Part shown: one piece after another, positions 1 through 64,000 of the stretch
Position numbering within the stretch: position 1 is the stretch's first letter
Layout of the letters: every line of letters starts with the position of its first letter
NCBI GenBank assembly: GCA_021851875.1
Contig: JAJZQI010000005.1
Coordinates: 69,813-133,812, forward strand
Direction: 5' to 3'
Length of the DNA: 64,000 nt
Source: Pseudomonadota bacterium
Lineage (GTDB): Bacteria; Pseudomonadota; Gammaproteobacteria; Burkholderiales; JAJZQI01
Program-made: the position numbers and the translations under genes
The notes under the pieces: generated by a model
Told to the model about the DNA's origin: nothing
What the model saw: the letters and a program-made list of their open reading frames with translations, nothing else
Database searches by the model: none

Positions 1-450
<450 letters not shown>

Positions 451-471
451 TAGACAGGCGAAGAGCGCATC

Positions 472-864
472 ATGCGCTGGCTGACCTTGCTGTTTGTGGC
501 CCTGATCGCCCTGCTGCAGTATTCGCTGTGGCTGGGCAAGGGCAGCTGGCTCAACGTATGGGAAGTCAATAAACAGCTCGACAAACAGGAAGCCGACAAC
601 AAGGTACGGGAGGCCCGCAATGCGGCACTCGAAGCCGAGGTGGCGGACCTAAAACAGGGTTATGATGCGATCGAGGAACGTGCCCGCAGCGAGTTGGGCA
701 TGGTAAAGGACGGCGAGGTGTTTTTTCAGGTGCTGCCTGCCGGCACTTCATTCACCGTGGCATCGCAGCCGGCCACAAGTACCCCGACCAGCAGGAAACT
801 CGAGTCCAAGGCTGCTTCCAGCCCGGCGGCGCCAGCCGCACCAGCGACCAAACACAAACCCTGA
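472..864 (+). CDS. ftsB: Cell division protein FtsB with Pro/Ala/Ser-rich C-terminal tail
   Basis: N-terminal [12 protein letters not shown], coiled coil, [20 protein letters not shown]; follows eno. Confidence 0.95.
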
Positions 865-874
865 GCTTTTCCGT

Positions 875-1171
875 TCAGTCACATACTGCACTGCTGCGGT
901 ACATTTCCTCAAAGCGTTCCGTGTGTCGATCGATCAGAATATCGATGTCGTAACGTTCACACAGCTCCTGCAATATCCGATCGAAGACGGCCGCATCACT
1001 GATGCCTTCGTACACTTCCATCCAGGCGGAGCTGCCATCCAGCTTTTTCAGCAGGCGCCCCTGTATGCCTGTGCGGCAAGCGACCCGACCGAGCAGAGTG
1101 TAAACAAGCGGCTCTATTTCACCTTGCCTGGCCGGATCCACCTTGTAATAGACGTAAAAACTGCAGGCCAT
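875..1171 (-). CDS. DUF4936-like small protein
   Basis: FYVYYKV, WMEVYE and RHTERF motifs; start overlaps the ygfZ stop. Confidence 0.75.
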   Translation of the reverse strand: MACSFYVYYKVDPARQGEIEPLVYTLLGRVACRTGIQGRLLKKLDGSSAWMEVYEGISDAAVFDRILQELCERYDIDILIDRHTERFEEMYRSSAVCD

Positions 1172-2145
1172 CAGGCGACGTTGTAGGGCAGGGGCAGGAT
1201 GTCCGCAATCGCGCCGTCGGTTGCCTTATGATGAATCGGTCCGGCTTCGACGCTGCTGATCTGCAGCACGGCCAGCGCCTCGGTTTTTCCATCGAGGCCG
1301 GCATGCAGGTTGACCAGCATGCCGATGGCCTGGTCGCCCATGTCCACGCCGTAGAGCTCATCTCCGATGGCCGCATTGCTGTCAGCCGGCAGGCTGATGC
1401 GATACATGCGCCGCTTCAGCTTGCCCAGGTATTGGGTGCGGGCAACGATTTCCTGTCCCGGGTAGCAGCCTTTCTTGAAATTGACGCCGCCGAGTACCTC
1501 ATAATTGGCCATTTGCGGGACAAATTGCTCTTGCGTCGAGGGGGTGATGAGCGGTACGCCGGACTGGACCAGCCACCAGTCCAAAGCGTGGCCGCCAACG
1601 GGCTTGTGACGAGCAGTAAAGTGACCGCGGACCACTTCAGCCGCGGCAGATTGACAGACAATCAGGAAAAAATCCTGCGGCAGGCGGATTACGCTGGCCT
1701 GGTCCGTGTGTATGGACTGGTAGTCCTGCGCGGGGCAGGCGCCCAGAACAGCATGAATACTGTCAGCCGCCTGCGGTCCGTAAACGGCAAAAGGCGTCAA
1801 CAGGGCACTCATGTCTTCGGCTTTGACCTTGGAGCGCATGATGAACATGGCCAGCCGTTTGCGAATCGGTTCAGCCAGTTCGGCGGGGAGCAGCGCATGC
1901 ACGCCGTCTTCTGTCTGCCATAGCAGGAAATTGGCCAGCATACGGCCCTTAGGCGTGCAATACGCGGACAATTGCGCCAAATCGGTTTTCAATTGGCGGA
2001 TATCGTTGGTCAGCTGCCCTTGCAGGAAGGTCTGCGTGTCTTCTCCCTGAAAGCGGATAATGCCGAGCTTGGACAAATCCACCACAACTGTTTCATGTCC
2101 CAGCAGGGCGGTTTCATTCAGGATGTCATGTTCTTGTGAGGCCAT
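1171..2145 (-). CDS. ygfZ: Folate-binding Fe-S cluster/tRNA-modification protein YgfZ
   Basis: FLQGQLTND, TPKGRM and KGCYPGQEIVAR signatures; start placed at the ATG of MASQEH. Confidence 0.93.
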   Translation of the reverse strand: MASQEHDILNETALLGHETVVVDLSKLGIIRFQGEDTQTFLQGQLTNDIRQLKTDLAQLSAYCTPKGRMLANFLLWQTEDGVHALLPAELAEPIRKRLAMFIMRSKVKAEDMSALLTPFAVYGPQAADSIHAVLGACPAQDYQSIHTDQASVIRLPQDFFLIVCQSAAAEVVRGHFTARHKPVGGHALDWWLVQSGVPLITPSTQEQFVPQMANYEVLGGVNFKKGCYPGQEIVARTQYLGKLKRRMYRISLPADSNAAIGDELYGVDMGDQAIGMLVNLHAGLDGKTEALAVLQISSVEAGPIHHKATDGAIADILPLPYNVA

Positions 2146-2479
2146 AATAGTAATCCACTTTTTCTGGTTGCCGCAGGCTATAACCGCAGCCCGCCACATC
2201 TTTAACACGAATAAATCTCATCTACCGAAACTCTACCAGATTCTTCGCCATCCGGTGGATAATGCATGATGTTTGCCGCAACGTTCGATTGCGGTTCGAG
2301 CGCGGGACAGGGGCTGCGCCGCAGCGTTTTTTGGCCGGCAATCATCCTGTTGCGGCCATTTTCGCCGGCACCTGAACCGGGGACAGGAGTAATGGCGTAT
2401 TTATGCAACACAAGCGTTGATAGGCAAGCTGTCCGATTGCCGGGGTGAAGCCGCGTAGAATTTACTGGGAACGGGTGTT

Positions 2480-2911
2480 GTGATGGATGCTGCAGGACTC
2501 AATGTCAGATTGGCGCCCTCGAGGCAACTTGCCGCGCTGTTGATGGCGTCACACATGGCGGCGGCAGCGGCACTGGCGGGCACGGTGTTGCCATGGTTCC
2601 TGATCGGCGCATTCTGGCTGATGCTTGCGGGCAGCTTGCTTTACAGCTTGAAGAAATATGCTTGGCTGACCTTGCCCGAAAGCGTCATCGCCATTCGCTG
2701 GTCGCCCGATTGCGTGCAGCTTCTGCTGCGCAACGAGACCGTCTGGGAGGGGCACATACTGGAGAGCACGTCCGTCTGGTCTCATTTGATCGTTTTACGG
2801 GTAGGGCTCGCGCATAAGACGGTCAGTCTCGCTTTGCTGCCGGATTGCGCGGATGCCACCGATTTACGTCAACTGCGTATTCGTTTGCTGCACACCCACG
2901 CCGTAAGATAA
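2480..2911 (+). CDS. YgfX/CptA-like inner membrane protein
   Basis: LAPSR N-terminus, two TM helices, C-terminal LLPD...LRQLRIRL. Confidence 0.65.
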   Translation: MMDAAGLNVRLAPSRQLAALLMASHMAAAAALAGTVLPWFLIGAFWLMLAGSLLYSLKKYAWLTLPESVIAIRWSPDCVQLLLRNETVWEGHILESTSVWSHLIVLRVGLAHKTVSLALLPDCADATDLRQLRIRLLHTHAVR

Positions 2912-2925
2912 CCCGACCCGGAATT

Positions 2926-4527
2926 TCAGGCGTTCTTATTGCATGGTGGAGCATGCGGACCTTGCAGAATGGTATCCAGCGCCACATCGGCCTTGTCCGG
3001 ATAATCCTTGCTGAAGTGCAGGCCGCGGCTTTCATGCCGCTGCATGGCGGAACGCACGATCAGGTCCGCCGTTACGACCAGATTGCGCAATTCGATCAGA
3101 TCGTTGCTGATACGGAAATGATTGTAGTATTCGCAGATTTCCTCGCTGAGCAGTTCAATGCGGTGCAATGCCCGCTCCAGCCGTTTGTTGGTGCGCACGA
3201 TACCGACGTAATCCCACATAAACCGCCGCAATTCGCTCCAGTTGTGGGAAATGACAATTTCTTCATCTGCATCGGTAACACGGCTTTCATCCCATTCAGG
3301 CAGAGCCGGCAGGGTAGGCGTCTCCTGCGTCAAAATATCTTGAGCTGCCGCCTGGCCAAAGACAATGCATTCGAGCAGCGAATTGCTGGCCAATCGATTG
3401 GCTCCGTGCAATCCGGTGCTGGCCACCTCGCCGACGGCATACAATCCCGGAATATCGGTACGGGCGGCGTGATCGGTAACCACGCCGCCGCAACTGTAGT
3501 GCGCGGCCGGGACAACGGGTATGGGATCCCGCGTGATGTCGATGCCGAGTTCACGGCAACGTTGCATGATGGTGGGGAAGTGGTGGTAGAGGAACTCGGC
3601 CGATTTGTGCGTGATGTCCAGGTAAACGCAATCCAGACCGCGCTTTTTCATTTCGAAATCGATGGCGCGGGCAACCACGTCGCGCGGTGCCAGTTCGGCC
3701 CGTTCATCGTGGTCGGGCATGAAGCGCCTGCCATCGGGCAAGCGCAGAAGGCCGCCTTCGCCGCGGACGGCTTCCGTGATCAAAAAGGATTTGGCATGCG
3801 GGTGATACAAACAGGTGGGGTGGAACTGGATGAATTCCATGTTCGCAATCCGGCAGCCGGCGCGCCAGGCCATGGCTACGCCATCGCCGGTGGCCACATC
3901 TGGATTGGTGGTATAGAGGTAGACTTTGCCCGCCCCGCCGGTTGCCAGGATGGTGGCCGGTGCGGCAAAGGTCTTGACCTGGTTGCTGCGCGTGTCGAGC
4001 GCATAGACCCCAAGACAGCGCTGCTCCGCCAGACCGAGTTTGCCGGCCGTGATCAGATCCACTGCGATATGGTTCTCCAGCACCGTAATATTGGGATGGC
4101 TGAGCACCTTTTTCTGCAGCGTTTCCTGGATTGCGGCGCCGGTTGCATCGGCGGCATGGACCACCCGCCGCTTGCTGTGACCGCCTTCACGCGTTAAATG
4201 CAGTTCTTCCGGATGCATTTCGTCGTGACTGAAGGGAACGCCTTCCTGCACCAGCCATTCGATGGCTGCGTGCCCGTGTTCCACCACGAAGCGGACGGTG
4301 TCTTCATGACATAGGCCTGCTCCGGCAATCAGCGTGTCCTTGACATGATCCTCGACGGAGTCATCGCTTGCCATGACGCCGGCAATGCCGCCCTGAGCCC
4401 AGCGACTCGCTCCATCCAGCAGCTGTTTCTTGCTCAGCAGCAGGATTTTTTTCTGCTCGGCCAGCGACAAAGCCGCACTGAAGCCGGCCAGTCCACTGCC
4501 AATGATAATGACGTCGAAGCGTTGCAT
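2926..4527 (-). CDS. nadB: L-aspartate oxidase
   Basis: IIGSGLAG, WAQGGIA, REGGHS, QFHPT, GLHGANRLASNSLLE, ESRGLH; divergent from rpoE. Confidence 0.97.
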   Translation of the reverse strand: MQRFDVIIIGSGLAGFSAALSLAEQKKILLLSKKQLLDGASRWAQGGIAGVMASDDSVEDHVKDTLIAGAGLCHEDTVRFVVEHGHAAIEWLVQEGVPFSHDEMHPEELHLTREGGHSKRRVVHAADATGAAIQETLQKKVLSHPNITVLENHIAVDLITAGKLGLAEQRCLGVYALDTRSNQVKTFAAPATILATGGAGKVYLYTTNPDVATGDGVAMAWRAGCRIANMEFIQFHPTCLYHPHAKSFLITEAVRGEGGLLRLPDGRRFMPDHDERAELAPRDVVARAIDFEMKKRGLDCVYLDITHKSAEFLYHHFPTIMQRCRELGIDITRDPIPVVPAAHYSCGGVVTDHAARTDIPGLYAVGEVASTGLHGANRLASNSLLECIVFGQAAAQDILTQETPTLPALPEWDESRVTDADEEIVISHNWSELRRFMWDYVGIVRTNKRLERALHRIELLSEEICEYYNHFRISNDLIELRNLVVTADLIVRSAMQRHESRGLHFSKDYPDKADVALDTILQGPHAPPCNKNA

Positions 4528-4593
4528 AGGCGAATACACTTGAATACACAAATACGGAAACGACAATCATAGCAGAGCCGGCATGCCATCGAT

Positions 4594-4620
4594 GAACTGA
4601 TCAGCGTTTTCGTGGTCAAT
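4594..4620 (+). promoter_or_regulatory. Putative sigma-E autoregulatory promoter
   Basis: GAACTG-N16-TCAAT upstream of rpoE, close to the GAACTT-N16-TCAAA consensus. Confidence 0.6.
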
Positions 4621-4747
4621 CAGTCAGATTTGTTCTGCCGTACGGCAAGACTGTATCCAGAGCGACGGCAAGCGCAGCAGCTTGCCTGTCCCTAACGAGG
4701 GAGGCTGCGTTATACTTCAGGACCAAACTACAAACAGCATCTACCAG

Positions 4748-5347
4748 ATGTCCGACAGGGAAATTGACAACGAGCTGGTGCAGCGTGCGCAAAAAGGCGA
4801 CAAGCGCGCGTTCGAGCTGCTTGCAGCCAAGTACCAGCGCAAGCTGATACGCCTCTTGTCGCGCCTTATTCGCGATCCGGCGGAAGTTGAAGACGTGGCG
4901 CAGGAAGCGTTGATCAAGGCTTATCGCGCCTTACCCGGATTCCGTGGTGACAGTGCCTTTTACACCTGGTTGTATCGTATTGGTGTGAATACGGCCAAAA
5001 ACCACCTCGTCTCGCAAGGACGCCGGCCGCCCACCGCGACGGAATTCAATAGCGATGAAGCGGAAACTTTTGAAGGCGGTGAAGCTCTTAGGGATATCAA
5101 CACCCCTGAAAACGCGCTGCTGAGCAAACAGATTGCTGCAACCGTTCAGTCGGCGATGGAGGCCTTGCCGGAAGAACTGCGTACCGCGATCACCTTGCGG
5201 GAAATCGAGGGGATGAGTTATGAGGATATCGCTTCAGCCATGAATTGCCCGATTGGTACCGTGCGCTCGCGTATTTTTCGCGCACGAGAGGCGATTGCAG
5301 AGAAGTTGCGGCCTTTATTGGATACGCAACAGAACAAGCGCTGGTAA
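4748..5347 (+). CDS. rpoE: ECF sigma factor RpoE
   Basis: EDVAQEALIKAYRAL, FRGDSAFYTWLYRI, CPIGTVRSRIFRAREAI. Confidence 0.98.
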   Translation: MSDREIDNELVQRAQKGDKRAFELLAAKYQRKLIRLLSRLIRDPAEVEDVAQEALIKAYRALPGFRGDSAFYTWLYRIGVNTAKNHLVSQGRRPPTATEFNSDEAETFEGGEALRDINTPENALLSKQIAATVQSAMEALPEELRTAITLREIEGMSYEDIASAMNCPIGTVRSRIFRAREAIAEKLRPLLDTQQNKRW

Positions 5348-5367
5348 AGCAGAGCGGGGTGAATGAA

Positions 5368-5841
5368 ATGAACGAACAATTTTCTCAGTGGCTGGATGGC
5401 GAACTGGACGACGAAGAGTGGCAGGCTGTGCTGGCGCAGGCCGCCCAGCAGGACGGTCTGCGGGAAAAATGGCAGGCCTATCACCTGATCGGCGATACCT
5501 TGCGTGGCACGGCGGCAACGTCAGCCGGTTTTCACGAGCATTTCGCCGCGCGACTGGCCCAGGAGCCGACCATTTTGGCTCCAGCCGAATTGCCGCGCAA
5601 ACAACGGTGGCAGTGGGGTGTTTCGATTGCCGCCTCTCTGGCCGGCTTTATCGCCGTTGCCATCGGAGCAGGGCAGATGCTGTTGCATCCTTCGGACCCG
5701 GCATCGCCGTCCATGCTGGTTGCGCAGCAGGATGCCACGCTGCCGAGCGACTACATGCAGGCACATCAACAACTGGCATCACACGGCGAGCCGATTACCC
5801 AGCCGGTGCTGATTGCCTATGAAACTTCTCCACGACGGTAA
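5368..5841 (+). CDS. rseA: Anti-sigma-E factor RseA
   Basis: SQWLDGEL, WQAYHLIGDTLR, TM with IAAS; position after rpoE. Confidence 0.9.
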   Translation: MNEQFSQWLDGELDDEEWQAVLAQAAQQDGLREKWQAYHLIGDTLRGTAATSAGFHEHFAARLAQEPTILAPAELPRKQRWQWGVSIAASLAGFIAVAIGAGQMLLHPSDPASPSMLVAQQDATLPSDYMQAHQQLASHGEPITQPVLIAYETSPRR

Positions 5842-5845
5842 CTGT

Positions 5846-6796
5846 ATGCGTCTACTGGCAGCATTGTGTTTGACTTTTGCCGCGATTCCACTGGCAGCAG
5901 CAAATGATGAAAGCGGGGCAGCCTGGCTGAAAAAAATGGCTCAGGCCGCCCACAAGCAGAACTACAGCGGTACCTTCGTGCATCAGCGCGGCAATCAGAT
6001 TGACAGTCTGCGGGTACTGCATACGGCCGACCATGAAGGGGAAATGCTGCAACTGGAGGCCCAGGATGGCACGCCTCGCCGGTTGTTACGCCACAACGGC
6101 GAAGCCTATTGCATTCTGCCCGGCAATCCGCCGGTTGCCCAGTCGGCCCAGGCCAGCCGCCGGATTTTTCCCGCCTTGCTGCCGGACGATACCGACGCGC
6201 TGCTGAGCAACTACCGCATTCGGCTGGATGGCACAGACCGTGTGGCCGGTCAGCCTTGTCAGATCGTTCTGCTGGAACCGCGGGACCAGTACCGCTACGG
6301 CTACAGTTTTTGCGCGGCGATTCCCGGCGGGCTTATGCTCAAAGCCAGTTTGCTGGAAGACAGCGATGAAAACAGCGATCAGTTCGCTTTCAGTGAGCTG
6401 TCGCTGGACCCGCCCAGTGAAACGACCCGGCGGGCACTGAAAAGCGAGTGGCAGGGCCACGATCGCATGCAAATCATGCCCGCTCCGGTTTTGCCGCAAG
6501 AAACGCATTGGCAGATAAATCATGTGCCGGACGGATTCCGCCTGGTCTCGGCGGTGCAGCGCATGATGCCGGGGCGCCCGCAGCCTGTCAGCCATCTGGT
6601 GTATTCGGACAGTTTGGCAACGGTGTCCGTTTTCATTGAATTGCCGCGCAAGAACGTGTCCGCGACGGAACGGCCGATCCGTACGGGCGTGACCGGTGCG
6701 TATATCCAGACCCGTTTCCAGCATCAGATCACGGCTATGGGCGAAGTGCCGTCGGCCACCTTGATGCAGTTCGTCAATAATGTGGCGCCGCGTTAA
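5846..6796 (+). CDS. rseB: Periplasmic sigma-E regulator RseB/MucB
   Basis: Signal peptide, NYSGTFV, PRDQYRYGY, LVYSDSLATVSVFIE, GEVP. Confidence 0.92.
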   Translation: MRLLAALCLTFAAIPLAAANDESGAAWLKKMAQAAHKQNYSGTFVHQRGNQIDSLRVLHTADHEGEMLQLEAQDGTPRRLLRHNGEAYCILPGNPPVAQSAQASRRIFPALLPDDTDALLSNYRIRLDGTDRVAGQPCQIVLLEPRDQYRYGYSFCAAIPGGLMLKASLLEDSDENSDQFAFSELSLDPPSETTRRALKSEWQGHDRMQIMPAPVLPQETHWQINHVPDGFRLVSAVQRMMPGRPQPVSHLVYSDSLATVSVFIELPRKNVSATERPIRTGVTGAYIQTRFQHQITAMGEVPSATLMQFVNNVAPR

Positions 6797-6809
6797 GAGG
6801 TGATACAGC

Positions 6810-7286
6810 ATGCTTGAACACAGTGCACAGGTAGTCAAGATCGAAAATGGCGCGACCTATGTGATTGCCAAGCGCGATTCCGCCTGCGGCAGCTGCAATA
6901 CGCACGGCGAATGCGGTTCGCTGACCCTGACACGCTTTTTCGGCGGCGAGCATCCATTCCGGGTCCGTAATCCGATCGATGCCAAGCCGGGTGATGAAGT
7001 AACTGTCGGGGTTGCCGATGGCGCCTTGGGACGCAGCGCCTTGCTGGTTTACGGTGTGCCGTTGCTGCTGCTGTTCCTCAGCGCCTTCGCCGGCAGCATG
7101 CTTGCTCCGGCAGGTGAACAATTGGACGCCTATGCCGGCCTCGGCGCGCTGGCAGGCATCATATTGGCCGGCTTCTGGATCAGATTTATCGGCGACTTTA
7201 TGGCGCACCGCAGCGAATTCGAACCGGTCATTCTGGAACGTCATGGCCTGAATGTTTCATCCCATCTGATTCAATGGAGGAAATAG
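6810..7286 (+). CDS. rseC: RseC/MucC family protein
   Basis: ACGSC...CG motif, LVYGVPL, two TMs; operon position. Confidence 0.9.
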   Translation: MLEHSAQVVKIENGATYVIAKRDSACGSCNTHGECGSLTLTRFFGGEHPFRVRNPIDAKPGDEVTVGVADGALGRSALLVYGVPLLLLFLSAFAGSMLAPAGEQLDAYAGLGALAGIILAGFWIRFIGDFMAHRSEFEPVILERHGLNVSSHLIQWRK

Positions 7287-7291
7287 ACTGT

Positions 7292-8686
7292 ATGGTGAAC
7301 AATAAACTGACATCTCTATTTGCCGCATTTTTCATGTGGTTTGCCAGCCTGTCCGTATTTGCAGCGGATTTACCCGATTTCACTACCCTGGTGGAACAGC
7401 AGGGTGCCGCTGTCGTGAATATCAGCACCACCCAGCGGGTGAAAGCCGGCGGAACGGGTTTTCCGGGTTTCCCGCCCATTCCGCAGGGGGACCCGATGTT
7501 TGATTTTTTCCGCCGCTTCATGCAGCCGCAAACCGGCCCCAAAGCCTATGAAAGTCATTCGCTTGGTTCCGGTTTCATTGTCAGCGGTGACGGTGTGATT
7601 CTGACCAATGCCCACGTGGTGGACGATGCGACCGATATTACCGTGCGTTTGAACGACAAGCGCGAGTTCAAGGCCAAGGTCATCGGCACCGATCCGCGTT
7701 CGGATGTGGCCGTATTGAAGATCAATGCGGCCAACCTGCCCAAGGTGACGATTGGCGATCCGGCCAAGCTGAAGGTGGGGGAGTGGGTCGTGGCCATCGG
7801 CTCGCCATTCGGCTTTGATCATTCGGTCACCGCCGGCATCGTCAGCGCCAAGGGCCGTTCCTTGCCGCAGGATAATTATGTGCCGTTCATCCAGACCGAC
7901 GTGCCGATCAATCCGGGCAACTCGGGCGGTCCGCTGTTCAATATGAAGGGCGAAGTGGTCGGCATCAATTCGCAAATCTACAGCCGGACCGGCGGTTTCA
8001 TGGGCCTGTCTTTCTCCATCCCGATCAATGTGGCGATGGACGTGAGCGACCAGTTGCGCACCACCGGCAAGGTAACGCGCGGCTGGCTGGGCATTTCCAT
8101 CCAGGAGGTAACCCGCGATCTGGCCGAATCGTTTGGTCTGAGCAAACCGGTCGGGGCATTGATTGCCAGCGTTGCGCCCAATTCGCCGGCCGAAAAAAGC
8201 GGACTGCACGCCAGCGACGTGATTCTGAAAATGAATGGCAGAGCCATTGAAGATACAACCGATTTGGTTCGAATCACCGCTTCGCTCAAGCCGGGCAACC
8301 GGGTGCCCATTGATATTTGGCGCGATGGGAAACAGCAAACCGTCAATGTGCTGATCGGCGAGGCGCCCAAACAGCTGGCGCAGGACGACACCGGCAGCAC
8401 GGCGCCTGCGCCGCAAGCCGGCCTGGCGGTGGTGGATCTCACGGCCGAACAGAAACGTCAGCTGGGCATCCGCTCCGGCGTGATGATTCAGGATCTGACC
8501 GACGAAGCCGCCGAGTCAGGCCTGCAGCAGGGGGACATCATCATGGCGGTGAACAGCAACGCGGTGAGCAGTGTCACCCAATTCCGCCAGTTGATGCAGC
8601 AATATGCGGGCCGCAAGAGCATCGCGCTGCTGGTTCGCCGCGGCGATTCAACGCTGTACCTGCCGTTCAAGCTGGCCAAGAAATAA
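7292..8686 (+). CDS. DegP/DegQ (MucD) periplasmic serine protease with two PDZ domains
   Basis: LTNAHVV, SDVAVLKI, INPGNSGGPL, RGWLGI. Confidence 0.95.
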   Translation: MVNNKLTSLFAAFFMWFASLSVFAADLPDFTTLVEQQGAAVVNISTTQRVKAGGTGFPGFPPIPQGDPMFDFFRRFMQPQTGPKAYESHSLGSGFIVSGDGVILTNAHVVDDATDITVRLNDKREFKAKVIGTDPRSDVAVLKINAANLPKVTIGDPAKLKVGEWVVAIGSPFGFDHSVTAGIVSAKGRSLPQDNYVPFIQTDVPINPGNSGGPLFNMKGEVVGINSQIYSRTGGFMGLSFSIPINVAMDVSDQLRTTGKVTRGWLGISIQEVTRDLAESFGLSKPVGALIASVAPNSPAEKSGLHASDVILKMNGRAIEDTTDLVRITASLKPGNRVPIDIWRDGKQQTVNVLIGEAPKQLAQDDTGSTAPAPQAGLAVVDLTAEQKRQLGIRSGVMIQDLTDEAAESGLQQGDIIMAVNSNAVSSVTQFRQLMQQYAGRKSIALLVRRGDSTLYLPFKLAKK

Positions 8687-8925
8687 TGGCGCTGCATTTT
8701 GTGGTCTATGGCAGACCGTATTGCCATCTTTGCCATGATTTGGTGGCGGGTTTACAGCAGCTGCAAACCCGCCATGAATTCAGCTTTGACGTAGTGGACA
8801 TCGATCAGGATGCTCAGCTGGAAGAGCGCTTCGGCACACTGATTCCGGTGGTGGAATACAACGGCAAAATCCTCTGCAACTATTTCCTCGACGAGACGGC
8901 CATTGTTTCGGCGCTCGCCGGCTGA
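8686..8925 (+). CDS. Glutaredoxin-like protein (DUF836 type)
   Basis: ATG overlaps the protease stop; YGRPYCHLC CxxC motif, IPV. Confidence 0.85.
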   Translation: MALHFVVYGRPYCHLCHDLVAGLQQLQTRHEFSFDVVDIDQDAQLEERFGTLIPVVEYNGKILCNYFLDETAIVSALAG

Positions 8926-9000
8926 TTCCTTTGGCAGGACATAATAGGCTGTTATCCCGCAATCAGCTAGAATAGCGGTTTTGTACGTTCCGCAGCCTTT

Positions 9001-10791
9001 ATGAAACTGATTCGCAATTTTTCCATCATCGCCCACATTGACCACGGCAAATCCACCCTGGCAGACCGCTTCATCGAATTTTGCGGTGGCCTGGAGCGGC
9101 GTGAAATGGACGCCCAGGTGCTGGATTCGATGGATATCGAGCGGGAGCGCGGCATCACCATCAAGGCGCAGACGGCCGCATTGCACTACAAGGCACGCGA
9201 CGGACAGATTTATAACCTCAACCTGATCGATACCCCGGGACACGTCGACTTTTCCTATGAAGTCAGCCGCTCGCTGGCAGCCTGCGAAGGCGCGCTGCTG
9301 GTCGTGGACGCCTCGCAGGGGGTGGAGGCGCAAACCGTAGCCAACTGCTATACGGCGATCGAGCAGGGGGTTGAAGTGGTTCCGGTACTGAACAAAATCG
9401 ATCTGCCGGCGGCCGAACCCGAGCGGGTGATCGATGAGATCGAGGACATCATCGGTATCGATGCGCAGGATGCCGTACGTGCCAGTGCGAAAAACGGCAT
9501 TGGCATCGAAGACATTCTGGAAACGGTGATTGCCAAAATCCCGCCGCCCAAGGGTGATCCGGACGCGCCGCTCAAGGCGCTTATTATCGATTCCTGGTTC
9601 GATAACTATGTGGGCGTGGTCATGCTGGTCCGCGTTGTCGATGGCAAGCTGAAGCCGAAGGACAAGATTCGCCTGATGGCGACGGGGGCCGAGTACCTGT
9701 GCGAACAGACCGGCGTTTTTACCCCCAAGTCACACCAATTGGACTCTCTGGGCGCCGGGCAGGTAGGTTTCATCATCGCCGGCATCAAGGAATTGAAAGC
9801 CGCCAAGGTCGGCGACACCATCACGCTGGCAAATAAGCCGGCGACTGAGCCTTTGCCGGGTTTCAAGGAAATCAAATCGCAGGTATTTGCCGGTTTGTAC
9901 CCGATTGAGTCACACGATTACGATGCCCTGCGCGATGCGCTGGAAAAGCTGCAGCTCAACGATGCGTCCCTGCAGTTCGAGCCGGAAGTTTCTCAGGCAC
10001 TCGGTTTCGGTTTCCGTTGCGGTTTCCTCGGTTTGCTGCATATGGAAATCATACAGGAACGCCTCGAACGCGAGTTCGACATGGACCTCATCACCACCGC
10101 GCCGACCGTGGTGTACCAGGTGCTGCAAAAAGACGGTCAGTTGATCGAGGTGGAGAATCCATCCAAGCTGCCCGAGTTGTCCAAGATCGAGGAAATCCGC
10201 GAACCGATCATTACCGCTACGATTCTGGTGCCGCAGGATTACGTCGGCTCGGTCATGACCCTGTGCAACAATAAACGCGGCGTGCAGCGCAATATGCAAT
10301 ACATGGGGCGGCAAGTGATGTTGACCTATGACATGCCCATGAACGAAGTGGTGATGGACTTTTTTGACAAGCTGAAGTCGACTTCACGCGGTTATGCGTC
10401 GCTGGATTACGATTTCAAGGAATTTCAGGCGGCCGATCTGGTCAAACTCGACATTCTGGTCAACGGGGAGCGGGTCGATGCCTTGTCACTGATTGTTCAC
10501 CGCCAGTCTGCCCAGCACCGCGGACGCGAACTGGCCGCCAAAATGCGCGAGCTGATCCCGCGTCAGATGTTCGATGTGGCAGTGCAGGCTGCAATCGGCG
10601 CCAACATTATTGCGCGCGAAACAGTGAAAGCCCTGCGTAAAAATGTGCTGGCAAAATGCTACGGTGGCGATATTACCCGTAAGAAAAAGCTGCTGGAGAA
10701 GCAAAAAGCCGGTAAGCGCCGCATGAAACAGGTCGGGAATGTAGAAATTCCGCAGGAGGCATTCCTGGCCATTCTTAAAGTCGAAGATTAA
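9001..10791 (+). CDS. lepA: Elongation factor 4
   Basis: [32 protein letters not shown]. Confidence 0.99.
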
Positions 10792-10808
10792 ATATAAAGT
10801 TCAACACT

Positions 10809-11612
10809 ATGAATTTCGCGCTTTTTATGTTTTCAGCCCTGGTCGTGACCGGGGCAGTATGGCTGCTTGATAAAGTCTGGTTTGCCAAGGGAAGAATTGA
10901 AGGCGGCAAGGAGCCCTGGTGGATCGAGTACTCCAAAAGCTTTTTCCCCGTCATCCTCATCGTTTTCCTGCTACGTTCCTTCCTGGTCGAGCCGTTCAAA
11001 ATTCCGTCCGGCTCCATGATTCCGACTTTGCTGGTGGGGGACTTCATCCTGGTCAACAAGTTTGCCTATGGCATTCGCCTGCCCATCATCGACAAGAAGA
11101 TTATTCCGATCGGCGAACCGCAACGGGGTGATGTGTTGGTGTTCCACTATCCGCGTGATCCGTCGGTAGACTACATCAAGCGTGTGGTCGGCTTGCCGGG
11201 GGATACCATCACCTATCGCAACAAGCGCTTGACCATCAACGGTCAAGCGGTACCGCTGCAAGCCGATGGCAACTATCAATATGTGGAATCCGGTCTCAAT
11301 TATCTCAATGCCGACAAGTCTCTCGAAAAGCTCGGCCAGCACACCCACACCTTGCTGACAGTACGAGACGACCCGACCTATGAACCGATGCGTGTTGACG
11401 ACTATCCGGGGCGCGACAATTGCCGTTTCGACGACGACGGTTTCACCTGTAAAATCCCGGCCGGTCAATATTTCATGATGGGCGACAATCGCGACAGGAG
11501 TAATGACAGCCGCTATTGGGGCTTTGTGCAGGACAAGCTTATTGTCGGCAAGGCATTCCTGATCTGGTGGAATTTTGATAATCTCGGTCGTATCGGCAAG
11601 CGAATCGATTAA
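10809..11612 (+). CDS. lepB: Signal peptidase I
   Basis: IPSGSMIPTL, YIKRVVGLPGD, MGDNRDRSNDSRYWG. Confidence 0.98.
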   Translation: MNFALFMFSALVVTGAVWLLDKVWFAKGRIEGGKEPWWIEYSKSFFPVILIVFLLRSFLVEPFKIPSGSMIPTLLVGDFILVNKFAYGIRLPIIDKKIIPIGEPQRGDVLVFHYPRDPSVDYIKRVVGLPGDTITYRNKRLTINGQAVPLQADGNYQYVESGLNYLNADKSLEKLGQHTHTLLTVRDDPTYEPMRVDDYPGRDNCRFDDDGFTCKIPAGQYFMMGDNRDRSNDSRYWGFVQDKLIVGKAFLIWWNFDNLGRIGKRID

Positions 11613-11634
11613 CAATACCGACGGAGGAGAGCAA

Positions 11635-11994
11635 ATGAAATCCAAACAACAGGGCATGACGCTGATCAGTCTGGTCATCGGCGGTGGTTTGCTGGTTTTT
11701 GTCAGCATCATCGTTATGAAAATGGTGCCAAGCTACATTGAGTATTTTGATGTGAAAAAGGTACTCCAAGCCATGCGTCAGGACCCGGCCGTTTCATCCA
11801 TGCCGCCGGCTGAAATTCGTGCGGCTTTCGATAAACGCGCCGATATCGACAACATCAAGTCGGTGTCGGGCCGAGATTTGACTTTGAATAACGATTCGAT
11901 TTCAGCTGACTGGGAGGCCAAATCCTATTTGATGGGTAACGTCAGCGTTGTTATGGAGTTCCATGCCTCCACCAAAATCAGTTCGGGACAATAA
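11635..11994 (+). CDS. DUF4845 family protein
   Basis: Pilin-like QQGMTLI N-terminus, VPSYIEY; conserved position between lepB and rnc; GGAGGA RBS. Confidence 0.85.
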
Positions 11995-11999
11995 ACTTA

Positions 12000-12695
12000 A
12001 TGCTGCATCCCCCTGGAGGTGCGCCGCTTGAACGGCTGCTGGAAAAACTGGGCTATCGCTTCAAGCGGCAGGAGTTGTTGCAGCAAGCTCTGACGCATCG
12101 CAGTTTCGGCACGCCACACAACGAGCGGCTCGAGTTTCTGGGGGACAGTGTGCTCAACTGCGTCATCGCCACAGAGCTGTATCGCCGTTTTCCCCGCCTG
12201 CCGGAGGGTGATCTCAGCCGCGCCAGAGCCCAATTGGTGAAGCAAGACACCTTGCATGAAGTGGCTCAGACATTGCGGCTTGGCGAATATATCCAGTTGG
12301 GCGAAGGCGAGTTGCGCAGCGGCGGACACAGACGCCCATCCATTCTGGCCGACGCAGTTGAAGCCATTATTGGCGCTATTTATCTCGACAAGGATTTTGT
12401 CGCTGCGGCAGATGTCGTCGTGCGTCTTTATCAAACCCTGCTGGACGCCATCGATCCGCGCACGCTGGGCAAGGATGCCAAGACTCGCCTGCAGGAATAC
12501 CTGCAGGCACACAAAAAACCGCTTCCCATTTATTCTGTTATCGAAGTCAGCGGCGAAGCTCATGCTCAGCAGTTTGTCGTTGATTGTTTACTCGAAGCGG
12601 ATGACCTGCGCGTTTCCGGCACTGGCAGCAGTCGCCGGCAAGCCGAGCAGGAAGCCGCCAAGATTGCCTTTGAGAAATTGACGCAACAGTCATGA
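12000..12695 (+). CDS. rnc: Ribonuclease III
   Basis: [18 protein letters not shown], ds[14 protein letters not shown]. Confidence 0.98.
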
Positions 12696-13585
12696 GTAAA
12701 TCCTTTCATACCGGTTTTGTCGCCATCGTCGGACGTCCGAACGTTGGCAAGTCCACCTTGCTGAATCATCTGATCGGCCAGAAGATCAGTATTACCTCGC
12801 GCAAAGCCCAGACCACCCGTCACAGGGTAACGGGTATTTTCACGGATGCCGAATCACAGTTCATTTTTGTCGACACCCCGGGGTTCCAGACCGAGTTCCG
12901 CTCCGTGCTGAACCGTGCCATGAATCGAGCCGTCACCAGTGCCCTGCAAAATGTGGATGTGGTGGTCTTTGTGATCGAAGCACAGCGTTTCGGACCGCGC
13001 GACCAGCAGGTCATGCAGTTGCTGCCGCAAAACCGCCCGGTGATTCTGGCTGTCAACAAAATGGACAAGGTGGAGGATAAAGCCAAATTGATGGCTTTCC
13101 TGGCCGACATGCAGGAACGTTTTCCGTTTGCCGCCATTGTGCCGGTCAGTGCCGAAAAAGCCAGAAATTTGGATCAATTAGTCACTGCCATTCGCCCGCA
13201 CTTGCCGGAAACGCCGGCGATTTATGGTGAAGATGACATTACCGACCGGAATGAACGTTTTCTGGCGGCCGAATTCATTCGCGAGAAGCTCTTTCGACAG
13301 CTGGGCGAAGAGGTTCCCTATACCACGGCGGTCGAAATCGAGAAATTCGAGCAGGAAGGCGCGCTGCGCCGTATCCATGCAGCCATCATCGTCGACAAGG
13401 CGGCACAAAAAGCCATCGTTATCGGCAAAAACGGTGAAAAAATCAAACGCATTGCTACAGATGCCCGCCTGGAAATGGAAAAGCTGTTCGACGGCAAGGT
13501 GTATCTGGAGCTGTGGGTCAAGGTCAAAAGCGGCTGGGCGGACGATGCCCGCGTGGTCAAATCGCTCGGGTACGATGAAAGTTGA
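12692..13585 (+). CDS. era: GTPase Era
   Basis: [24 protein letters not shown] domain. Confidence 0.98.
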
Positions 13586-14316
13586 GCACCCGCAACAATC
13601 TGCGCGAAGCCGAACCCGCCTTCGTTCTGCATAGCTACCCCTATCGCGAAACCAGTCTCATTGTTGAAGTATTCAGCCTGAACCATGGTCGTGTCGCGCT
13701 GCTGGCCAAGGGGGCAAAACGGCCGCACTCGGCCGTGCGTGGGTTGCTGATGCCGTTCTTTCCGCTGGAGCTGTCCTGGTCGGGTAAAAATGAACTGAAA
13801 ACCCTGCACAAGGCCGAATGGCAGGGCGCCATGACGGGTCTCAAAGGAGAGGCCATGATGTGCGGCTTTTACCTCAATGAACTGCTTCTGCGGCTGCTGC
13901 CGCGCGAGGACGCCCACCCCGAGCTCTATACCCATTATCTGCAAGCCTTGGCCGAGCTGGCTCAAGGCAAACCCGTTGCACCGGTCCTCCGCCGTTTCGA
14001 GAAACGACTATTACAGCAGCTCGGTTACGCGCTGCTGCTGCAGCACGAAGCCGGCAGTCAGCACCCCATCCGGTCGGAGCAGGTGTACCAGTACGACGTA
14101 GAGCAGGGCGCCTTGCCGCCCGGAACTGTCGCGAGCAGCGGTCAAAAACGTGTAGAATTGCATGGCAAAACCCTGCTCGATCTCGGGCAGGAAGATTTCT
14201 CCGATAGCCGGACCCTGCAACAATGCAAAACGCTTATGCGCGCGGTGCTCGCTTTCCATCTGGGGGAGCAGCCGCTGCATACGCGTCAATTACTGGTGGA
14301 TCTGCAGCAATTATGA
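13582..14316 (+). CDS. recO: DNA repair protein RecO
   Basis: [31 protein letters not shown]. Confidence 0.96.
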
Positions 14317-15038
14317 TTGAACTCGGCGTAAACATTGACCACGTGGCCACAGTGCGCCAGGCGCGTGGCACGCCTTATCCCAGCCCCGTCGAAGCCGCTC
14401 TGGTGGCGGAGAGTGCCGGCGCCGATGCGATTACCCTGCATTTACGCGAGGATCGCCGCCACATCCAGGATCGCGATGTGGAAATCCTGCGCGACTGCCT
14501 GAAAACCCGCATGAACCTGGAAATGGCCGTGACCGAAGAAATGCTCGGCATTGCCTGCCGGCTGAAACCGCACGACGTGTGCCTGGTACCCGAACGCCGC
14601 CAGGAACTGACCACCGAAGGCGGGCTGGATGTCGCCGGCCAGCTTGGCCGGGTAAAAGACGCCTGTGCCCGCCTGGCTGATGCGGGTGTGCGCGTTTCCC
14701 TGTTCATCGATGCCGATCCGGCCCAGCTGGATGCCGCAGCTGCCGCAGGCGCACCGGTGATCGAAATTCATACCGGTCATTATGCCGATCTGACCGACGC
14801 AAGCGCACGGGCAGCGGAGCTGCAGCGAATCATCCGCGCCGTTGACCATGGCACGGCGCTGGGGCTCAAAGTCAATGCCGGGCATGGCCTGCATTACCAC
14901 AACGTGCAGCCGATTGCCGCCATCCCGCAGATTGCCGAACTGAACATCGGTCACGCCATCGTGGCGCAAGCCATTTTTGTCGGCTGGAATGCCGCCGTGG
15001 CTGAAATGAAAACCCTGATGCTGGATGCCCGTCGTTGA
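14313..15038 (+). CDS. pdxJ: Pyridoxine 5'-phosphate synthase
   Basis: [32 protein letters not shown]. Confidence 0.98.
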
Positions 15039-15421
15039 TTTTTGGTATTGGCACCGACATCGTTTCACATGCCCGTATTTGCACCCTATGGGAGAAATAC
15101 GGCGATCGTCTGGCCGAACGCATTCTGCATCCGCATGAATTGCCCGCCTACCAGGCATCCAAACAGCCGTCGCATCTTTTGGCCAAACGATTCGCCGCCA
15201 AGGAAGCGTTCGTCAAAGCCTGCGGCACCGGCATTCGTCCGCCAATGACACTGCGTGCCATTGGCGTCGACCATGACGCTCTCGGCAAACCCCTGTTTTT
15301 ACTGGATTTGGCTGCTCAGGAGTGGCTGGAACAGCAGGGGGCGGGCCGCATCCACCTCAGCATTACCGACGAGCGTGAGTTCGCCTGCGCTTTTGTCGTC
15401 ATCGAAGCGAAAGGAAACTAA
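15035..15421 (+). CDS. acpS: Holo-ACP synthase
   Basis: [27 protein letters not shown]. Confidence 0.96.
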
Positions 15422-15423
15422 CC

Positions 15424-16473
15424 ATGCTCGGGCCTGTCATGCTGGATATTGCCGGCTGCGAACTCACTGAGGAAGACCGTAACCGCCTGCAACATCCGCT
15501 GGTCGGTGGAGTCATTCTGTTTGCCCGCAATTATGCCTCTCCGGCACAGTTGCAAACCCTGACAGAAGAAATTCATGCATTGCGCAACCCGCCGCTGATC
15601 ATCGCCATTGACCAGGAAGGGGGCAGGGTGCAACGTTGCCGCGCAGGTTTTACTCGTCTGCCACCGATGCGCGCGTTGGGCGAATTGTGGGATACGCACC
15701 CGCACAAGGCCAAGCAGCTGGCTGAATTGCTCGGTTTCGTGTTGGCCAGCGAATTGCGCGCCTGCGGCGTCGATTTCAGCTTTACCCCAGTGCTGGACCT
15801 GGACTTCGGCAGCAGCACCGTCATCGGTGACCGGGCCTTCCATTCCGACCCGCAAGCGGTGGCCGACCTGGCCCACCAGCTCATTCTGGGTCTCAAGCGC
15901 GGCGGCATGGCCAATGTGGGCAAGCATTTCCCCGGTCACGGCTATGTCGTGGCCGACTCGCACATCGACGTACCGGTCGATGAACGCAATTTTGCCGATA
16001 TCGAAATGCAGGATCTGCTGCCATTCCGGCAGTTGATCGACTACGGTTTGACGGCCATCATGCCGGCACATGTTATCTATCCGGCCGTCGATGACAAACC
16101 GGCTGGTTTTTCGCCACGCTGGATCGGGCAGATTCTGCGCCGGGACATGCAGTTTGATGGCGTGGTTTTCAGCGATGATCTGTCCATGGAAGGGGCGCGT
16201 GTCGCCGGCGGCATCGTCGACCGGGCTCTGGCAGCCTTGCATGCCGGCTGCGACATGGTGCTCGTGTGCAACAACCCGCAAGCGGCCGATGAACTGCTGC
16301 GCGGCTTGCAATGGGATATGCCGGCCGTCAGCCTGTCGCGTCTGATTCGCATGCACGGCATGGGACCGGTGTCCGGCATGGACAAGCTGCGCGAACAGCA
16401 CGACTACGCCGCAGCGCTGCACGCCATATCCGGTTTGGGCCTGCAATCGGGCGAACTGCCATTGAATGCCTGA
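15424..16473 (+). CDS. nagZ: Beta-N-acetylhexosaminidase
   Basis: [16 protein letters not shown]...[12 protein letters not shown]. Confidence 0.97.
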
Positions 16474-16482
16474 GCGTGACTG

Positions 16483-17118
16483 ATGAACAAGCCATTTAAC
16501 TCTACCTGCAATGAGTGTCCGCGGCTGGCCGGTTTCCTGGCGGATGTAAAAACTCAGCGGCCGGATTATTTTTGTCAGCCTGTGCCGGCGTTTGGCGATG
16601 CCGACCCGCAGTTGCTGATCGTCGGCCTGGCGCCCGGTATGCACGGTGCAAACAGGACCGGACGGCCTTTTACCGGCGATTACGCCGGCGTCCTGTTGTA
16701 TGAAACGCTGCACCGCTTCGGTCTGTCCAACCAATCGGTCTCCGAGCATGCCGCAGATCCGCTACGTTTGACCGGCTGCCGCATTACCAATGCGGTTAAA
16801 TGCCTGCCGCCGGAAAACAAACCGACACCGGCAGAAATACGTCAGTGCAATCCCTATCTGGCAACGGAAATGGCCGCTTTCGACAAGCTGAAAGCCGTCT
16901 TGGCCCTCGGTAGCGTGGCGCACCAATCGGTGCTGCGCGCCCTCGGGCTCAAGCTGAAGGATTATGCATTTGGCCATGCTGCCGTACATGACCTGCCTAA
17001 CGGTTTGCGGCTGTATGACAGCTATCATTGCAGCCGCTACAATACCCAGACAAAGCGTTTGACAGAACCCATGTTCCACTCCGTCTTTGAACAGATAATC
17101 AATGACATGAAAGGATAA
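16483..17118 (+). CDS. Uracil-DNA glycosylase (family 5-like, Fe-S)
   Basis: CNECPRL, GLAPGMHGANRTGRPFTGD, KCLPPENKP, YHCSRYN. Confidence 0.92.
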   Translation: MNKPFNSTCNECPRLAGFLADVKTQRPDYFCQPVPAFGDADPQLLIVGLAPGMHGANRTGRPFTGDYAGVLLYETLHRFGLSNQSVSEHAADPLRLTGCRITNAVKCLPPENKPTPAEIRQCNPYLATEMAAFDKLKAVLALGSVAHQSVLRALGLKLKDYAFGHAAVHDLPNGLRLYDSYHCSRYNTQTKRLTEPMFHSVFEQIINDMKG

Positions 17119-17122
17119 TTTC

Positions 17123-17311
17123 ATGCCTTACGTCAATATTCGAATTGCCGGCAGCCTGAGCCGGGAACAAAAAAAGCAGATTGCCGCCGAGATCACTGAC
17201 ACCCTCGAACGCATCGCCAATAAACCCAAGTCGTACACCTATATCGCTTTTGACGAACTGCCCGACGAGAACTGGGCAATTGGCGGCGAACTGCTGGATG
17301 AAATGGAGTAA
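17123..17311 (+). CDS. 4-oxalocrotonate tautomerase family protein
   Basis: Catalytic N-terminal Pro (MPYVNI), SREQKK, NWAIGG. Confidence 0.9.
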
Positions 17312-17319
17312 GTCGATCG

Positions 17320-19125
17320 GTGTTTGACGGTACAGAGCTGCTCAAATCCCTGCCCAATCTGCCCGGCGTATACCGCATGCTCGGTGCGGACGACGGCGTG
17401 CTGTATGTCGGTAAAGCCAAGAACCTGAAAAAAAGGGTTTCTTCCTACTTTCAGAAAAGCGATCATTCGCCGCGCATCCAGTTGATGCTCAAGCAGGTGG
17501 AAAAGGTCGAAACCACGGTGACCCGCTCCGAAGCGGAAGCGCTGCTGCTGGAAAACAACCTCATCAAGGGGCTGAAACCGCGCTACAACATTCTCTTCCG
17601 GGATGATAAATCCTACCCTTACGTCATGCTGAGCGGGCATGCCTTTCCGCGCCTGGCTTATTTTCGCGGCACGCCCGACAAAAAGAACCAGTATTTCGGC
17701 CCGTTTCCCAACGCCTGGGCCGTGCGGCAAAGCATGCAATTGCTGCAGAAAATTTTCCGCCTGCGCACCTGTGAAGACAGCGTGTTCAACAATCGTTCAC
17801 GCCCGTGTCTGCTGCATCAGATCAAGCGCTGCAGCGGGCCGTGCGTCAACCTGGTTTCAGCCGAGGAGTATGCCAGGGACGTGCACAATGCCGTGTTGTT
17901 TCTCAACGGCCAGGAAAACGAGGTGCTCGACCAACTGACAACCAAAATGCAAGCTGCGGCGGAAACCATGCAGTATGAAGCCGCGGCCGTCTATCGCGAC
18001 CAGATACAGCACTTGCGGCAGGTGCAGCACAAACAGTTCGTCGAGAGCCGCAATACCGCCCTGGAGGCCGATATCCTCGGTTATGTCAAAGAAAACGGCA
18101 TGGTGTGCGTCAATCTGGTCATGATCCGGGGTGGACGCCACCTGGGCGACAAGACTTTCTTTCCCGACAATGCCAGCGAAGAGGAGAGCGGCGATGTGCT
18201 GTCCGCCTTTATCAGCCAGCATTACCTGGGGCGCGCGGCGCCGGCCCTGATTATTGCCGGTGAATTGAAAGACAGCGAAGTGCTGGAAGAGCTGCTCAGC
18301 GCCCACAGTCCCTATCAGGTAAAAATCATCACCCGCACGCAAGGCGAGCGCCGCGTCTGGCTGGAAATGGCGGAACAGAATGCCCGCCTGGCGATTCAGC
18401 AAAAAAATGCCGAACGGGGTACACAGGAAAAACGCCTGCAATCCCTGCGCGATGCATTGGCGTTGCCAGACGAAGCCCAGCGCATCGAATGTTTCGATAT
18501 CAGCCATACGCAAGGGGAAGCCACCGTCGCTTCCTGTGTGGTATACGATCACGGCGCCATGCAGCCGAGCGAATACCGGCGTTATAACATCAGCGACATC
18601 ACACCCGGTGACGATTACGCCGCCATGAAAGACGTGTTATACCGGCGCTACCAGAAAATTGTGGCCGGCGAGGGCAAACTGCCCGATCTGATCCTGATCG
18701 ACGGCGGCAAAGGGCAGGTGAACGCCGCTTATGCTATTCTTTCCGAGTTGGGACTCGGCACCCAATCAATGGTGGGGGTCGCCAAAGGGGTAGAGCGCAA
18801 GGCCGGCCTGGAAGAACTGGTCTATCCGGAAGGCAGGGGAGAACCGATCAAATTGGGCGGAGAGCATCCGGCACTGCACTTGATCCAGCAGATTCGGGAT
18901 GAGGCACACCGTTTTGCCATTACCGGCCACCGGGCGAAGCGGGCGAAAAAACGGCTGACGTCGAGCCTGGAGGAAATCGAAGGCGTGGGCGCCAAACGCA
19001 GGCAAGCGCTGCTGGCGCGCTTTGGCGGCTTGCGCGGCGTACAGACTGCAAGTGTCGACGACATCAGCCAGGTTGAAGGCATCAGCCTGACGCTGGCAGA
19101 GAAAATCTATCAGGCACTGCATTAA
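17320..19125 (+). CDS. uvrC: Excinuclease ABC subunit C
   Basis: GIY-YIG ([14 protein letters not shown]), [22 protein letters not shown], HhH. Confidence 0.98.
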
Positions 19126-19184
19126 TCAGGCAAAACAATCTATATACTTGCAACAATCAAGCAGCTCGGCACATTACTCTGGCT

Positions 19185-19751
19185 ATGACCTATAACCTGC
19201 CCAACATTCTTACCTGGATGCGGATCGTCCTGATACCGCTGTTTATCGTGCTGTATTATCTGCCGCACGGCTGGATTTCTTCGCAGGACGTCAATTTCTG
19301 GGCCACGGCGATTTTTGCCGTTGCCGCCATCACAGATTGGCTGGATGGCTATCTGGCGCGCGCGCTGAACCAGACCTCCGCCTTTGGTGCTTTCCTTGAT
19401 CCTGTCGCCGACAAACTGATGGTCACCGCCGCGCTGGTTGTGCTGGTTGAATTGGGCAGAGTGGCTGCGCCCATTGCGCTGATTATTATCGGCCGAGAAA
19501 TCACCATTTCAGCCTTGCGCGAGTGGATGGCAAAAATAGGGCACAGCAAAAGCGTGGCCGTATCGTTTGTTGGCAAAGTCAAAACCACGGCGCAGATGAT
19601 GGCCATTCTCCTGCTGCTGTATCAGGCACCCGTGCTGGGCATTCCGGTCGCACAGGCCGGACTGGTGCTGATGTATGTCGCCGCCTTCCTTACGCTCTGG
19701 TCGATGGGCTACTATATGCGTGCTGCCGCTGCCGCCATCCGCCAGGAATAA
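19185..19751 (+). CDS. pgsA: CDP-diacylglycerol--glycerol-3-phosphate 3-phosphatidyltransferase
   Basis: NLPNILT, TDWLDGYLAR, GAFLDPVADK; follows uvrC. Confidence 0.97.
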   Translation: MTYNLPNILTWMRIVLIPLFIVLYYLPHGWISSQDVNFWATAIFAVAAITDWLDGYLARALNQTSAFGAFLDPVADKLMVTAALVVLVELGRVAAPIALIIIGREITISALREWMAKIGHSKSVAVSFVGKVKTTAQMMAILLLLYQAPVLGIPVAQAGLVLMYVAAFLTLWSMGYYMRAAAAAIRQE

Positions 19752-19752
19752 G

Positions 19753-19807
19753 CGGCAATAATTGCCGTGTACCGGGCAGATCCATTATGTGGCGGCAATT
19801 TCTGCCA
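19753..19807 (+). promoter_or_regulatory. Paired palindromic sites, candidate enhancer (UAS) for a sigma-54 activator
   Basis: Perfect CGGCAAT-A-ATTGCCG at 19753-19767 and imperfect CGGCAATTTCTGCCA at 19793-19807, 40 bp apart. Confidence 0.45.
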
Positions 19808-19858
19808 GCCAATTGCTCGCATAACCTCCGTCCACGCTTGTTTTCAGCCATTTTGACA

Positions 19859-19874
19859 TGGTATGCCGATTGCT
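19859..19874 (+). promoter_or_regulatory. Putative sigma-54 (-24/-12) promoter
   Basis: TGGTAT-GCCGA-TTGCT with exact GG-N10-GC spacing, about 80 nt before the ATG at 19954. Confidence 0.65.
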
Positions 19875-19953
19875 TATCCGCACGATGTTGTTGTCTTCTC
19901 GGGTGCATGTTGGAGCCCGGGAGCCCGGTCAACATTCTTCATAGGAGACAAAC

Positions 19954-20409
19954 ATGTCAGTCGTATCAGGCGTACATCATGGCAACATGTACGAAACACT
20001 CGGGGGAGTTGCGAAGCAGGCTCGCACCAATGCGCAGAGCTTCCGCCAGGAAATGCAGGACCTGAGCAGCGCGCTGCAATCCGGCGATCTGGCTTTGGCT
20101 CAAACCGCATATTCGGCCTTGCAGGCGAGTCTGGATCAATTCAAGTCGTCACCGATTTATCAAAAACTGGAAAGCAGCGGCAAGACATCCGGTGTGCTTT
20201 CAAGTGACTTTTCCGCTATCGGTACTGCACTGACTGCCGGCGACATCACCGGCGCCCAGTCCGCTGCACAGCAAATGCAGACAGACATGCAGGCACAGGC
20301 CCAACAGGCGCAAAAGAAATTGCACATGGCTTACATGTCTTACATGCTGAATGGTAGCCAGCAGGATACGTCTGCCAGCACCAGTCAGCCGGTTAGCATT
20401 TCGGTCTAG
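19954..20409 (+). CDS. Hypothetical Q/A/S-rich helical protein with an internal repeat
   Basis: AGGAG RBS and its own terminator; repeat LSSALQSGDLALAQTA / IGTALTAGDITGAQSA. Confidence 0.85.
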   Translation: MSVVSGVHHGNMYETLGGVAKQARTNAQSFRQEMQDLSSALQSGDLALAQTAYSALQASLDQFKSSPIYQKLESSGKTSGVLSSDFSAIGTALTAGDITGAQSAAQQMQTDMQAQAQQAQKKLHMAYMSYMLNGSQQDTSASTSQPVSISV

Positions 20410-20417
20410 GGTAAAAA

Positions 20418-20445
20418 GAGGCCCATCTGCATGCATGGGCCTTTT
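20418..20445. terminator. Intrinsic terminator, possibly bidirectional
   Basis: AGGCCCAT...ATGGGCCT stem with an A-tract before and a T-tract after. Confidence 0.7.
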
Positions 20446-20634
20446 GGATATTTCAGCAATTTAACATAATGCACATTATACGAATCTAATAGAGTCTCAT
20501 ATTGAGACTTTCGGGCATAGTGTTACTATGCCTATGCCCTCCGGCGGACCGGCCGGAGAAAATATGCAATCGACCGAGCTATTGTAAATTTGTAAACTAC
20601 GGCCGAAAAAGCAAGGAAGTTGATCGGAAAAAAT

Positions 20635-20660
20635 AAAAAAGCCCGCCGATTGGCGGGCTT
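20635..20660 (-). terminator. Terminator downstream of tRNA-Val
   Basis: AAGCCCGCC-GATT-GGCGGGCTT stem next to an A-run (T-tract on the minus strand). Confidence 0.8.
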
Positions 20661-20698
20661 CTGGGCACTTTTTTGGGTGCTTTGACGTGTGCTTGATC

Positions 20699-20774
20699 TG
20701 GTGGGTGATGACGGGATCGAACCGCCGACATTCTGCTTGTAAGGCAGACGCTCTACCATCTGAGCTAATCACCC
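20699..20774 (-). tRNA. tRNA-Val(TAC)
   Basis: GGGTGATTAGCTCAG...CCTTACAAGC...GGTTCGATCCC...CACCA, 76 nt. Confidence 0.97.
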
Positions 20775-20876
20775 GAAGCCAGCAATTTAACCATAGAAGG
20801 CGCAGCATGTCAAGCTTTGCTGCTGACTGACTCATGCTATATTGTTATACAATTACCTAAAATTGGAGAGCATTGA

Positions 20877-21167
20877 GTGACAGAGCATCAGGATCGCCAA
20901 TTCTGGATAAATTTGGCCATCAGCCTGCTTGGCCGCGACGTCATGCTGCAAGGCAAGCCCTATCGTGTTCTCGAACTGCTCGACCACGATCCGGTGAGCC
21001 TGGTGCTTGAATGTTGCGTGAAAGCGGCCGGCCGCATTCAGAGCGATCAATACGGCCGGGCCCGCCGGTCAGCCGCCCACATCGCCACTTTGCAGCTGTT
21101 TGAGGCCGACGGGCAGTCCCCCAGCGCCGAATGGCTGGCCATTGCAAGGCAGGTGCTGGAAGACTAG
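20877..21167 (+). CDS. Hypothetical protein
   Basis: GGAG RBS and GTG start; fills the gap between the tRNA promoter and the galU end. Confidence 0.7.
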   Translation: MTEHQDRQFWINLAISLLGRDVMLQGKPYRVLELLDHDPVSLVLECCVKAAGRIQSDQYGRARRSAAHIATLQLFEADGQSPSAEWLAIARQVLED

Positions 21168-21177
21168 CAGAACGCCA

Positions 21178-22044
21178 TTAACAGCGACTGGCCAGATAAT
21201 CGCGGAAGGCGGCGCCCACTTCAGGATGTTTTTCCGCCAGTTCGATGGTGGCCTTCAGGTAGCCCAACTTACTGCCGCAGTCGTAGCGGATGCCGTCAAA
21301 TTCATAGGCCAGAACCTGCTGCTCGTGCATCAACCGGGCAATACCATCGGTCAACTGAATTTCACCGCCGGCACCGGCGCCAATTTTCTCCAGATGATCA
21401 AAAATACGCGGGGTCAGAATATAGCGACCGACCACCCCGAGCGTCGAAGGGGCTTCCTCCGGTTTGGGCTTTTCCACGATCGCATGAGCCCGCGAAATCC
21501 GCTCAGCCATGTGTTGAGCGCTGACGATGCCGTATTGCGAAGTGTGCTCCCGCTCAACGTTTTGCACCCCCAGAATCGAGCAGCCGTAATACTCGTAGGC
21601 GGCCGTCATTTGTTTGAGAATGGGGGGCTCGCCGGTAATCAGATCATCGGCCAGCAGGACTGCGAACGGTTCACCGCCGATGACCGGTTTGGCGCACAAA
21701 ACCGCATGCCCCAAGCCGAGAGCCTGCGGCTGGCGAATGTAGATGCAGGACACGTTGGGAGGAATGATTTCCCGCACCACTTCAAGCATTTTGGTTTTTG
21801 CCTTGGATTCCAGCTCGCGTTCCAGTTCGTACGCCGTGTCAAAATGATCTTCAATGGCGCGTTTATGGCGGCCGGTGATGAAAATCAGTTCGGTAATGCC
21901 GGCTTCGACAGCCTCTTCCACGGCATATTGAATCAGCGGTTTGTCCACCACGGTCAGCATTTCTTTCGGACTGGCTTTGGTGGCCGGCAAAAAACGCGTG
22001 CCCATGCCGGCGACGGGAAAGACCGCTTTAGTAATTTTCTTCAT
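21178..22044 (-). CDS. galU: UTP--glucose-1-phosphate uridylyltransferase
   Basis: [43 protein letters not shown]. Confidence 0.98.
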
Positions 22045-22045
22045 G

Positions 22046-24085
<2,040 letters not shown>

Positions 24086-25276
24086 TCAGCCGAACAGCCG
24101 TAAAGCAGTCAAACTGCCAGACGGGATACCTTGTTCATCCATCCGGGCATAAATTTCGCGCAGCTGGGCGCGGATCTTGTCCAGCTCCACCGGTGTAAGC
24201 GGCCGGCGGTTATCGTCGACAATACGGGCATGCAACGCTTCGGCCATTTGCTGCGCCAGGGCGATCATCTGTTCAAAACGACGCAGTCCTTTGGGAACTC
24301 GCGGCACATCGAACAGCAATGTCAGCCCGTAGCAGCTCATGGCTTTCATGGAATCGGCCGTGAACGGGGCGGCCTCGTCCAGGTTTTGCAGGGAAAAGTG
24401 GTGAATACCCTCGTCGTCACGGTAGTGGTAACTCCCGTCTACGGCCAGCTGCATGCCGGCGGACTCAGCCAGGGCGCGGATTTTGGTACCGGGAAAAGGC
24501 TTTTCCGTGGCTGCGACAAGGTTGATGCCCAGCAGCACATCCACGTCCACGCAAAACGTGTCCAGCATCTTGGCCCGCTCCAGCACCTGCAGCCGGTCGT
24601 CGCAATCGAACACGGCACTGAGGCGCGCAGCAAGATCTTCCACCATGGCATAGAAGAGATTGAGCTGGGTATGGGTGATCTGTCCGCCACGATCGGCCAG
24701 CTGGATACCCAGCGCGATCTTTTCGTACATGCCATTGGTGGCGGAGGTAATGAGCTCCCAATTGTGTTCCGTTTTCAGCCAGCCATACCAGTAAACCGGT
24801 TTACCCATGTTTTTGGTTTCTTCGCGCGCAGACAGCAAGGCCTTGGCCGGAATGCCGTCTGCCGCAATCATGCTGGCGCGATAATAGACCTGCTCGGTCA
24901 GCTCGCCGGGATAGGATAACTGAGCCGCGGCGCGGGATGGCTCAGCCGCAAGCTGTGCCAGGCTTTCGTCCGGCAGTGCTTCCGGCTCGGCGAATACCGC
25001 CGCATCGCTCGCCTCATCCTGCGCATCGAAACGCACGACCGGCTCCACCCGTTCATGGGTAACCGGTTCAACCGCCGGATGCTCGACGCGCAGGCCGGCG
25101 ATGGGCTCTTCAAGCTGATCCGTTTTCGACTCAGCCATCAGAACATCCGGCGTATCGCGCCGGAAACCCTGTTCCGCCTGGCGTCGAAAATTCCTTTCCT
25201 GCCAGCGGTTAAAGCCGAAAATGGCAATCAGGACAAGGGCGCCGATAGCAATAAGGCCAAGTTGAAGTTCGCTCAT
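24086..25276 (-). CDS. zipA: Cell division protein ZipA (betaproteobacterial type)
   Basis: N-terminal TM, QLADRGG, LLFDVPRV, VDDNRRPL, ALRLFG; between smc and ligA. Confidence 0.88.
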   Translation of the reverse strand: MSELQLGLIAIGALVLIAIFGFNRWQERNFRRQAEQGFRRDTPDVLMAESKTDQLEEPIAGLRVEHPAVEPVTHERVEPVVRFDAQDEASDAAVFAEPEALPDESLAQLAAEPSRAAAQLSYPGELTEQVYYRASMIAADGIPAKALLSAREETKNMGKPVYWYGWLKTEHNWELITSATNGMYEKIALGIQLADRGGQITHTQLNLFYAMVEDLAARLSAVFDCDDRLQVLERAKMLDTFCVDVDVLLGINLVAATEKPFPGTKIRALAESAGMQLAVDGSYHYRDDEGIHHFSLQNLDEAAPFTADSMKAMSCYGLTLLFDVPRVPKGLRRFEQMIALAQQMAEALHARIVDDNRRPLTPVELDKIRAQLREIYARMDEQGIPSGSLTALRLFG

Positions 25277-25327
25277 GACGATTCTAAAGATAAATTGAAG
25301 TTCTTGTTAAGTGCCATTCTAGCACTA

Positions 25328-28300
25328 TCAGGCGGATGCTTCCGCAAGTCTGACCGCTTCGGCCACATCCACCGCAACAACACGCGAGCAGCCGGATTCC
25401 TGCATCGTCACCCCCACCAGATGCTCGGCCATGTACATGGCAATCTTGTTATGGGTGATGAAAAGAAACTGGGTATGTTCCGACATCTTGCTCACCAAAT
25501 TGGCGTAGCGCTCGGTATTGCTGTCGTCCAGCGGCGCATCCACCTCGTCCAGCAGGCAAAACGGGGCTGGATTGAGCTGGAACATGGCAAACACCAGCGA
25601 CAGGGCTGTCAATGCCTTCTCGCCGCCGGACAACAGGTGAATACTGCTGTTTTTCTTGCCTGGCGGCTGAGCCATGATCTGCACGCCGGAATCGAGAATC
25701 TCCTCGCCCGTCAAGATCAGTTTGGCCTCGCCGCCACCGAACAATTCGGGAAACAATCGCGACAGGTGGCCGTTGACGGTATTGAAGGTTTCCATCAAAC
25801 GCTCGCGCGTCTCGCGGTCAATGCGGCGGATGGCATCCTCAAGGGTCTGCATCGCCTCGGTCAGGTCGGCCGCCTGCGCCTGCAGATAATGATCCCGCTC
25901 TTCGGCGGCTTTCAATTCCTCCAGTGCCGCCAGGTTGACTGCGCCCAGTTCGGTGATGGCCATGTTCAGGCGGGCGATTTCGCTCTGCAGCGTTGCCGCC
26001 TTGAGGTTGGCAGGCGCCTCCAGTTCGGCCTCGTTAACGCCCGCAGCCTCCAGGTGTTCGGCGAACTGCTGTTCCAGCAGCCGCGCTTCCTGCGCCTTGA
26101 GCTGCATTTCGCTGATTTTGTCGCGCAAAGGCCCCAGCGACTGCTCCACCTGCAAGCGTTCGCGCTCAAGCTCCTGCAGCAGCAGGGTCGCGCTGTCCAG
26201 CGCTTCGCGTGCTTTTCGCAGCAGCCCTTCACGCTCTTCACGCCGGCCCAACGCATCCTGCAATGAATCATCCAGCGCTCCATCGTCCTGCCCAAGCGCC
26301 TCTTCTTCAAGCATTTCCAGGCGCTCGCGGGCGGACTGAAGAATCTCATCCAAATTCTTAATACGCGACTTCAGATCTATGATTTTACTTATTATTGATC
26401 TCTCATCGAATTCCGCCTGCTGAACCTGGCGATCCCGTTCGGTCACCTCGGCCTGGGCTTTGCGGAAAGCGACTTCCATTTCCTGCAAATCGGCTTCGGC
26501 CGCATCAAACTCTTCTTGCAGCAGTTCCAGCTGCAGCTGATATTCGCGCGCCTTTTCTTCCGACTCGAGCTGGCCTGAACGTTCTTCTTCCAGTTGCCCT
26601 GCCAGGTCGTTCAATTCCGAGTCAATTTGCCCGGCCCGCTGACCGATGCGGTCAGCCTGTTCCTTGTTGCGCACCCATTCGACATGCTGGCGGTGCGCCT
26701 CGCGTTGTATTTCCTGGCCTTGCTGGCGCACCTGCTGAATCGTTTCACGCAGCGTTTGCAACTGGCGCGCCGCCTGCTGCTGGGCCTGTTCCAAAGCAGG
26801 CAAATCCGCTCGGGCGACGTTGAGCGCATCGTTGAGTTGATCAATTTCACGCTGCCGCGCCAACATGCCGTCATTGGCCGATGGGGCGTACCAATTTACC
26901 GAATACCTTGATATGCAATGTCCCTGCGGCGTAACCAGCACATCCCCCTGCTGCAGTTCGGACAGCATTGCCAATGCAGCGTCCAGACTGTCGCAGCAAT
27001 ACACCCCGGTCAGCCAGTCTGCGCAAGCGGCAGGCATGGGTCCGTTGCTGCCCTTGAGTTTTTCACCCAAGGCGACAAATCCGTACTTGGCAGCAAACGT
27101 CTCTGCCCTGCCATCGTGCCGAACAAGTGCCAAGTCTGCCGCCTCGCTGCCCATCTGTTGCGCCAGATGGGCCAGATCATCCACCGCCAAAGCTTGCAGG
27201 CGGTTGCCAAGCAAGGCCTCCAATGCCACTTCCCAGCCTTCGGCCACCTGGATTTGCTGCCATAGACGGGGCAATTGCTCCAGTCCGAATTGCCGCAACA
27301 GGTTTTGCTTGTCCGCCGAGCTGGCGCTGCGCTGCTGCAGATTGTTCAATGCCGCCCAATTTGCTTCCAAACGGGTCATCTCTCCCACCCGTGCGGCTAC
27401 CGCAGCCTGGGCGGCGCGTGCAGACGCTTCCTGTTCCGCCAGTTTGCCCTCGAGCTGCGTCAGTTCATCGCGCAGCTGTTCCTGCTGCAATTCGAGTTCA
27501 GCCAAGGCTTCCTGCTGCAAAGCCAGCTCATCTTCATCGACGCTTTGCAGTCGCGCCGCCTCTTCCTTCAAACGCTCGATGCGCTGTTGCAACTGTATGA
27601 CGGTGCGGGCCGAATGTTTGCTGTGGCTTTCCTCCAGCTGCCAGCCTTGCTCGGTCTGCGACAACTTTTTCTGCAAAGCCTGCATCCGTTCGCGCTGACC
27701 ACGCCAGGTCGTCTCGACTTCCGGCAGGCTCAAGCGAGTGTTCTCAGCCAGTTCACGGCAAGCGGCAACGCGTTCCTGCACCTCTGTTTGCGCGCGTTCC
27801 AGTTCTGCCAGCAAGGTACGCGCCTGCTGCTGGTTGCGCGTTTCCTGCTCGCAATACTGTTTTTGTTCCTGAATCTGGCTGGCAAGCCTTTGACGGGTAG
27901 CCTGCAGGAACTGCATCTGCTGCTCCAGCCGCGCCACCGCCGCGTTGCTTTCGTAGACTGCCGCCTGGGCGGCATGCAGCCCCTGGTTCGCATCGTCGAA
28001 AGCGACTCGGGCATTGGATAGACGAGTCTCCACTTCGCGCAGCTGTGCCAGTCTTGCTTCATTGTCGGTGGTCAAATCACGCAGATTCTTTTCCAGCCGT
28101 TTGCGATCACGTTCGGCATCGCGTTTGCGGGCAAGCCAAAGGAGAGACTGGCTATGCGACAATTCCGCCTGCAGTTGCTTATATTGGGCGGCGACTTCGG
28201 CCTGAGCGCGCAAATGCTCGACTTGCTTGATCAGCTCCTGGCGGATGTCTGCCACCCGTTGCAGGTTTTCATGCGTATCTTCCAGGCGCCCCTGGGTTTC

Positions 28301-28834
28301 CTTGCGGCGGTCCTTGTAGCGGGAAATGCCCGCCGCCTCCTCCAGATAAAGCCGCAGATCCTCCGGTCGCGCCTCGATGATGCGCGAGATCATGCCCTGC
28401 TCGATGATGGCATAGGCGCGCGCGCCCACACCGGTACCGAGAAACAGATCGGTAATGTCCTTGCGTCGGACGGGAAGGTTGTTGATGTAGTAGGTGGAAT
28501 CGCCATTGCGCTGCAACACGCGACGAACCTGGATTTCGCTGTAGCTGGACCACTGCCCGTGTGCCCGGCCCATGCTGTTATCGAAATTCAGCTCGACGCT
28601 GGCGCGCGCAACCGGTTTGCGTGTGCTTGAGCCGCTGAAAATGACGTCCTGCATCGACTCGCCGCGCAGTTGTTTGGCGGAGGACTCCCCCAGCACCCAG
28701 CGCACGGCGTCAATCACATTGGATTTGCCGCAGCCATTGGGGCCGACAATGCCGACACGCTGGCCCGGCACCGGGATGGTTACGGGATCGACAAACGACT
28801 TGAAGCCAGCCAGTTTTACAGAAGTGAGGCGCAA
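25328..28834 (-). CDS. smc: Chromosome segregation protein SMC
   Basis: GFKSF, GPNGCGKSN, long coiled coils with hinge, LSGGEK, LDEVDAPLD. Confidence 0.98.
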   Translation of the reverse strand: MRLTSVKLAGFKSFVDPVTIPVPGQRVGIVGPNGCGKSNVIDAVRWVLGESSAKQLRGESMQDVIFSGSSTRKPVARASVELNFDNSMGRAHGQWSSYSEIQVRRVLQRNGDSTYYINNLPVRRKDITDLFLGTGVGARAYAIIEQGMISRIIEARPEDLRLYLEEAAGISRYKDRRKETQGRLEDTHENLQRVADIRQELIKQVEHLRAQAEVAAQYKQLQAELSHSQSLLWLARKRDAERDRKRLEKNLRDLTTDNEARLAQLREVETRLSNARVAFDDANQGLHAAQAAVYESNAAVARLEQQMQFLQATRQRLASQIQEQKQYCEQETRNQQQARTLLAELERAQTEVQERVAACRELAENTRLSLPEVETTWRGQRERMQALQKKLSQTEQGWQLEESHSKHSARTVIQLQQRIERLKEEAARLQSVDEDELALQQEALAELELQQEQLRDELTQLEGKLAEQEASARAAQAAVAARVGEMTRLEANWAALNNLQQRSASSADKQNLLRQFGLEQLPRLWQQIQVAEGWEVALEALLGNRLQALAVDDLAHLAQQMGSEAADLALVRHDGRAETFAAKYGFVALGEKLKGSNGPMPAACADWLTGVYCCDSLDAALAMLSELQQGDVLVTPQGHCISRYSVNWYAPSANDGMLARQREIDQLNDALNVARADLPALEQAQQQAARQLQTLRETIQQVRQQGQEIQREAHRQHVEWVRNKEQADRIGQRAGQIDSELNDLAGQLEEERSGQLESEEKAREYQLQLELLQEEFDAAEADLQEMEVAFRKAQAEVTERDRQVQQAEFDERSIISKIIDLKSRIKNLDEILQSARERLEMLEEEALGQDDGALDDSLQDALGRREEREGLLRKAREALDSATLLLQELERERLQVEQSLGPLRDKISEMQLKAQEARLLEQQFAEHLEAAGVNEAELEAPANLKAATLQSEIARLNMAITELGAVNLAALEELKAAEERDHYLQAQAADLTEAMQTLEDAIRRIDRETRERLMETFNTVNGHLSRLFPELFGGGEAKLILTGEEILDSGVQIMAQPPGKKNSSIHLLSGGEKALTALSLVFAMFQLNPAPFCLLDEVDAPLDDSNTERYANLVSKMSEHTQFLFITHNKIAMYMAEHLVGVTMQESGCSRVVAVDVAEAVRLAEASA

Positions 28835-28864
28835 ATTGAAGTCCGCGCGGTGATCCGCGTTTAA

Positions 28865-28903
28865 GAGCCTTTTATTAGGTATGAAACCTAATAAAATAGG
28901 CTC
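28865..28903. repeat. AT-rich inverted repeat in the smc/queF divergent promoter
   Basis: GAGCCT-TTTATTAGGT-ATGAA-ACCTAATAAA-AT-AGGCTC. Confidence 0.75.
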
Positions 28904-28949
28904 CAGTTAAGTTAAAATGGCATTTTATCGTGTTTCGTGAGACAACTGA

Positions 28950-29369
28950 ATGCCCACCGAACCCAGTAAAGCCCTGGAAACTTTCGAAAACCCCAACCCC
29001 GGCCGCGATTACCACATCCATATGGAAATCCCGGAGTTCACCTGCCTGTGCCCGAAGACCGGCCAGCCTGATTTTGCCACACTCTACCTGGATTACATTG
29101 CCGATCAGAGCTGCGTGGAACTGAAGAGCCTCAAGCTGTATATCTGGTCCTTCCGCAACGAAGGCGGCTTCCATGAAGCGGTGACCAACAAAATTCTTGA
29201 CGACCTGGTTGCCGTTACCCAACCGCGTTACATGCGCTTGACTGCAAAATTCTACGTGCGCGGGGGCATTTTCACCAATGTCGTGGCCGATTACCGCAAA
29301 CCGGGCTGGCAACCGCAAGCGCGTGTTGATCTGATGCAATTCGAGCATCAGTCCAACTTCCGCGGATAA
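28950..29369 (+). CDS. queF: preQ0 reductase QueF (short, single T-fold type)
   Basis: [31 protein letters not shown]. Confidence 0.95.
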
Positions 29370-29375
29370 AATCGT

Positions 29376-30629
29376 TTGTATTATCTGGGGATCGATTTCG
29401 GCACTTCAGGCGCACGTGCCTGTGTCATCGATCCCGCCGGTCAGGTCGTATCCGAGCGGCAAGTGCGGCACCCTGCCGTTGCCGACGCCATGTTGCCGCA
29501 GAGCTGGCTTGCCACCCTGCAGCAACTTATTCTGGCCATCCCGGCAGAGGTTCGTGGCCAAATTGCCGCTTTGGCGATAGATGGCACATCCAGCACCGTC
29601 CTGCTGTGCGATAAGCGACTCGAGCCCGTGCTTGCCCCTCTGTGGTATCACGATACCCGCGCGCAGACCGAAGTGGCCGCAATTGTCGCCAGGGCCGGCA
29701 AACACTTCACGGCATCCGCCACCTCCAGCTTGGCGAAATTGCTGTGGCTACGCAAACAGCCGGGCAGCGAAGGCGCTCACATACTGCTGCACCAATCGGA
29801 CTGGTTGAGTGCCCGGTTATGCGGCATTGCCGTTTCCGATTATCACAATGCGCTGAAATTGGCTTATGACCCGGAACAGAGTGCCTACCCGGATTGGCTG
29901 TTGGCCTTACCCGAATCCGCCCTGCTTCCCCCGGTGACCGAACCGGGCAGCCTCGTTGCACCCGTGACAGACACAGCAAGCCGGCAACTGGGGCTGCCAT
30001 CCAGCTGTTTGGTACGGGCCGGCACGACAGACAGCCTGGCGGCAACCATGGCTGCCGGACCGCTGCAAGAAGGTGAAGGCGTCACCTCGCTGGGCTCCAC
30101 CCTCGCATTGAAACTGCTCAGCCCCAGTCGCATCGAAGACGGCCAATGCGGCGTTTACAGCCACAAATACGGCCATAACTGGCTGGTCGGAGGCGCGTCC
30201 AATACCGGCGGCGCCGTTCTGGCGCATTATTTCGACAGCGATGATTTACAAGCTCTGAGCGAACGAATCAATCCAGATATTTCCAGCCCACTCGATTACT
30301 ATCCGTTGTTACGCAAAGGCGAACGCTTTCCTACCAACGACCCTCAGCTTGAGCCGCGCATAACGCCCATTCCGGACTCGCCGGTCGAGTTTCTTCACGG
30401 GCTTCTGGAAGGCATTGCGCGCATCGAAGCAAGCGGATATCACTTGTTTGCCAAGCTGGGAGCACCTACATTGAAGCATGTGGTGTCAACCGGCGGCGGC
30501 AGCTACAATCGGGTTTACCGCCGGATTCGCCAACGCATTCTCGGCGTACCGGTTACACGGGCCATTCACACAGAGGCCGCCTATGGCACAGCCCTGTTGG
30601 CTGCAGATAAAATTTGGGGGCAGACATGA
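29376..30629 (+). CDS. FGGY-family carbohydrate kinase (D-ribulose kinase-like)
   Basis: LGIDFGTSGAR, DGTS, AGTTDS, SLGSTL, GGASNTGG, YYPL...GERFP. Confidence 0.88.
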   Translation: MYYLGIDFGTSGARACVIDPAGQVVSERQVRHPAVADAMLPQSWLATLQQLILAIPAEVRGQIAALAIDGTSSTVLLCDKRLEPVLAPLWYHDTRAQTEVAAIVARAGKHFTASATSSLAKLLWLRKQPGSEGAHILLHQSDWLSARLCGIAVSDYHNALKLAYDPEQSAYPDWLLALPESALLPPVTEPGSLVAPVTDTASRQLGLPSSCLVRAGTTDSLAATMAAGPLQEGEGVTSLGSTLALKLLSPSRIEDGQCGVYSHKYGHNWLVGGASNTGGAVLAHYFDSDDLQALSERINPDISSPLDYYPLLRKGERFPTNDPQLEPRITPIPDSPVEFLHGLLEGIARIEASGYHLFAKLGAPTLKHVVSTGGGSYNRVYRRIRQRILGVPVTRAIHTEAAYGTALLAADKIWGQT

Positions 30630-31180
30630 CAGCGGAACAACAAACCATTCGTGTCAATATCGAGGCCGGCATCCGCTGGAAACCGGCTGGCGAATGGCCT
30701 ATCAACGAGTTTCCGCGCTGGATGTGGCGCAATGCCGTTATTCTGCGGGCATTGAACACGCTGGAAAGCAGCGCCGAACGTGAGTCAGACATTGCCGACC
30801 CGCACCAGCGCCAGATCGAACGACTGGAGGCCAAAATCGACATGGCTGTCAGCATGCTTGCCCAGCTGCTCGATACCCAGGGCAGTTGGCCGCACATGCA
30901 ATCCTGCCAATTGTTCGCCAAGGGCCTGGTTACAAACACCGGGTTGAAGCTGGACGAAGGCGCTCACGGCATCATCGAGCTGTTTCTTGACCACCGCTTG
31001 CCTCAGCCTTTGGTTTTGCCGGCGGTGGTGACAAGCTGCCATTCTCACGAGGGAAACCATTTCCGCATTCATTTCGACTGGTTCGGTTTGGATGAACACG
31101 CCACGGAATGGCTTGAGCGAACGGTCTTCCGGCTGCACCGCCGCGAAATTCAAATGCAACGCCAGGGTAAGCCGGGCTAA
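30626..31180 (+). CDS. Atypical PilZ-domain protein
   Basis: RLEAKID coiled segment, PLVLPAVV, LERTVFRLHRREI C-terminus. Confidence 0.7.
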   Translation: MTAEQQTIRVNIEAGIRWKPAGEWPINEFPRWMWRNAVILRALNTLESSAERESDIADPHQRQIERLEAKIDMAVSMLAQLLDTQGSWPHMQSCQLFAKGLVTNTGLKLDEGAHGIIELFLDHRLPQPLVLPAVVTSCHSHEGNHFRIHFDWFGLDEHATEWLERTVFRLHRREIQMQRQGKPG

Positions 31181-31202
31181 TTTTCATCCCACCGGCGGCC
31201 AA

Positions 31203-33875
31203 TTATTTGCCGCGAGTTAAGTGTTTTTGCAATTCCATCAGCAAAAACACCATACCGCCCATCAGTGCGCCGCTTGCCAATAGCAGCAAAGGCGGCGGCG
31301 CCAAATCAAATGCCCGCGCCAGCAACGGACTGTACAGCAAGGCACCTTGCGCCAGCAGCAATACGGCGATTGAAGGCCAGATCGCAGGATTGCCGACCAG
31401 CACTTTGCGCGTCATGCCACTGCCGCTCAAACGCATGTTGAACATGAGGGCAATTTGACCGAACACCAGCGTCGTGACAGTTGCGCCGCGAATTCCGGCC
31501 AAATCGACTTCCATTGCGGTGCCGATCTCGAATATGACAAATGTCATGAGCGTCAGCAGCAGCGCAGCAAATCCAATGCGCGTCAATGCCTGGCGAGTGA
31601 GCATGGGATCATTGCGTCCCCGCGGCATCCTTCGCATCAAATCCGTCTCGGGCGGTTCAAATGCAAACGCCAACCCCAGGCAAACAGCGATGACCAGATT
31701 CACCCACAGAATCTGCAAAGGGGTAACGGGCATGATATGCCCGATAAACAGACCGAAAATCACCACCAAACTCTGGCCGGCATTGGTCTGCAGGGAAAAA
31801 TGCACGGCTTTGGATAAATTGGCATAAATGGTTCTGCCCACCTCGACGGCTTGCTCAATCGTGGCAAAATTGTCGTCCGCCAAGATCATTTTTGACGCCT
31901 CACGCGCCGCTGCCGTGCCTTGCAGCGCCATTGCGATGCCAATATCGGCGGCGGCGAGTGCCGGCGCATCGTTCACTCCGTCCCCCGTCATGGCCACGGT
32001 CAGTCCCGCCTGCTGCAATACGCTGACCAGCCGCAGCTTGTGCTCTGGACTCATACGGGCGAACACATCGGTATCCTGCACGCGCCGTTGCAATACCTTA
32101 TCGTCTATCGCATCGATCTCGGGTCCCGTGATGACCTCGCCATTGGCGGCAAGACCCAACTCTCGAGCGATGGCGAGAGCCGTTTGCGGATGATCGCCCG
32201 TCATCATTTTGACCCGAATGCCGGCCTCGATGCAGCGGGCAACGGCTTGCTGCGCTTCCGGTCTCAAGGGGTCTTTTAGCCCGACCAGTCCAAGCAAAGT
32301 CAGACCGTTTTGCACATCTGCCAGGCTGAGTGCATCGATTTGCCGCTCCAGCGGTTTGAATGCCAAGGCGAGCACTCGCATGCCGGCGCTGGAGAATTCA
32401 TTCAGCCGCGCTTCCCAATAGTGCCGGTCAAGTGTTGCGCCTGCTCCATTTTGCAGCTGCCACATGCAGTTCGACAGCACATGCTCCGGTGCTCCCTTGA
32501 TGTAAATGAACTCATGACCGTTGTGGTCGTGATGCAACGTCGCCATGAGTGGATAACTTGAGTCAAAAGGAATCAGATCCTTGCGCGGGTACTGACCATC
32601 CAGCACTGTGTGATCAACGCCCGCCCGCCCGGCAAATGCCAGCAGCGCCGCCTCGGTCGGATCGCCTTCAAGGTGCCAGTTCTGGCCATCGAACAGCAGA
32701 TTGGCGTCATTGCATAAGGTGGCGGCGCGAGCAATTTCTTCCAGTTCATCGAACAGCGTCAATGGGTTCAAGCCGTGTTGTTGGTAAATTCTGCCTGCCG
32801 GGGCATACCCCGCCCCTTCAATGCGGAATAAACCGTCCGCTATGGCGGCGCAAACCACTGTCATACGATTCTGGGTCAGCGTGCCGGTTTTGTCCGTGCA
32901 TATCACGTTAACGGCCCCCAGCGTTTCCACCGCCGGCAACTCGCGGATGATGGCGCGGTGACGAGCCATCCGGTGCACACCCAGAGCCAGCGTAATGGTC
33001 AGTACCGCCGGCAGCCCTTCCGGTATGGCCGCCACCGCCATGGCAACCGCCGCCTGGAATGTATCGGTCATGGGCAGCTGCAGAATGCTCCAGGCCGCCA
33101 ACATCAACAAAGCGGACAGGATGAGGATGAACCAGGACAAGGTACTGGCCAAGCGGTCCATCTGCGCCAGCAGCGGAGTGGTTGGCGGTTTTGTCGCCGC
33201 CACCAGAGTGGAAATGCCGCCCAGTTCTGTCGCTGCGCCAGTCTCGACGACCAGCCCCTCCCCCTGACCGGCAACCAACAGCGTGCCGGCAAAAAGCATG
33301 TTGTGGCGTTCCGCCAGCGATGTTGCGGGTGCCAGCACCGCGTCATACTTGTCGACTGGCACTGATTCGCCCGTCAGGGCGGACTCGTCGGCTCGCAAGC
33401 CGCGCCCGGCCAGAAGACGCAGATCCGCCGGCAAACGGTCGCCGGCCTGCAGCACCACCCTGTCACCGGGCACCAGCTCCTCAACCGCTATCAGTTTGTG
33501 GCTGCCATCGCGTATGACGGTGCATTGCTGTGCCACCAGGGATTTGATTGAAGCCAGGGCCGCTTCGGCCCGGTCCTCGTAAATGAAGCCCAGCACCACA
33601 TTGGCCAGCAGAACCGCCAGAATCACCAGGGCATCGCCCCATTTGCCGAGCAGCAGGCTCACCAGGGCGGCGGCCAACAGCACATACAGCAAGGGGCTGG
33701 CGAATTGGCGCAGAAAACGCCTGACCATGCCTGGCCGCCGCGCTTCTGGCAAACGGTTGGGCCCTACCCGGAGCAGGCGTTCAGCCGCCTCCGCGGCACT
33801 GAGCCCAGCGGCTTCCGACTGCAATATTTGCTTGCCGGCGGCCGTATCCAGCGCATGCCACTGTTGCGCCTTCAT
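31203..33875 (-). CDS. Cation-transporting P-type ATPase (P2A/PacL-like)
   Basis: LTGES, IPEGLP, DKTGTLT, KGAPE, TGD, GDGVNDAPAL. Confidence 0.96.
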   Translation of the reverse strand: MKAQQWHALDTAAGKQILQSEAAGLSAAEAAERLLRVGPNRLPEARRPGMVRRFLRQFASPLLYVLLAAALVSLLLGKWGDALVILAVLLANVVLGFIYEDRAEAALASIKSLVAQQCTVIRDGSHKLIAVEELVPGDRVVLQAGDRLPADLRLLAGRGLRADESALTGESVPVDKYDAVLAPATSLAERHNMLFAGTLLVAGQGEGLVVETGAATELGGISTLVAATKPPTTPLLAQMDRLASTLSWFILILSALLMLAAWSILQLPMTDTFQAAVAMAVAAIPEGLPAVLTITLALGVHRMARHRAIIRELPAVETLGAVNVICTDKTGTLTQNRMTVVCAAIADGLFRIEGAGYAPAGRIYQQHGLNPLTLFDELEEIARAATLCNDANLLFDGQNWHLEGDPTEAALLAFAGRAGVDHTVLDGQYPRKDLIPFDSSYPLMATLHHDHNGHEFIYIKGAPEHVLSNCMWQLQNGAGATLDRHYWEARLNEFSSAGMRVLALAFKPLERQIDALSLADVQNGLTLLGLVGLKDPLRPEAQQAVARCIEAGIRVKMMTGDHPQTALAIARELGLAANGEVITGPEIDAIDDKVLQRRVQDTDVFARMSPEHKLRLVSVLQQAGLTVAMTGDGVNDAPALAAADIGIAMALQGTAAAREASKMILADDNFATIEQAVEVGRTIYANLSKAVHFSLQTNAGQSLVVIFGLFIGHIMPVTPLQILWVNLVIAVCLGLAFAFEPPETDLMRRMPRGRNDPMLTRQALTRIGFAALLLTLMTFVIFEIGTAMEVDLAGIRGATVTTLVFGQIALMFNMRLSGSGMTRKVLVGNPAIWPSIAVLLLAQGALLYSPLLARAFDLAPPPLLLLASGALMGGMVFLLMELQKHLTRGK

Positions 33876-34048
33876 GTGGCGTTGCCACCTGGCAGCCAGC
33901 TGTCTGCCGGCTTGGCGAAAATGACCTCGATTTCCTCCACGATGGCTTCCTGCTGCAGGCGATTGATTTGCGCTTTGAGGCTGTCGGATGACTCGTCAAG
34001 CTGCCCAATCGCCCCCTCCATCTGCCTCAGAATTCGATGAAAATTCAA
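33872..34048 (-). pseudogene. Remnant or mini-ORF resembling the C-terminal helix of an F1 ATP synthase gamma subunit
   Basis: NFHRILRQMEGAIGQLDESSDSLKAQINRLQQEAIVEEIEVIF; TTG start after GGGGA; stop overlaps the ATPase ATG (ATGA). Confidence 0.65.
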
Positions 34049-34050
34049 TT

Positions 34051-34428
34051 TCAATCCCCTGTCTGAACAAACTCCAAAGCATTGTCGTCCGGGTCGCGGC
34101 AAAACAACGCCGGCCGCCCGGAACGGCTCAGGGTATAGCTCACACCGGCCTGGTCCAGCTTGCGGCACAACGCATCGAGACTGTCCACGCCAAGCGCAAT
34201 ATGGCGGTCACGCCCGCCGTGTGCCGGCCGATGCAGTCCTGCTTCCGGATTGGGCAGGCACAGAATGTGAAGCTGTTGATTTCCGCCCAACTCATACCAC
34301 ACACCGGCAAAACTCATTGCGGGACGATGTGGACTGAGGGGCAAATCCAACACCCCCTCATAGAACGCTTTTGTTCTATCAATATTTGTTGATATTACAG
34401 ACACATGCAAAATATTTTTAATGTTCAT
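34051..34428 (-). CDS. VOC/glyoxalase family protein
   Basis: LHVSV, FYEGVL, QLHI, RHIAL, FCRDPDDNALE. Confidence 0.9.
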   Translation of the reverse strand: MNIKNILHVSVISTNIDRTKAFYEGVLDLPLSPHRPAMSFAGVWYELGGNQQLHILCLPNPEAGLHRPAHGGRDRHIALGVDSLDALCRKLDQAGVSYTLSRSGRPALFCRDPDDNALEFVQTGD

Positions 34429-35299
34429 TATCACAACTATCCAGATGACCGGAAAAAAGGCTGGCGGCAATGATCATACTCCCCCCCAGCCATTCCCTCA
34501 GGCTCAATGTCTCATGCGCCAGAAAAAAAGCGGTGATGGCGGCAAACACCAGCTCAGACAACAAAATAATAATCGACTGATTGGCCGGCAAGCGTGACAG
34601 ACCATACTGCACAGCCAGCGTGACAAGAAACAGCACCGCGCCGATCATCGCGATCAGCCCCCAGCCGGCAAGCGGCAAAGTGGACAGCGAAGGAATGCCA
34701 TCCCTGTCAAACAGAAGCGGCACCCCCGACAGCAGCACAACGCCCAGCCAAATGGCCAGCGATTTGGCCGCGATAGTCAGTGCGGCGGCATAACGCGACA
34801 GCACGTTGCTGAGTGCGAACATCATGCCGGCAGAAAGACCGATCCATTCCGCCTTCACGGACGGCAATGGCATCCCCAGTTCAGGCCGCCACAACATCAC
34901 AAGCGCCCCAGCCAGAGACAACGAAATGATCAGCCAACCTTTACCCGTCAGTTGTTCCTGCAACAGCAGTCGGGAAAAAAGCACTGTCCACAGCGGCGCA
35001 AGATAAAATAGCAGCAGAACGCGCATGACCTGACCGTCGAGCATGGCCAGAACGTAGCCCAGGTTGGTCCATCCCGCCACAACGGCAATCGCCAGCACCA
35101 GCACAGGGTGGGCGCACAGGCCGTCAAGATGCTTGCGGTAAAGGACTGCTCCCAGCACAAGCGGGATACTATAGGTCAAAAGCGAAGATAACACACCGCC
35201 AATCCCGGCGGCATCGAGCAGACGATAGGGATACCAGATAACGCCCCAGACAAAGGCGCCGAAGGTGAGTCCTAAAATGGCGGTGAGTTTTGTTGGCAT
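34418..35299 (-). CDS. DMT (EamA) family transporter
   Basis: About 10 TM segments, WGVIWYP, LLFYLAPLW, SELVFA. Confidence 0.88.
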   Translation of the reverse strand: MPTKLTAILGLTFGAFVWGVIWYPYRLLDAAGIGGVLSSLLTYSIPLVLGAVLYRKHLDGLCAHPVLVLAIAVVAGWTNLGYVLAMLDGQVMRVLLLFYLAPLWTVLFSRLLLQEQLTGKGWLIISLSLAGALVMLWRPELGMPLPSVKAEWIGLSAGMMFALSNVLSRYAAALTIAAKSLAIWLGVVLLSGVPLLFDRDGIPSLSTLPLAGWGLIAMIGAVLFLVTLAVQYGLSRLPANQSIIILLSELVFAAITAFFLAHETLSLREWLGGSMIIAASLFSGHLDSCDNEH

Positions 35300-35347
35300 A
35301 CCTGAGGATGCTTTATAATTCCTGTTTTATTTTTCCGATCGCCTCTG

Positions 35348-36544
35348 ATGAATCCGCGCCTCGATCTGTTGCACCCCTACCCGTTCCAGAAACTGCGTGA
35401 ATTGTTTGCCGGCCTGACCCCTAACCCGGCATTGAGCCACATCAATCTCTCGATCGGCGAACCGAAACACGCCACACCCGCTTTCATCGGCACGGCATTG
35501 GCCGACAATTTCAAGGGACTTGCCAGTTATCCGGTGACGCAAGGCAACCCCTCTTTGCGCCAGGCCATTGCAGCGTGGCTGCAACAGCGATACACGCTGC
35601 CCCCGCTGGATGCCGAAAAACAGATCATACCGGTAAACGGCAGTCGGGAAGCCCTGTTTGCCTTTGCCCAGGCCGTGATCGATCCCACCCGGCCGGCTCC
35701 GATTGTGCTCTCGCCCAACCCCTTTTACCAGATTTATGAGGGCGCCGCATTACTGGCCGGAGCAGAACCCTACTATCTGAACACGCTGCCAGAAAACCGC
35801 TTCCGTCTCGACCTGGCAGGCGTCCCCGAATCCGTCTGGCAACGCACCCAGCTGATGTACGTCTGCTCACCGGGCAATCCGACCGGCGCTGTTTTTGGCC
35901 TGGCGGAGTGGCGTGAGCTGTTCGACTATTCCCGCCGTTACGGCTTCGTCATCGCCAGCGACGAATGTTACTCGGAAATTTATTTTGACGCCGACCAGGC
36001 GCCGCTCGGCGCGTTGCAAGCCGCGCAGCAGCTTGGCCTGCCGGACTATGATCGGCTGGTGGTTTTCTCCAGTTTATCCAAGCGCTCCAATGTTCCGGGC
36101 ATGCGCTCCGGTTTCGTGGCCGGCAATGCCGCCATTTTGCAAAAATTCCTGCTCTACCGCACCTATCACGGCTGCGCCATGAACCCGGCGGTACAGGCAG
36201 CCAGCGAAGCCGCCTGGAATGATGAAACACATGTGCAGGAAAATCGCCGCTTGTACAAAGAAAAATTTGCCGCGGTCATCCCCATTCTGGCGCAGGCTAT
36301 GCCGGCCGAAATGCCGGATGCCGCTTTTTACCTGTGGGTGCGTACCCCCATCGACGATACCGTTTTCGCGCAAATGCTCTATCGCGATTATAATGTCACG
36401 GTTTTGCCCGGCAGCTACCTGGCCCGTGAAGCGCACGGAGTCAACCCTGGGGCCGGCTTCATCCGCATTGCCCTGGTGGCGGAGCTGAACGAATGCCTTG
36501 AAGCGGCACAGCGCATCGTCGCCTGTGCGCAGAGTTTGAAATAA
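35348..36544 (+). CDS. dapC: Succinyldiaminopimelate transaminase
   Basis: [41 protein letters not shown]; precedes dapD. Confidence 0.93.
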
Positions 36545-36561
36545 TCACTGAAGGAACAAGC

Positions 36562-37383
36562 ATGCAAGAACTGCAAACCATGATCGAAGACGCGTTTGAG
36601 CGTCGTGCCGACATCAACCCGCGTAATGCCGATGCCAAGCTGAAGGATGGCATCGCTCATGTGCTTGACATGCTGGACCGCGGCGAAATCCGCGTTGCGG
36701 AAAAAATCGACGGCCAATGGGTCACCAACCAATGGGTCAAGAAGGCTGTGCTGCTGTCGTTCCGCCTGGAAGACAATGCCTTCATCAAGGGCGGTTTCAC
36801 CAATTATTTCGACAAGGTCCCCTCCAAGTTCGCCGATTACAACTCCAAGGATTTCCGCGAAGGCGGCTTTCGCGTTGTTCCCCCCGCTGCAGCCCGCCGC
36901 GGTTCCTTTATCGCCAAAAATGTCGTGCTGATGCCTTCTTACGTCAACATCGGCGCTTACGTTGACGAAGGCACCATGGTTGATACCTGGGCCACCGTGG
37001 GCTCCTGCGCCCAGATCGGCAAAAACGTACACCTGTCCGGCGGTGTGGGTATCGGCGGCGTGCTGGAACCGGTACAGGCCAATCCGACCATCATCGGCGA
37101 CAACTGTTTCATCGGCGCCCGCTCGGAAGTGGTTGAAGGCGTGATCGTGGAAGACAACTGCGTCATTTCTATGGGCGTTTATATCGGCCAATCCACCAAG
37201 ATTTATGACCGCGAAACGGGTGAGATCATGTACGGTCGCGTGCCTGCCGGCTCCGTCGTCGTGTCCGGCAACCTGCCGTCCAAGGACGGCAGCTACAGCC
37301 TCTACTGCGCCGTCATCGTCAAGAAAGTCGATGAAAAAACGCGCTCCAAGGTCGGCATTAACGAGCTGCTGCGGGGAATTTGA
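36562..37383 (+). CDS. dapD: Tetrahydrodipicolinate N-succinyltransferase
   Basis: [39 protein letters not shown]. Confidence 0.99.
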
Positions 37384-37475
37384 CCAGCACAGTACCCGAA
37401 AATTCAGAACGCGGTTTTCGGTGAAGTAACATGGACAAAATCCATGTTAAGCTGCATAGCAGCGGCCGGAGCCAC

Positions 37476-37523
37476 AAGACGCGCAGCAAGGTAGGAATCA
37501 ACGAACTGTTGCGCGGCATCTAA
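37476..37523 (+). repeat. Synonymously recoded duplicate of the last 16 codons of dapD (37336-37383)
   Basis: Both encode [15 protein letters not shown]; 12 nucleotide differences in 48 nt, all silent. Confidence 0.95.
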
Positions 37524-37554
37524 CAGCGATAACCCATTTTCGCACAACTCTGTT

Positions 37555-37595
37555 TCGGCATGCCATCTCTCCAACGGCATGCCGATTTCATTTTT
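37555..37595 (+). terminator. Probable terminator after the dapD duplicate
   Basis: TCGGCATGCC...GGCATGCCGA stem followed by TTTCATTTTT. Confidence 0.6.
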
Positions 37596-37840
37596 ACTCC
37601 TTCCTCGCAGACCGGACACCTCACCCCGGTCTCTCTAGTTTATCCCAAACCCTGTTTGATCATCCATTGCGTGAGTTAATGTGCTACTTATAATTGAAAT
37701 ATTGATGTGCAATCTGCGTTCACCGGACAATTCATTACATTGGACAAATGTGGCGTTCTTGTCCAAACTTAAACAGTTAACATCTGTTCATTATTTTTGC
37801 AACGGCAGGCTTTGTTTGGCTTAATAGAACTCAATCACAC

Positions 37841-39280
37841 ATGCACCGAACACTTCGCTACCTGCTACTGCCCCCCTTGCTGGGATTGATGGCCTCTTGC
37901 CATCAGTCCCCGCCGCCGATTCCACCGGTCAGCGAGAGCAAGGAACTGGTTGTAGTCACGCGCTATGGACCCACCTCCTATCGTAAGGATGCGAATGGTG
38001 AACAATCCGGTATCGAATACGACCTGGCCTCGCTTTTTGCCGAATATATCCATGCAAAACTGCGCATCGTCGTGGCGGATCGTTTCAGCGATATCATTCC
38101 CGCACTGGTCAACCATCAGGTGCATTTGGCTGCTGCCGGTCTGACCATCACTCCCCAACGGCAGAGCCAAATATTCTATGGCCCCGCTTACCAAACGGTA
38201 ACCGAGCAGGCTGCCTATAACGCGGACACCACGGAACCCATTCACACGATTTCCGACCTGATCGGCAAGCGCATCGAAGTCGTGGCGGGCAGCAGTTACG
38301 TGGAACACCTGAAAGCATTAAAACAGAAATACCCTGCACTCCAATGGATCGAAAAACCCAAGCTGGAAACCGAAGACCTGCTGGCCCGCCTGGACAGCGG
38401 CGAGACGGATGTGGTGATTGCCGACTCCCACATCATCAAACTCACGCAAAACTATTTCCCCAACATTGCCGCCGGCGTTGCCATTGCGGGAGATGAAGAA
38501 CTGGCTTGGGCCTTCCCCAAAGACACCGACCCTCAGTTGATGATGCAAGCCCATAATTTTTTCAAGCAGATCAAGCAGGATGGCACCTTAAAACGTTTGC
38601 TGGATCGTTACTATGGGCACATAGCCCGCCTTTCCCGCGAGGATCGGGAGGCTTTTTTGCGCGCCATCAATCTTGATTTGCCGAAGTTCAGGAAATACTT
38701 CCAGGAGGCGCAGGAATACACCGATGTGGACTGGCGCTTCCTGGCTGCGATCGGCTACCAGGAATCGCACTGGGACCCCTTTGCCACCTCCCCTACAGGA
38801 GTGCGCGGATTGATGATGCTCACGGAAGATACGGCGGACCACATGGGGGTCACTGACAGGCTGGACCCAAAACAGAGCATCGTGGCCGGCGCCAAATATT
38901 TCGTCATGATGCGCGATGCCCTGCCCAATGATATTGCCGAACCGGACCGCAGCTGGCTGGCGCTGGCCTCATACAATACCGGCATGGGACATCTGGAAGA
39001 CGCCCGGGTGCTGGCGGATCGACTGAAAATGGACCCGGACTCCTGGACCGATCTCAAGAAGACCCTACCCATGCTAAGCCGGCCGCAATACGCCAGCCAG
39101 GTTAAGCATGGCTATGCGCGTGGCGGAGAGTCGGTCATCTTTGCAGAAAACATCCGCAACTACTACGACATCCTCATGCGCTTCGAGAAACCCTACACGC
39201 CGCTGTTCACACCATTGGGCGACAAAAACAAATACCGTCTGGGCCAAGGTCGAACGGACAAGACAGCGCACGCAGGCTAG
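37841..39280 (+). CDS. mltF: Membrane-bound lytic murein transglycosylase F
   Basis: Lipobox-like LMASC, SBP domain (GIEYDLA, AAAGL), SLT domain YQESHWD, GVRGLMMLT, ASYN, GYARG. Confidence 0.93.
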   Translation: MHRTLRYLLLPPLLGLMASCHQSPPPIPPVSESKELVVVTRYGPTSYRKDANGEQSGIEYDLASLFAEYIHAKLRIVVADRFSDIIPALVNHQVHLAAAGLTITPQRQSQIFYGPAYQTVTEQAAYNADTTEPIHTISDLIGKRIEVVAGSSYVEHLKALKQKYPALQWIEKPKLETEDLLARLDSGETDVVIADSHIIKLTQNYFPNIAAGVAIAGDEELAWAFPKDTDPQLMMQAHNFFKQIKQDGTLKRLLDRYYGHIARLSREDREAFLRAINLDLPKFRKYFQEAQEYTDVDWRFLAAIGYQESHWDPFATSPTGVRGLMMLTEDTADHMGVTDRLDPKQSIVAGAKYFVMMRDALPNDIAEPDRSWLALASYNTGMGHLEDARVLADRLKMDPDSWTDLKKTLPMLSRPQYASQVKHGYARGGESVIFAENIRNYYDILMRFEKPYTPLFTPLGDKNKYRLGQGRTDKTAHAG

Positions 39281-39290
39281 CTCAACCCGT

Positions 39291-39387
39291 CTGCGCCCCA
39301 AACCGTCAGCAGGCGGGCTTGATAACCTCTACCCCACCCATATACGCTTGCAGGGCTTGCGGAATCATCACGCTGCCATCTGCCTGC
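39291..39387 (-). repeat. Direct-repeat copy of the serS 3' end plus downstream flank (original 39441-39536)
   Basis: 82-nt coding part with 3 mismatches: [26 protein letters not shown] vs [26 protein letters not shown]. Confidence 0.95.
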
Positions 39388-39454
39388 CTTGGACGATTTT
39401 GGCTCCGGCACGCTGCGCTTAACTTGCTGCGCAAGTTAGCCTGCGCCGAAACCG

Positions 39455-40747
<1,293 letters not shown>

Positions 40748-42061
40748 TTACTTTTTATTGGCCGCGCGATCCAGCGACCGCAGGTATGCCATACGTTCTG
40801 CAATTTTTCCTTCCAGTCCGCGCGGTGTCGGCTGGTAAAAAATCTGCTCCGTCATCCCGTCCGGCAGATACTGTTCGCCGGCCGCATAGGCTTCCGGTTC
40901 GTCATGCGCATAACGGTATGCCTTGCCGTAGCCCATTTCCTTCATCAGCTTGGTCGGCGCATTACGCAAGTGTACGGGCACAGGGCGCGACTTGTCCTGC
41001 TTGATCCAGCCACGGACGGTATTATACGCCACATACACGGCATTGCTCTTGGCCGCGACGGCCAGATAAACGGCTGCCTGCGCCAACGCCAGCTCGCCTT
41101 CCGGGCTGCCGAGCCGTTCATAACTGGCGCAGGCGTCCAGCGTCATTGTCAGCGCGCGCGGATCGGCCAGCCCGATATCTTCGCTGGCCATGCGCACCAG
41201 CCTGCGGCCAAGGTAAAGCGGGTCGGCTCCGCCGTCGAGCATCCGCACCAACCAGTAAAGCGCCCCATCGGGATTGGAGCCGCGCACGGATTTGTGCAAA
41301 GCGGAAATCTGGTCGTAAAACTCGTCGCCCCCCTTATCGAACCGGCGCGACTGGCGCGCAAGCACTGCGGAAACGAACTCGGCTGAAACCTTTTGCTCAT
41401 CCCGGGTTGTGGCGGCCGTGTGCACCTGCTCCAGCAGATTGAACAGGCGGCGCGCATCTCCATCGGCATAAGACACCAGCAGCTCGGCGGCGTCCTTGTC
41501 TATCAGCAGCGACAAATGCACTGCAGCCCGCTCGACCAGCTGCAGCAAATCGGCGTCATCCAGCGGCTGCAGACGATAAACCTGTGCGCGGGACAGCAAG
41601 GCGCTGTTGACCTCGAATGAGGGATTCTCGGTGGTCGCCCCGACGAAGGTCACCAAGCCCTGCTCCACATAGGGCAGGAAGGCATCCTGTTGCGCCTTGT
41701 TGAAACGGTGCACTTCGTCGACGAACAGAATGGTATGCCGGCCTTGCGATTGATGCATCTGCGCCTGGGCTACGGCATCGCGTATGTCTTTTACACCGGA
41801 GAATACGGCTGAAAGAGGAATGAACTCGGCATCGAAATGCTGCGCCATCAGTCTGGCCAGCGTGGTTTTACCCACCCCCGGCGGGCCCCACAGAATCAGC
41901 GAATGCAGCTTGCCTGAAGCAAATGCGATGTGCAGCGGCATGCCCTCGCCCAGCAGATGCCGCTGTCCGACAAACTCACCGAGTGTTCGCGGACGCAGCT
42001 GCTCCGCCAGGGGGATGTGACCGGCTGGGATATCGTCAAACAGGGAATTCTGACTGGACAT
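40748..42061 (-). CDS. rarA: Replication-associated recombination protein A
   Basis: PLAEQLRP, WGPPGVGKT, DEVHRFNKAQQD, SALHKSVRGS, ASEDIGLADP. Confidence 0.97.
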   Translation of the reverse strand: MSSQNSLFDDIPAGHIPLAEQLRPRTLGEFVGQRHLLGEGMPLHIAFASGKLHSLILWGPPGVGKTTLARLMAQHFDAEFIPLSAVFSGVKDIRDAVAQAQMHQSQGRHTILFVDEVHRFNKAQQDAFLPYVEQGLVTFVGATTENPSFEVNSALLSRAQVYRLQPLDDADLLQLVERAAVHLSLLIDKDAAELLVSYADGDARRLFNLLEQVHTAATTRDEQKVSAEFVSAVLARQSRRFDKGGDEFYDQISALHKSVRGSNPDGALYWLVRMLDGGADPLYLGRRLVRMASEDIGLADPRALTMTLDACASYERLGSPEGELALAQAAVYLAVAAKSNAVYVAYNTVRGWIKQDKSRPVPVHLRNAPTKLMKEMGYGKAYRYAHDEPEAYAAGEQYLPDGMTEQIFYQPTPRGLEGKIAERMAYLRSLDRAANKK

Positions 42062-42070
42062 GGGTGCCGC

Positions 42071-42682
42071 TCATTCACCCACCACATCGGCGCCGGCAGG
42101 CGGGGTAAAACTGAACAATTTGCTGTCCTGCTTTGCCGGCATGGTCGTCTTGCCGAATGTCAGATAAGTCGTCTGACCGAAATTATCGAACAGTCTCATG
42201 GCAACCACCTTGCCTTTTTCCAGACCCAGCTGAACCTTGCTGAAACCGGCGTCCTGTGATTTCGGGCTGGCAGCCACCCAGCTCAGACCGTCTTTTTCGC
42301 CGCTGTCGCGCAGCACGAATTGCTGCTCCAACGTACCCTCACCCGCCAGCAAGGCTGCCGGCGAGCTGCCCAGGGCATTACCCATTTTACGCACGGTGAC
42401 CTGATTGAGATCCGGGTCGAACAGCCATACCCGTTCTCCATCGCCCACGATCAACTGGTCAAACGGCTGCTGCACGACCCAGCGGAATTTTCCCGGCCGA
42501 GAGATGGCAAACCACCCGCTGCTTTGCTGCACGATATGCCCGTTCTTGTCATATACCGTCTGGTTGAATTCGCCTTTCAGACGCGGGGTACTGTTCAAAA
42601 ATGTTTTCAATGCTTCCACGTTGCCCGCCTGGGCCAGCCCGGCCCATAAAAGCACGCAAAGAAACACGATTTTTTTCAGCAT
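42071..42682 (-). CDS. lolA: Outer membrane lipoprotein chaperone LolA
   Basis: Signal peptide, FNQTV, RPGKFRW, DPDLNQVT, FTPPAGADV. Confidence 0.95.
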   Translation of the reverse strand: MLKKIVFLCVLLWAGLAQAGNVEALKTFLNSTPRLKGEFNQTVYDKNGHIVQQSSGWFAISRPGKFRWVVQQPFDQLIVGDGERVWLFDPDLNQVTVRKMGNALGSSPAALLAGEGTLEQQFVLRDSGEKDGLSWVAASPKSQDAGFSKVQLGLEKGKVVAMRLFDNFGQTTYLTFGKTTMPAKQDSKLFSFTPPAGADVVGE

Positions 42683-44994
42683 TATTCCTCACCTCGTGAC
42701 GGTACCAGCACTTCGCGATTGCCATTGCTTTGCATGGGTGACACGAGCCCGGCATTTTCCATTTGTTCAATCAATCTGGCCGCGCGGTTGTAACCGATGC
42801 GCAACTGCCGCTGCACCAGGGAAATGGATGCGCGGCGCGATTTCAGCACCACGTTGACAGCTTCGTCATACAGCGGATCGGCCTCGGCATCGCTGTCGCC
42901 GCCGCCGAATCCCTCTTCAGAGGAAACCTCGGGATTATCCAAGATGCCTTCGACATAATTCGGTTGACCCATTTGCTTAAGGTGTTCAACCACCCGGTGC
43001 ACCTCGTCATCGGAAACGAAAGCGCCGTGTACACGTTGCGGCAAGCCCGTGCCGGGCGGCAGATAAAGCATGTCACCCTGCCCCAGCAAAGCTTCCGCCC
43101 CCATCTGATCCAGAATGGTACGGGAGTCGATTTTGCTGGACACCTGGAAAGCGATACGAGTGGGTATGTTCGCCTTGATCAAACCGGTGATCACATCGAC
43201 CGATGGACGCTGAGTTGCCAGGATCAAATGAATTCCCGAGGCGCGCGCCTTTTGTGCCAGACGGGCGATCAATTCCTCCACCTTCTTGCCTGCGACCATC
43301 ATGAGGTCGGCAAGTTCGTCGATGATGACCACGATGAACGGCAGCTCCTCGAGCGGCTCCGGGTTTTCCGGTGTCAAAGAGAACGGATTCTTCAGGCGCT
43401 CGCCCGCCTTTTCGGCTTCTTTCAGCTTCTGATTGAAACCGCTGATATTGCGCACGCCCAGGGCGGCCATCAGGCGGTAGCGCTTCTCCATTTCCGCCAC
43501 GCACCAGGAAAGCGCATAGGCAGCCTGCTTCATATCCGTCACCACGGGGGCGAGCAGATGCGGAATCCCTTCATAAACAGAAAGTTCCAGCATCTTTGGA
43601 TCGACCAGGATCAGTCGCACGTCTGCCGGCGATGACTTGTACAGCAGACTGAGAATCATGGCGTTGATGGCCACCGATTTGCCCGAACCGGTCGTGCCGG
43701 CGACCAGCACATGCGGCATTTTGGCCAGGTCGGCCACAATGGGATTGCCGCTGATGTCCTTGCCCATGGCCATGGTCAATGGCGAGACATTGTCGTTGTA
43801 CACGCGCGACCCGACAATCTCCGTCAGCCGCACGATCTGGCGTTTGGGGTTGGGAATTTCCAGGCCCATGCAGGATTTGCCCGGAATGGTTTCCACCACA
43901 CGAATACTGACCACGGACATGGCCCGCGCCAGATCGCGCACGAGATTGACGATCTGGCTGCCCTTCACACCGATGGCGGGTTCGATTTCGTAACGGGTAA
44001 TCACCGGCCCCGGATGGGCCGACAGGACTTTCACCTCCACGCCAAAATCCAGCAGCTTGCGCTCGATCAGGCGTGAATTGAATTCCAGTGTTTCGGCGCT
44101 TACCAGTTCAACGGCGGCGTCCGCCGGGTCCAGCAAACTGAGCGGCGGCAACGGGGAGTCAGGCATGTCGGCAAACAAGGGAACCTGCCTTTCCTTATCC
44201 ACGCGCTCGGACTGCTCAACCTCCACCACGGGCATTTCGATTTTGATCGGCTCGTGTTCGACAATGCGACGGCGCTCTTCCGAAACGACTTCCTCGCGCT
44301 GCTGCTGGGCGATTTCCCCGGCTTTCAGATCCTGCCGCTTCTGCATCTGCCCGACGGCCCAGGCATAGGCGGACTCCACCCAAATGCCGACGCGCTCGGA
44401 TACATTCAACCAGGAAAGTCCGGTAAACAGGCTCACGCTGACTGCAATCAGGAAGATCAGCAGCAGCGTAGCGCCGGTAAAGCCCAGCAGCTGCAACAAT
44501 AATTTGCTGACAAGCGCACCGCTTATACCGCCGGGCGCCAGGGGCAAAGGAACGGTCAGGCTGTACAGGCGCAATGCCTCAAGAGCGCTGGAGGCCAGCA
44601 GCAACACCAGGAAACCGGCCGAGGCGATTAACAGCGACCGGCGGTCGGCCAAATCCGGCGCATCGATCCGCCGGTAGCCCCACCAGATCACATACAGCAG
44701 GAACACCAATATCAGATAGGTGGACAACCCGAACACATACAGCAGGACATCCGCGATCCAGGCGCCTACGACGCCCCCGACGTTGTGAATGACAGCATTG
44801 TCGACGCTGTGCGACCAGGAGGAATCGGCGTGATCATAACTCAGCAGAATGAGCGCCACATAAACTGACACGACCACCAGTGCCAGCCACCAGGCCTCGC
44901 TGAGCAAACGAGACAGCTTGGGCGAAAACGGGCGGGCAGGCTTGGCGCTGCCGGTATTTGCGGAGGACGGGTTGTTGGGTGAGCGCGGCATCAT
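42682..44994 (-). CDS. ftsK: DNA translocase FtsK
   Basis: N-terminal TMs, [30 protein letters not shown], gamma domain [10 protein letters not shown]. Confidence 0.98.
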
Positions 44995-45268
44995 CGCCTT
45001 GTAATAGTTCTTTAGTTACACAAGCACCATAAGTATGCGTCGATTATATCAGTTCAAGAAAGATATTTTGTATCGCCCTTCGTCCGCGACCGCAAGTCAA
45101 TCGAACAACATGCCTTCTTAATTTCCGGCGGCCCTTGACCAGCCCGGCAGATCACCGCCCACGATAAACCCATGCAGTTGAATGACTTATGACAAAGCCC
45201 CCCCCTGCTGCGGCATCACACGGAACACCGCACCGGCCGTCCAGCCGCGGTTTTTCTTAACAAATCAC

Positions 45269-45297
45269 TTGACCGGCCCTGCCCTCATCTCTAAAAT
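45269..45297 (+). promoter_or_regulatory. Sigma-70 promoter of the tRNA pair
   Basis: TTGACC-N17-TAAAAT with a GC-rich discriminator. Confidence 0.8.
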
Positions 45298-45312
45298 GGC
45301 GGTCTTTGCTGT

Positions 45313-45388
45313 TCCCCGATAGCTCAGTCGGTAGAGCGCCGGACTGTTAATCCGTAGGTCCCTGGTTCGAGCCCAGGTCGGGGAGCCA
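45313..45388 (+). tRNA. tRNA-Asn(GTT)
   Basis: TCCCCGATAGCTCAG...GACTGTTAATC...GGTTCGAGCCC...GGGGAGCCA, 76 nt. Confidence 0.97.
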
Positions 45389-45435
45389 AAAGTTTCTTCA
45401 AGCAGTGCTTTGTGCTGCTTACACAAGTTGTATGC

Positions 45436-45512
45436 GGAGCGGTAGTTCAGTTGGTTAGAATACCGGCCTGTCACGCCGGGGGTCGCGGGTTCGAGTCCCG
45501 TCCGCTCCGCCA
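45436..45512 (+). tRNA. tRNA-Asp(GTC)
   Basis: GGAGCGGTAGTTCAG...CCTGTCACG...GGTTCGAGTCCC...CGCCA, 77 nt. Confidence 0.98.
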
Positions 45513-45569
45513 ACACTGCATACCCCACTTCCCTGACTGACTTCGCAATAGACCGATTGGAAGAAGATC

Positions 45570-46106
45570 ATGGAACAATTCAGCCGCAACACCTCAACAG
45601 CCAGCACCGACAACCCCATTGCGCTATTGCGTGCCTGCCACGTCAAAATCGCCGATCACACTGCCCTGCTCGAACGGATTCGCCAGCACATTGACCTACA
45701 CGGCGTGGATGACGCGGCGCAAGAAGCCATCGAAAAAGTCATCCGCTATTTCGTTCAGGCCGCTCCCTTGCACCATCAGGACGAGGAAGTCGATCTTTTC
45801 CCCCTGCTTGCTGCAGCGGCCAAGGCGGAAGATTACGAAGACGTGCTCGATGCGCTGGCATTTTTGCAAGAGGACCATATCAAGCTCGACACCCTGTGGC
45901 AAAGCATGCTGTCGCAACTGCAAACCATTCTGGCGCAGCGATCCGGCAATATCGACCCCGCCACGTTACGCCTGTTTGCCGCCGCCTATCAGCGACATAT
46001 CGAAGCCGAAAACAGCCTTATTCTCCCCTACGCACAAGCGACCCTTGATCAGGCCACACTGGCGCGCCTCGGTCAGTCGATGAAGCTGCGCCGCAGCCCC
46101 GGCTAG
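45570..46106 (+). CDS. Hemerythrin/HHE cation-binding domain protein
   Basis: LRACH, YF...HHQDEEVDLFP, EDH, Y..HIEAEN. Confidence 0.88.
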   Translation: MEQFSRNTSTASTDNPIALLRACHVKIADHTALLERIRQHIDLHGVDDAAQEAIEKVIRYFVQAAPLHHQDEEVDLFPLLAAAAKAEDYEDVLDALAFLQEDHIKLDTLWQSMLSQLQTILAQRSGNIDPATLRLFAAAYQRHIEAENSLILPYAQATLDQATLARLGQSMKLRRSPG

Positions 46107-46195
46107 ATATTCTCTGTCTTTCCCCATCCATAGCAAAACAAAACAAGAAACTATTTGTATTTATTTGCTGCGCCCAATATATATAAATTTCACAT

Positions 46196-46229
46196 TGGTC
46201 ATATTTCTGTAATATTACCTCATTAGAAT
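46196..46229 (+). promoter_or_regulatory. Pho box and -10 element of pstS
   Basis: TGGTCAT-ATTT-CTGTAAT (46196-46213), 10-nt spacer, TAGAAT (46224-46229). Confidence 0.8.
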
Positions 46230-46271
46230 CTGGCCTGTTTCAACTTCCGCCAATCAAATGGAGATATCCGA

Positions 46272-47309
46272 ATGAAACTGAGCTTTACACGCACCCTAAT
46301 CGCCGCTGCAATCCTGAGCGCAAGCGCAACCGCCTTTGCAGGTGACATCACCGGTGCAGGTGCAACCTTCCCGTATCCAATTTACGCCAAATGGGCTGAA
46401 GCTTACAAAGCAAAAACCGGTATTGGCATGAACTACCAATCCATCGGTTCCGGCGGCGGCATCAAGCAAATCAAAGCTAAAACCGTTGATTTCGGCGCCT
46501 CCGACAAGCCGCTGAACCCGCAGGAACAAGCCGAATCCGGCCTGACCCAGTTTCCGACCGTGATGGGCGCTATCGTTCCGGTGGTTAACCTGGACGGCAT
46601 CGCCGACAGCCAACTGAAACTGAGCGGCCCGGTTCTGGCTGACATCTTCCTGGGCAAAATCACCAAGTGGAACGACCCCGCCATCGCCAAAATGAACGCT
46701 GGAGTTAAACTGCCGGCCACCGACATCACCGTGGTACACCGTGCCGACGGTTCCGGTACCACCTTCAACTTCACCAACTACCTGTCCAAGGTTAGCCCGG
46801 AATGGAAAACCAAAGTCGGTAGCGACGCTTCCGTTGCATGGCCGGTTGGTACCGGCGGTAAAGGTAACGAAGGTGTGGCCAACTTCGTGAAGCAGATCAA
46901 AGGTTCCATTGGCTATGTGGAAGCTGCTTACGCCAAGCAGAACAAGATCACCATGACCCAGATGATGAACCATGACGGCGTCTTCGTTAAAGCCACTGAA
47001 GAAACCTTCAAGGCTGCTGCTGCCGGCGCTGACTGGGAACACGCTCCTGGCTTCTACGAAATTCTGACCGACGAGCCGGGCAAAAACAGCTGGCCGATCG
47101 CTGCTGCCACCTTCATTCTGATGCACAAGCAACAGGGCGATGCCGCACGTGCTGCTGAAGTTCTGAAATTCTTCGCCTGGGCATATGCCAACGGCGACGA
47201 CATGGCTCTGAGCCTGGACTACATCCCGATGCCGGCAAGCGTTGTTAAGAAAATCGAAGCTGCCTGGAAAGCCAATATCAAAACCATGGACGGCAAGGCT
47301 GTTTACTAA
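46272..47309 (+). CDS. pstS: Phosphate ABC transporter substrate-binding protein
   Basis: ITGAGATFPYP, YQSIGSGGG, DFGASD, HRADGSGTT, GKGNEGV. Confidence 0.98.
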   Translation: MKLSFTRTLIAAAILSASATAFAGDITGAGATFPYPIYAKWAEAYKAKTGIGMNYQSIGSGGGIKQIKAKTVDFGASDKPLNPQEQAESGLTQFPTVMGAIVPVVNLDGIADSQLKLSGPVLADIFLGKITKWNDPAIAKMNAGVKLPATDITVVHRADGSGTTFNFTNYLSKVSPEWKTKVGSDASVAWPVGTGGKGNEGVANFVKQIKGSIGYVEAAYAKQNKITMTQMMNHDGVFVKATEETFKAAAAGADWEHAPGFYEILTDEPGKNSWPIAAATFILMHKQQGDAARAAEVLKFFAWAYANGDDMALSLDYIPMPASVVKKIEAAWKANIKTMDGKAVY

Positions 47310-47331
47310 TATCAGTCCTGCTTGACTCTTG

Positions 47332-47368
47332 TGGCCGGGCTGGCCTTCAAAGCTCGGCCATTTTTATT
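47332..47368 (+). terminator. Stem-loop after pstS (terminator or mRNA stabiliser)
   Basis: TGGCCGGGCT...AGCTCGGCCA followed by TTTTTATT. Confidence 0.7.
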
Positions 47369-47467
47369 GGCAATGCTTAATTTGCTTAACTTTTGCGCGT
47401 AACAATAGGCTGATAACAGTTATAATTACTGATTGTCACTTGGCCCGCCGGAACACAGAAAAAGCTC

Positions 47468-48430
47468 ATGTCAAAAGAAACCCCGCCAATATTTGCCAAA
47501 AAACAGCTCCTTATTGATGCGCTGTTTCGACATACCACCCGCTTTTTCGCCTTTCTCGTTTTCGCCCTGCTTGCAGGCATTATTCTGTCTCTGATTATCG
47601 GCAGCATGCCCTCGATCAAGGCTTATGGTCTCCATTTTATTGTCGATGACACCTGGAACCCGGTCACCGAGAAATTCGGTGCACTCACTCCCATCATCGG
47701 CACGCTGGTAACCTCGTTTATCGCTTTGCTGATTGGCGTGCCCATCAGCTTTGGCATCGCATTGTTTTTGACCGAACTCTCTCCACGTTGGCTGCGTCGC
47801 CCGTTGGGTATTGCCATCGAGCTCCTGGCCGGCATCCCCAGCATTATTTACGGCATGTGGGGCCTGTTCGTATTTGCGCCGGCATTTGCCGAACATGTAC
47901 AGCCCTGGCTAAAGGATCACCTGTCTGAACTGCCCTTCGTCGGGATATTGGTACAAGGCCCGCCGATGGGTATCGGTATGCTCACTGCCGGCCTGATTCT
48001 GGCCATTATGGTCATCCCCTTTATTGCTTCGGTGATGCGCGACGTATTCCAGATCGTTCCGGCATTGCTTAAAGAATCGGCTTACGGCCTGGGCGCCACC
48101 ACCTGGGAAGTGGTTTGGCATATTGTGCTGCCCTACACCAAGATCGGCGTCGTCGGCGGCATTATGCTCGGCCTGGGGCGTGCTCTCGGCGAAACCATGG
48201 CTGTTACTTTCGTCATCGGCAATGCGCACAATCTGACCGCTTCCCTCTTCATGCCCGGCAACAGTATCGCTTCCTCGCTGGCCAACGAGTTCACCGAGGC
48301 TGACGGCGAACTGTATACCTCGGCGTTGATCGAATTGGGTCTGCTGCTGTTTGCCATTACATTTATTGTTCTTTCGCTCTCCAAAATCCTCTTGCAGCAA
48401 CTTCGCAAGAACGAAGGACGTGAATCCTGA
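47468..48430 (+). CDS. pstC: Phosphate ABC transporter permease PstC
   Basis: [35 protein letters not shown]. Confidence 0.97.
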
Positions 48431-48444
48431 CCGGAACCCTAATC

Positions 48445-49290
48445 ATGCTGAGCATCTACCGCCGTCGCCAATTCGTGAATTATTTAAATCTGACAGGTTC
48501 CATGCTGACCATGGCTTTTGGTCTATTCTGGTTGATCTGGATCCTGTCGACCCTGTTCGTCAAGGGATTCGATTCTTTGGATCTAGACCTGTTTCGCAAA
48601 ATGACCCCGCCGCCAGGCAGCGATGGCGGTCTGCTGAATGCCATTTTCGGCAGTGCTCTCATGTCTGTCTTGGCAACATTGATTGGTACTCCTGTCGGCA
48701 TACTGGCCGGCACTTATCTGGCCGAATTCGGCCACCGCGGCTGGCTGGCGCCGACCACCCGTTTCATCAATGACATTCTCCTGTCAGCCCCTTCCATCGT
48801 GATCGGCCTATTCATTTATGAAATGTACGTCACCAAGGTGGGCCATTTTTCCGGCTGGGGCGGCACATTTGCTCTGGCACTGCTGGTCATTCCTGTAGTG
48901 GTGCGTACTACGGAAGACATGTTGCGACTAGTGCCGAACAGCCTGCGCGAAGCGGCTGCCGCCCTGGGGGCACCGCAGTGGAAAGTGATCATGCAGATTA
49001 CCTGGCGCGCCTCCAAAGCCGGCATGATGACCGGCGTACTGCTGGCAGTCGCCCGTATCAGCGGCGAGACCGCCCCCCTGCTCTTTACTGCGCTGAACAA
49101 CCAGTTCTGGAGCAGCGATATGAACGCCCCCATGGCGAATCTGCCGGTTGTGATCTTCCAGTTTGCCATGAGCCCCTTCGAGGACTGGCAAAATCTGGCC
49201 TGGGCCGGCGCCCTGCTGATCACGATTGGCGTATTGGGGCTGAATATCATTGCCCGCTCCATGTTCAAACAGAGTCAAATCTCTCAATAA
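48445..49290 (+). CDS. pstA: Phosphate ABC transporter permease PstA
   Basis: [39 protein letters not shown]. Confidence 0.97.
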
Positions 49291-49303
49291 GGTCAAGTCA
49301 TTC

Positions 49304-50077
49304 ATGAATCAGACGAACAGTGTGCCGAACAAGATCCAGGTAAAAAATCTCAATTTTTACTATGGCAACTTTCACGGCCTGAAAAACATTAACCTTGATC
49401 TGAAAGAAAAGAAAGTTACCGCCTTTATCGGCCCGTCCGGCTGCGGCAAATCCACTCTGCTGCGTACCTTTAACCGCATGTACGATCTCTATCCGGGCCA
49501 GCGCGCCGAAGGCGAGATTGTCATGGCTGGCAAGAACATTCTGGATCGCAGCCAGGACGTGAACATGCTGCGTGCCAAAATCGGCATGGTGTTCCAGAAA
49601 CCGACGCCCTTCCCCATGTCAATTCACGACAACGTGGCGTTTGGCGTGAAATTGTATGAGCGCCTGAGCCGCGGCGAAATGGCCGACCGTGTTGAATGGG
49701 CCTTGCGCAAAGCCGCTCTGTGGGATGAAGTCAAGGACAAGCTCAACCAGAGCGGTACCAGCCTGTCCGGCGGTCAGCAGCAGCGCCTGTGTATCGCGCG
49801 CGGTATTGCGGTCAAGCCCGAAGTGCTGCTGCTGGACGAGCCCACTTCCGCGCTGGATCCAATTTCGACCGCGCGCATTGAAGAACTGATCTTCGAGCTG
49901 AAGGAAGACTTCACCATTCTGATCGTGACCCACAACATGCAGCAAGCCGCGCGCGTATCGGATTACACGGCTTACATGTATTTGGGCGAACTGATCGAGT
50001 TCGGCGATACCGACACTATTTTCACCACGCCCAAACAGAAAGCAACGGAAGATTACATCACCGGCAAGTTCGGCTGA
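49304..50077 (+). CDS. pstB: Phosphate ABC transporter ATP-binding protein
   Basis: [41 protein letters not shown]. Confidence 0.98.
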
Positions 50078-50100
50078 GTTTTGTGACGGTTGCTCCAAAT

Positions 50101-50132
50101 AAAAAACCCCAGCCAATCGGCCGGGGTTTTTT
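50101..50132. terminator. Bidirectional terminator between pstB and the response regulator
   Basis: AAAAAACCCC...GGGGTTTTTT. Confidence 0.8.
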
Positions 50133-50147
50133 GTTTTACTCTCGGCC

Positions 50148-51125
50148 TCAAGTCCGCTGAGCGGAGAATGACTTGAAGAAGCCCACAATCCGGCTGGCCA
50201 GCGGATTTTCAGTTGTTTCTTTGCTCACTTCCACTTCGTGCTTTTTCACCAGACTTGGGGCAACCTGGAACGACCAGTAGCTTTCCAAGGCCCCCTCAAT
50301 TGCACGCAAAAGCAATTTGGCGCGGATGGGTTTGGGAATGCAGCGGTATACCTGCGCTTCATTGATCAGCGTGACCAACATTGATGCATCGTAAAAGGTC
50401 GTCAGCAAAATAGAGACAGTGCGCGGATTGAAGCGTTTGAGCAGCTTGATCAGCGTGGTGACATCAGCCGTGCCAATGCGAACTTCCGACACGACCACGG
50501 CGATTTCATGTTGCCGCAGAGCCTCGAGCACATCCTCAATTGTAGCCGCATGATGGATGACCAAGCCTGCCGATATGTGTTCGTGCACCAATTCCCGGAC
50601 CTGTACAGCAGACAGCGGGTCTTCATCGATCACCAGAATATGGTCCGTCACAGTGGAATTTGCAGATGGTGCCGGCAGAGTCATATCGCCCAGACTCAAG
50701 GCAATGTCGACAGCACTGGCTACGGTAGCCTTGATCGCGTCAGCATCCCACGGCTTGTTAATGAAGCGGAATACTTCACCCTCATTGATGGAGCCCAGCG
50801 TTGAATCGAGATCGGAGTAGCCGGTAAGCAGAAGACGCATGGTATTGGGGACAATGTATTTAGCTCGGCGGAGTAACTCCACCCCTGTCATGCCGGGCAT
50901 CCGCTGATCACTGATCAGGACATGAATCTTTTCCTGCTGCAGTATCTGCAGTGCCTCGTTGCCGTCAGTCGTTACCCTGACGTTGTATGTTTGCGCGAAC
51001 AGCATGCGCAAGCTGCGCAGGATCCGTTCTTCATCATCGACGCAAAGAATGGTGGGACGGTTGACGGCGACAGTGCTTGTCACCGGATTAAGCTTGCGCT
51101 GTGTCGAGCTCGGGCTTGTTTGCAT
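50148..51125 (-). CDS. Response regulator with tandem receiver domains and no evident output domain (start uncertain)
   Basis: REC1: LCVDDE, SDQRMP, LTGY, NKPW. REC2 degenerate: LVIDED, VSEVRI, PKP. Confidence 0.85.
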   Translation of the reverse strand: MQTSPSSTQRKLNPVTSTVAVNRPTILCVDDEERILRSLRMLFAQTYNVRVTTDGNEALQILQQEKIHVLISDQRMPGMTGVELLRRAKYIVPNTMRLLLTGYSDLDSTLGSINEGEVFRFINKPWDADAIKATVASAVDIALSLGDMTLPAPSANSTVTDHILVIDEDPLSAVQVRELVHEHISAGLVIHHAATIEDVLEALRQHEIAVVVSEVRIGTADVTTLIKLLKRFNPRTVSILLTTFYDASMLVTLINEAQVYRCIPKPIRAKLLLRAIEGALESYWSFQVAPSLVKKHEVEVSKETTENPLASRIVGFFKSFSAQRT

Positions 51126-52413
51126 GGCGGCTATCCTTCGGATGAGGCAAGGCAACGATGAAACGGGTGCCTTTTCCCACTTCGGAGGCAACCCGTATGA
51201 ATCCCTTATGGCTTTCGATAATCTTGAAGACAATGGATAAACCCAGACCGGTACCTTCTCCGACCGGTTTGGTGGTAAAGAATGGATCGAAAATTTTTTG
51301 CAGATTCTCTTTTGAAATGCCTTTGCCGGTGTCCTGCACACTGGCATACACGTAACGTTCATCGGCCCAGGTGCGGATGAGGATTTTTCCATTGCCATCC
51401 ATTGCCTGTGCGGCATTGGTCAACAGATTGAGAAAAACCTGGTTGATTTGCGAAGGCGAGCATTTAACGGCGGGAATCTCACCGTATTGCTTGATCAGTT
51501 GGACCTTGTTCTTCAATACGTTCTTGGCGATGACCAGCGTGCTTTCAATGGTCTGGTTGAGGCTCACCTCGTCAACAGCGGCCTGATCCAGCCGGCTGAA
51601 GTTTTTCAGATTCAGCACGATTTCGCTGATCTGATCAACGCCGAACAGGGTATCGCCGAACAGGTTGTCGACTTCCTCCGCCGGATACACAGACCAGAAA
51701 TCATTGCGCTGACGGTCAATCTCTCCCAGATAGCGTACGACAGCCGTCTCCTCCGCTTCTCCGCCCATCAGCAAAGCCAGCAGTTCGTCGTAACTGGCGA
51801 CCAGCCCCTTCAGTTGCGCAAACACATCCTGCGCCAGGCTGACATTGTTTTTCACGTAACCCAGCGGCGTATTGATCTCGTGCGCCACGCCAGCGACCAT
51901 CTGCCCCAGGGAAGCCATTTTTTCCGACTGGATCAGTTGCGACTGGGAGGCTTGCAATTCACGATAGGCACGGGTGATTTCCTCACTTTGCCGCGTGAGC
52001 TTGCCCTCCATCACCTTCAGCAGGTCCACCACGTGTCCGATGCCGGAATACTGCCCGTCGCGCGTGAGAATGAAATCCTCGGTAATGGGGAATTTGATAT
52101 TGCTGGTCACATAACGGCTGATCTGCTCCATGGGCTGTTTCATGTCCACAACCACCGCCTTGCGGTTCATGAACTGCGTCACGCTTTTTTTCCCATACAG
52201 CTCGCGCCCGTACATCGACATGTAGATCTTCTGCATCTCGCTGCGGCTGATCACGCCGATAGGCCGGCCCGCATCCACCACCGGCAGGCACAGAAAACGC
52301 TCATAGTCATCATGAAGCAGCAATTCGCTGACATCATCAACGGTATGGCTGGGGGTTACAGGTTCCAGCTGTACAAGCAGGGATTCGACTTCACTCACAT
52401 CAACACCAGACAA
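51088..52413 (-). CDS. Cytoplasmic NtrB-class histidine kinase with an N-terminal CBS pair
   Basis: LPVVDAGRPIGVISR (CBS), EKMASLGQMVAGVAHEINTP, QVFLNLLTNA, DTGKGI, FFTTKPVGEGTGLGL; no TM. Confidence 0.92.
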   Translation of the reverse strand: MSGVDVSEVESLLVQLEPVTPSHTVDDVSELLLHDDYERFLCLPVVDAGRPIGVISRSEMQKIYMSMYGRELYGKKSVTQFMNRKAVVVDMKQPMEQISRYVTSNIKFPITEDFILTRDGQYSGIGHVVDLLKVMEGKLTRQSEEITRAYRELQASQSQLIQSEKMASLGQMVAGVAHEINTPLGYVKNNVSLAQDVFAQLKGLVASYDELLALLMGGEAEETAVVRYLGEIDRQRNDFWSVYPAEEVDNLFGDTLFGVDQISEIVLNLKNFSRLDQAAVDEVSLNQTIESTLVIAKNVLKNKVQLIKQYGEIPAVKCSPSQINQVFLNLLTNAAQAMDGNGKILIRTWADERYVYASVQDTGKGISKENLQKIFDPFFTTKPVGEGTGLGLSIVFKIIESHKGFIRVASEVGKGTRFIVALPHPKDSRHANKPELDTAQA

Positions 52414-52504
52414 GATTTGGCTAAAGAACCCCTAAATTATCAGATGCCAATATTACAAATTAAGGAAATAACATCAATTATCAGAGGAACAGCAGAAGTG
52501 TGTA

Positions 52505-52554
52505 TTAAGGAAGTCCTGAACAAGTTGCCGCCGACTTGTTCAGGACTTCCTTAA
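52505..52554. mobile_element. IS5-type ends-only miniature element (42 bp) with flanking TTAA
   Basis: TTAA-GGAAGTCCTGAACAAGT-TGCCGCCG-ACTTGTTCAGGACTTCC-TTAA; perfect 17-bp inverted repeats resembling IS5 ends. Confidence 0.7.
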
Positions 52555-52583
52555 GCATACAAACAGACCACGAGAAAGCGTGT

Positions 52584-52892
52584 TTATCGCAGATATTGCT
52601 GCAGTTTGGCCAGAGTTTCGTCAGCCGAGTCATGCATCACTTTCAGGTAGATGTCGAAGCGCCTCGAACTGTAAACCGTATCTATAACGCAACACACCAC
52701 CTTTATGGGGCTGTTGTTGGCCTGCGGAAATGCGAATATCAGCTTGCAGTCTGTCTCACGCGGCAGACTTATATCGCACGAGACGACCATTTTGGAAAGG
52801 TTGAGCTGTTTTAAATGACCACTCAAACTCTGTGCCGGTGTCACCAGCTTGACCGGGAAACGCGCCCCCGGGCGAATCTGTCCGATAGACAT
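52584..52892 (-). CDS. Stand-alone PilZ-like protein
   Basis: RPGARFP (RxxxR), NLS (partial D/NxSxxG), beta-rich, C-terminal LAKLQQYL helix. Confidence 0.65.
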   Translation of the reverse strand: MSIGQIRPGARFPVKLVTPAQSLSGHLKQLNLSKMVVSCDISLPRETDCKLIFAFPQANNSPIKVVCCVIDTVYSSRRFDIYLKVMHDSADETLAKLQQYLR

Positions 52893-52926
52893 GTAATGGC
52901 ATCTTTCGGGAGGGAGTCTTCACAGC

Positions 52927-52960
52927 CCCGATGATGTCTTCTGCAACAGACATCATCGGG
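52927..52960. repeat. 13-bp stem hairpin between the CheY-like and PilZ-like genes
   Basis: CCCGATGATGTCT-N8-AGACATCATCGGG. Confidence 0.75.
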
Positions 52961-52984
52961 AGTTTCGTCTGGCACAAATGCCAC

Positions 52985-53350
52985 TCAGCTCGCCAGCTTC
53001 TTGAATGTTTCCAGTACTGCCTCGCCTTTGAACGGCTTGACGATCCAACCCTTGATGCCTGCCGCCTTGCCGCGTTCCTTCATGTTCGGACTGCTTTCCG
53101 TGGTCAGCATGATGACATTCACGCTGCTGTTACCCAACTCGCTGCGGATTTTCTCAACCATGGTCAAGCCATCCATATTGGGCATATTCACGTCGCTCAC
53201 CACCAGCTTGATGCCCGGGTTCGCTTGCAATTTTGTCAGCCCGTCCTTGCCATCCACGGCTGTTACCACATCAAGACCATTTTTGCTCAGAAAACCGGAA
53301 ACCTCATCACGTACTGTGCTCGAGTCATCCACAACGAGAATCTTTGCCAT
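52985..53350 (-). CDS. CheY-like single-domain response regulator
   Basis: ILVVDDS, SDVNMPNMDG, MLTTE, WIVKPF. Confidence 0.95.
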   Translation of the reverse strand: MAKILVVDDSSTVRDEVSGFLSKNGLDVVTAVDGKDGLTKLQANPGIKLVVSDVNMPNMDGLTMVEKIRSELGNSSVNVIMLTTESSPNMKERGKAAGIKGWIVKPFKGEAVLETFKKLAS

Positions 53351-53382
53351 AATTTTGCTCCTGCTAAAAATATAAGATTTGA

Positions 53383-54339
53383 TTAAAAGAGTTCCAATTC
53401 GCCCGCATCCACCAAGCCATCGACTTCCTGCTCGATCTCGCGAAACTTTTCAGGTGCCCAGCGCAGATTGAAAACAAAACGCTGGTAAATTTTCATGCTC
53501 CATGTGCGCTCCTCGTTTGTCAGCGTGTACAAGAAGCACAACTGGGGATTTTCAGTACCGAAAGAAATATATTTATGCTTGTGATTGACGACCAGCGGGA
53601 CTTCAACATTGACGCCCGGAATAACGGATTCGTCGCCGATAAAGCGATTTTTGAATGCCCCCCATATGAGATTGGTCACCTCACCGAGCAAGCTGTTTAC
53701 ATTGCGGAAATTCACCTCGGTATGGATTTTTTCCGACTCCCCCAGCCAATGCAGTACGGGCATCTCTTCTGTCTGCAAGGTCATGTATCCGCGGCACCAC
53801 GAGCTTTCCAGCGGAATCAGGCTGTATACCTCGCCGAAAATCAGGCGGTCGCGCACAATGAACGGCGTCTCCCAGCTGACGGTCAGATTCTTGAACTGAC
53901 TTGCCAGGGCCGTTTCGGTTATCTCTGAAATACCGCGGACCAATGCATTGGGATACACAAGGCTGAAAATGTATTCCTGAATAGCCTGCTGCAGGCCTTG
54001 TGAATCAGCGACGCTGAAGGTCGCGCAACATATTCTTTTCAGTGTTTCAGGCAATGAACTCAAGTCGAACTCGTCCTCCACGCGGAGGATAATGGGTAAT
54101 TCAGGGCGGAATGCATGAATTCTGGTTGCCAGCTCTACGGTATCGCCTTCACTGCCGCCGTAGCTGTAGGAAAGGATGATCGCCCCCAGTTCGAGGCTGG
54201 ATTTCAACACGGTAAAGAGTCGGTTTTTACGCACCTTGAGAGGCACCAGGGAGTGCTCATCGGCAAACTGCTTGATAAACGCCAGTTGTTTTAAATCATT
54301 TTCCAGGACAAGAATCTTGCTGGTGAGTTGTTCTGTCAT
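53383..54339 (-). CDS. Pseudo-receiver plus CheX-like phosphatase domain protein
   Basis: N-terminal KILVLEND...PELPIILR; C-terminal LGEVTNLIWG (ExxN), VEVP; ends GELELF. Confidence 0.7.
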   Translation of the reverse strand: MTEQLTSKILVLENDLKQLAFIKQFADEHSLVPLKVRKNRLFTVLKSSLELGAIILSYSYGGSEGDTVELATRIHAFRPELPIILRVEDEFDLSSLPETLKRICCATFSVADSQGLQQAIQEYIFSLVYPNALVRGISEITETALASQFKNLTVSWETPFIVRDRLIFGEVYSLIPLESSWCRGYMTLQTEEMPVLHWLGESEKIHTEVNFRNVNSLLGEVTNLIWGAFKNRFIGDESVIPGVNVEVPLVVNHKHKYISFGTENPQLCFLYTLTNEERTWSMKIYQRFVFNLRWAPEKFREIEQEVDGLVDAGELELF

Positions 54340-54359
54340 TGATATATACCCGGTTCACA

Positions 54360-54896
54360 TCAGAATAATTCGAGTTCTCCCCCGGCAACCTGTTCGGCCG
54401 AGGAAAGATCAATTGCAAAATCCAGTGGTGTATTGGCCGTAACACACAAGCTTGCCTGCAGGCCGACTCCACCATTGACGGTGATGTCATAACTCGTTAA
54501 CAGTGTGGGATTCAGGCTTTGCAAGTAGTGCGCACTGGAGGTCTTCAATGTATACGGTGTAGACATGCCCAGATAGTCGAATTGGTTGCCCATGTGCCGG
54601 TTGAACTCGCCTCCGCACAGGTTGACGATTTCGGCAAAGACTTCTTCTATCTGTTGTCCGCCTTTGCCGAAATAGCCATGCATAGCGGCATTATCGGCAA
54701 CGTAAAATATAAGCATGGTGCGGAACATACAGGAGCTGATCGTCAGTACCTGCATGAATTTTTGCTTGGCGTGCAATTGCGGCAAGCAGCCCAAGGAGTT
54801 CACATGGACGGTATCGCCGGCATTTTGGGCGATACCGTTTTTGACTGACAGAACAAATGCCTCTTCCAGCGCGTGTTGTGCACGTGCGGAAATCAT
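54360..54896 (-). CDS. CheX-like protein
   Basis: [10 protein letters not shown] (ExxN), LGMSTP; ends GELELF. Confidence 0.6.
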
Positions 54897-55669
54897 TGCG
54901 CCCGCCTTTCAATCTGGCTGGCCAGGTTGTTGAGCTGGGCTTCTATTGAAGCCAGAGCCGCCATGATCATCTTTCCGCCTGCCTGAATGTCCTGAAAAGT
55001 CGAGGTAGTTGTCAGATCATTCTTGTCCAGACTTTCCCCATAGTTTTTGGACAGCACCTCCGAGCGATTGGCCAACATCCTGACTTCGTCAGCCACCACA
55101 GCAAACCCTCTGCCCGATTCACCGGCCCGCGCCGCCTCGATGGAAGCATTCAGAGCGAGAATAACGACCTGCTTGACGATGGAGGCAAATTCCTCGTTCT
55201 TGAAATGCATACCCTTGTTCTGATCCATCAGGTGCGACATACGTTCATGCCAGCGTTCAAACAAGAGACTGACATTCTTGAGACGCGCCAATTCCTGTGC
55301 AACCAGGGTCAGTTCACTGCGTATCTTGCCCTGCGCACGATTGGAATCGTCCTGCACCTTGCCGAGCACTGACTGATGTGATGCCTGCGCTTCATCACAC
55401 TGTGTTTCCAGCTGATGCAGCTGACGCATCAGCTCCTGCAGTTGCTGTTCTGCGACGTGCAGACTGGCAGCTCGGCTGGACAGCTCTTCCTGCAGGTTTT
55501 GCCGATCCAGCTGTAATTTTTTGACGTCATTGTCAGACTGTGTAAGGCGCTGATTGGCTTCATTGCGCACAAAGTCCAGCCGTTTGTCGTAATATTTTCG
55601 GGTGAGAAAAAAGGCCGAAATGCCGCCCAGAACGGCGGCAACGGCAAATGTAATAATCAGGATTGTCAT
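54893..55669 (-). CDS. Truncated MCP: one TM, coiled coil and signalling hairpin tip only
   Basis: [31 protein letters not shown]; 258 aa, no sensor or HAMP domain. Confidence 0.88.
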
Positions 55670-55704
55670 GGTATTGCCTGCGTGGTTATGAACTGACGTT
55701 GTGC

Positions 55705-58026
55705 TCAGATAACCATATAAGACTCGGGCAAGGTGATAATGGTGGAGAAACTGCGGAAGGCGTGCCCAACGTTGTCGTCTTCGAATTTTAGCTTGATATC
55801 GCCCCCTTCACGACGAATGAACGCTCGCACCGCATCCATGCCCACGCCGCGGCCGGAGATGTCACTTACCTGCTCTGCCGTTGACAGCCCGGATGCAAAG
55901 ACTTGTTCAGCAATATCCTCGTCGGTGTGATCGCTTTCGCCGGTAAACAGGCCGGTCTGCAGTGCTTTGGCGCGAATACGTTCCAGCGCCAGCCCCTTGC
56001 CATCATCTTTTAGCTGAATAACCAGCTTTCCCTCGTCACGGAACATGTCGAGCCGGATGTGTCCTGCGGTCGGTTTGCCCTTTTGTGCCCGCTCGTCAGG
56101 CTGCTCGATGCCATGGTCGATGGCGTTGCGATACAGGTGCATAAAGGCATTGCGCAGGATGTCGCTCACCTGGTTGCGCAAGCGGATGCCATTATCGCTG
56201 ATGGAGGTTACCGGTTCGTCCTTGCCCAGTTCTCTGGCCACCGAGGGCAATGATTGGATAATCGGGTCCAGCACATCATGAATACTGCTGGTTCCCAGGC
56301 GCCCCAACTGCTCGCGCACGGAGCGCAGCTTATCGAGCAAAATGTCCTGACGCTCTTCTACCGGCGGCATGTCAGCCAGGTTGTCGCACAGCTCCTTGAT
56401 GAAGGTACGCTCAACCATGAGATATTTCTCGGCGTTGCCACGACGTCCCGGACCTTTGCGGCCCAGCTTGTTGTCGTTTACATCTTCATATTCATCCAGC
56501 AGCGTACCGATTTCGGTCAACTGGGTAAGCAGCAGTTCCCGATCGGCAACAGCACTGGGGTCTTTGCGCAGGTTGTCGTATGTCTGTTCGGCTTCGTGCA
56601 CACTGTGCGTAAGCAACTGCAGTCCATAGGTCCGGGCATTGCCCTTGATGGTGTGCATATTGCGAAACAGCACTGTCAGCACATCGGCATCAAACACATT
56701 CGACTCAACAAGGTACCTGTTCTCTTGCAGGAAGGTGCGTGAACCCTCGACAAATGCGTGGAATTTTTCCTGGCTCACCGCAATGATCTGGCGAATCATT
56801 TCCAGTTCGCGCTTCTGATGTGCCGCCTCTGCTTCAATTTCCCGCAAATGAGTAATATCACGAATGCTCAGCATGATTTTCTCAATATTCTCATTCTCGT
56901 CGCAGATGGGGCTCCAGTGGAGCGCCAGATACTGGTGCGCTCCCTCGGCGCGCTTTCTTTCAATTTCCTGCGGCAGCAAATGAGCGTTGAAATCGAAGTT
57001 CATACGCTCTTCGCCGATTGAAGAATCAAACACGGCTGCTATTTGCGCCAGAGCATCGGCACCCTCTGTCGAACCGGAGAAAATGAAGTCCAAAGCGTTC
57101 GCCCCGGCAATCTGCGGCGTTTCATAGATTGTTTCCAGATAGGCCGAATACTCCGGATGGATGGTTCCATCCTGCTGGATGGTAAGGACGCCTTCAGGGA
57201 GATTCTGCAACATGCTGTTGATATCAGCCGTTTTCTCCTTGAGTCGCTCGGAACCGTCCTGAATTTTTTCGATCATGAGATTGAACGCCCGCATGGAGCG
57301 CCCGAGCTCATCCTCGCTGGTCACCGGCAAACGACGGGAAAAATCCTGTGTAGAGGCAACCTCGGTCATCATTTGCTGCATTCTCGACATCGGGCGGATC
57401 ACCTGCCGATACAGCAAGACTCCCATGACGCCCAAAACAATCAGTGAAATCAGACTGACTATGGAAATGGCCGATACGGTCTGTTTCAGATTCGCATTCA
57501 GTTGCGCAATCGCTTCGTCTTTACTGCGATTTTTCTGAATACGCAGCGTTTCGATGATTTGCTCAATGTTGCTCTGATATTCTGCGGCATTTGCCGCGTA
57601 ATTGGCTTCTGCCAGCTGATCCTTGCCCTGCAGCTTGAATTGAACAGTGCTGTCTACTGCCGCATAATAGTCAGCCAGCGTTTCGTTCAGCTGGGTGACA
57701 AGCCCCTTTTGAGCCTCACTATCCGCTTCTTTGGACTGGGCTGCCAGGCTCTGCTGCAACGTATTTTTCTGTTCTGCAAGTCGATTTGCCAGTTTCTGGG
57801 CCGCATCCAGATCCGGAGCAGCCAAAATGGCGCGGGTCGTGAGCAGCACGTCTTTGAGTTTGGAAAGCATGTCGGACGAGGCCAGCGCACTGGGCACCAC
57901 GCCTTCTGTCACACTTCGAACCTCACTCGAGTTCTTTTGCGATTGCCAGATCGAATAGCCTCCTACGAGGCCCAAGCCAAGCAATGTGAGCATGACAAGC
58001 AGAAAAATACGCTGACGAATGGACAT
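55705..58026 (-). CDS. Membrane-bound CheA-like kinase (TM-4HB-TM-HAMP-PAS-like-Hpt-HATPase) lacking a CheW domain
   Basis: HAMP RPM...[11 protein letters not shown]; Hpt [13 protein letters not shown]; CheA-type [39 protein letters not shown]; ends right after the HATPase. Confidence 0.88.
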
Positions 58027-58067
58027 ACCTTGTTTCCGTTAAATATTAGTTAGCATTAATTTTCTAA

Positions 58068-58101
58068 ATATTACAAACATCTCGTGACTGTTTCGTGACA
58101 A
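58068..58101 (-). promoter_or_regulatory. Pho box and -10 element driving the CheA-like operon
   Basis: Minus strand TTGTCAC-GAAA-CAGTCAC (58101-58084), 10-nt spacer, TAATAT (58073-58068). Confidence 0.7.
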
Positions 58102-58195
58102 CCGGCACATCAAGCTGTAACAAATAAATCTGTATTGCAATCTTCTTGTAACAATCGGATGTGAACATTGCCTTAATTCCCAAACCGGATAACGA

Positions 58196-59833
58196 ATGAA
58201 TATGAAACAGTTAAGCATTAAAACAAGCTTGTTCATCGGCGCGATCATCACAGCGCTGGTTCTGGCTGTTCTGGCCGTGGAGAACCTGTATGTTCTGCAT
58301 CGCGGCGAGGAATCCATGGATACGGTGTATAACCGTGCGGTTGCACCCTCATCACTGCTGATCGACATGGAACGGCAACTCAGCCGCGCACGATTCAATA
58401 TGGCCGCCACCCAGTTCGACAAGGTGCCGTTTACCGATGCCAAGAATCAACTTGTGCAACTGATGGCCAACTTGCCCAGCCAGTGGAAGCAATTCAAGCA
58501 GTTGAAAAACGGTGACCTGACAGCAGATGAAACCAAACTGATCGCCGGCATTGACAAGGCCATGATCGAATTGCCCAATGTGGTCAAAATGCTGTCGGTG
58601 TCGTACGACGATCATGACAAAACCATGACGCGTTCCGTATTGGATGATGATTGGCCGGGCGTTGAAGATGGCGTGCTGAAGCCGATCACCCAATTGATCG
58701 CATTGCAAAAGGAAAACATCATTGCACAGCTGCACGCCACACAACAGACCAACCACACCATGCAACAGGTCGTACTGGCGAGCGTGATACTGGGTGGCTT
58801 GTTTGCATTGCTATCCACCTTGTTCACCTACCGGATGACGCGCAACATGGATCAGGGTATTCGCCATTTGAAAGAGGCGTTCGGCCGCATTTCCAACGGC
58901 GACCTGACCACTGAAGTCGCTTACGGCGGCAAGAACGAGTTTGGCGAAATGGCCCAGCACCTCGACAGCATGGTCAAAAATCTGCGCAACATGGTCAGCA
59001 AGATGGATTCTGCCGCGTCCGTTGTCTCGCAGGAAGCCAGCAATCTGTCCAAGGCTGTCACCCTGATCGAACAAAGCTCGCACACCCAATCGGATGCGGC
59101 GAGTGAAACAGCCGCAGCGGTGCAGCAGATTTCCGTCAGCATTTCGCAGGTATCCAGCAACGCCCAAATCTCCTTGCACAGCTCACTCAACGGCAGCGAG
59201 CTGTGCCAGACCGGGAGCAGCGTTGTAGGCCGTACCGTGGAAGAAATGCGGCAGATTTCCGCCACGGTTGAAGAAACCGCCCAGTTGATTCGCACGCTGC
59301 ATCAACGCTCGGTTGATATCGATCAGATCAGCAATACCATCAAGGATATTGCCGGCCAGACCAACTTGCTGGCGCTCAACGCCGCCATTGAAGCGGCCCG
59401 CGCCGGCGAGCAGGGCCGCGGTTTTGCAGTTGTGGCGGACGAAGTGCGCAAACTGGCCGAGCGCACCGGCAAGGCCACGCAGGAAATCCAGGACATGACC
59501 AGCTCGATCCAGAGCGAAATGGCCACTGCGCTTAATATCATCGAGGCCAATCGCGAACGGGTGGAACATGGTGTGATCCTCACCCGCCAAGCCGATCAAT
59601 CGCTCAGCGATATCGGCCGGGGTACGCGCGACACGGCCCAGAGCGTGGAAGAAATTGCCCGCGCCACAGCCGAGCAGCATGTCAGCAGCCAGGATATCGC
59701 CCGCAACGTCGAGCGTATTTCCTCCATGGCGGAACAGAATGCCCGGGAAATTTCCGCCCTCGGCCAGTCTTCCCGCATCCTGAAGGAAATGGCCGAGAAC
59801 TTCCAGCTGGATATCGCGCAGTTCCGTATTTGA
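58196..59833 (+). CDS. Methyl-accepting chemotaxis protein (4HB sensor, HAMP)
   Basis: Two TMs, GDLT...[50 protein letters not shown]. Confidence 0.96.
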
Positions 59834-59934
59834 CGGCCTGCCGCTTTCAGCGCGGTTGATCGTTATATCGGGGCATGGTATCGCGCGGGGTATTGACCGG
59901 AGTCAGGGTCGACCAACACTCTCGACAGCAGCTT

Positions 59935-60386
59935 TCAAACTGCTGCCAGCTTGAATTCCAGCAGAAATGCCGGACTGAACCGGCTGGAACACTGACCGCA
60001 GGAGTAATTGCGAGCGGGTTTGCGATGGCGGTGATAGAGACGCCCGCAACCCTGGCAGCGGGCCTGCCACTTGCCCGGCGGCAGCTCCGCACTGTGACAG
60101 CGCGCCCCGCTGCAGCCGATCTCCAGCGCTTTTTTCTTCCACGCCGGGCCATGCCCCACACGCGGCCCGACGAGGGCGTGGGCGATTTCATGCAAGAGCG
60201 TTTCACGCACGGCGGATTCGTCGCTGCTGACGGTCAACGTTGGCGAGAGGCTGATAACCCGGTCGCGGTAATTGCAGCAACCGAAACGCGTGCGAGCGCG
60301 GTCGAAGCGAAAACGCCAGCCCAGTTGCAGCAAGCCGTGCTGCTGCAGCAATTGCAAAGCCAGCTGGCTGGCAGCCGCCTGTTGCA

Positions 60387-60387
<1 letters not shown>
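59935..60387 (-). CDS. SprT-like zinc metalloprotease domain protein
   Basis: RFGCC, LLHEIAHAL, HGPAWK, CxxC...CxxC. Confidence 0.88.
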
Positions 60388-61332
<945 letters not shown>

Positions 61333-61391
61333 TTATATCCTGCAAATCAACTATGATTAAACCGTTGAGTCCATTCTGCCATGATGCGACC

Positions 61392-61796
61392 ATGCCCTCC
61401 AGACTCAAGTTGCTCATTGTCGATGATAATGCCCTGATCCGCCAGCTGCTGCGCGGGATACTGCACGAGTCCAGCATGGAAGCGTGGCCGAGGCACACGA
61501 CGGGCACACCGCGATGCAGCTGATAGGGCTGCACAAACCGCATATCGTCTTGCTCGACATCATGATGGAAGATATGAACGGCACCGACGTGCTGACTGCC
61601 GTCAAGGCCGCTCATCCGGACATGATTGTCATGATGATCAGCAGCGCCGGCATCCAGCGACAACGTGAAGCGCTCGCTCGATGCCGGCGCAGACGGCTTT
61701 CTGGTCAAACCGTTCAACACCTCGCGGGTGCTGGACGAACTCAAGCACGCCATTGCCCATGCGCTGGCACGTCAGGGTATCAGGAACGAGAACTAG
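61392..61796 (+). pseudogene. Single-domain response regulator interrupted by two compensating frameshifts
   Basis: Segments LLIVDDN / AEAHDG...LLDIMM / DNVKRSLDAGADGFLVKPF; segments 1 and 3 share a frame, the middle one is shifted. Confidence 0.85.
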
Positions 61797-62424
61797 ACGA
61801 GCGCTGCTTGATGGCCTCCTGCAGCATTGCGGCAATATCCGTATTGCCGTTCTGCAAGGCGAAACTCACGGCGTTCTGCCCCGCCATGTTCACGGCCAGC
61901 GGATTGGCGCCATGCTCCAGGAGTAATTGCACCATCTCGACATGCCCATTGCGGGCGGCCACCATCAAGGCCGTCGTACCGTTTTCCGAAGCGGTTTCGA
62001 TCTGCGCACCATGCCGCAGCAGCAGCTCGGCAATAGCCAGATGACCATTGAAAGCCGCGTAGCTCAAGGGCGACCAGTTGCCCGCGCCATCAATGACGGC
62101 GCCGCGGACAAGCATTTTTTCAATCAGCGCGGTTTTACCGAAATAAGCGGCCAGCATCAAGGGGGTTTCGCGCAGGCTGTTGGTGTGCTTCATGTCAGCC
62201 AGCGGCAGCAGCACTTCGGCCACGGCCTCGTCGTTGTCGCGAATGGCTGTCATGATGAGCGTATCGCCCAGCTTATCGCTCGTGTCCGGGTCAAACCCGC
62301 GCTGCAAAATCTCGCTCACCGTCGCTGCATCGTTATTTCTGATCGCCTGGTACATGTCGTCGTAAGTTGCCGCCCGGCCCTGCAACGGCAGACAGACCAG
62401 ACAGACCAGCAGCCAGCGCTTCAC
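61780..62424 (-). CDS. Ankyrin repeat protein with signal peptide
   Basis: TPLMLAA, SPLSYAAFNGH, TALMVAARNGH repeats. Confidence 0.92.
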   Translation of the reverse strand: MKRWLLVCLVCLPLQGRAATYDDMYQAIRNNDAATVSEILQRGFDPDTSDKLGDTLIMTAIRDNDEAVAEVLLPLADMKHTNSLRETPLMLAAYFGKTALIEKMLVRGAVIDGAGNWSPLSYAAFNGHLAIAELLLRHGAQIETASENGTTALMVAARNGHVEMVQLLLEHGANPLAVNMAGQNAVSFALQNGNTDIAAMLQEAIKQRSSSSRS

Positions 62425-63182
62425 AAGTTGACTCGCAGACCGTCGTAAGCCAGATGAACATTGGCCGGCAGTTTGGCACTGGCTTCGCCGTATTCAACCC
62501 GGTGGGTCATGTGAATGAAGTATGTGGTTTTCGCGCCGATGCGCGCCGTGTAGTCGAGCGCCTGCTCGAAATTGATGTGCGTCGGATGCGAGGTGTAATG
62601 CAGGCAGTCGAGAAATAGCACGCTCAAGCCGCGCAGCAGCTCAAAACTGCTTTCGGGGATTTCCGATACATCGGTAATATAGGCAAAGTCGCCGATACGG
62701 TAAGCCAGAATGGGATATTTCCCATGCATGATCGGCACCGGCGTAACGGTGACACCGGCGATCTCCTCGGGCGCCTCAAGCACGTGCCCGGACAGGACCG
62801 GCTTGTCCCAGTGCCCCGTGGGCGGTGAAAAAGCGTAACCGAATCGTTGCCGGGTATTTTCGATCGTATAGCGGCTGCCATAGACCGGAATGGCCGACTT
62901 CTGCAGGTAACAGAAATTGCGCAGGTCGTCGATACCGTTCATATGGTCTGCATGCGTGTGCGTGTAGAGCACAGCATCAAGGTGCAGGATATTCTCGCGC
63001 AGCGCCTGCAAACGCAGATCCGGACCGGTATCGATCAGAAACTGCGCCCCATTGTCCGCTTTTACCAGCGTGGAGCAACGGGTGCGTTTATTGCAGGGAT
63101 TGGTCGACGTACAGGTTGGACAGCCGCATCCCAGCACCGGCGTGCCGGTGCTCGAACCCGCGCCGAGACAGATGATTTCCAT
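62421..63182 (-). CDS. MBL-fold metallo-hydrolase (PhnP-like)
   Basis: LGAGSSTGTP, IDTGPD, THTHADH, YITD, HMTH, AYDGL. Confidence 0.92.
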   Translation of the reverse strand: MEIICLGAGSSTGTPVLGCGCPTCTSTNPCNKRTRCSTLVKADNGAQFLIDTGPDLRLQALRENILHLDAVLYTHTHADHMNGIDDLRNFCYLQKSAIPVYGSRYTIENTRQRFGYAFSPPTGHWDKPVLSGHVLEAPEEIAGVTVTPVPIMHGKYPILAYRIGDFAYITDVSEIPESSFELLRGLSVLFLDCLHYTSHPTHINFEQALDYTARIGAKTTYFIHMTHRVEYGEASAKLPANVHLAYDGLRVNL

Positions 63183-63967
63183 TACTGCACACCCTGCGGG
63201 ATGCGGAACAGCGACAGATAATTCTGCATGGTTACCTCGGCCACCTGCTCGACTGGAATACGCCTGACTTCGGCGATGCAGGCCGCCACATGCGGCACAT
63301 ATGCCGGCTCGTTGGTCTTGCCGCGGTACGGCACCGGCGCGAGATAAGGCGAATCGGTCTCAATCAGCATTCGCTCCAGCGGAATGGTCTGGGCGACTTC
63401 GCGCAAGGCAGCGGCATTTTTGAACGTCACAATACCCGAGAACGAAATGTAAAACCCCAGCTCGATCGCGGCCTGGGCGACCGCGAGCGACTCGGTAAAA
63501 CAGTGCATCACGCCGCGCGGCTCGTCTGCCCCCTCCTCGCGCATCAGACGCAGGGTATCCTCAGCCGCGGACCGGGTATGAATGATCAACGGTTTGTGGC
63601 AGATTTTGGCCGCCCGGATGTGGGTGCGGAACCGCTCTCTTTGCCACTCCAGATCCCCTTTGAGACGAAAATAGTCCAGCCCGGTCTCGCCGATGGCCAC
63701 CACTTTGGGGTGCTTTGCCAAGTCGACCAATTGCTCGACGGTAGGCTCGGTCGTCTCTTCATAATCCGGATGCACACCGACGGAAGCGTAAATGTAAGGC
63801 ACGCTCTCAGCCACCTGCATCACGGATGGCAGTTCCTCAAGCGAGGTCCCGACGCACAACGCCTGTGTGACTCCGGCGCTTTGCATGCGTTGCAGAACTT
63901 GATCCAACTGCTCCACCAGATCGGGAAAATTCAGGTGACAGTGGGAATCGGCAAAACGAAGGGACAT
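63182..63967 (-). CDS. TatD family hydrolase (YcfH-like)
   Basis: DSHCH, GVHP, IGETGLDY, IIHTR, HCF, ETDSPYLAP. Confidence 0.96.
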   Translation of the reverse strand: MSLRFADSHCHLNFPDLVEQLDQVLQRMQSAGVTQALCVGTSLEELPSVMQVAESVPYIYASVGVHPDYEETTEPTVEQLVDLAKHPKVVAIGETGLDYFRLKGDLEWQRERFRTHIRAAKICHKPLIIHTRSAAEDTLRLMREEGADEPRGVMHCFTESLAVAQAAIELGFYISFSGIVTFKNAAALREVAQTIPLERMLIETDSPYLAPVPYRGKTNEPAYVPHVAACIAEVRRIPVEQVAEVTMQNYLSLFRIPQGVQ

Positions 63968-64000
63968 GATGACTCCAGAAACCTACTCGCCCAAGTAAAG

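Follow-up and report, generated by a model that had tools for sequence, protein, structure and literature searches.

A conserved, probably Pho-regulated variant of chemosensory signalling that joins a receptor-type sensor to a CheA core without P5

Pseudomonas CtpH and CtpL are Pho-regulated phosphate taxis receptors, full methyl-accepting chemotaxis proteins (MCPs) that signal into the normal CheA/CheW pathway. A report on Burkholderia glumae mentions that Pseudomonas MCPs have been linked to phosphate sensing (PMC13700237). A survey of CheA architecture defines CheA by its Hpt, dimerisation, HATPase_c and CheW domains (PMC10542144), describes it as having no sensor domain, detects a CheW domain in 100% of CheA sequences and recognises CheA by HATPase_c plus CheW (PMC10542144/PMC10782961). 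The split or atypical CheA3 and CheA4 of Cereibacter sphaeroides, in which kinase functions are redistributed (PMC10542144), depart from the five-domain CheA plan but keep CheW/P5 and work inside a receptor array.

Here we describe an operon that is a real, conserved and uncharacterised variant of chemosensory signalling, probably under Pho control. With the canonical CheA-CheW-MCP systems of E. coli and T. maritima it shares a CheA-type P1 (with the His of HxIKG) and P4, an MCP hairpin tip, a single-domain CheY and, by prediction, a dedicated phosphatase. It differs in that its kinase, K, comes with a transmembrane sensor, HAMP and PAS of its own but with neither P2 nor P5, in that no CheW, CheR or CheB is linked to it, and in that only an anchored tip is left of the receptor. 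K departs from the five-domain plan as CheA3 and CheA4 do, but it lacks P5 and carries a sensor. The module resembles CtpH and CtpL in its periplasmic helical-bundle sensor and in the predicted induction of chemotaxis-type sensing proteins by phosphate limitation, except that the predicted induction extends here to an entire kinase-regulator-phosphatase module in its own right. We think it probable, with some reserve, that the operon is a Pho-regulon unit encoding a compact CheA-type phosphorelay with its own sensor. A literature search found no functional description, in agreement with a first-pass annotation of this DNA, which knew of none.

The window analysed is a 64,000-nucleotide stretch of contig JAJZQI010000005.1 (contig C9 of the host genome) from a Pseudomonadota bacterium of the Burkholderiales. 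Six tightly packed genes, in the order K-M-X1-X2-Y-Z, occupy 52584-58026 on the minus strand, with the following features:

46197-46213, plus strand: Pho box of pstS, GGTCAT-N5-TGTAAT, then 10 bp and TAGAAT (sequence match; context and control)
52509-52550, minus strand: hairpin with a 17-bp stem, downstream of Z (read from sequence)
52584-52892, minus strand: Z, a small PilZ-fold protein (Atlas features, structure)
52927-52960, no strand assigned: hairpin in the Y-Z gap, its stem 13 bp long; the minus strand shows no T run 3' of it
52985-53350, minus strand: Y, a single-domain CheY-like response regulator (receiver domain match, alignment)
53383-54339, minus strand: X2, with a pseudo-receiver (1-160), CheX (171-270) and a C-terminal GELELF tail (Pfam, alignment)
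54360-54896, minus strand: X1, a CheX-fold protein with ExxN...P and a disordered C-terminal GELELF tail (model, Foldseek, alignment)
54893-55669, minus strand: M, a membrane-anchored MCP tip of 258 aa (Pfam MCPsignal, N-terminal hydrophobic segment)
55705-58026, minus strand: K, a sensor kinase of 773 aa (Pfam, NCBIfam, AlphaFold model)
58068-58073, minus strand: -10 hexamer TAATAT, with the Pho box 10 bp upstream (read from sequence)
58084-58100, minus strand: Pho box at the -35 position, TGTCAC-N5-AGTCAC, its two half-sites in 11-bp phase (sequence match)

The first-pass annotation had described a six-ORF minus-strand operon near pstSCAB, in a window free of cheW, cheR and cheB. All six ORFs lie where it placed them, equivalog models identify pstSCAB at 46272-50077 on the plus strand, and the CheW, CheR and CheB domains of the host are confined to contigs C21, C38, C10 and C11, with none on C9. 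From its sequence, the hairpin at 52509-52550 is the probable end of the operon. A promoter-like site of the next gene is found at 52504-52477, past this hairpin.

In K, a receptor-type sensor is joined to a CheA core that lacks P5. Its domains run TM, periplasmic 4HB, TM, HAMP, PAS, P1/Hpt, linker, P3-like hairpin and P4, and both P2 and P5 are missing. Pfam assigns 4HB_MCP_1 (residues 1-170), HAMP (204-257), Hpt (433-502) and HATPase_c (622-747), two TM segments are predicted, and the AlphaFold model contains a PAS fold at 279-390 (pLDDT about 88-92) and a sensor that matches 4HB ligand-binding domains (Z 17). P1/Hpt (392-520) holds the phospho-accepting candidate His458 within HTIKG and is followed by a disordered GRKGPGRRG linker; in the model, residues 415-517 match CheA P1 1i5n (Z 14.6, rmsd 1.8 Å). 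P4 (577-769) superposes on T. maritima CheA P4 353-540 (Z 19.7, rmsd 2.8 Å, 178 aligned) and is 31% identical to 1i5c; phmmer gives it E 4.6e-34 against E. coli CheA. Both P1 and P4 also align to E. coli CheA, with HTIKG opposite HSIKG. Across 20 homologues, neither His458 nor the residues of the N, G1 and G2 boxes vary. The P3-like hairpin spans about 540-575 as two short helices (540-551 and 560-575); P3P4 chains align to K from about residue 530 with an rmsd of 8.5-9.2 Å, the P3 match being positional only, and Pfam H-kinase_dim has no match in K.

The C-terminus of K coincides with the P4/P5 boundary, its last residue aligning to T. maritima CheA 540-541, and the alignment to NCBIfam CheA models breaks off at position 526 of their 666. 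A Pfam search of K gave no match to the CheW domain (PF01584), which is listed for none of the best 120 K homologues. Both halves of the earlier reading of K are therefore borne out: the fusion of an MCP-style input to a CheA-class Hpt and ATPase by the Pfam domains and the superposition, and the lack of P5 by a chain that stops where P5 would start. A branch with SH-aLRT 100 separates the P4 domains of the K family (42 rows) from 55 CheA rows. We rejected two class assignments for K. It is not a CheA in the sense of PMC10542144, since it lacks P5 and places its own sensor (4HB, two TM segments, HAMP and PAS) before P1; nor is it a classical HisKA-type sensor histidine kinase, since no HisKA family matches it and its His sits in an Hpt bundle. 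Because the survey recognises CheA by HATPase_c plus CheW, K-like proteins fall outside it by definition.

M consists of an N-terminal membrane anchor, a stalk that forms a coiled coil and, as its tip, a short MCP hairpin, with about 60 residues after the hairpin turn. Residues 162-243 match PF00015 MCPsignal (E 2.1e-18) over profile positions 43-131 of 172, and 25 of the 28 orthologues have a hydrophobic stretch of 19 residues at the N-terminus. The earlier description of M as a tip-only MCP is thus correct in that nothing but the MCPsignal tip matches, but it missed the anchor. With a partial profile match, a bare anchor as its N-terminus and neither a ligand-binding domain nor full-length methylation helices, M was rejected as a full methyl-accepting chemotaxis protein. 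The core of the tip, [14 protein letters not shown], does not vary among 28 orthologues. The tip is almost the same as canonical MCP tips, and over 45 residues it shares 69% identity with one other MCP tip; it is flanked by the family-specific motifs TFERWH and [19 protein letters not shown].

The first-pass annotation had expected similar architectures in other genomes, and we found the core K-M-X1-(X2)-Y in 74 loci, a count that overstates independence because many of these loci come from closely related Burkholderiaceae. Among the 34 system loci of at least 12 kb, K and M are each present in 32, X1 in 28 and X2 in 20; X2 is present in 79 of 95 genomes of the genus Burkholderia. The next most frequent flanking gene family reaches at most 9 of 32 loci. 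The module adjoins pst at one of the 74 loci, plus one irregular locus, so that the pst linkage for which the first-pass annotation suggested a survey is not conserved. A survey of homologous operons for the absence of cheW had also been suggested: matches to CheW, P5, CheR and CheB number 0 in the 74 system loci, as against 9 of 18 canonical che loci in the same search.

All five system genomes tested encode CheW elsewhere, with 8-39 CheW domains each, as does the host genome of the window, and because the tip of M is near-canonical the module may depend on host CheW and CheA rather than form the self-contained pathway that the first-pass annotation inferred. M would then enter ordinary CheW/CheA arrays, bringing K, X1 and X2 to them or titrating CheW, and in this way the main chemotaxis pathway would be retuned by phosphate starvation. 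At the flagellar motor, the housekeeping CheY/CheZ would face competition from Y and the phosphatases. The universal tip sequence kept in M is as expected on this account, as is the combined length of stalk and tip (about 230 residues), which appears comparable to that of a receptor cytoplasmic domain. We nonetheless consider it a possible but doubtful explanation: cheW is linked to the module at none of the 74 loci, K lacks the P5 by which it could enter an array, and the strongly conserved family-specific motifs beside the tip suggest a dedicated partner.

The two CheX-like ExxN proteins of the earlier reading are upheld. X1 has no match in Pfam even at E 10, but its structural model (pLDDT 93.5) matches CheX 1xko (E 1.4e-7, probability 1.0), and 3h2d, 6vpw and others are also matched by Foldseek at probability 1.0. 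X2 matches Pfam CheX at 171-270 (E 5.1e-9) and has in addition an N-terminal receiver-like (pseudo-receiver) domain that the first reading lacked. The catalytic residues are invariant in both, as E89, N92 and P114 across X1 and its relatives (76 sequences) and as E220, N223 and P248 across 29 X2 sequences. X1 shares the fold of the CheX proteins of T. maritima (1xko), B. burgdorferi (CheX-CheY3, 3hzh) and V. vulnificus (6vpw), with TM 0.52-0.67, and both proteins share the ExxN...P motif of CheX phosphatases; they differ from these in that X1 has diverged beyond the reach of the Pfam model and X2 bears the extra pseudo-receiver. From fold and catalytic motif, X1 and X2 are both predicted to be CheY~P phosphatases. 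Each also ends in a conserved GELELF tail (59 of 76 X1 relatives, 28 of 29 X2 relatives), disordered in the structure model. The C-terminal peptide of CheZ tethers that phosphatase to CheY. The GELELF tail resembles it as a short, disordered, acidic-hydrophobic segment with an aromatic last residue on a phosphatase; the phosphatase folds differ, and binding of the tail to Y would be an analogous, putative arrangement.

Y is the CheY of the earlier reading, a stand-alone receiver whose best PDB and NCBIfam matches are CheY. Ten orthologues share 68-86% identity, and none of the catalytic residues of a receiver is lost: the acidic pocket D8 and D9, the acceptor D53, T83, the aromatic switch residue W102 and K105 are invariant. 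Z has no Pfam match at E 10 but is assigned to PilZ by Atlas features (0.96) and structure (TM 0.77-0.82); of the c-di-GMP motifs, RxxxR is present as RPGAR, and (D/N)xSxxG is incomplete, as NLSKMV without the Gly. The PilZ-like label is supported for the fold. Z is lineage-specific, with a relative in 0 of 74 system loci, and cannot define the output of the family.

These two proteins bear on a further alternative, in which K and Y are in effect an ordinary two-component pair built of chemotaxis-derived parts, controlling not flagellar switching but c-di-GMP, behaviour on surfaces or in biofilms, or the physiology of phosphate, with M, X1 and X2 shaping only the kinetics. The best solved relatives of Y, PDB chains 4h60 and 4hnr, are V. 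cholerae CheY4, a protein not known to bind FliM; our alignment puts an invariant Lys in Y at what is presumably the position of E. coli CheY Ile95; the operon in the window ends with a PilZ-fold gene; and an EAL-CBS-GGDEF gene elsewhere in the host genome has a candidate Pho promoter. The distribution of Z speaks against such an output, and a survey of flanking families at 32 loci found no c-di-GMP enzyme or other output gene conserved beside the module. A single-domain CheY with fast phosphatases is, moreover, a hallmark of behavioural rather than transcriptional control, and we regard this alternative as distinctly unlikely.

A Pho box consists of two 11-bp direct repeats (PMC9306846). The site upstream of K fits 11 of 12 positions of TGTCAY-N5-TGTCAY. 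We asked for a full promoter grammar, with the Pho box in place of the -35 element and about 10 bp before the -10, and found seven such sites in the 2.68-Mb genome, among them the promoters of the operon, of pstS and of phoB, which TIGR02154 identifies with 358.9 bits (cut-off 296.2). Among 23 orthologous operons with K first, 12 have a site of at least 10/12 at 102-144 nt upstream of K, six more have a 9/12 site at the same place and five have none there. The site is missing from the expected place in all 26 other testable loci (M-first, other sensors, or X2-Y only); over all testable loci it is found in 16 of 49, against 1.7 expected. Predicted Pho control is thus limited to the clade with the 4HB sensor and does not extend to variants with other sensors or gene orders. 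In several loci the site upstream of K is the sole one in 22 kb, and in B. cenocepacia the sole one in 19 kb. The pstS genes of five other system genomes carry the motif at 10/12 or better in 8 of 9 cases.

In B. glumae without phosphate, a 2026 proteome found PhoB and PhoR enriched together with two adjacent proteins, one CheX-like (2.15) and one a CheY (2.30); its main text lists neither the kinase nor the tip protein (PMC13700237). This pair may represent orthologues of the operon's CheX-like and CheY proteins. Induction of the operon by phosphate limitation, which the first-pass annotation had proposed and which we predict from promoter position, conservation and these published data, is well supported. 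That the Pho box is fortuitous, the operon being constitutive or under another regulator and pst a chance neighbour, is very improbable: the window shows no enrichment of the loose two-half-site pattern, with 6 matches where 13.4 are expected, the genome has 19 sites of at least 11/12, a minority of them annotated, and pst adjacency is not conserved, but the promoter grammar, the same-distance site upstream of K in Ralstonia, Burkholderia, Trinickia, Herbaspirillum and Ferrovaceae, and the phosphate-free proteome all argue against it.

On our preferred reading, a PhoB-controlled phosphorelay with its own sensor, phosphate limitation would lead PhoB~P to bind the -35 Pho box and switch on K-M-X1-X2-Y-Z, a step suggested by the promoter grammar, its conservation and the proteomics. 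K would act as a dimeric membrane kinase whose periplasmic 4HB, HAMP and PAS exert direct control over the CheA-type P4, in the way of classical sensor kinases. Given the domains and catalytic residues observed, a phosphoryl group would probably pass from P4 to His458 of P1/Hpt and on to Asp53 of Y, and X1 and X2, as CheX-type phosphatases, would hold the lifetime of Y~P short. Their acidic-hydrophobic, disordered tails are probably tethers, for which the invariantly basic alpha4-beta5 face of Y would be the likeliest docking site, in the style of the CheZ peptide. M, a sensorless anchored tip, would most likely be a scaffold or localiser of the module, acting either by itself or by way of the CheW/CheA arrays of the cell. 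The target of Y~P would be encoded elsewhere, with the flagellar switch as a first guess, and Z would be a c-di-GMP-type add-on of one lineage.

We put forward only tentatively the stronger proposal of a CheW-independent architecture, in which M and K form their own membrane complex with a GELELF-recruited CheX pair and a dedicated CheY, as a second behaviour pathway switched by PhoB. If this were true, a fused sensor could drive a CheA-type kinase directly, an MCP tip would be able to work without CheW or P5, and Burkholderia and its relatives would have a second behaviour-control pathway under phosphate starvation.

The six open reading frames of the operon run on the minus strand from 58026 to 52584 with gaps of 35, −4, 20, 32 and 92 bases, confirming the tightly packed six-gene arrangement described in the first-pass annotation:

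55705-58026, minus strand: K, sensor-fused CheA-type kinase
54893-55669, minus strand: M, MCP tip protein
54360-54896, minus strand: X1, CheX-type protein
53383-54339, minus strand: X2, CheX-type protein
52985-53350, minus strand: Y, CheY
52584-52892, minus strand: Z, PilZ-fold protein

A hairpin with a 17-bp stem, followed by a promoter-like site, lies 3' of Z and indicates that the operon ends there. Directly downstream (50148-52413, minus strand) are a CBS-HisKA-HATPase kinase (441 aa, 51088-52413) and a regulator with two receiver stretches (50148-51416; the listed ORF begins at 51416, while the true start is probably near 51090). Both were considered as operon members and rejected, since the hairpin and the promoter-like site separate them from Z; their relatives occur near the module in only 2 of the 74 loci that carry a Y orthologue at 60% identity or more (hereafter system loci, collected from genome and metagenome scans and profile searches). 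Between Y and Z there is a perfect hairpin with a 13-bp stem and no T run (52927-52960), a possible RNA-stability or processing element by which the level of Z could be set apart from that of the core genes. A full-length MCP (58196-59833, plus strand; 4HB/TarH, HAMP, MCPsignal) is divergent from K and shares with it the 169-bp intergenic region containing the Pho box, an arrangement that is not kept in other loci. Elsewhere in the window, tRNA-Asn(GTT), tRNA-Asp(GTC) and a 178-aa hemerythrin-domain ORF occupy 45313-46106, just upstream of the pstS promoter, and an FtsK gene lies at 42682-44994 (minus strand).

Pfam assigns 4HB_MCP_1, HAMP, Hpt and HATPase_c domains to K (773 aa) and finds no CheW domain in it. 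The NCBIfam CheA models match the Hpt and kinase parts only, with the match ending at model position 526 of 666. Two hydrophobic segments (approximately 3-27 and 180-211) lie on either side of the periplasmic bundle. The AlphaFold model of K (20-row alignment, mean pLDDT 78.9) resolves the chain as follows:

N-terminal part: four-helix bundle, HAMP, then a PAS fold (279-390)
Middle: helical P1 bundle (392-520) and a disordered linker (521-539)
C-terminal part: short helices (540-551 and 560-575), then an alpha/beta domain to the end

Foldseek matches to this model were re-aligned with VIA-align. Residues 577-769 superimpose on the P4 domain of T. maritima CheA (353-540; Z 19.7, RMSD of 2.8 Å, 31% identity), Salmonella CheA P1 is matched by residues 415-517 (Z 14.6), and the 4HB ligand-binding domain of MCP2201 by residues 38-179 (Z 17). 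Alignment with P3P4 structures begins at approximately residue 530, which places the short K hairpin in the P3 position, albeit with a loose fit. The proposed architecture, a membrane-framed helical periplasmic sensor joined through HAMP and PAS to an Hpt and an ATPase, is therefore supported by Pfam, the hydrophobic segments and the structural model. Its proposed lack of P5 holds as well: K terminates at the P4/P5 junction, so that the missing domain is a fact of length and not of search sensitivity. A published survey (PMC10542144) reports that CheA proteins invariably contain a CheW-like domain and themselves lack a sensor. Set against these survey criteria, K has P1 and P4 and departs from CheA in two defining features, since it lacks P5 and carries an input domain; nor does it belong to the HisKA kinases. 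K and its relatives thus break both CheA rules, yet stay tied to a CheY, to CheX phosphatases and to the tip of a receptor.

Of the MCP signalling domain, Pfam recognises only the central tip in M (258 aa). The protein begins with a hydrophobic anchor, present in 25 of the 28 aligned orthologues (from 46 M ORFs, with rows of odd start or length excluded), and the family has invariant motifs of its own, TFERWH and a 19-residue motif around the canonical tip. The earlier label of a “tip-only MCP” is accurate for the signalling domain but not for the whole protein, which carries the N-terminal anchor too. A complex prediction with two copies each of K(410-773) and M(125-258) gave evidence neither way (score 0.00, mark 0.32).

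As the first-pass annotation had stated, the window contains no cheW, cheR or cheB; in its own genome (2.68 Mb, 52 contigs) CheW domains are found on contigs C21, C38, C10 and C11 and the single CheR and single CheB on C21, all of them contigs other than that of the window (C9). We searched the 74 system loci (871,758 bases) by tblastn with the eight CheW/P5 domains, the CheR and the CheB of the window's genome and obtained 0 matches, a result from single-sequence queries that could miss a very divergent CheW. The identical search matched 9 of 18 control loci, canonical che loci that had entered through weaker Y matches. M may dock into the ordinary arrays of the cell; each of the five system genomes tested contains CheW.

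A word-indexed search with K 400-773 scored 8000 proteins, 6757 of them significant. The best 120 of these 6757 relatives all contain Hpt and HATPase_c and none contains a CheW domain; their N-termini vary (HAMP, 4HB, 7TMR-DISM, dCache, TarH) and their source names are generic. Among the 34 system loci of at least 12 kb, K and M were each found in 32, X1 in 28 and X2 in 20. The named carriers are:

Isolates: Ralstonia chuxiongensis, Herbaspirillum rhizosphaerae, Trinickia, Caballeronia, Burkholderia sp., B. cenocepacia, B. multivorans, B. arboris, B. stagnalis
Metagenome-assembled genomes: Methylobacter, Pseudomonadales, Ferrovaceae

The X2 profile matches 79 of 95 species genomes of the Burkholderia genus (that of genome G402), and the whole operon was found in a B. 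cenocepacia record; the X1 profile, run against 400 genomes drawn evenly from across the class, matches only 5. In a quick, unrooted P4 tree, with rows gathered by K-derived patterns and 19 “P5 not seen” rows judged by single-query tblastn only, 42 K-family rows fall on one side of a branch (SH-aLRT 100) opposite 55 CheA rows from bacteria and archaea. No conserved extra gene that might serve as output or CheW substitute accompanies the module among 1190 ORFs within 6 kb at 32 loci, the widest flanking family being present at 9 of these 32 in varying positions. Linkage to pst as a family trait was likewise rejected, occurring at one system locus (L158) among the 74; the neighbourhood survey called for earlier thus upholds the absence of cheW, cheR and cheB but not the pst linkage.

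Gene order differs across loci (K-M-X1-X2-Y, M-X1-X2-Y-K and K-X2-Y-M-X1), and in some carriers a second K-like gene adjoins the module (locus L011, 7488-9365 and 10001-12328; locus L019, 6827-7378). Metagenome contigs L141-L155 hold X2-Y only (Y 61-66% identical); neither K nor M nor X1 was detected on the same contig, and there is no Pho box. In these contigs the module may be reduced or wired differently. L095 (G324:C185, approximately 8697-12336) is a second, irregular case of pst linkage: pstB-like sequence (62% and 81% identity to the window PstB) comes immediately after K-M-X1, and no Y was detected. Either the locus is rearranged or the assembly was joined at this point.

Neither X1 (178 aa) nor Z gave a Pfam match even at E 10, and their identities were therefore settled by fold and Atlas searches. 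A search of 1.84 billion representative proteins yielded 192 relatives of X1; the X1 model (pLDDT 93.5) adopts the CheX fold (1xko, E 1.4e-7), and Glu89, Asn92 and Pro114 are invariant in an alignment of 76 near-full-length sequences from 150 listed relatives. X2 (318 aa) contains a Pfam CheX domain with invariant Glu220 and Asn223 (29 of 43 X2 ORFs aligned). Its N-terminal domain is receiver-like by structure (TM 0.63-0.69), with no conserved acceptor Asp in the same 29 rows. Both proteins terminate in GELELF: the pattern G[ED][LIM][ED][LMFI]F forms the C-terminus of 28 of 29 X2 relatives and of 59 of 76 X1 relatives, the remaining 17 being near variants, and the tail is disordered in the X1 model. 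Y is a CheY with all catalytic residues (68-86% identity across 10 orthologues), and its α4-β5 stretch is invariant and basic (Met90, Lys91, Arg93, Gly94, Lys95, Lys100, Gly101, Trp102). Z is a PilZ-fold protein by Atlas features and structure. The assignments made at first reading, two CheX-like ExxN proteins, a CheY and a PilZ-like protein, are all sustained. The output of the module may be c-di-GMP or surface behaviour and not the flagellar motor.

The operon had also been proposed to be switched on under Pi limitation, beside pstSCAB (46272-50077, plus strand), whose identity was confirmed with equivalog models. We scored candidate sites, out of 12 positions, with TGTCAY-N5-TGTCAY, the E. 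coli Pho box consensus. A review describes Pho boxes as 11-bp direct repeats (PMC9306846) and confirms this repeat only, so the consensus was validated internally. The two promoters of the window read:

58100-58084, minus strand: K promoter, TGTCACGAAACAGTCAC, ten bases, then TAATAT
pstS promoter: GGTCATATTTCTGTAAT, ten bases, then TAGAAT

A loose Pho pattern, allowing up to 2 mismatches, shows no enrichment in the window (6 matches versus 13.4 expected), and the list of 19 sites scoring at least 11/12 in the window's own genome is by itself uninformative. The full promoter grammar (a score of at least 10/12, intergenic, 8-12 nt before TAnnnT and no more than 300 nt upstream of a gene) is met by only seven promoters in this genome, those of pstS, phoB (TIGR02154, above cut-off), the K operon, an EAL-CBS-GGDEF protein, a periplasmic binding protein, a Cache-like protein and hisG, with the K operon scoring best (11/12). 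Of the 9 pstS genes in five other system genomes, 8 are preceded by a site of at least 10/12. Among the 49 system loci whose upstream region could be tested, 16 carry such a site, where the background of the loci themselves predicts 1.7; the count overstates independence since many of these loci are close kin, at least five distinct lineages remaining. Twelve of the 16 sites sit 102-144 nt upstream of a K whose alignment starts at residue 1 and are followed by approximately 11 nt and then GATAAT or CAATAAT; among 23 K-first loci, six more score 9/12 at the same place and five have no site. The site is the sole one in 19-22 kb at loci L010, L014, L016 and L019 and at the B. cenocepacia locus. 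A fortuitous Pho box is unlikely given the grammar shared with pstS and phoB and this conservation upstream of K. At the expected place, no site is present in any of the 26 testable loci that are M-first, have a different K N-terminus or hold only X2-Y; from the sequences, Pho control thus appears to be a trait of the 4HB-sensor clade, which includes the window's operon, so that the proposed induction is supported for this clade and does not extend to the other loci.

Outside the window (L194, G000:C38:55176-57105), the 622-aa EAL-CBS-GGDEF protein has the promoter TGTCATTTTTTCGTAAC (10/12); it may give phosphate starvation a second way of acting on c-di-GMP and would then also concern Z.

A 2026 proteome study of B. 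glumae grown without phosphate (PMC13700237) reports enrichment, together with PhoB and PhoR, of a “CheX-like protein” (BGL336gr_05406, 2.15) and of the adjacent “CheY” (BGL336gr_05407, 2.30), and its authors mention no kinase or operon. The pair is plausibly orthologous to the module, given that the X2 profile finds essentially a single match in each of the 79 positive Burkholderia genomes.

The domains, catalytic residues, gene linkage, lack of linked cheW, cheR and cheB, and promoter grammar with its conservation are established; the working of the system can be proposed as follows. PhoB∼P would activate the operon, and K would sense a periplasmic ligand and drive P4 directly via HAMP and PAS. 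The phosphoryl group would pass from His458∼P to Asp53 of Y, from which X1 and X2 would remove it again. The GELELF tails may tether these phosphatases, and the invariant basic α4-β5 stretch of Y would, by its residues, suit such an acidic-hydrophobic tail.

Full-text searches of the open literature (PMC, bioRxiv) did not turn up any account of a P5-less CheA that is fused to a sensor and accompanied by an MCP tip and CheX partners, in agreement with the earlier statement that no functional description was known. The system is a conserved variant of chemosensory/two-component signalling, common in Burkholderia and undescribed in the literature searched. It offers a natural test case for the control of a CheA P4 domain, for the role of an MCP tip without CheW, and for the tethering of phosphatases to their target. 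Phosphate scarcity is a known cue for changes in virulence and motility, and a module of this kind in the Pho regulon could explain how phosphate scarcity reaches cell behaviour.

Follow-up and report, generated by a model that had tools for sequence, protein, structure and literature searches.

A probable PhoB-activated promoter upstream of an orphan chemosensory-like cassette of Betaproteobacteria

Introduction

PhoB boxes consist of 7-bp direct repeats close to CTGTCAT with an 11-bp periodicity, and the box substitutes for the -35 element of the promoter, about 10 nt ahead of the -10. The effector domains of PhoB are described as binding the direct repeats of the pho box in tandem and as touching RNA polymerase (PMC3348028). 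In P. aeruginosa, phosphate lowers the expression of the chemoreceptors CtpH and CtpL, and CtpL is reported to sense phosphate via PstS (PMC9864684). Both are ordinary methyl-accepting chemotaxis proteins (MCPs) acting through the main CheA/CheW pathway. As for the kinase of such pathways, a survey of CheA proteins presents Hpt, H-kinase_dim, HATPase_c, and CheW as a core of invariably co-occurring domains and regards CheA as a protein without a sensor domain (PMC10542144).

The locus described here is reminiscent of each of these systems. As with CtpH and CtpL, a chemoreceptor-type sensor and an MCP are found near pstS and behind Pho-box-like sites, but here a whole separate cassette of kinase, CheY, and CheX, devoid of CheW, takes the place of receptors feeding the main pathway. 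The cassette shares with canonical CheA-CheW-MCP pathways that include CheX an Hpt domain and a CheA-type ATPase, CheY, CheX-type proteins, and an MCP-tip protein, whereas its kinase includes a transmembrane 4HB-HAMP sensor of its own and has no detected P3 or P5 domain. The element that precedes it is built like E. coli-type pho-box/pstS promoters, with two 7-bp repeats, a 4-bp spacer, 10 nt to a TAnnnT hexamer, and no -35. It differs from pstS-type promoters in being weaker, in an A at position 2 of repeat 2, in an atypical gap segment, and in the genes that it would drive, which serve signaling and not the uptake or scavenging of phosphate. Our literature search found no paper linking the cassette to phosphate or to the Pho regulon. 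Here, we propose that the 34-bp element at positions 58101-58068 (minus strand) is probably a PhoB-activated promoter and thus marks a new member of the Pho regulon.

Results

The window, i.e., the whole 64-kb stretch of DNA that was analyzed, contains the candidate element on its minus strand. The first half-site, TTGTCAC (58095..58101), matches YTGTCAY at 7/7 positions and is followed by the linker GAAA (58094-58091) and by the second half-site, CAGTCAC (58084..58090), which matches at 6/7 positions, with A for T at position 2. A 10-nt gap, GAGATGTTTG (58083-58074), then leads to the predicted -10 hexamer TAATAT (58068..58073). The second half-site begins 11 bp past the first and occupies the -35 position, and the box as a whole matches 13/14 positions of YTGTCAY-N4-YTGTCAY. 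The end of TAATAT lies 41 nt from the ATG of the kinase gene (58026), and we infer a transcription start for the kinase operon near 58061. An earlier sequence-only reading had reported this box, spacing, and hexamer, had placed the site about 40 nt upstream of the kinase ATG, and had stated that it copies the geometry of the pstS promoter exactly; the bases proved exact, the distance is that given above, and the two sites do share one layout, 7-4-7-10-6.

The pstS promoter of the window (TGGTCAT-ATTT-CTGTAAT, the 10-nt segment ATTACCTCAT, and TAGAAT; 46196..46229, plus strand) ends 42 nt short of the pstS start codon (ATG, 46272), ahead of pstSCAB (46272-50077, plus strand). The phoB promoter of the genome (CTGTAAC-CAAG-GTGTAAT, 10 nt, TATGAT) has the same layout as both. 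The genome, a 2.68-Mb assembly with 59% G+C whose DNA was found in mine-drainage and soil metagenome runs, encodes the corresponding regulatory pair: PhoB (C10:94777-95454) scores 358 bits with TIGR02154, above the 296-bit equivalog cut-off of NCBIfam, and its gene adjoins that of PhoR, a 440-aa kinase with a PF11808 domain. phoU is also present.

No TTGACA-like hexamer was found 16 to 18 nt before TAATAT by reading the sequence, and a sigma-70 scan returned no promoter with a -35 on the minus strand in the candidate region, as would be expected if the promoter depends on an activator. A possible extra half-site, TTGTTAC (58117..58123, minus strand), lies 22 bp farther upstream than half-site 1 and in phase with it; the intervening heptamer, TGATGTG, departs from the Pho-box repeat. 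The 169-bp region between the kinase gene and the divergent MCP gene (58027-58195) has four exact TGTMAY hexamers in a span of 80 nt, a count that is matched but not exceeded among 1199 intergenic segments. The sequence TGTAACAA also occurs there twice on the plus strand, at 58116 and, 31 nt further on, at 58147. An Rfam scan of positions 57800-58400 gave a sub-threshold snoRNA match alone, which we judged spurious.

The same region offers two further sites. On the plus strand, TTGCAAT-CTTC-TTGTAAC, 10 nt, and GAACAT (58135..58168; 12.5 bits with the matrix described below) face the divergent MCP gene and end 27 nt upstream of its ATG (58196). This site comes next after the candidate in the matrix ranking, has a weak -10 (1.0 bit), and, by its sequence, may bring the divergent MCP under Pho control too. 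On the minus strand, a second reading, TTGTAAT-ATTT-AGAAAAT, 10 nt, TAATAT (58076-58043; 11.2 bits), overlaps the candidate and ends 16 nt before the ATG. The true promoter might be this downstream reading, or the region might mainly serve the divergent MCP, in which case Pho control would hold with a different anatomy. The scores of both sites are near the 12.8 bits of the candidate. The downstream reading would, however, leave a leader of only roughly 9 nt, and its second heptamer, AGAAAAT, is without the G-T core. Moreover, the -10 elements of orthologous loci end 27 to 41 nt or 85 to 105 nt before the ATG, distances that fit the 41 nt of the first reading. We consider either rearranged anatomy very improbable.

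Within the window, the pattern YTGTCAY-N4-YTGTCAY-N10-TANNNT with at most 2 mismatches was found at pstS and at the candidate only; shuffled windows gave a mean of 0.05 matches, and 0/100 shuffles reached 2. When the search was widened to all 300 kb of intergenic DNA in the genome, the candidate alone matched with at most 1 mismatch, for 0.02 expected (100 shuffles), and allowing 2 mismatches yielded 6 matches versus 0.45 expected. Without the -10, YTGTCAY-N4-YTGTCAY at 13/14 positions or better occurs in 11 places genome-wide, 5 of them intergenic, for about 7 estimated by hand from base composition at 13-14/14; the Pho box alone is thus not rare, and a scan with the consensus only, lacking the -10, was set aside as too unspecific a yardstick on its own. 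The only perfect match to the box in the genome, TTGTCATTAAACTGTCAT (C10:75779-75796, locus L087), lies upstream of the atp operon, where it is followed by a small ORF and then by the gene for subunit a, and a properly spaced -10 is absent.

For a matrix suited to this clade, we turned to the pstS promoters of its order. pstS genes were taken from 29 other genomes, the pstS of the present genome being left out, and 24/29 upstream regions contained a box, 10 nt, and TAnnnT matching at least 15/17 seed positions; these 24 sites gave a matrix of 34 columns. Applied to the intergenic sites of the genome, it ranked the genome's own pstS first (30.8 bits), a gene for an EAL-GGDEF protein second (23.4 bits), and phoB third (20.9 bits), while ranks 4 and 5 fell inside or beside doubtful ORFs. 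In this genome-wide scan, the candidate, at 12.8 bits, is 11th among intergenic positions. The 11 positions that reach its score compare with 0.94 for 200 matrices with permuted box columns (maximum 5) and with 1.1 expected after shuffling within each intergenic segment. The box of the candidate taken by itself scores 13.3 bits, more than that of phoB (11.1 bits), and its 10-nt segment between box and -10 is atypical, at -7.3 bits. The total remains far under the scores of the 24 training sites (21.3-39.7 bits, about 21-40) and of phoB, and the second base of repeat 2, A in the candidate, is A in 1/24 training sites.

These numbers bear on the simplest objection, namely, that an AT-rich stretch between divergent promoters contains a Pho-box look-alike by chance, that this repeat is not used by PhoB, and that another signal drives the operon. 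The abundance of boxes without a -10, the candidate's score well under the pstS type, and the matrix matches of similar rank that precede genes such as nifV and nadA, with no obvious phosphate link, or lie within an ORF speak for such a coincidence; given these sites, the matrix rank alone is suggestive and not decisive. The uniqueness of the full geometry in intergenic DNA and the excess over permuted matrices argue against it, as does the recurrence of the element in front of orthologous operons described below.

Other sites found in the scan concern different gene families. The second-ranking site (TTGTCAT-TTTT-TCGTAAC, 10 nt, TACACT) precedes a gene for a 622-aa EAL-GGDEF protein (C38:55175-57105, L121). 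A further Pho-box-like site (13.6 bits) lies 35 nt before the start of a gene for a GT4 glycosyltransferase resembling monoglucosyl-diacylglycerol synthase (C30:78360-79622, L127); from sequence, it plausibly fits a phosphate-sparing remodeling of lipids.

The operon behind the candidate comprises five genes on the minus strand. Gene 1 (55705..58026) encodes a 773-aa protein made of a membrane sensor and a CheA-type kinase core. It is followed by genes for a soluble 258-aa protein with an MCP signaling (tip) domain (gene 2, 54893..55669; PF00015, E 2e-18), for a 178-aa CheX-type protein (gene 3, 54360..54896), for a 318-aa protein with a CheX domain at residues 171-270 (gene 4, 53383..54339; PF13690, E 5e-9), and for a 121-aa single-domain CheY-like response regulator (gene 5, 52985..53350). 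Gene 2 is kept beside the kinase gene in most orthologous loci, and the CheY of gene 5 is 71-88% identical to the copies in orthologous operons. A hairpin with a 13-bp perfect stem (52927..52960), 25 nt past the cheY stop, may represent the end of the operon, a T-run being absent on the operon's strand.

The assignment of gene 3 draws on its family. PF13690 matched 24/29 orthologues at E values up to 1 (best, 7e-7), the copy of the window giving no match, and weak profile matches to solved CheX chains were obtained. Residues E89, N92, and P114 are invariant in the 29 orthologues. The active-site signature of CheC and CheX is E-x2-N-x22-P. The spacing of the three residues fits this signature, pointing to a CheX-type protein.

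The kinase contains a 4HB_MCP domain (residues 1-170), a HAMP domain (204-257), a weak PAS match (277-392), an Hpt domain (433-502), and HATPase_c (622-747). Its P1 region is recognized by PF01627 at residues 433-502 (E 2.4e-7). For P4, the NCBIfam CheA models match residues 596-751 only (E 1e-41 and 7.5e-37), with scores far under the full-length cut-offs of those models. Neither P3 (H-kinase_dim, PF02895) nor P5 (the CheW domain, PF01584) gave a match, even at E values up to 5, and the protein extends 26 residues beyond the ATPase domain, then ends. CheW, CheR, and CheB are absent from the operon, the 8 CheW-domain matches of the genome all lying elsewhere. The label "CheA-like" given in the sequence-only reading therefore holds for the Hpt domain and the CheA-type ATPase and not for a canonical CheA; judged by its domains, the kinase is outside the CheA family as currently defined, since P3 and P5 were tested for and not found.

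The same core is joined to other modules elsewhere. It occurs in a 1994-aa fusion with a Ser/Thr protein kinase, AAA, and GAF (L043:5642-11623) and is fused to a 7TMR-DISM membrane module in another locus (L021:812-3682). Judged from such fusions, the Hpt and CheA-type ATPase core is a portable output module. Kinases with these other sensors (7TMR-DISM in L021, the Ser/Thr-kinase fusion in L043) had no box in the loci checked.

The divergent MCP (58196..59833, plus strand) has 545 aa, with 4HB_MCP, HAMP, and MCPsignal domains. No solved relatives, ligand-binding domains included, were found for its sensor domain or for that of the kinase, and the two sensors show no mutual similarity. FliM is encoded in the genome. 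The pst genes lie about 8 kb away from the candidate promoter, and the stretch between them includes a separate kinase/regulator pair, i.e., a CBS histidine kinase (51088-52413, minus strand) and a receiver/HD-GYP-like regulator (50148-51416, minus strand).

Several other features of the window were recorded. A 102-aa ORF (52584-52892, minus strand) with an RxxxR motif near its N terminus lies just past the cheY hairpin, between that hairpin (52927-52960) and another at about 52505-52545, and precedes the genes of the kinase/regulator pair named above. It had no Pfam match, and a possible correspondence with the small ORF that follows the Ralstonia operon was dismissed, the two being unrelated on comparison. 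A tRNA-like sequence (about 45438-45514, plus strand; anticodon loop GTC by eye) is found upstream of pstS, between ftsK and a hemerythrin gene. Finally, a 214-aa ankyrin-repeat protein is encoded at 61780-62424 (minus strand) beside a metallo-beta-lactamase-fold gene and a TatD gene; ankyrin-repeat proteins are uncommon in free-living bacteria.

Relatives of the kinase number in the hundreds at 40-53% identity. The kinase was found in 1/39 other genomes searched (46% identity), and its best metagenome relative shows 53%. We assembled 79 genome loci and 80 metagenome loci, in most of which the order kinase, MCP-tip, CheX, CheX-domain protein, CheY is kept. They gave 135 usable upstream regions, reduced to 110 non-redundant ones.

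A forward site of at least 12 bits was found in 15/110 regions and one of at least 15 bits in 10/110, versus 0/110 reverse-strand sites of at least 12 bits and a mean of 0.065 with permuted matrices. Sites of at least 12 bits are present in 10/34 regions of the same 773-aa architecture versus 5/76 of other architectures. The box is accordingly conserved before a subset of the orthologous operons, with 95/110 regions having no site of at least 12 bits. A matrix-free search for the core GTMAY-N6-GTMAY gave 13/110 forward and 2/110 reverse, for about 0.6-0.8/110 expected per strand (background, 0.005-0.0075 per 300 nt per strand). In the kinase type of about 905 aa (Rhodocyclaceae-like), the best match lies 27 to 33 nt before the first ATG in 15/21 loci. 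Cultured bacteria are among the carriers of the cassette: Propionivibrio limicola (L014) has a strong box, and Thauera aromatica (L071) a weaker one. A forward-only recurrence of this kind is hardly expected of a chance look-alike, which we regard as unlikely.

The genes surrounding the orthologous cassettes were scanned in the genome loci. Among 639 other ORFs of at least 150 codons and high GC3, 11 have a site of at least 12 bits, and 10 of the 11 have a Pfam assignment. These boxed neighbors encode PPK2 (L011 and L015), a PhoA-family alkaline phosphatase (L040), PstS (L035), histidine phosphatases (L010 and L015), a HAD hydrolase (L023), and EAL-GGDEF proteins (L010, L020, and L023); the remaining one, of 162 aa and without a Pfam assignment, is in L010. 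The cassette clusters with other boxed phosphate genes in 7 loci. In L035, it diverges from a pstS-pstCAB operon with a box of its own on each side, and a second pstS-like gene follows cheY; in L078, pstS is directly upstream of the kinase gene. Such pstS-like genes were found in the flanks of 2/80 genome loci only (L035 and L078). The sequence-only reading had concluded that the operon belongs to the Pho regulon and that its position next to pstSCAB is functional: the computations support the membership well, whereas a functional meaning of the adjacency, as stated, is not supported.

Burkholderia, Caballeronia, Ralstonia, and Ideonella also have full-length orthologues, which are located on secondary replicons. 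Upstream of those of Burkholderia, Ralstonia, and Caballeronia, a GTCAY-N6-GTCAY repeat lies 10 to 11 nt before an ATAAT-type -10, and the repeat and -10 of these named relatives are found 85 to 105 nt before the ATG. Examples are CGGTCAT-CGGA-CAGTCAT in B. cenocepacia, CGGTCAT-CGAT-TGGTCAT in R. wenshanensis, and ATGTCAC-GCAC-CTGTCAC in Burkholderia sp. YI23. The kinase is encoded in 33/40 genomes of one genus, where the 30 distinct upstream sequences have both GTCAT cores and GATAAT invariant, the two bases before each core being variable. Box-only scores of 7 Burkholderiaceae loci were at most 4.1 bits in 5 and reached 9.6 and 11.8 bits in the other two; the spacing from repeat to -10 is 11 nt in five of the 7.

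Two published data sets may touch on these cassettes. A 2026 proteome of B. glumae reports the products of adjacent cheX (BGL336gr_05406) and cheY (05407) genes, candidate orthologues of those studied here, as enriched without phosphate (PMC13700237). A Burkholderia transcriptome also mentions cheX, under a condition other than the phosphate comparison of interest (PMC10009688).

The Burkholderiaceae repeats raise the possibility that a different member of the OmpR/PhoB family, with a preference for GTCAY-N6-GTCAY, controls the cassette in response to a signal other than phosphate. Seven further full-length regulators of the OmpR/PhoB type, with matches spanning about 1-226 of the model, are indeed encoded in the genome, and the Burkholderiaceae repeat reads GGTCAT/AGTCAT, not the TGTCAY of pstS boxes, and scores poorly. 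The pstS box of the present genome likewise begins with TGGTCAT, however, and no further regulator gene accompanies the cassette. Moreover, wherever the sites are strong, the boxes of the cassette are indistinguishable from those of the pstS, PPK2, and alkaline phosphatase genes of the same loci. Control by such a paralogous regulator has, in our estimation, only a slim chance of being correct. Since most of their repeats get low scores from the pstS-derived matrix, PhoB control of the Burkholderiaceae cassettes is likely but less secure.

Discussion

The reading that we favor is activation of the five-gene operon by PhoB. At low phosphate, PhoR would phosphorylate PhoB, a dimer of which would bind head-to-tail on the two 11-bp-spaced heptamers at the place of the -35. 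PhoB would then bring sigma-70 RNA polymerase to TAATAT, transcription would start near 58061, and the transcript would span the genes for the sensor-fused CheA-type kinase without P3 and P5, the MCP-tip protein, the two CheX-type proteins, and CheY. A transcript driven by a PhoB-dependent promoter would make the five-gene cassette a member of the Pho regulon, i.e., a phosphorelay produced only under phosphate scarcity. Within it, the sensor kinase would phosphorylate CheY, and the CheX-type proteins would reset it. The output of CheY would most likely modulate motility or a related behavior (taxis, surface behavior). PhoB binding, induction at low phosphate, the start site, and the output of the cassette are what we infer from these comparisons.

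A more ambitious proposal is that of a dedicated phosphate-starvation behavior pathway, induced by PhoB, in which the sensor reads phosphate directly or via PstS and CheY redirects motility or surface behavior. The periplasmic sensor reading phosphate through PstS is modeled here on CtpL. We regard this full pathway as possible and put it forward tentatively.

The EAL-GGDEF genes extend the comparison to a further class of signaling proteins. RapA of Pseudomonas fluorescens, a c-di-GMP enzyme, is reportedly under Pho control. The EAL-GGDEF gene with the second-best box of the present genome is reminiscent of it, although it belongs to a gene family other than the cassette. Taken with the strongly boxed EAL-GGDEF genes beside the cassette in L010, L020, and L023, its site suggests that the Pho regulon of these bacteria includes a conserved c-di-GMP arm. 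Such genes would be behavior-controlling signaling genes within the predicted regulon.

Since Pho boxes and phosphate-regulated chemoreceptors are already known, the regulatory element is in itself ordinary. The interest lies in its target, a conserved chemosensory-like cassette outside the usual definition of CheA and with no described function, which is widespread in Betaproteobacteria. The site with the pstS layout, together with similar sites before the same operon in many Betaproteobacteria, indicates that this orphan module is probably on when phosphate runs out. The recurrent Pho box and the neighboring genes for PPK2, alkaline phosphatase, and PstS thereby provide a testable condition for a module with no known role. 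In Betaproteobacteria, the predicted Pho regulon is also widened to signaling genes that control behavior, represented by the cassette and by the EAL-GGDEF enzymes. If the proposal is true, the orphan module would gain its first physiological context, and the Pho regulon would gain a complete accessory chemosensory pathway, beyond receptors alone.
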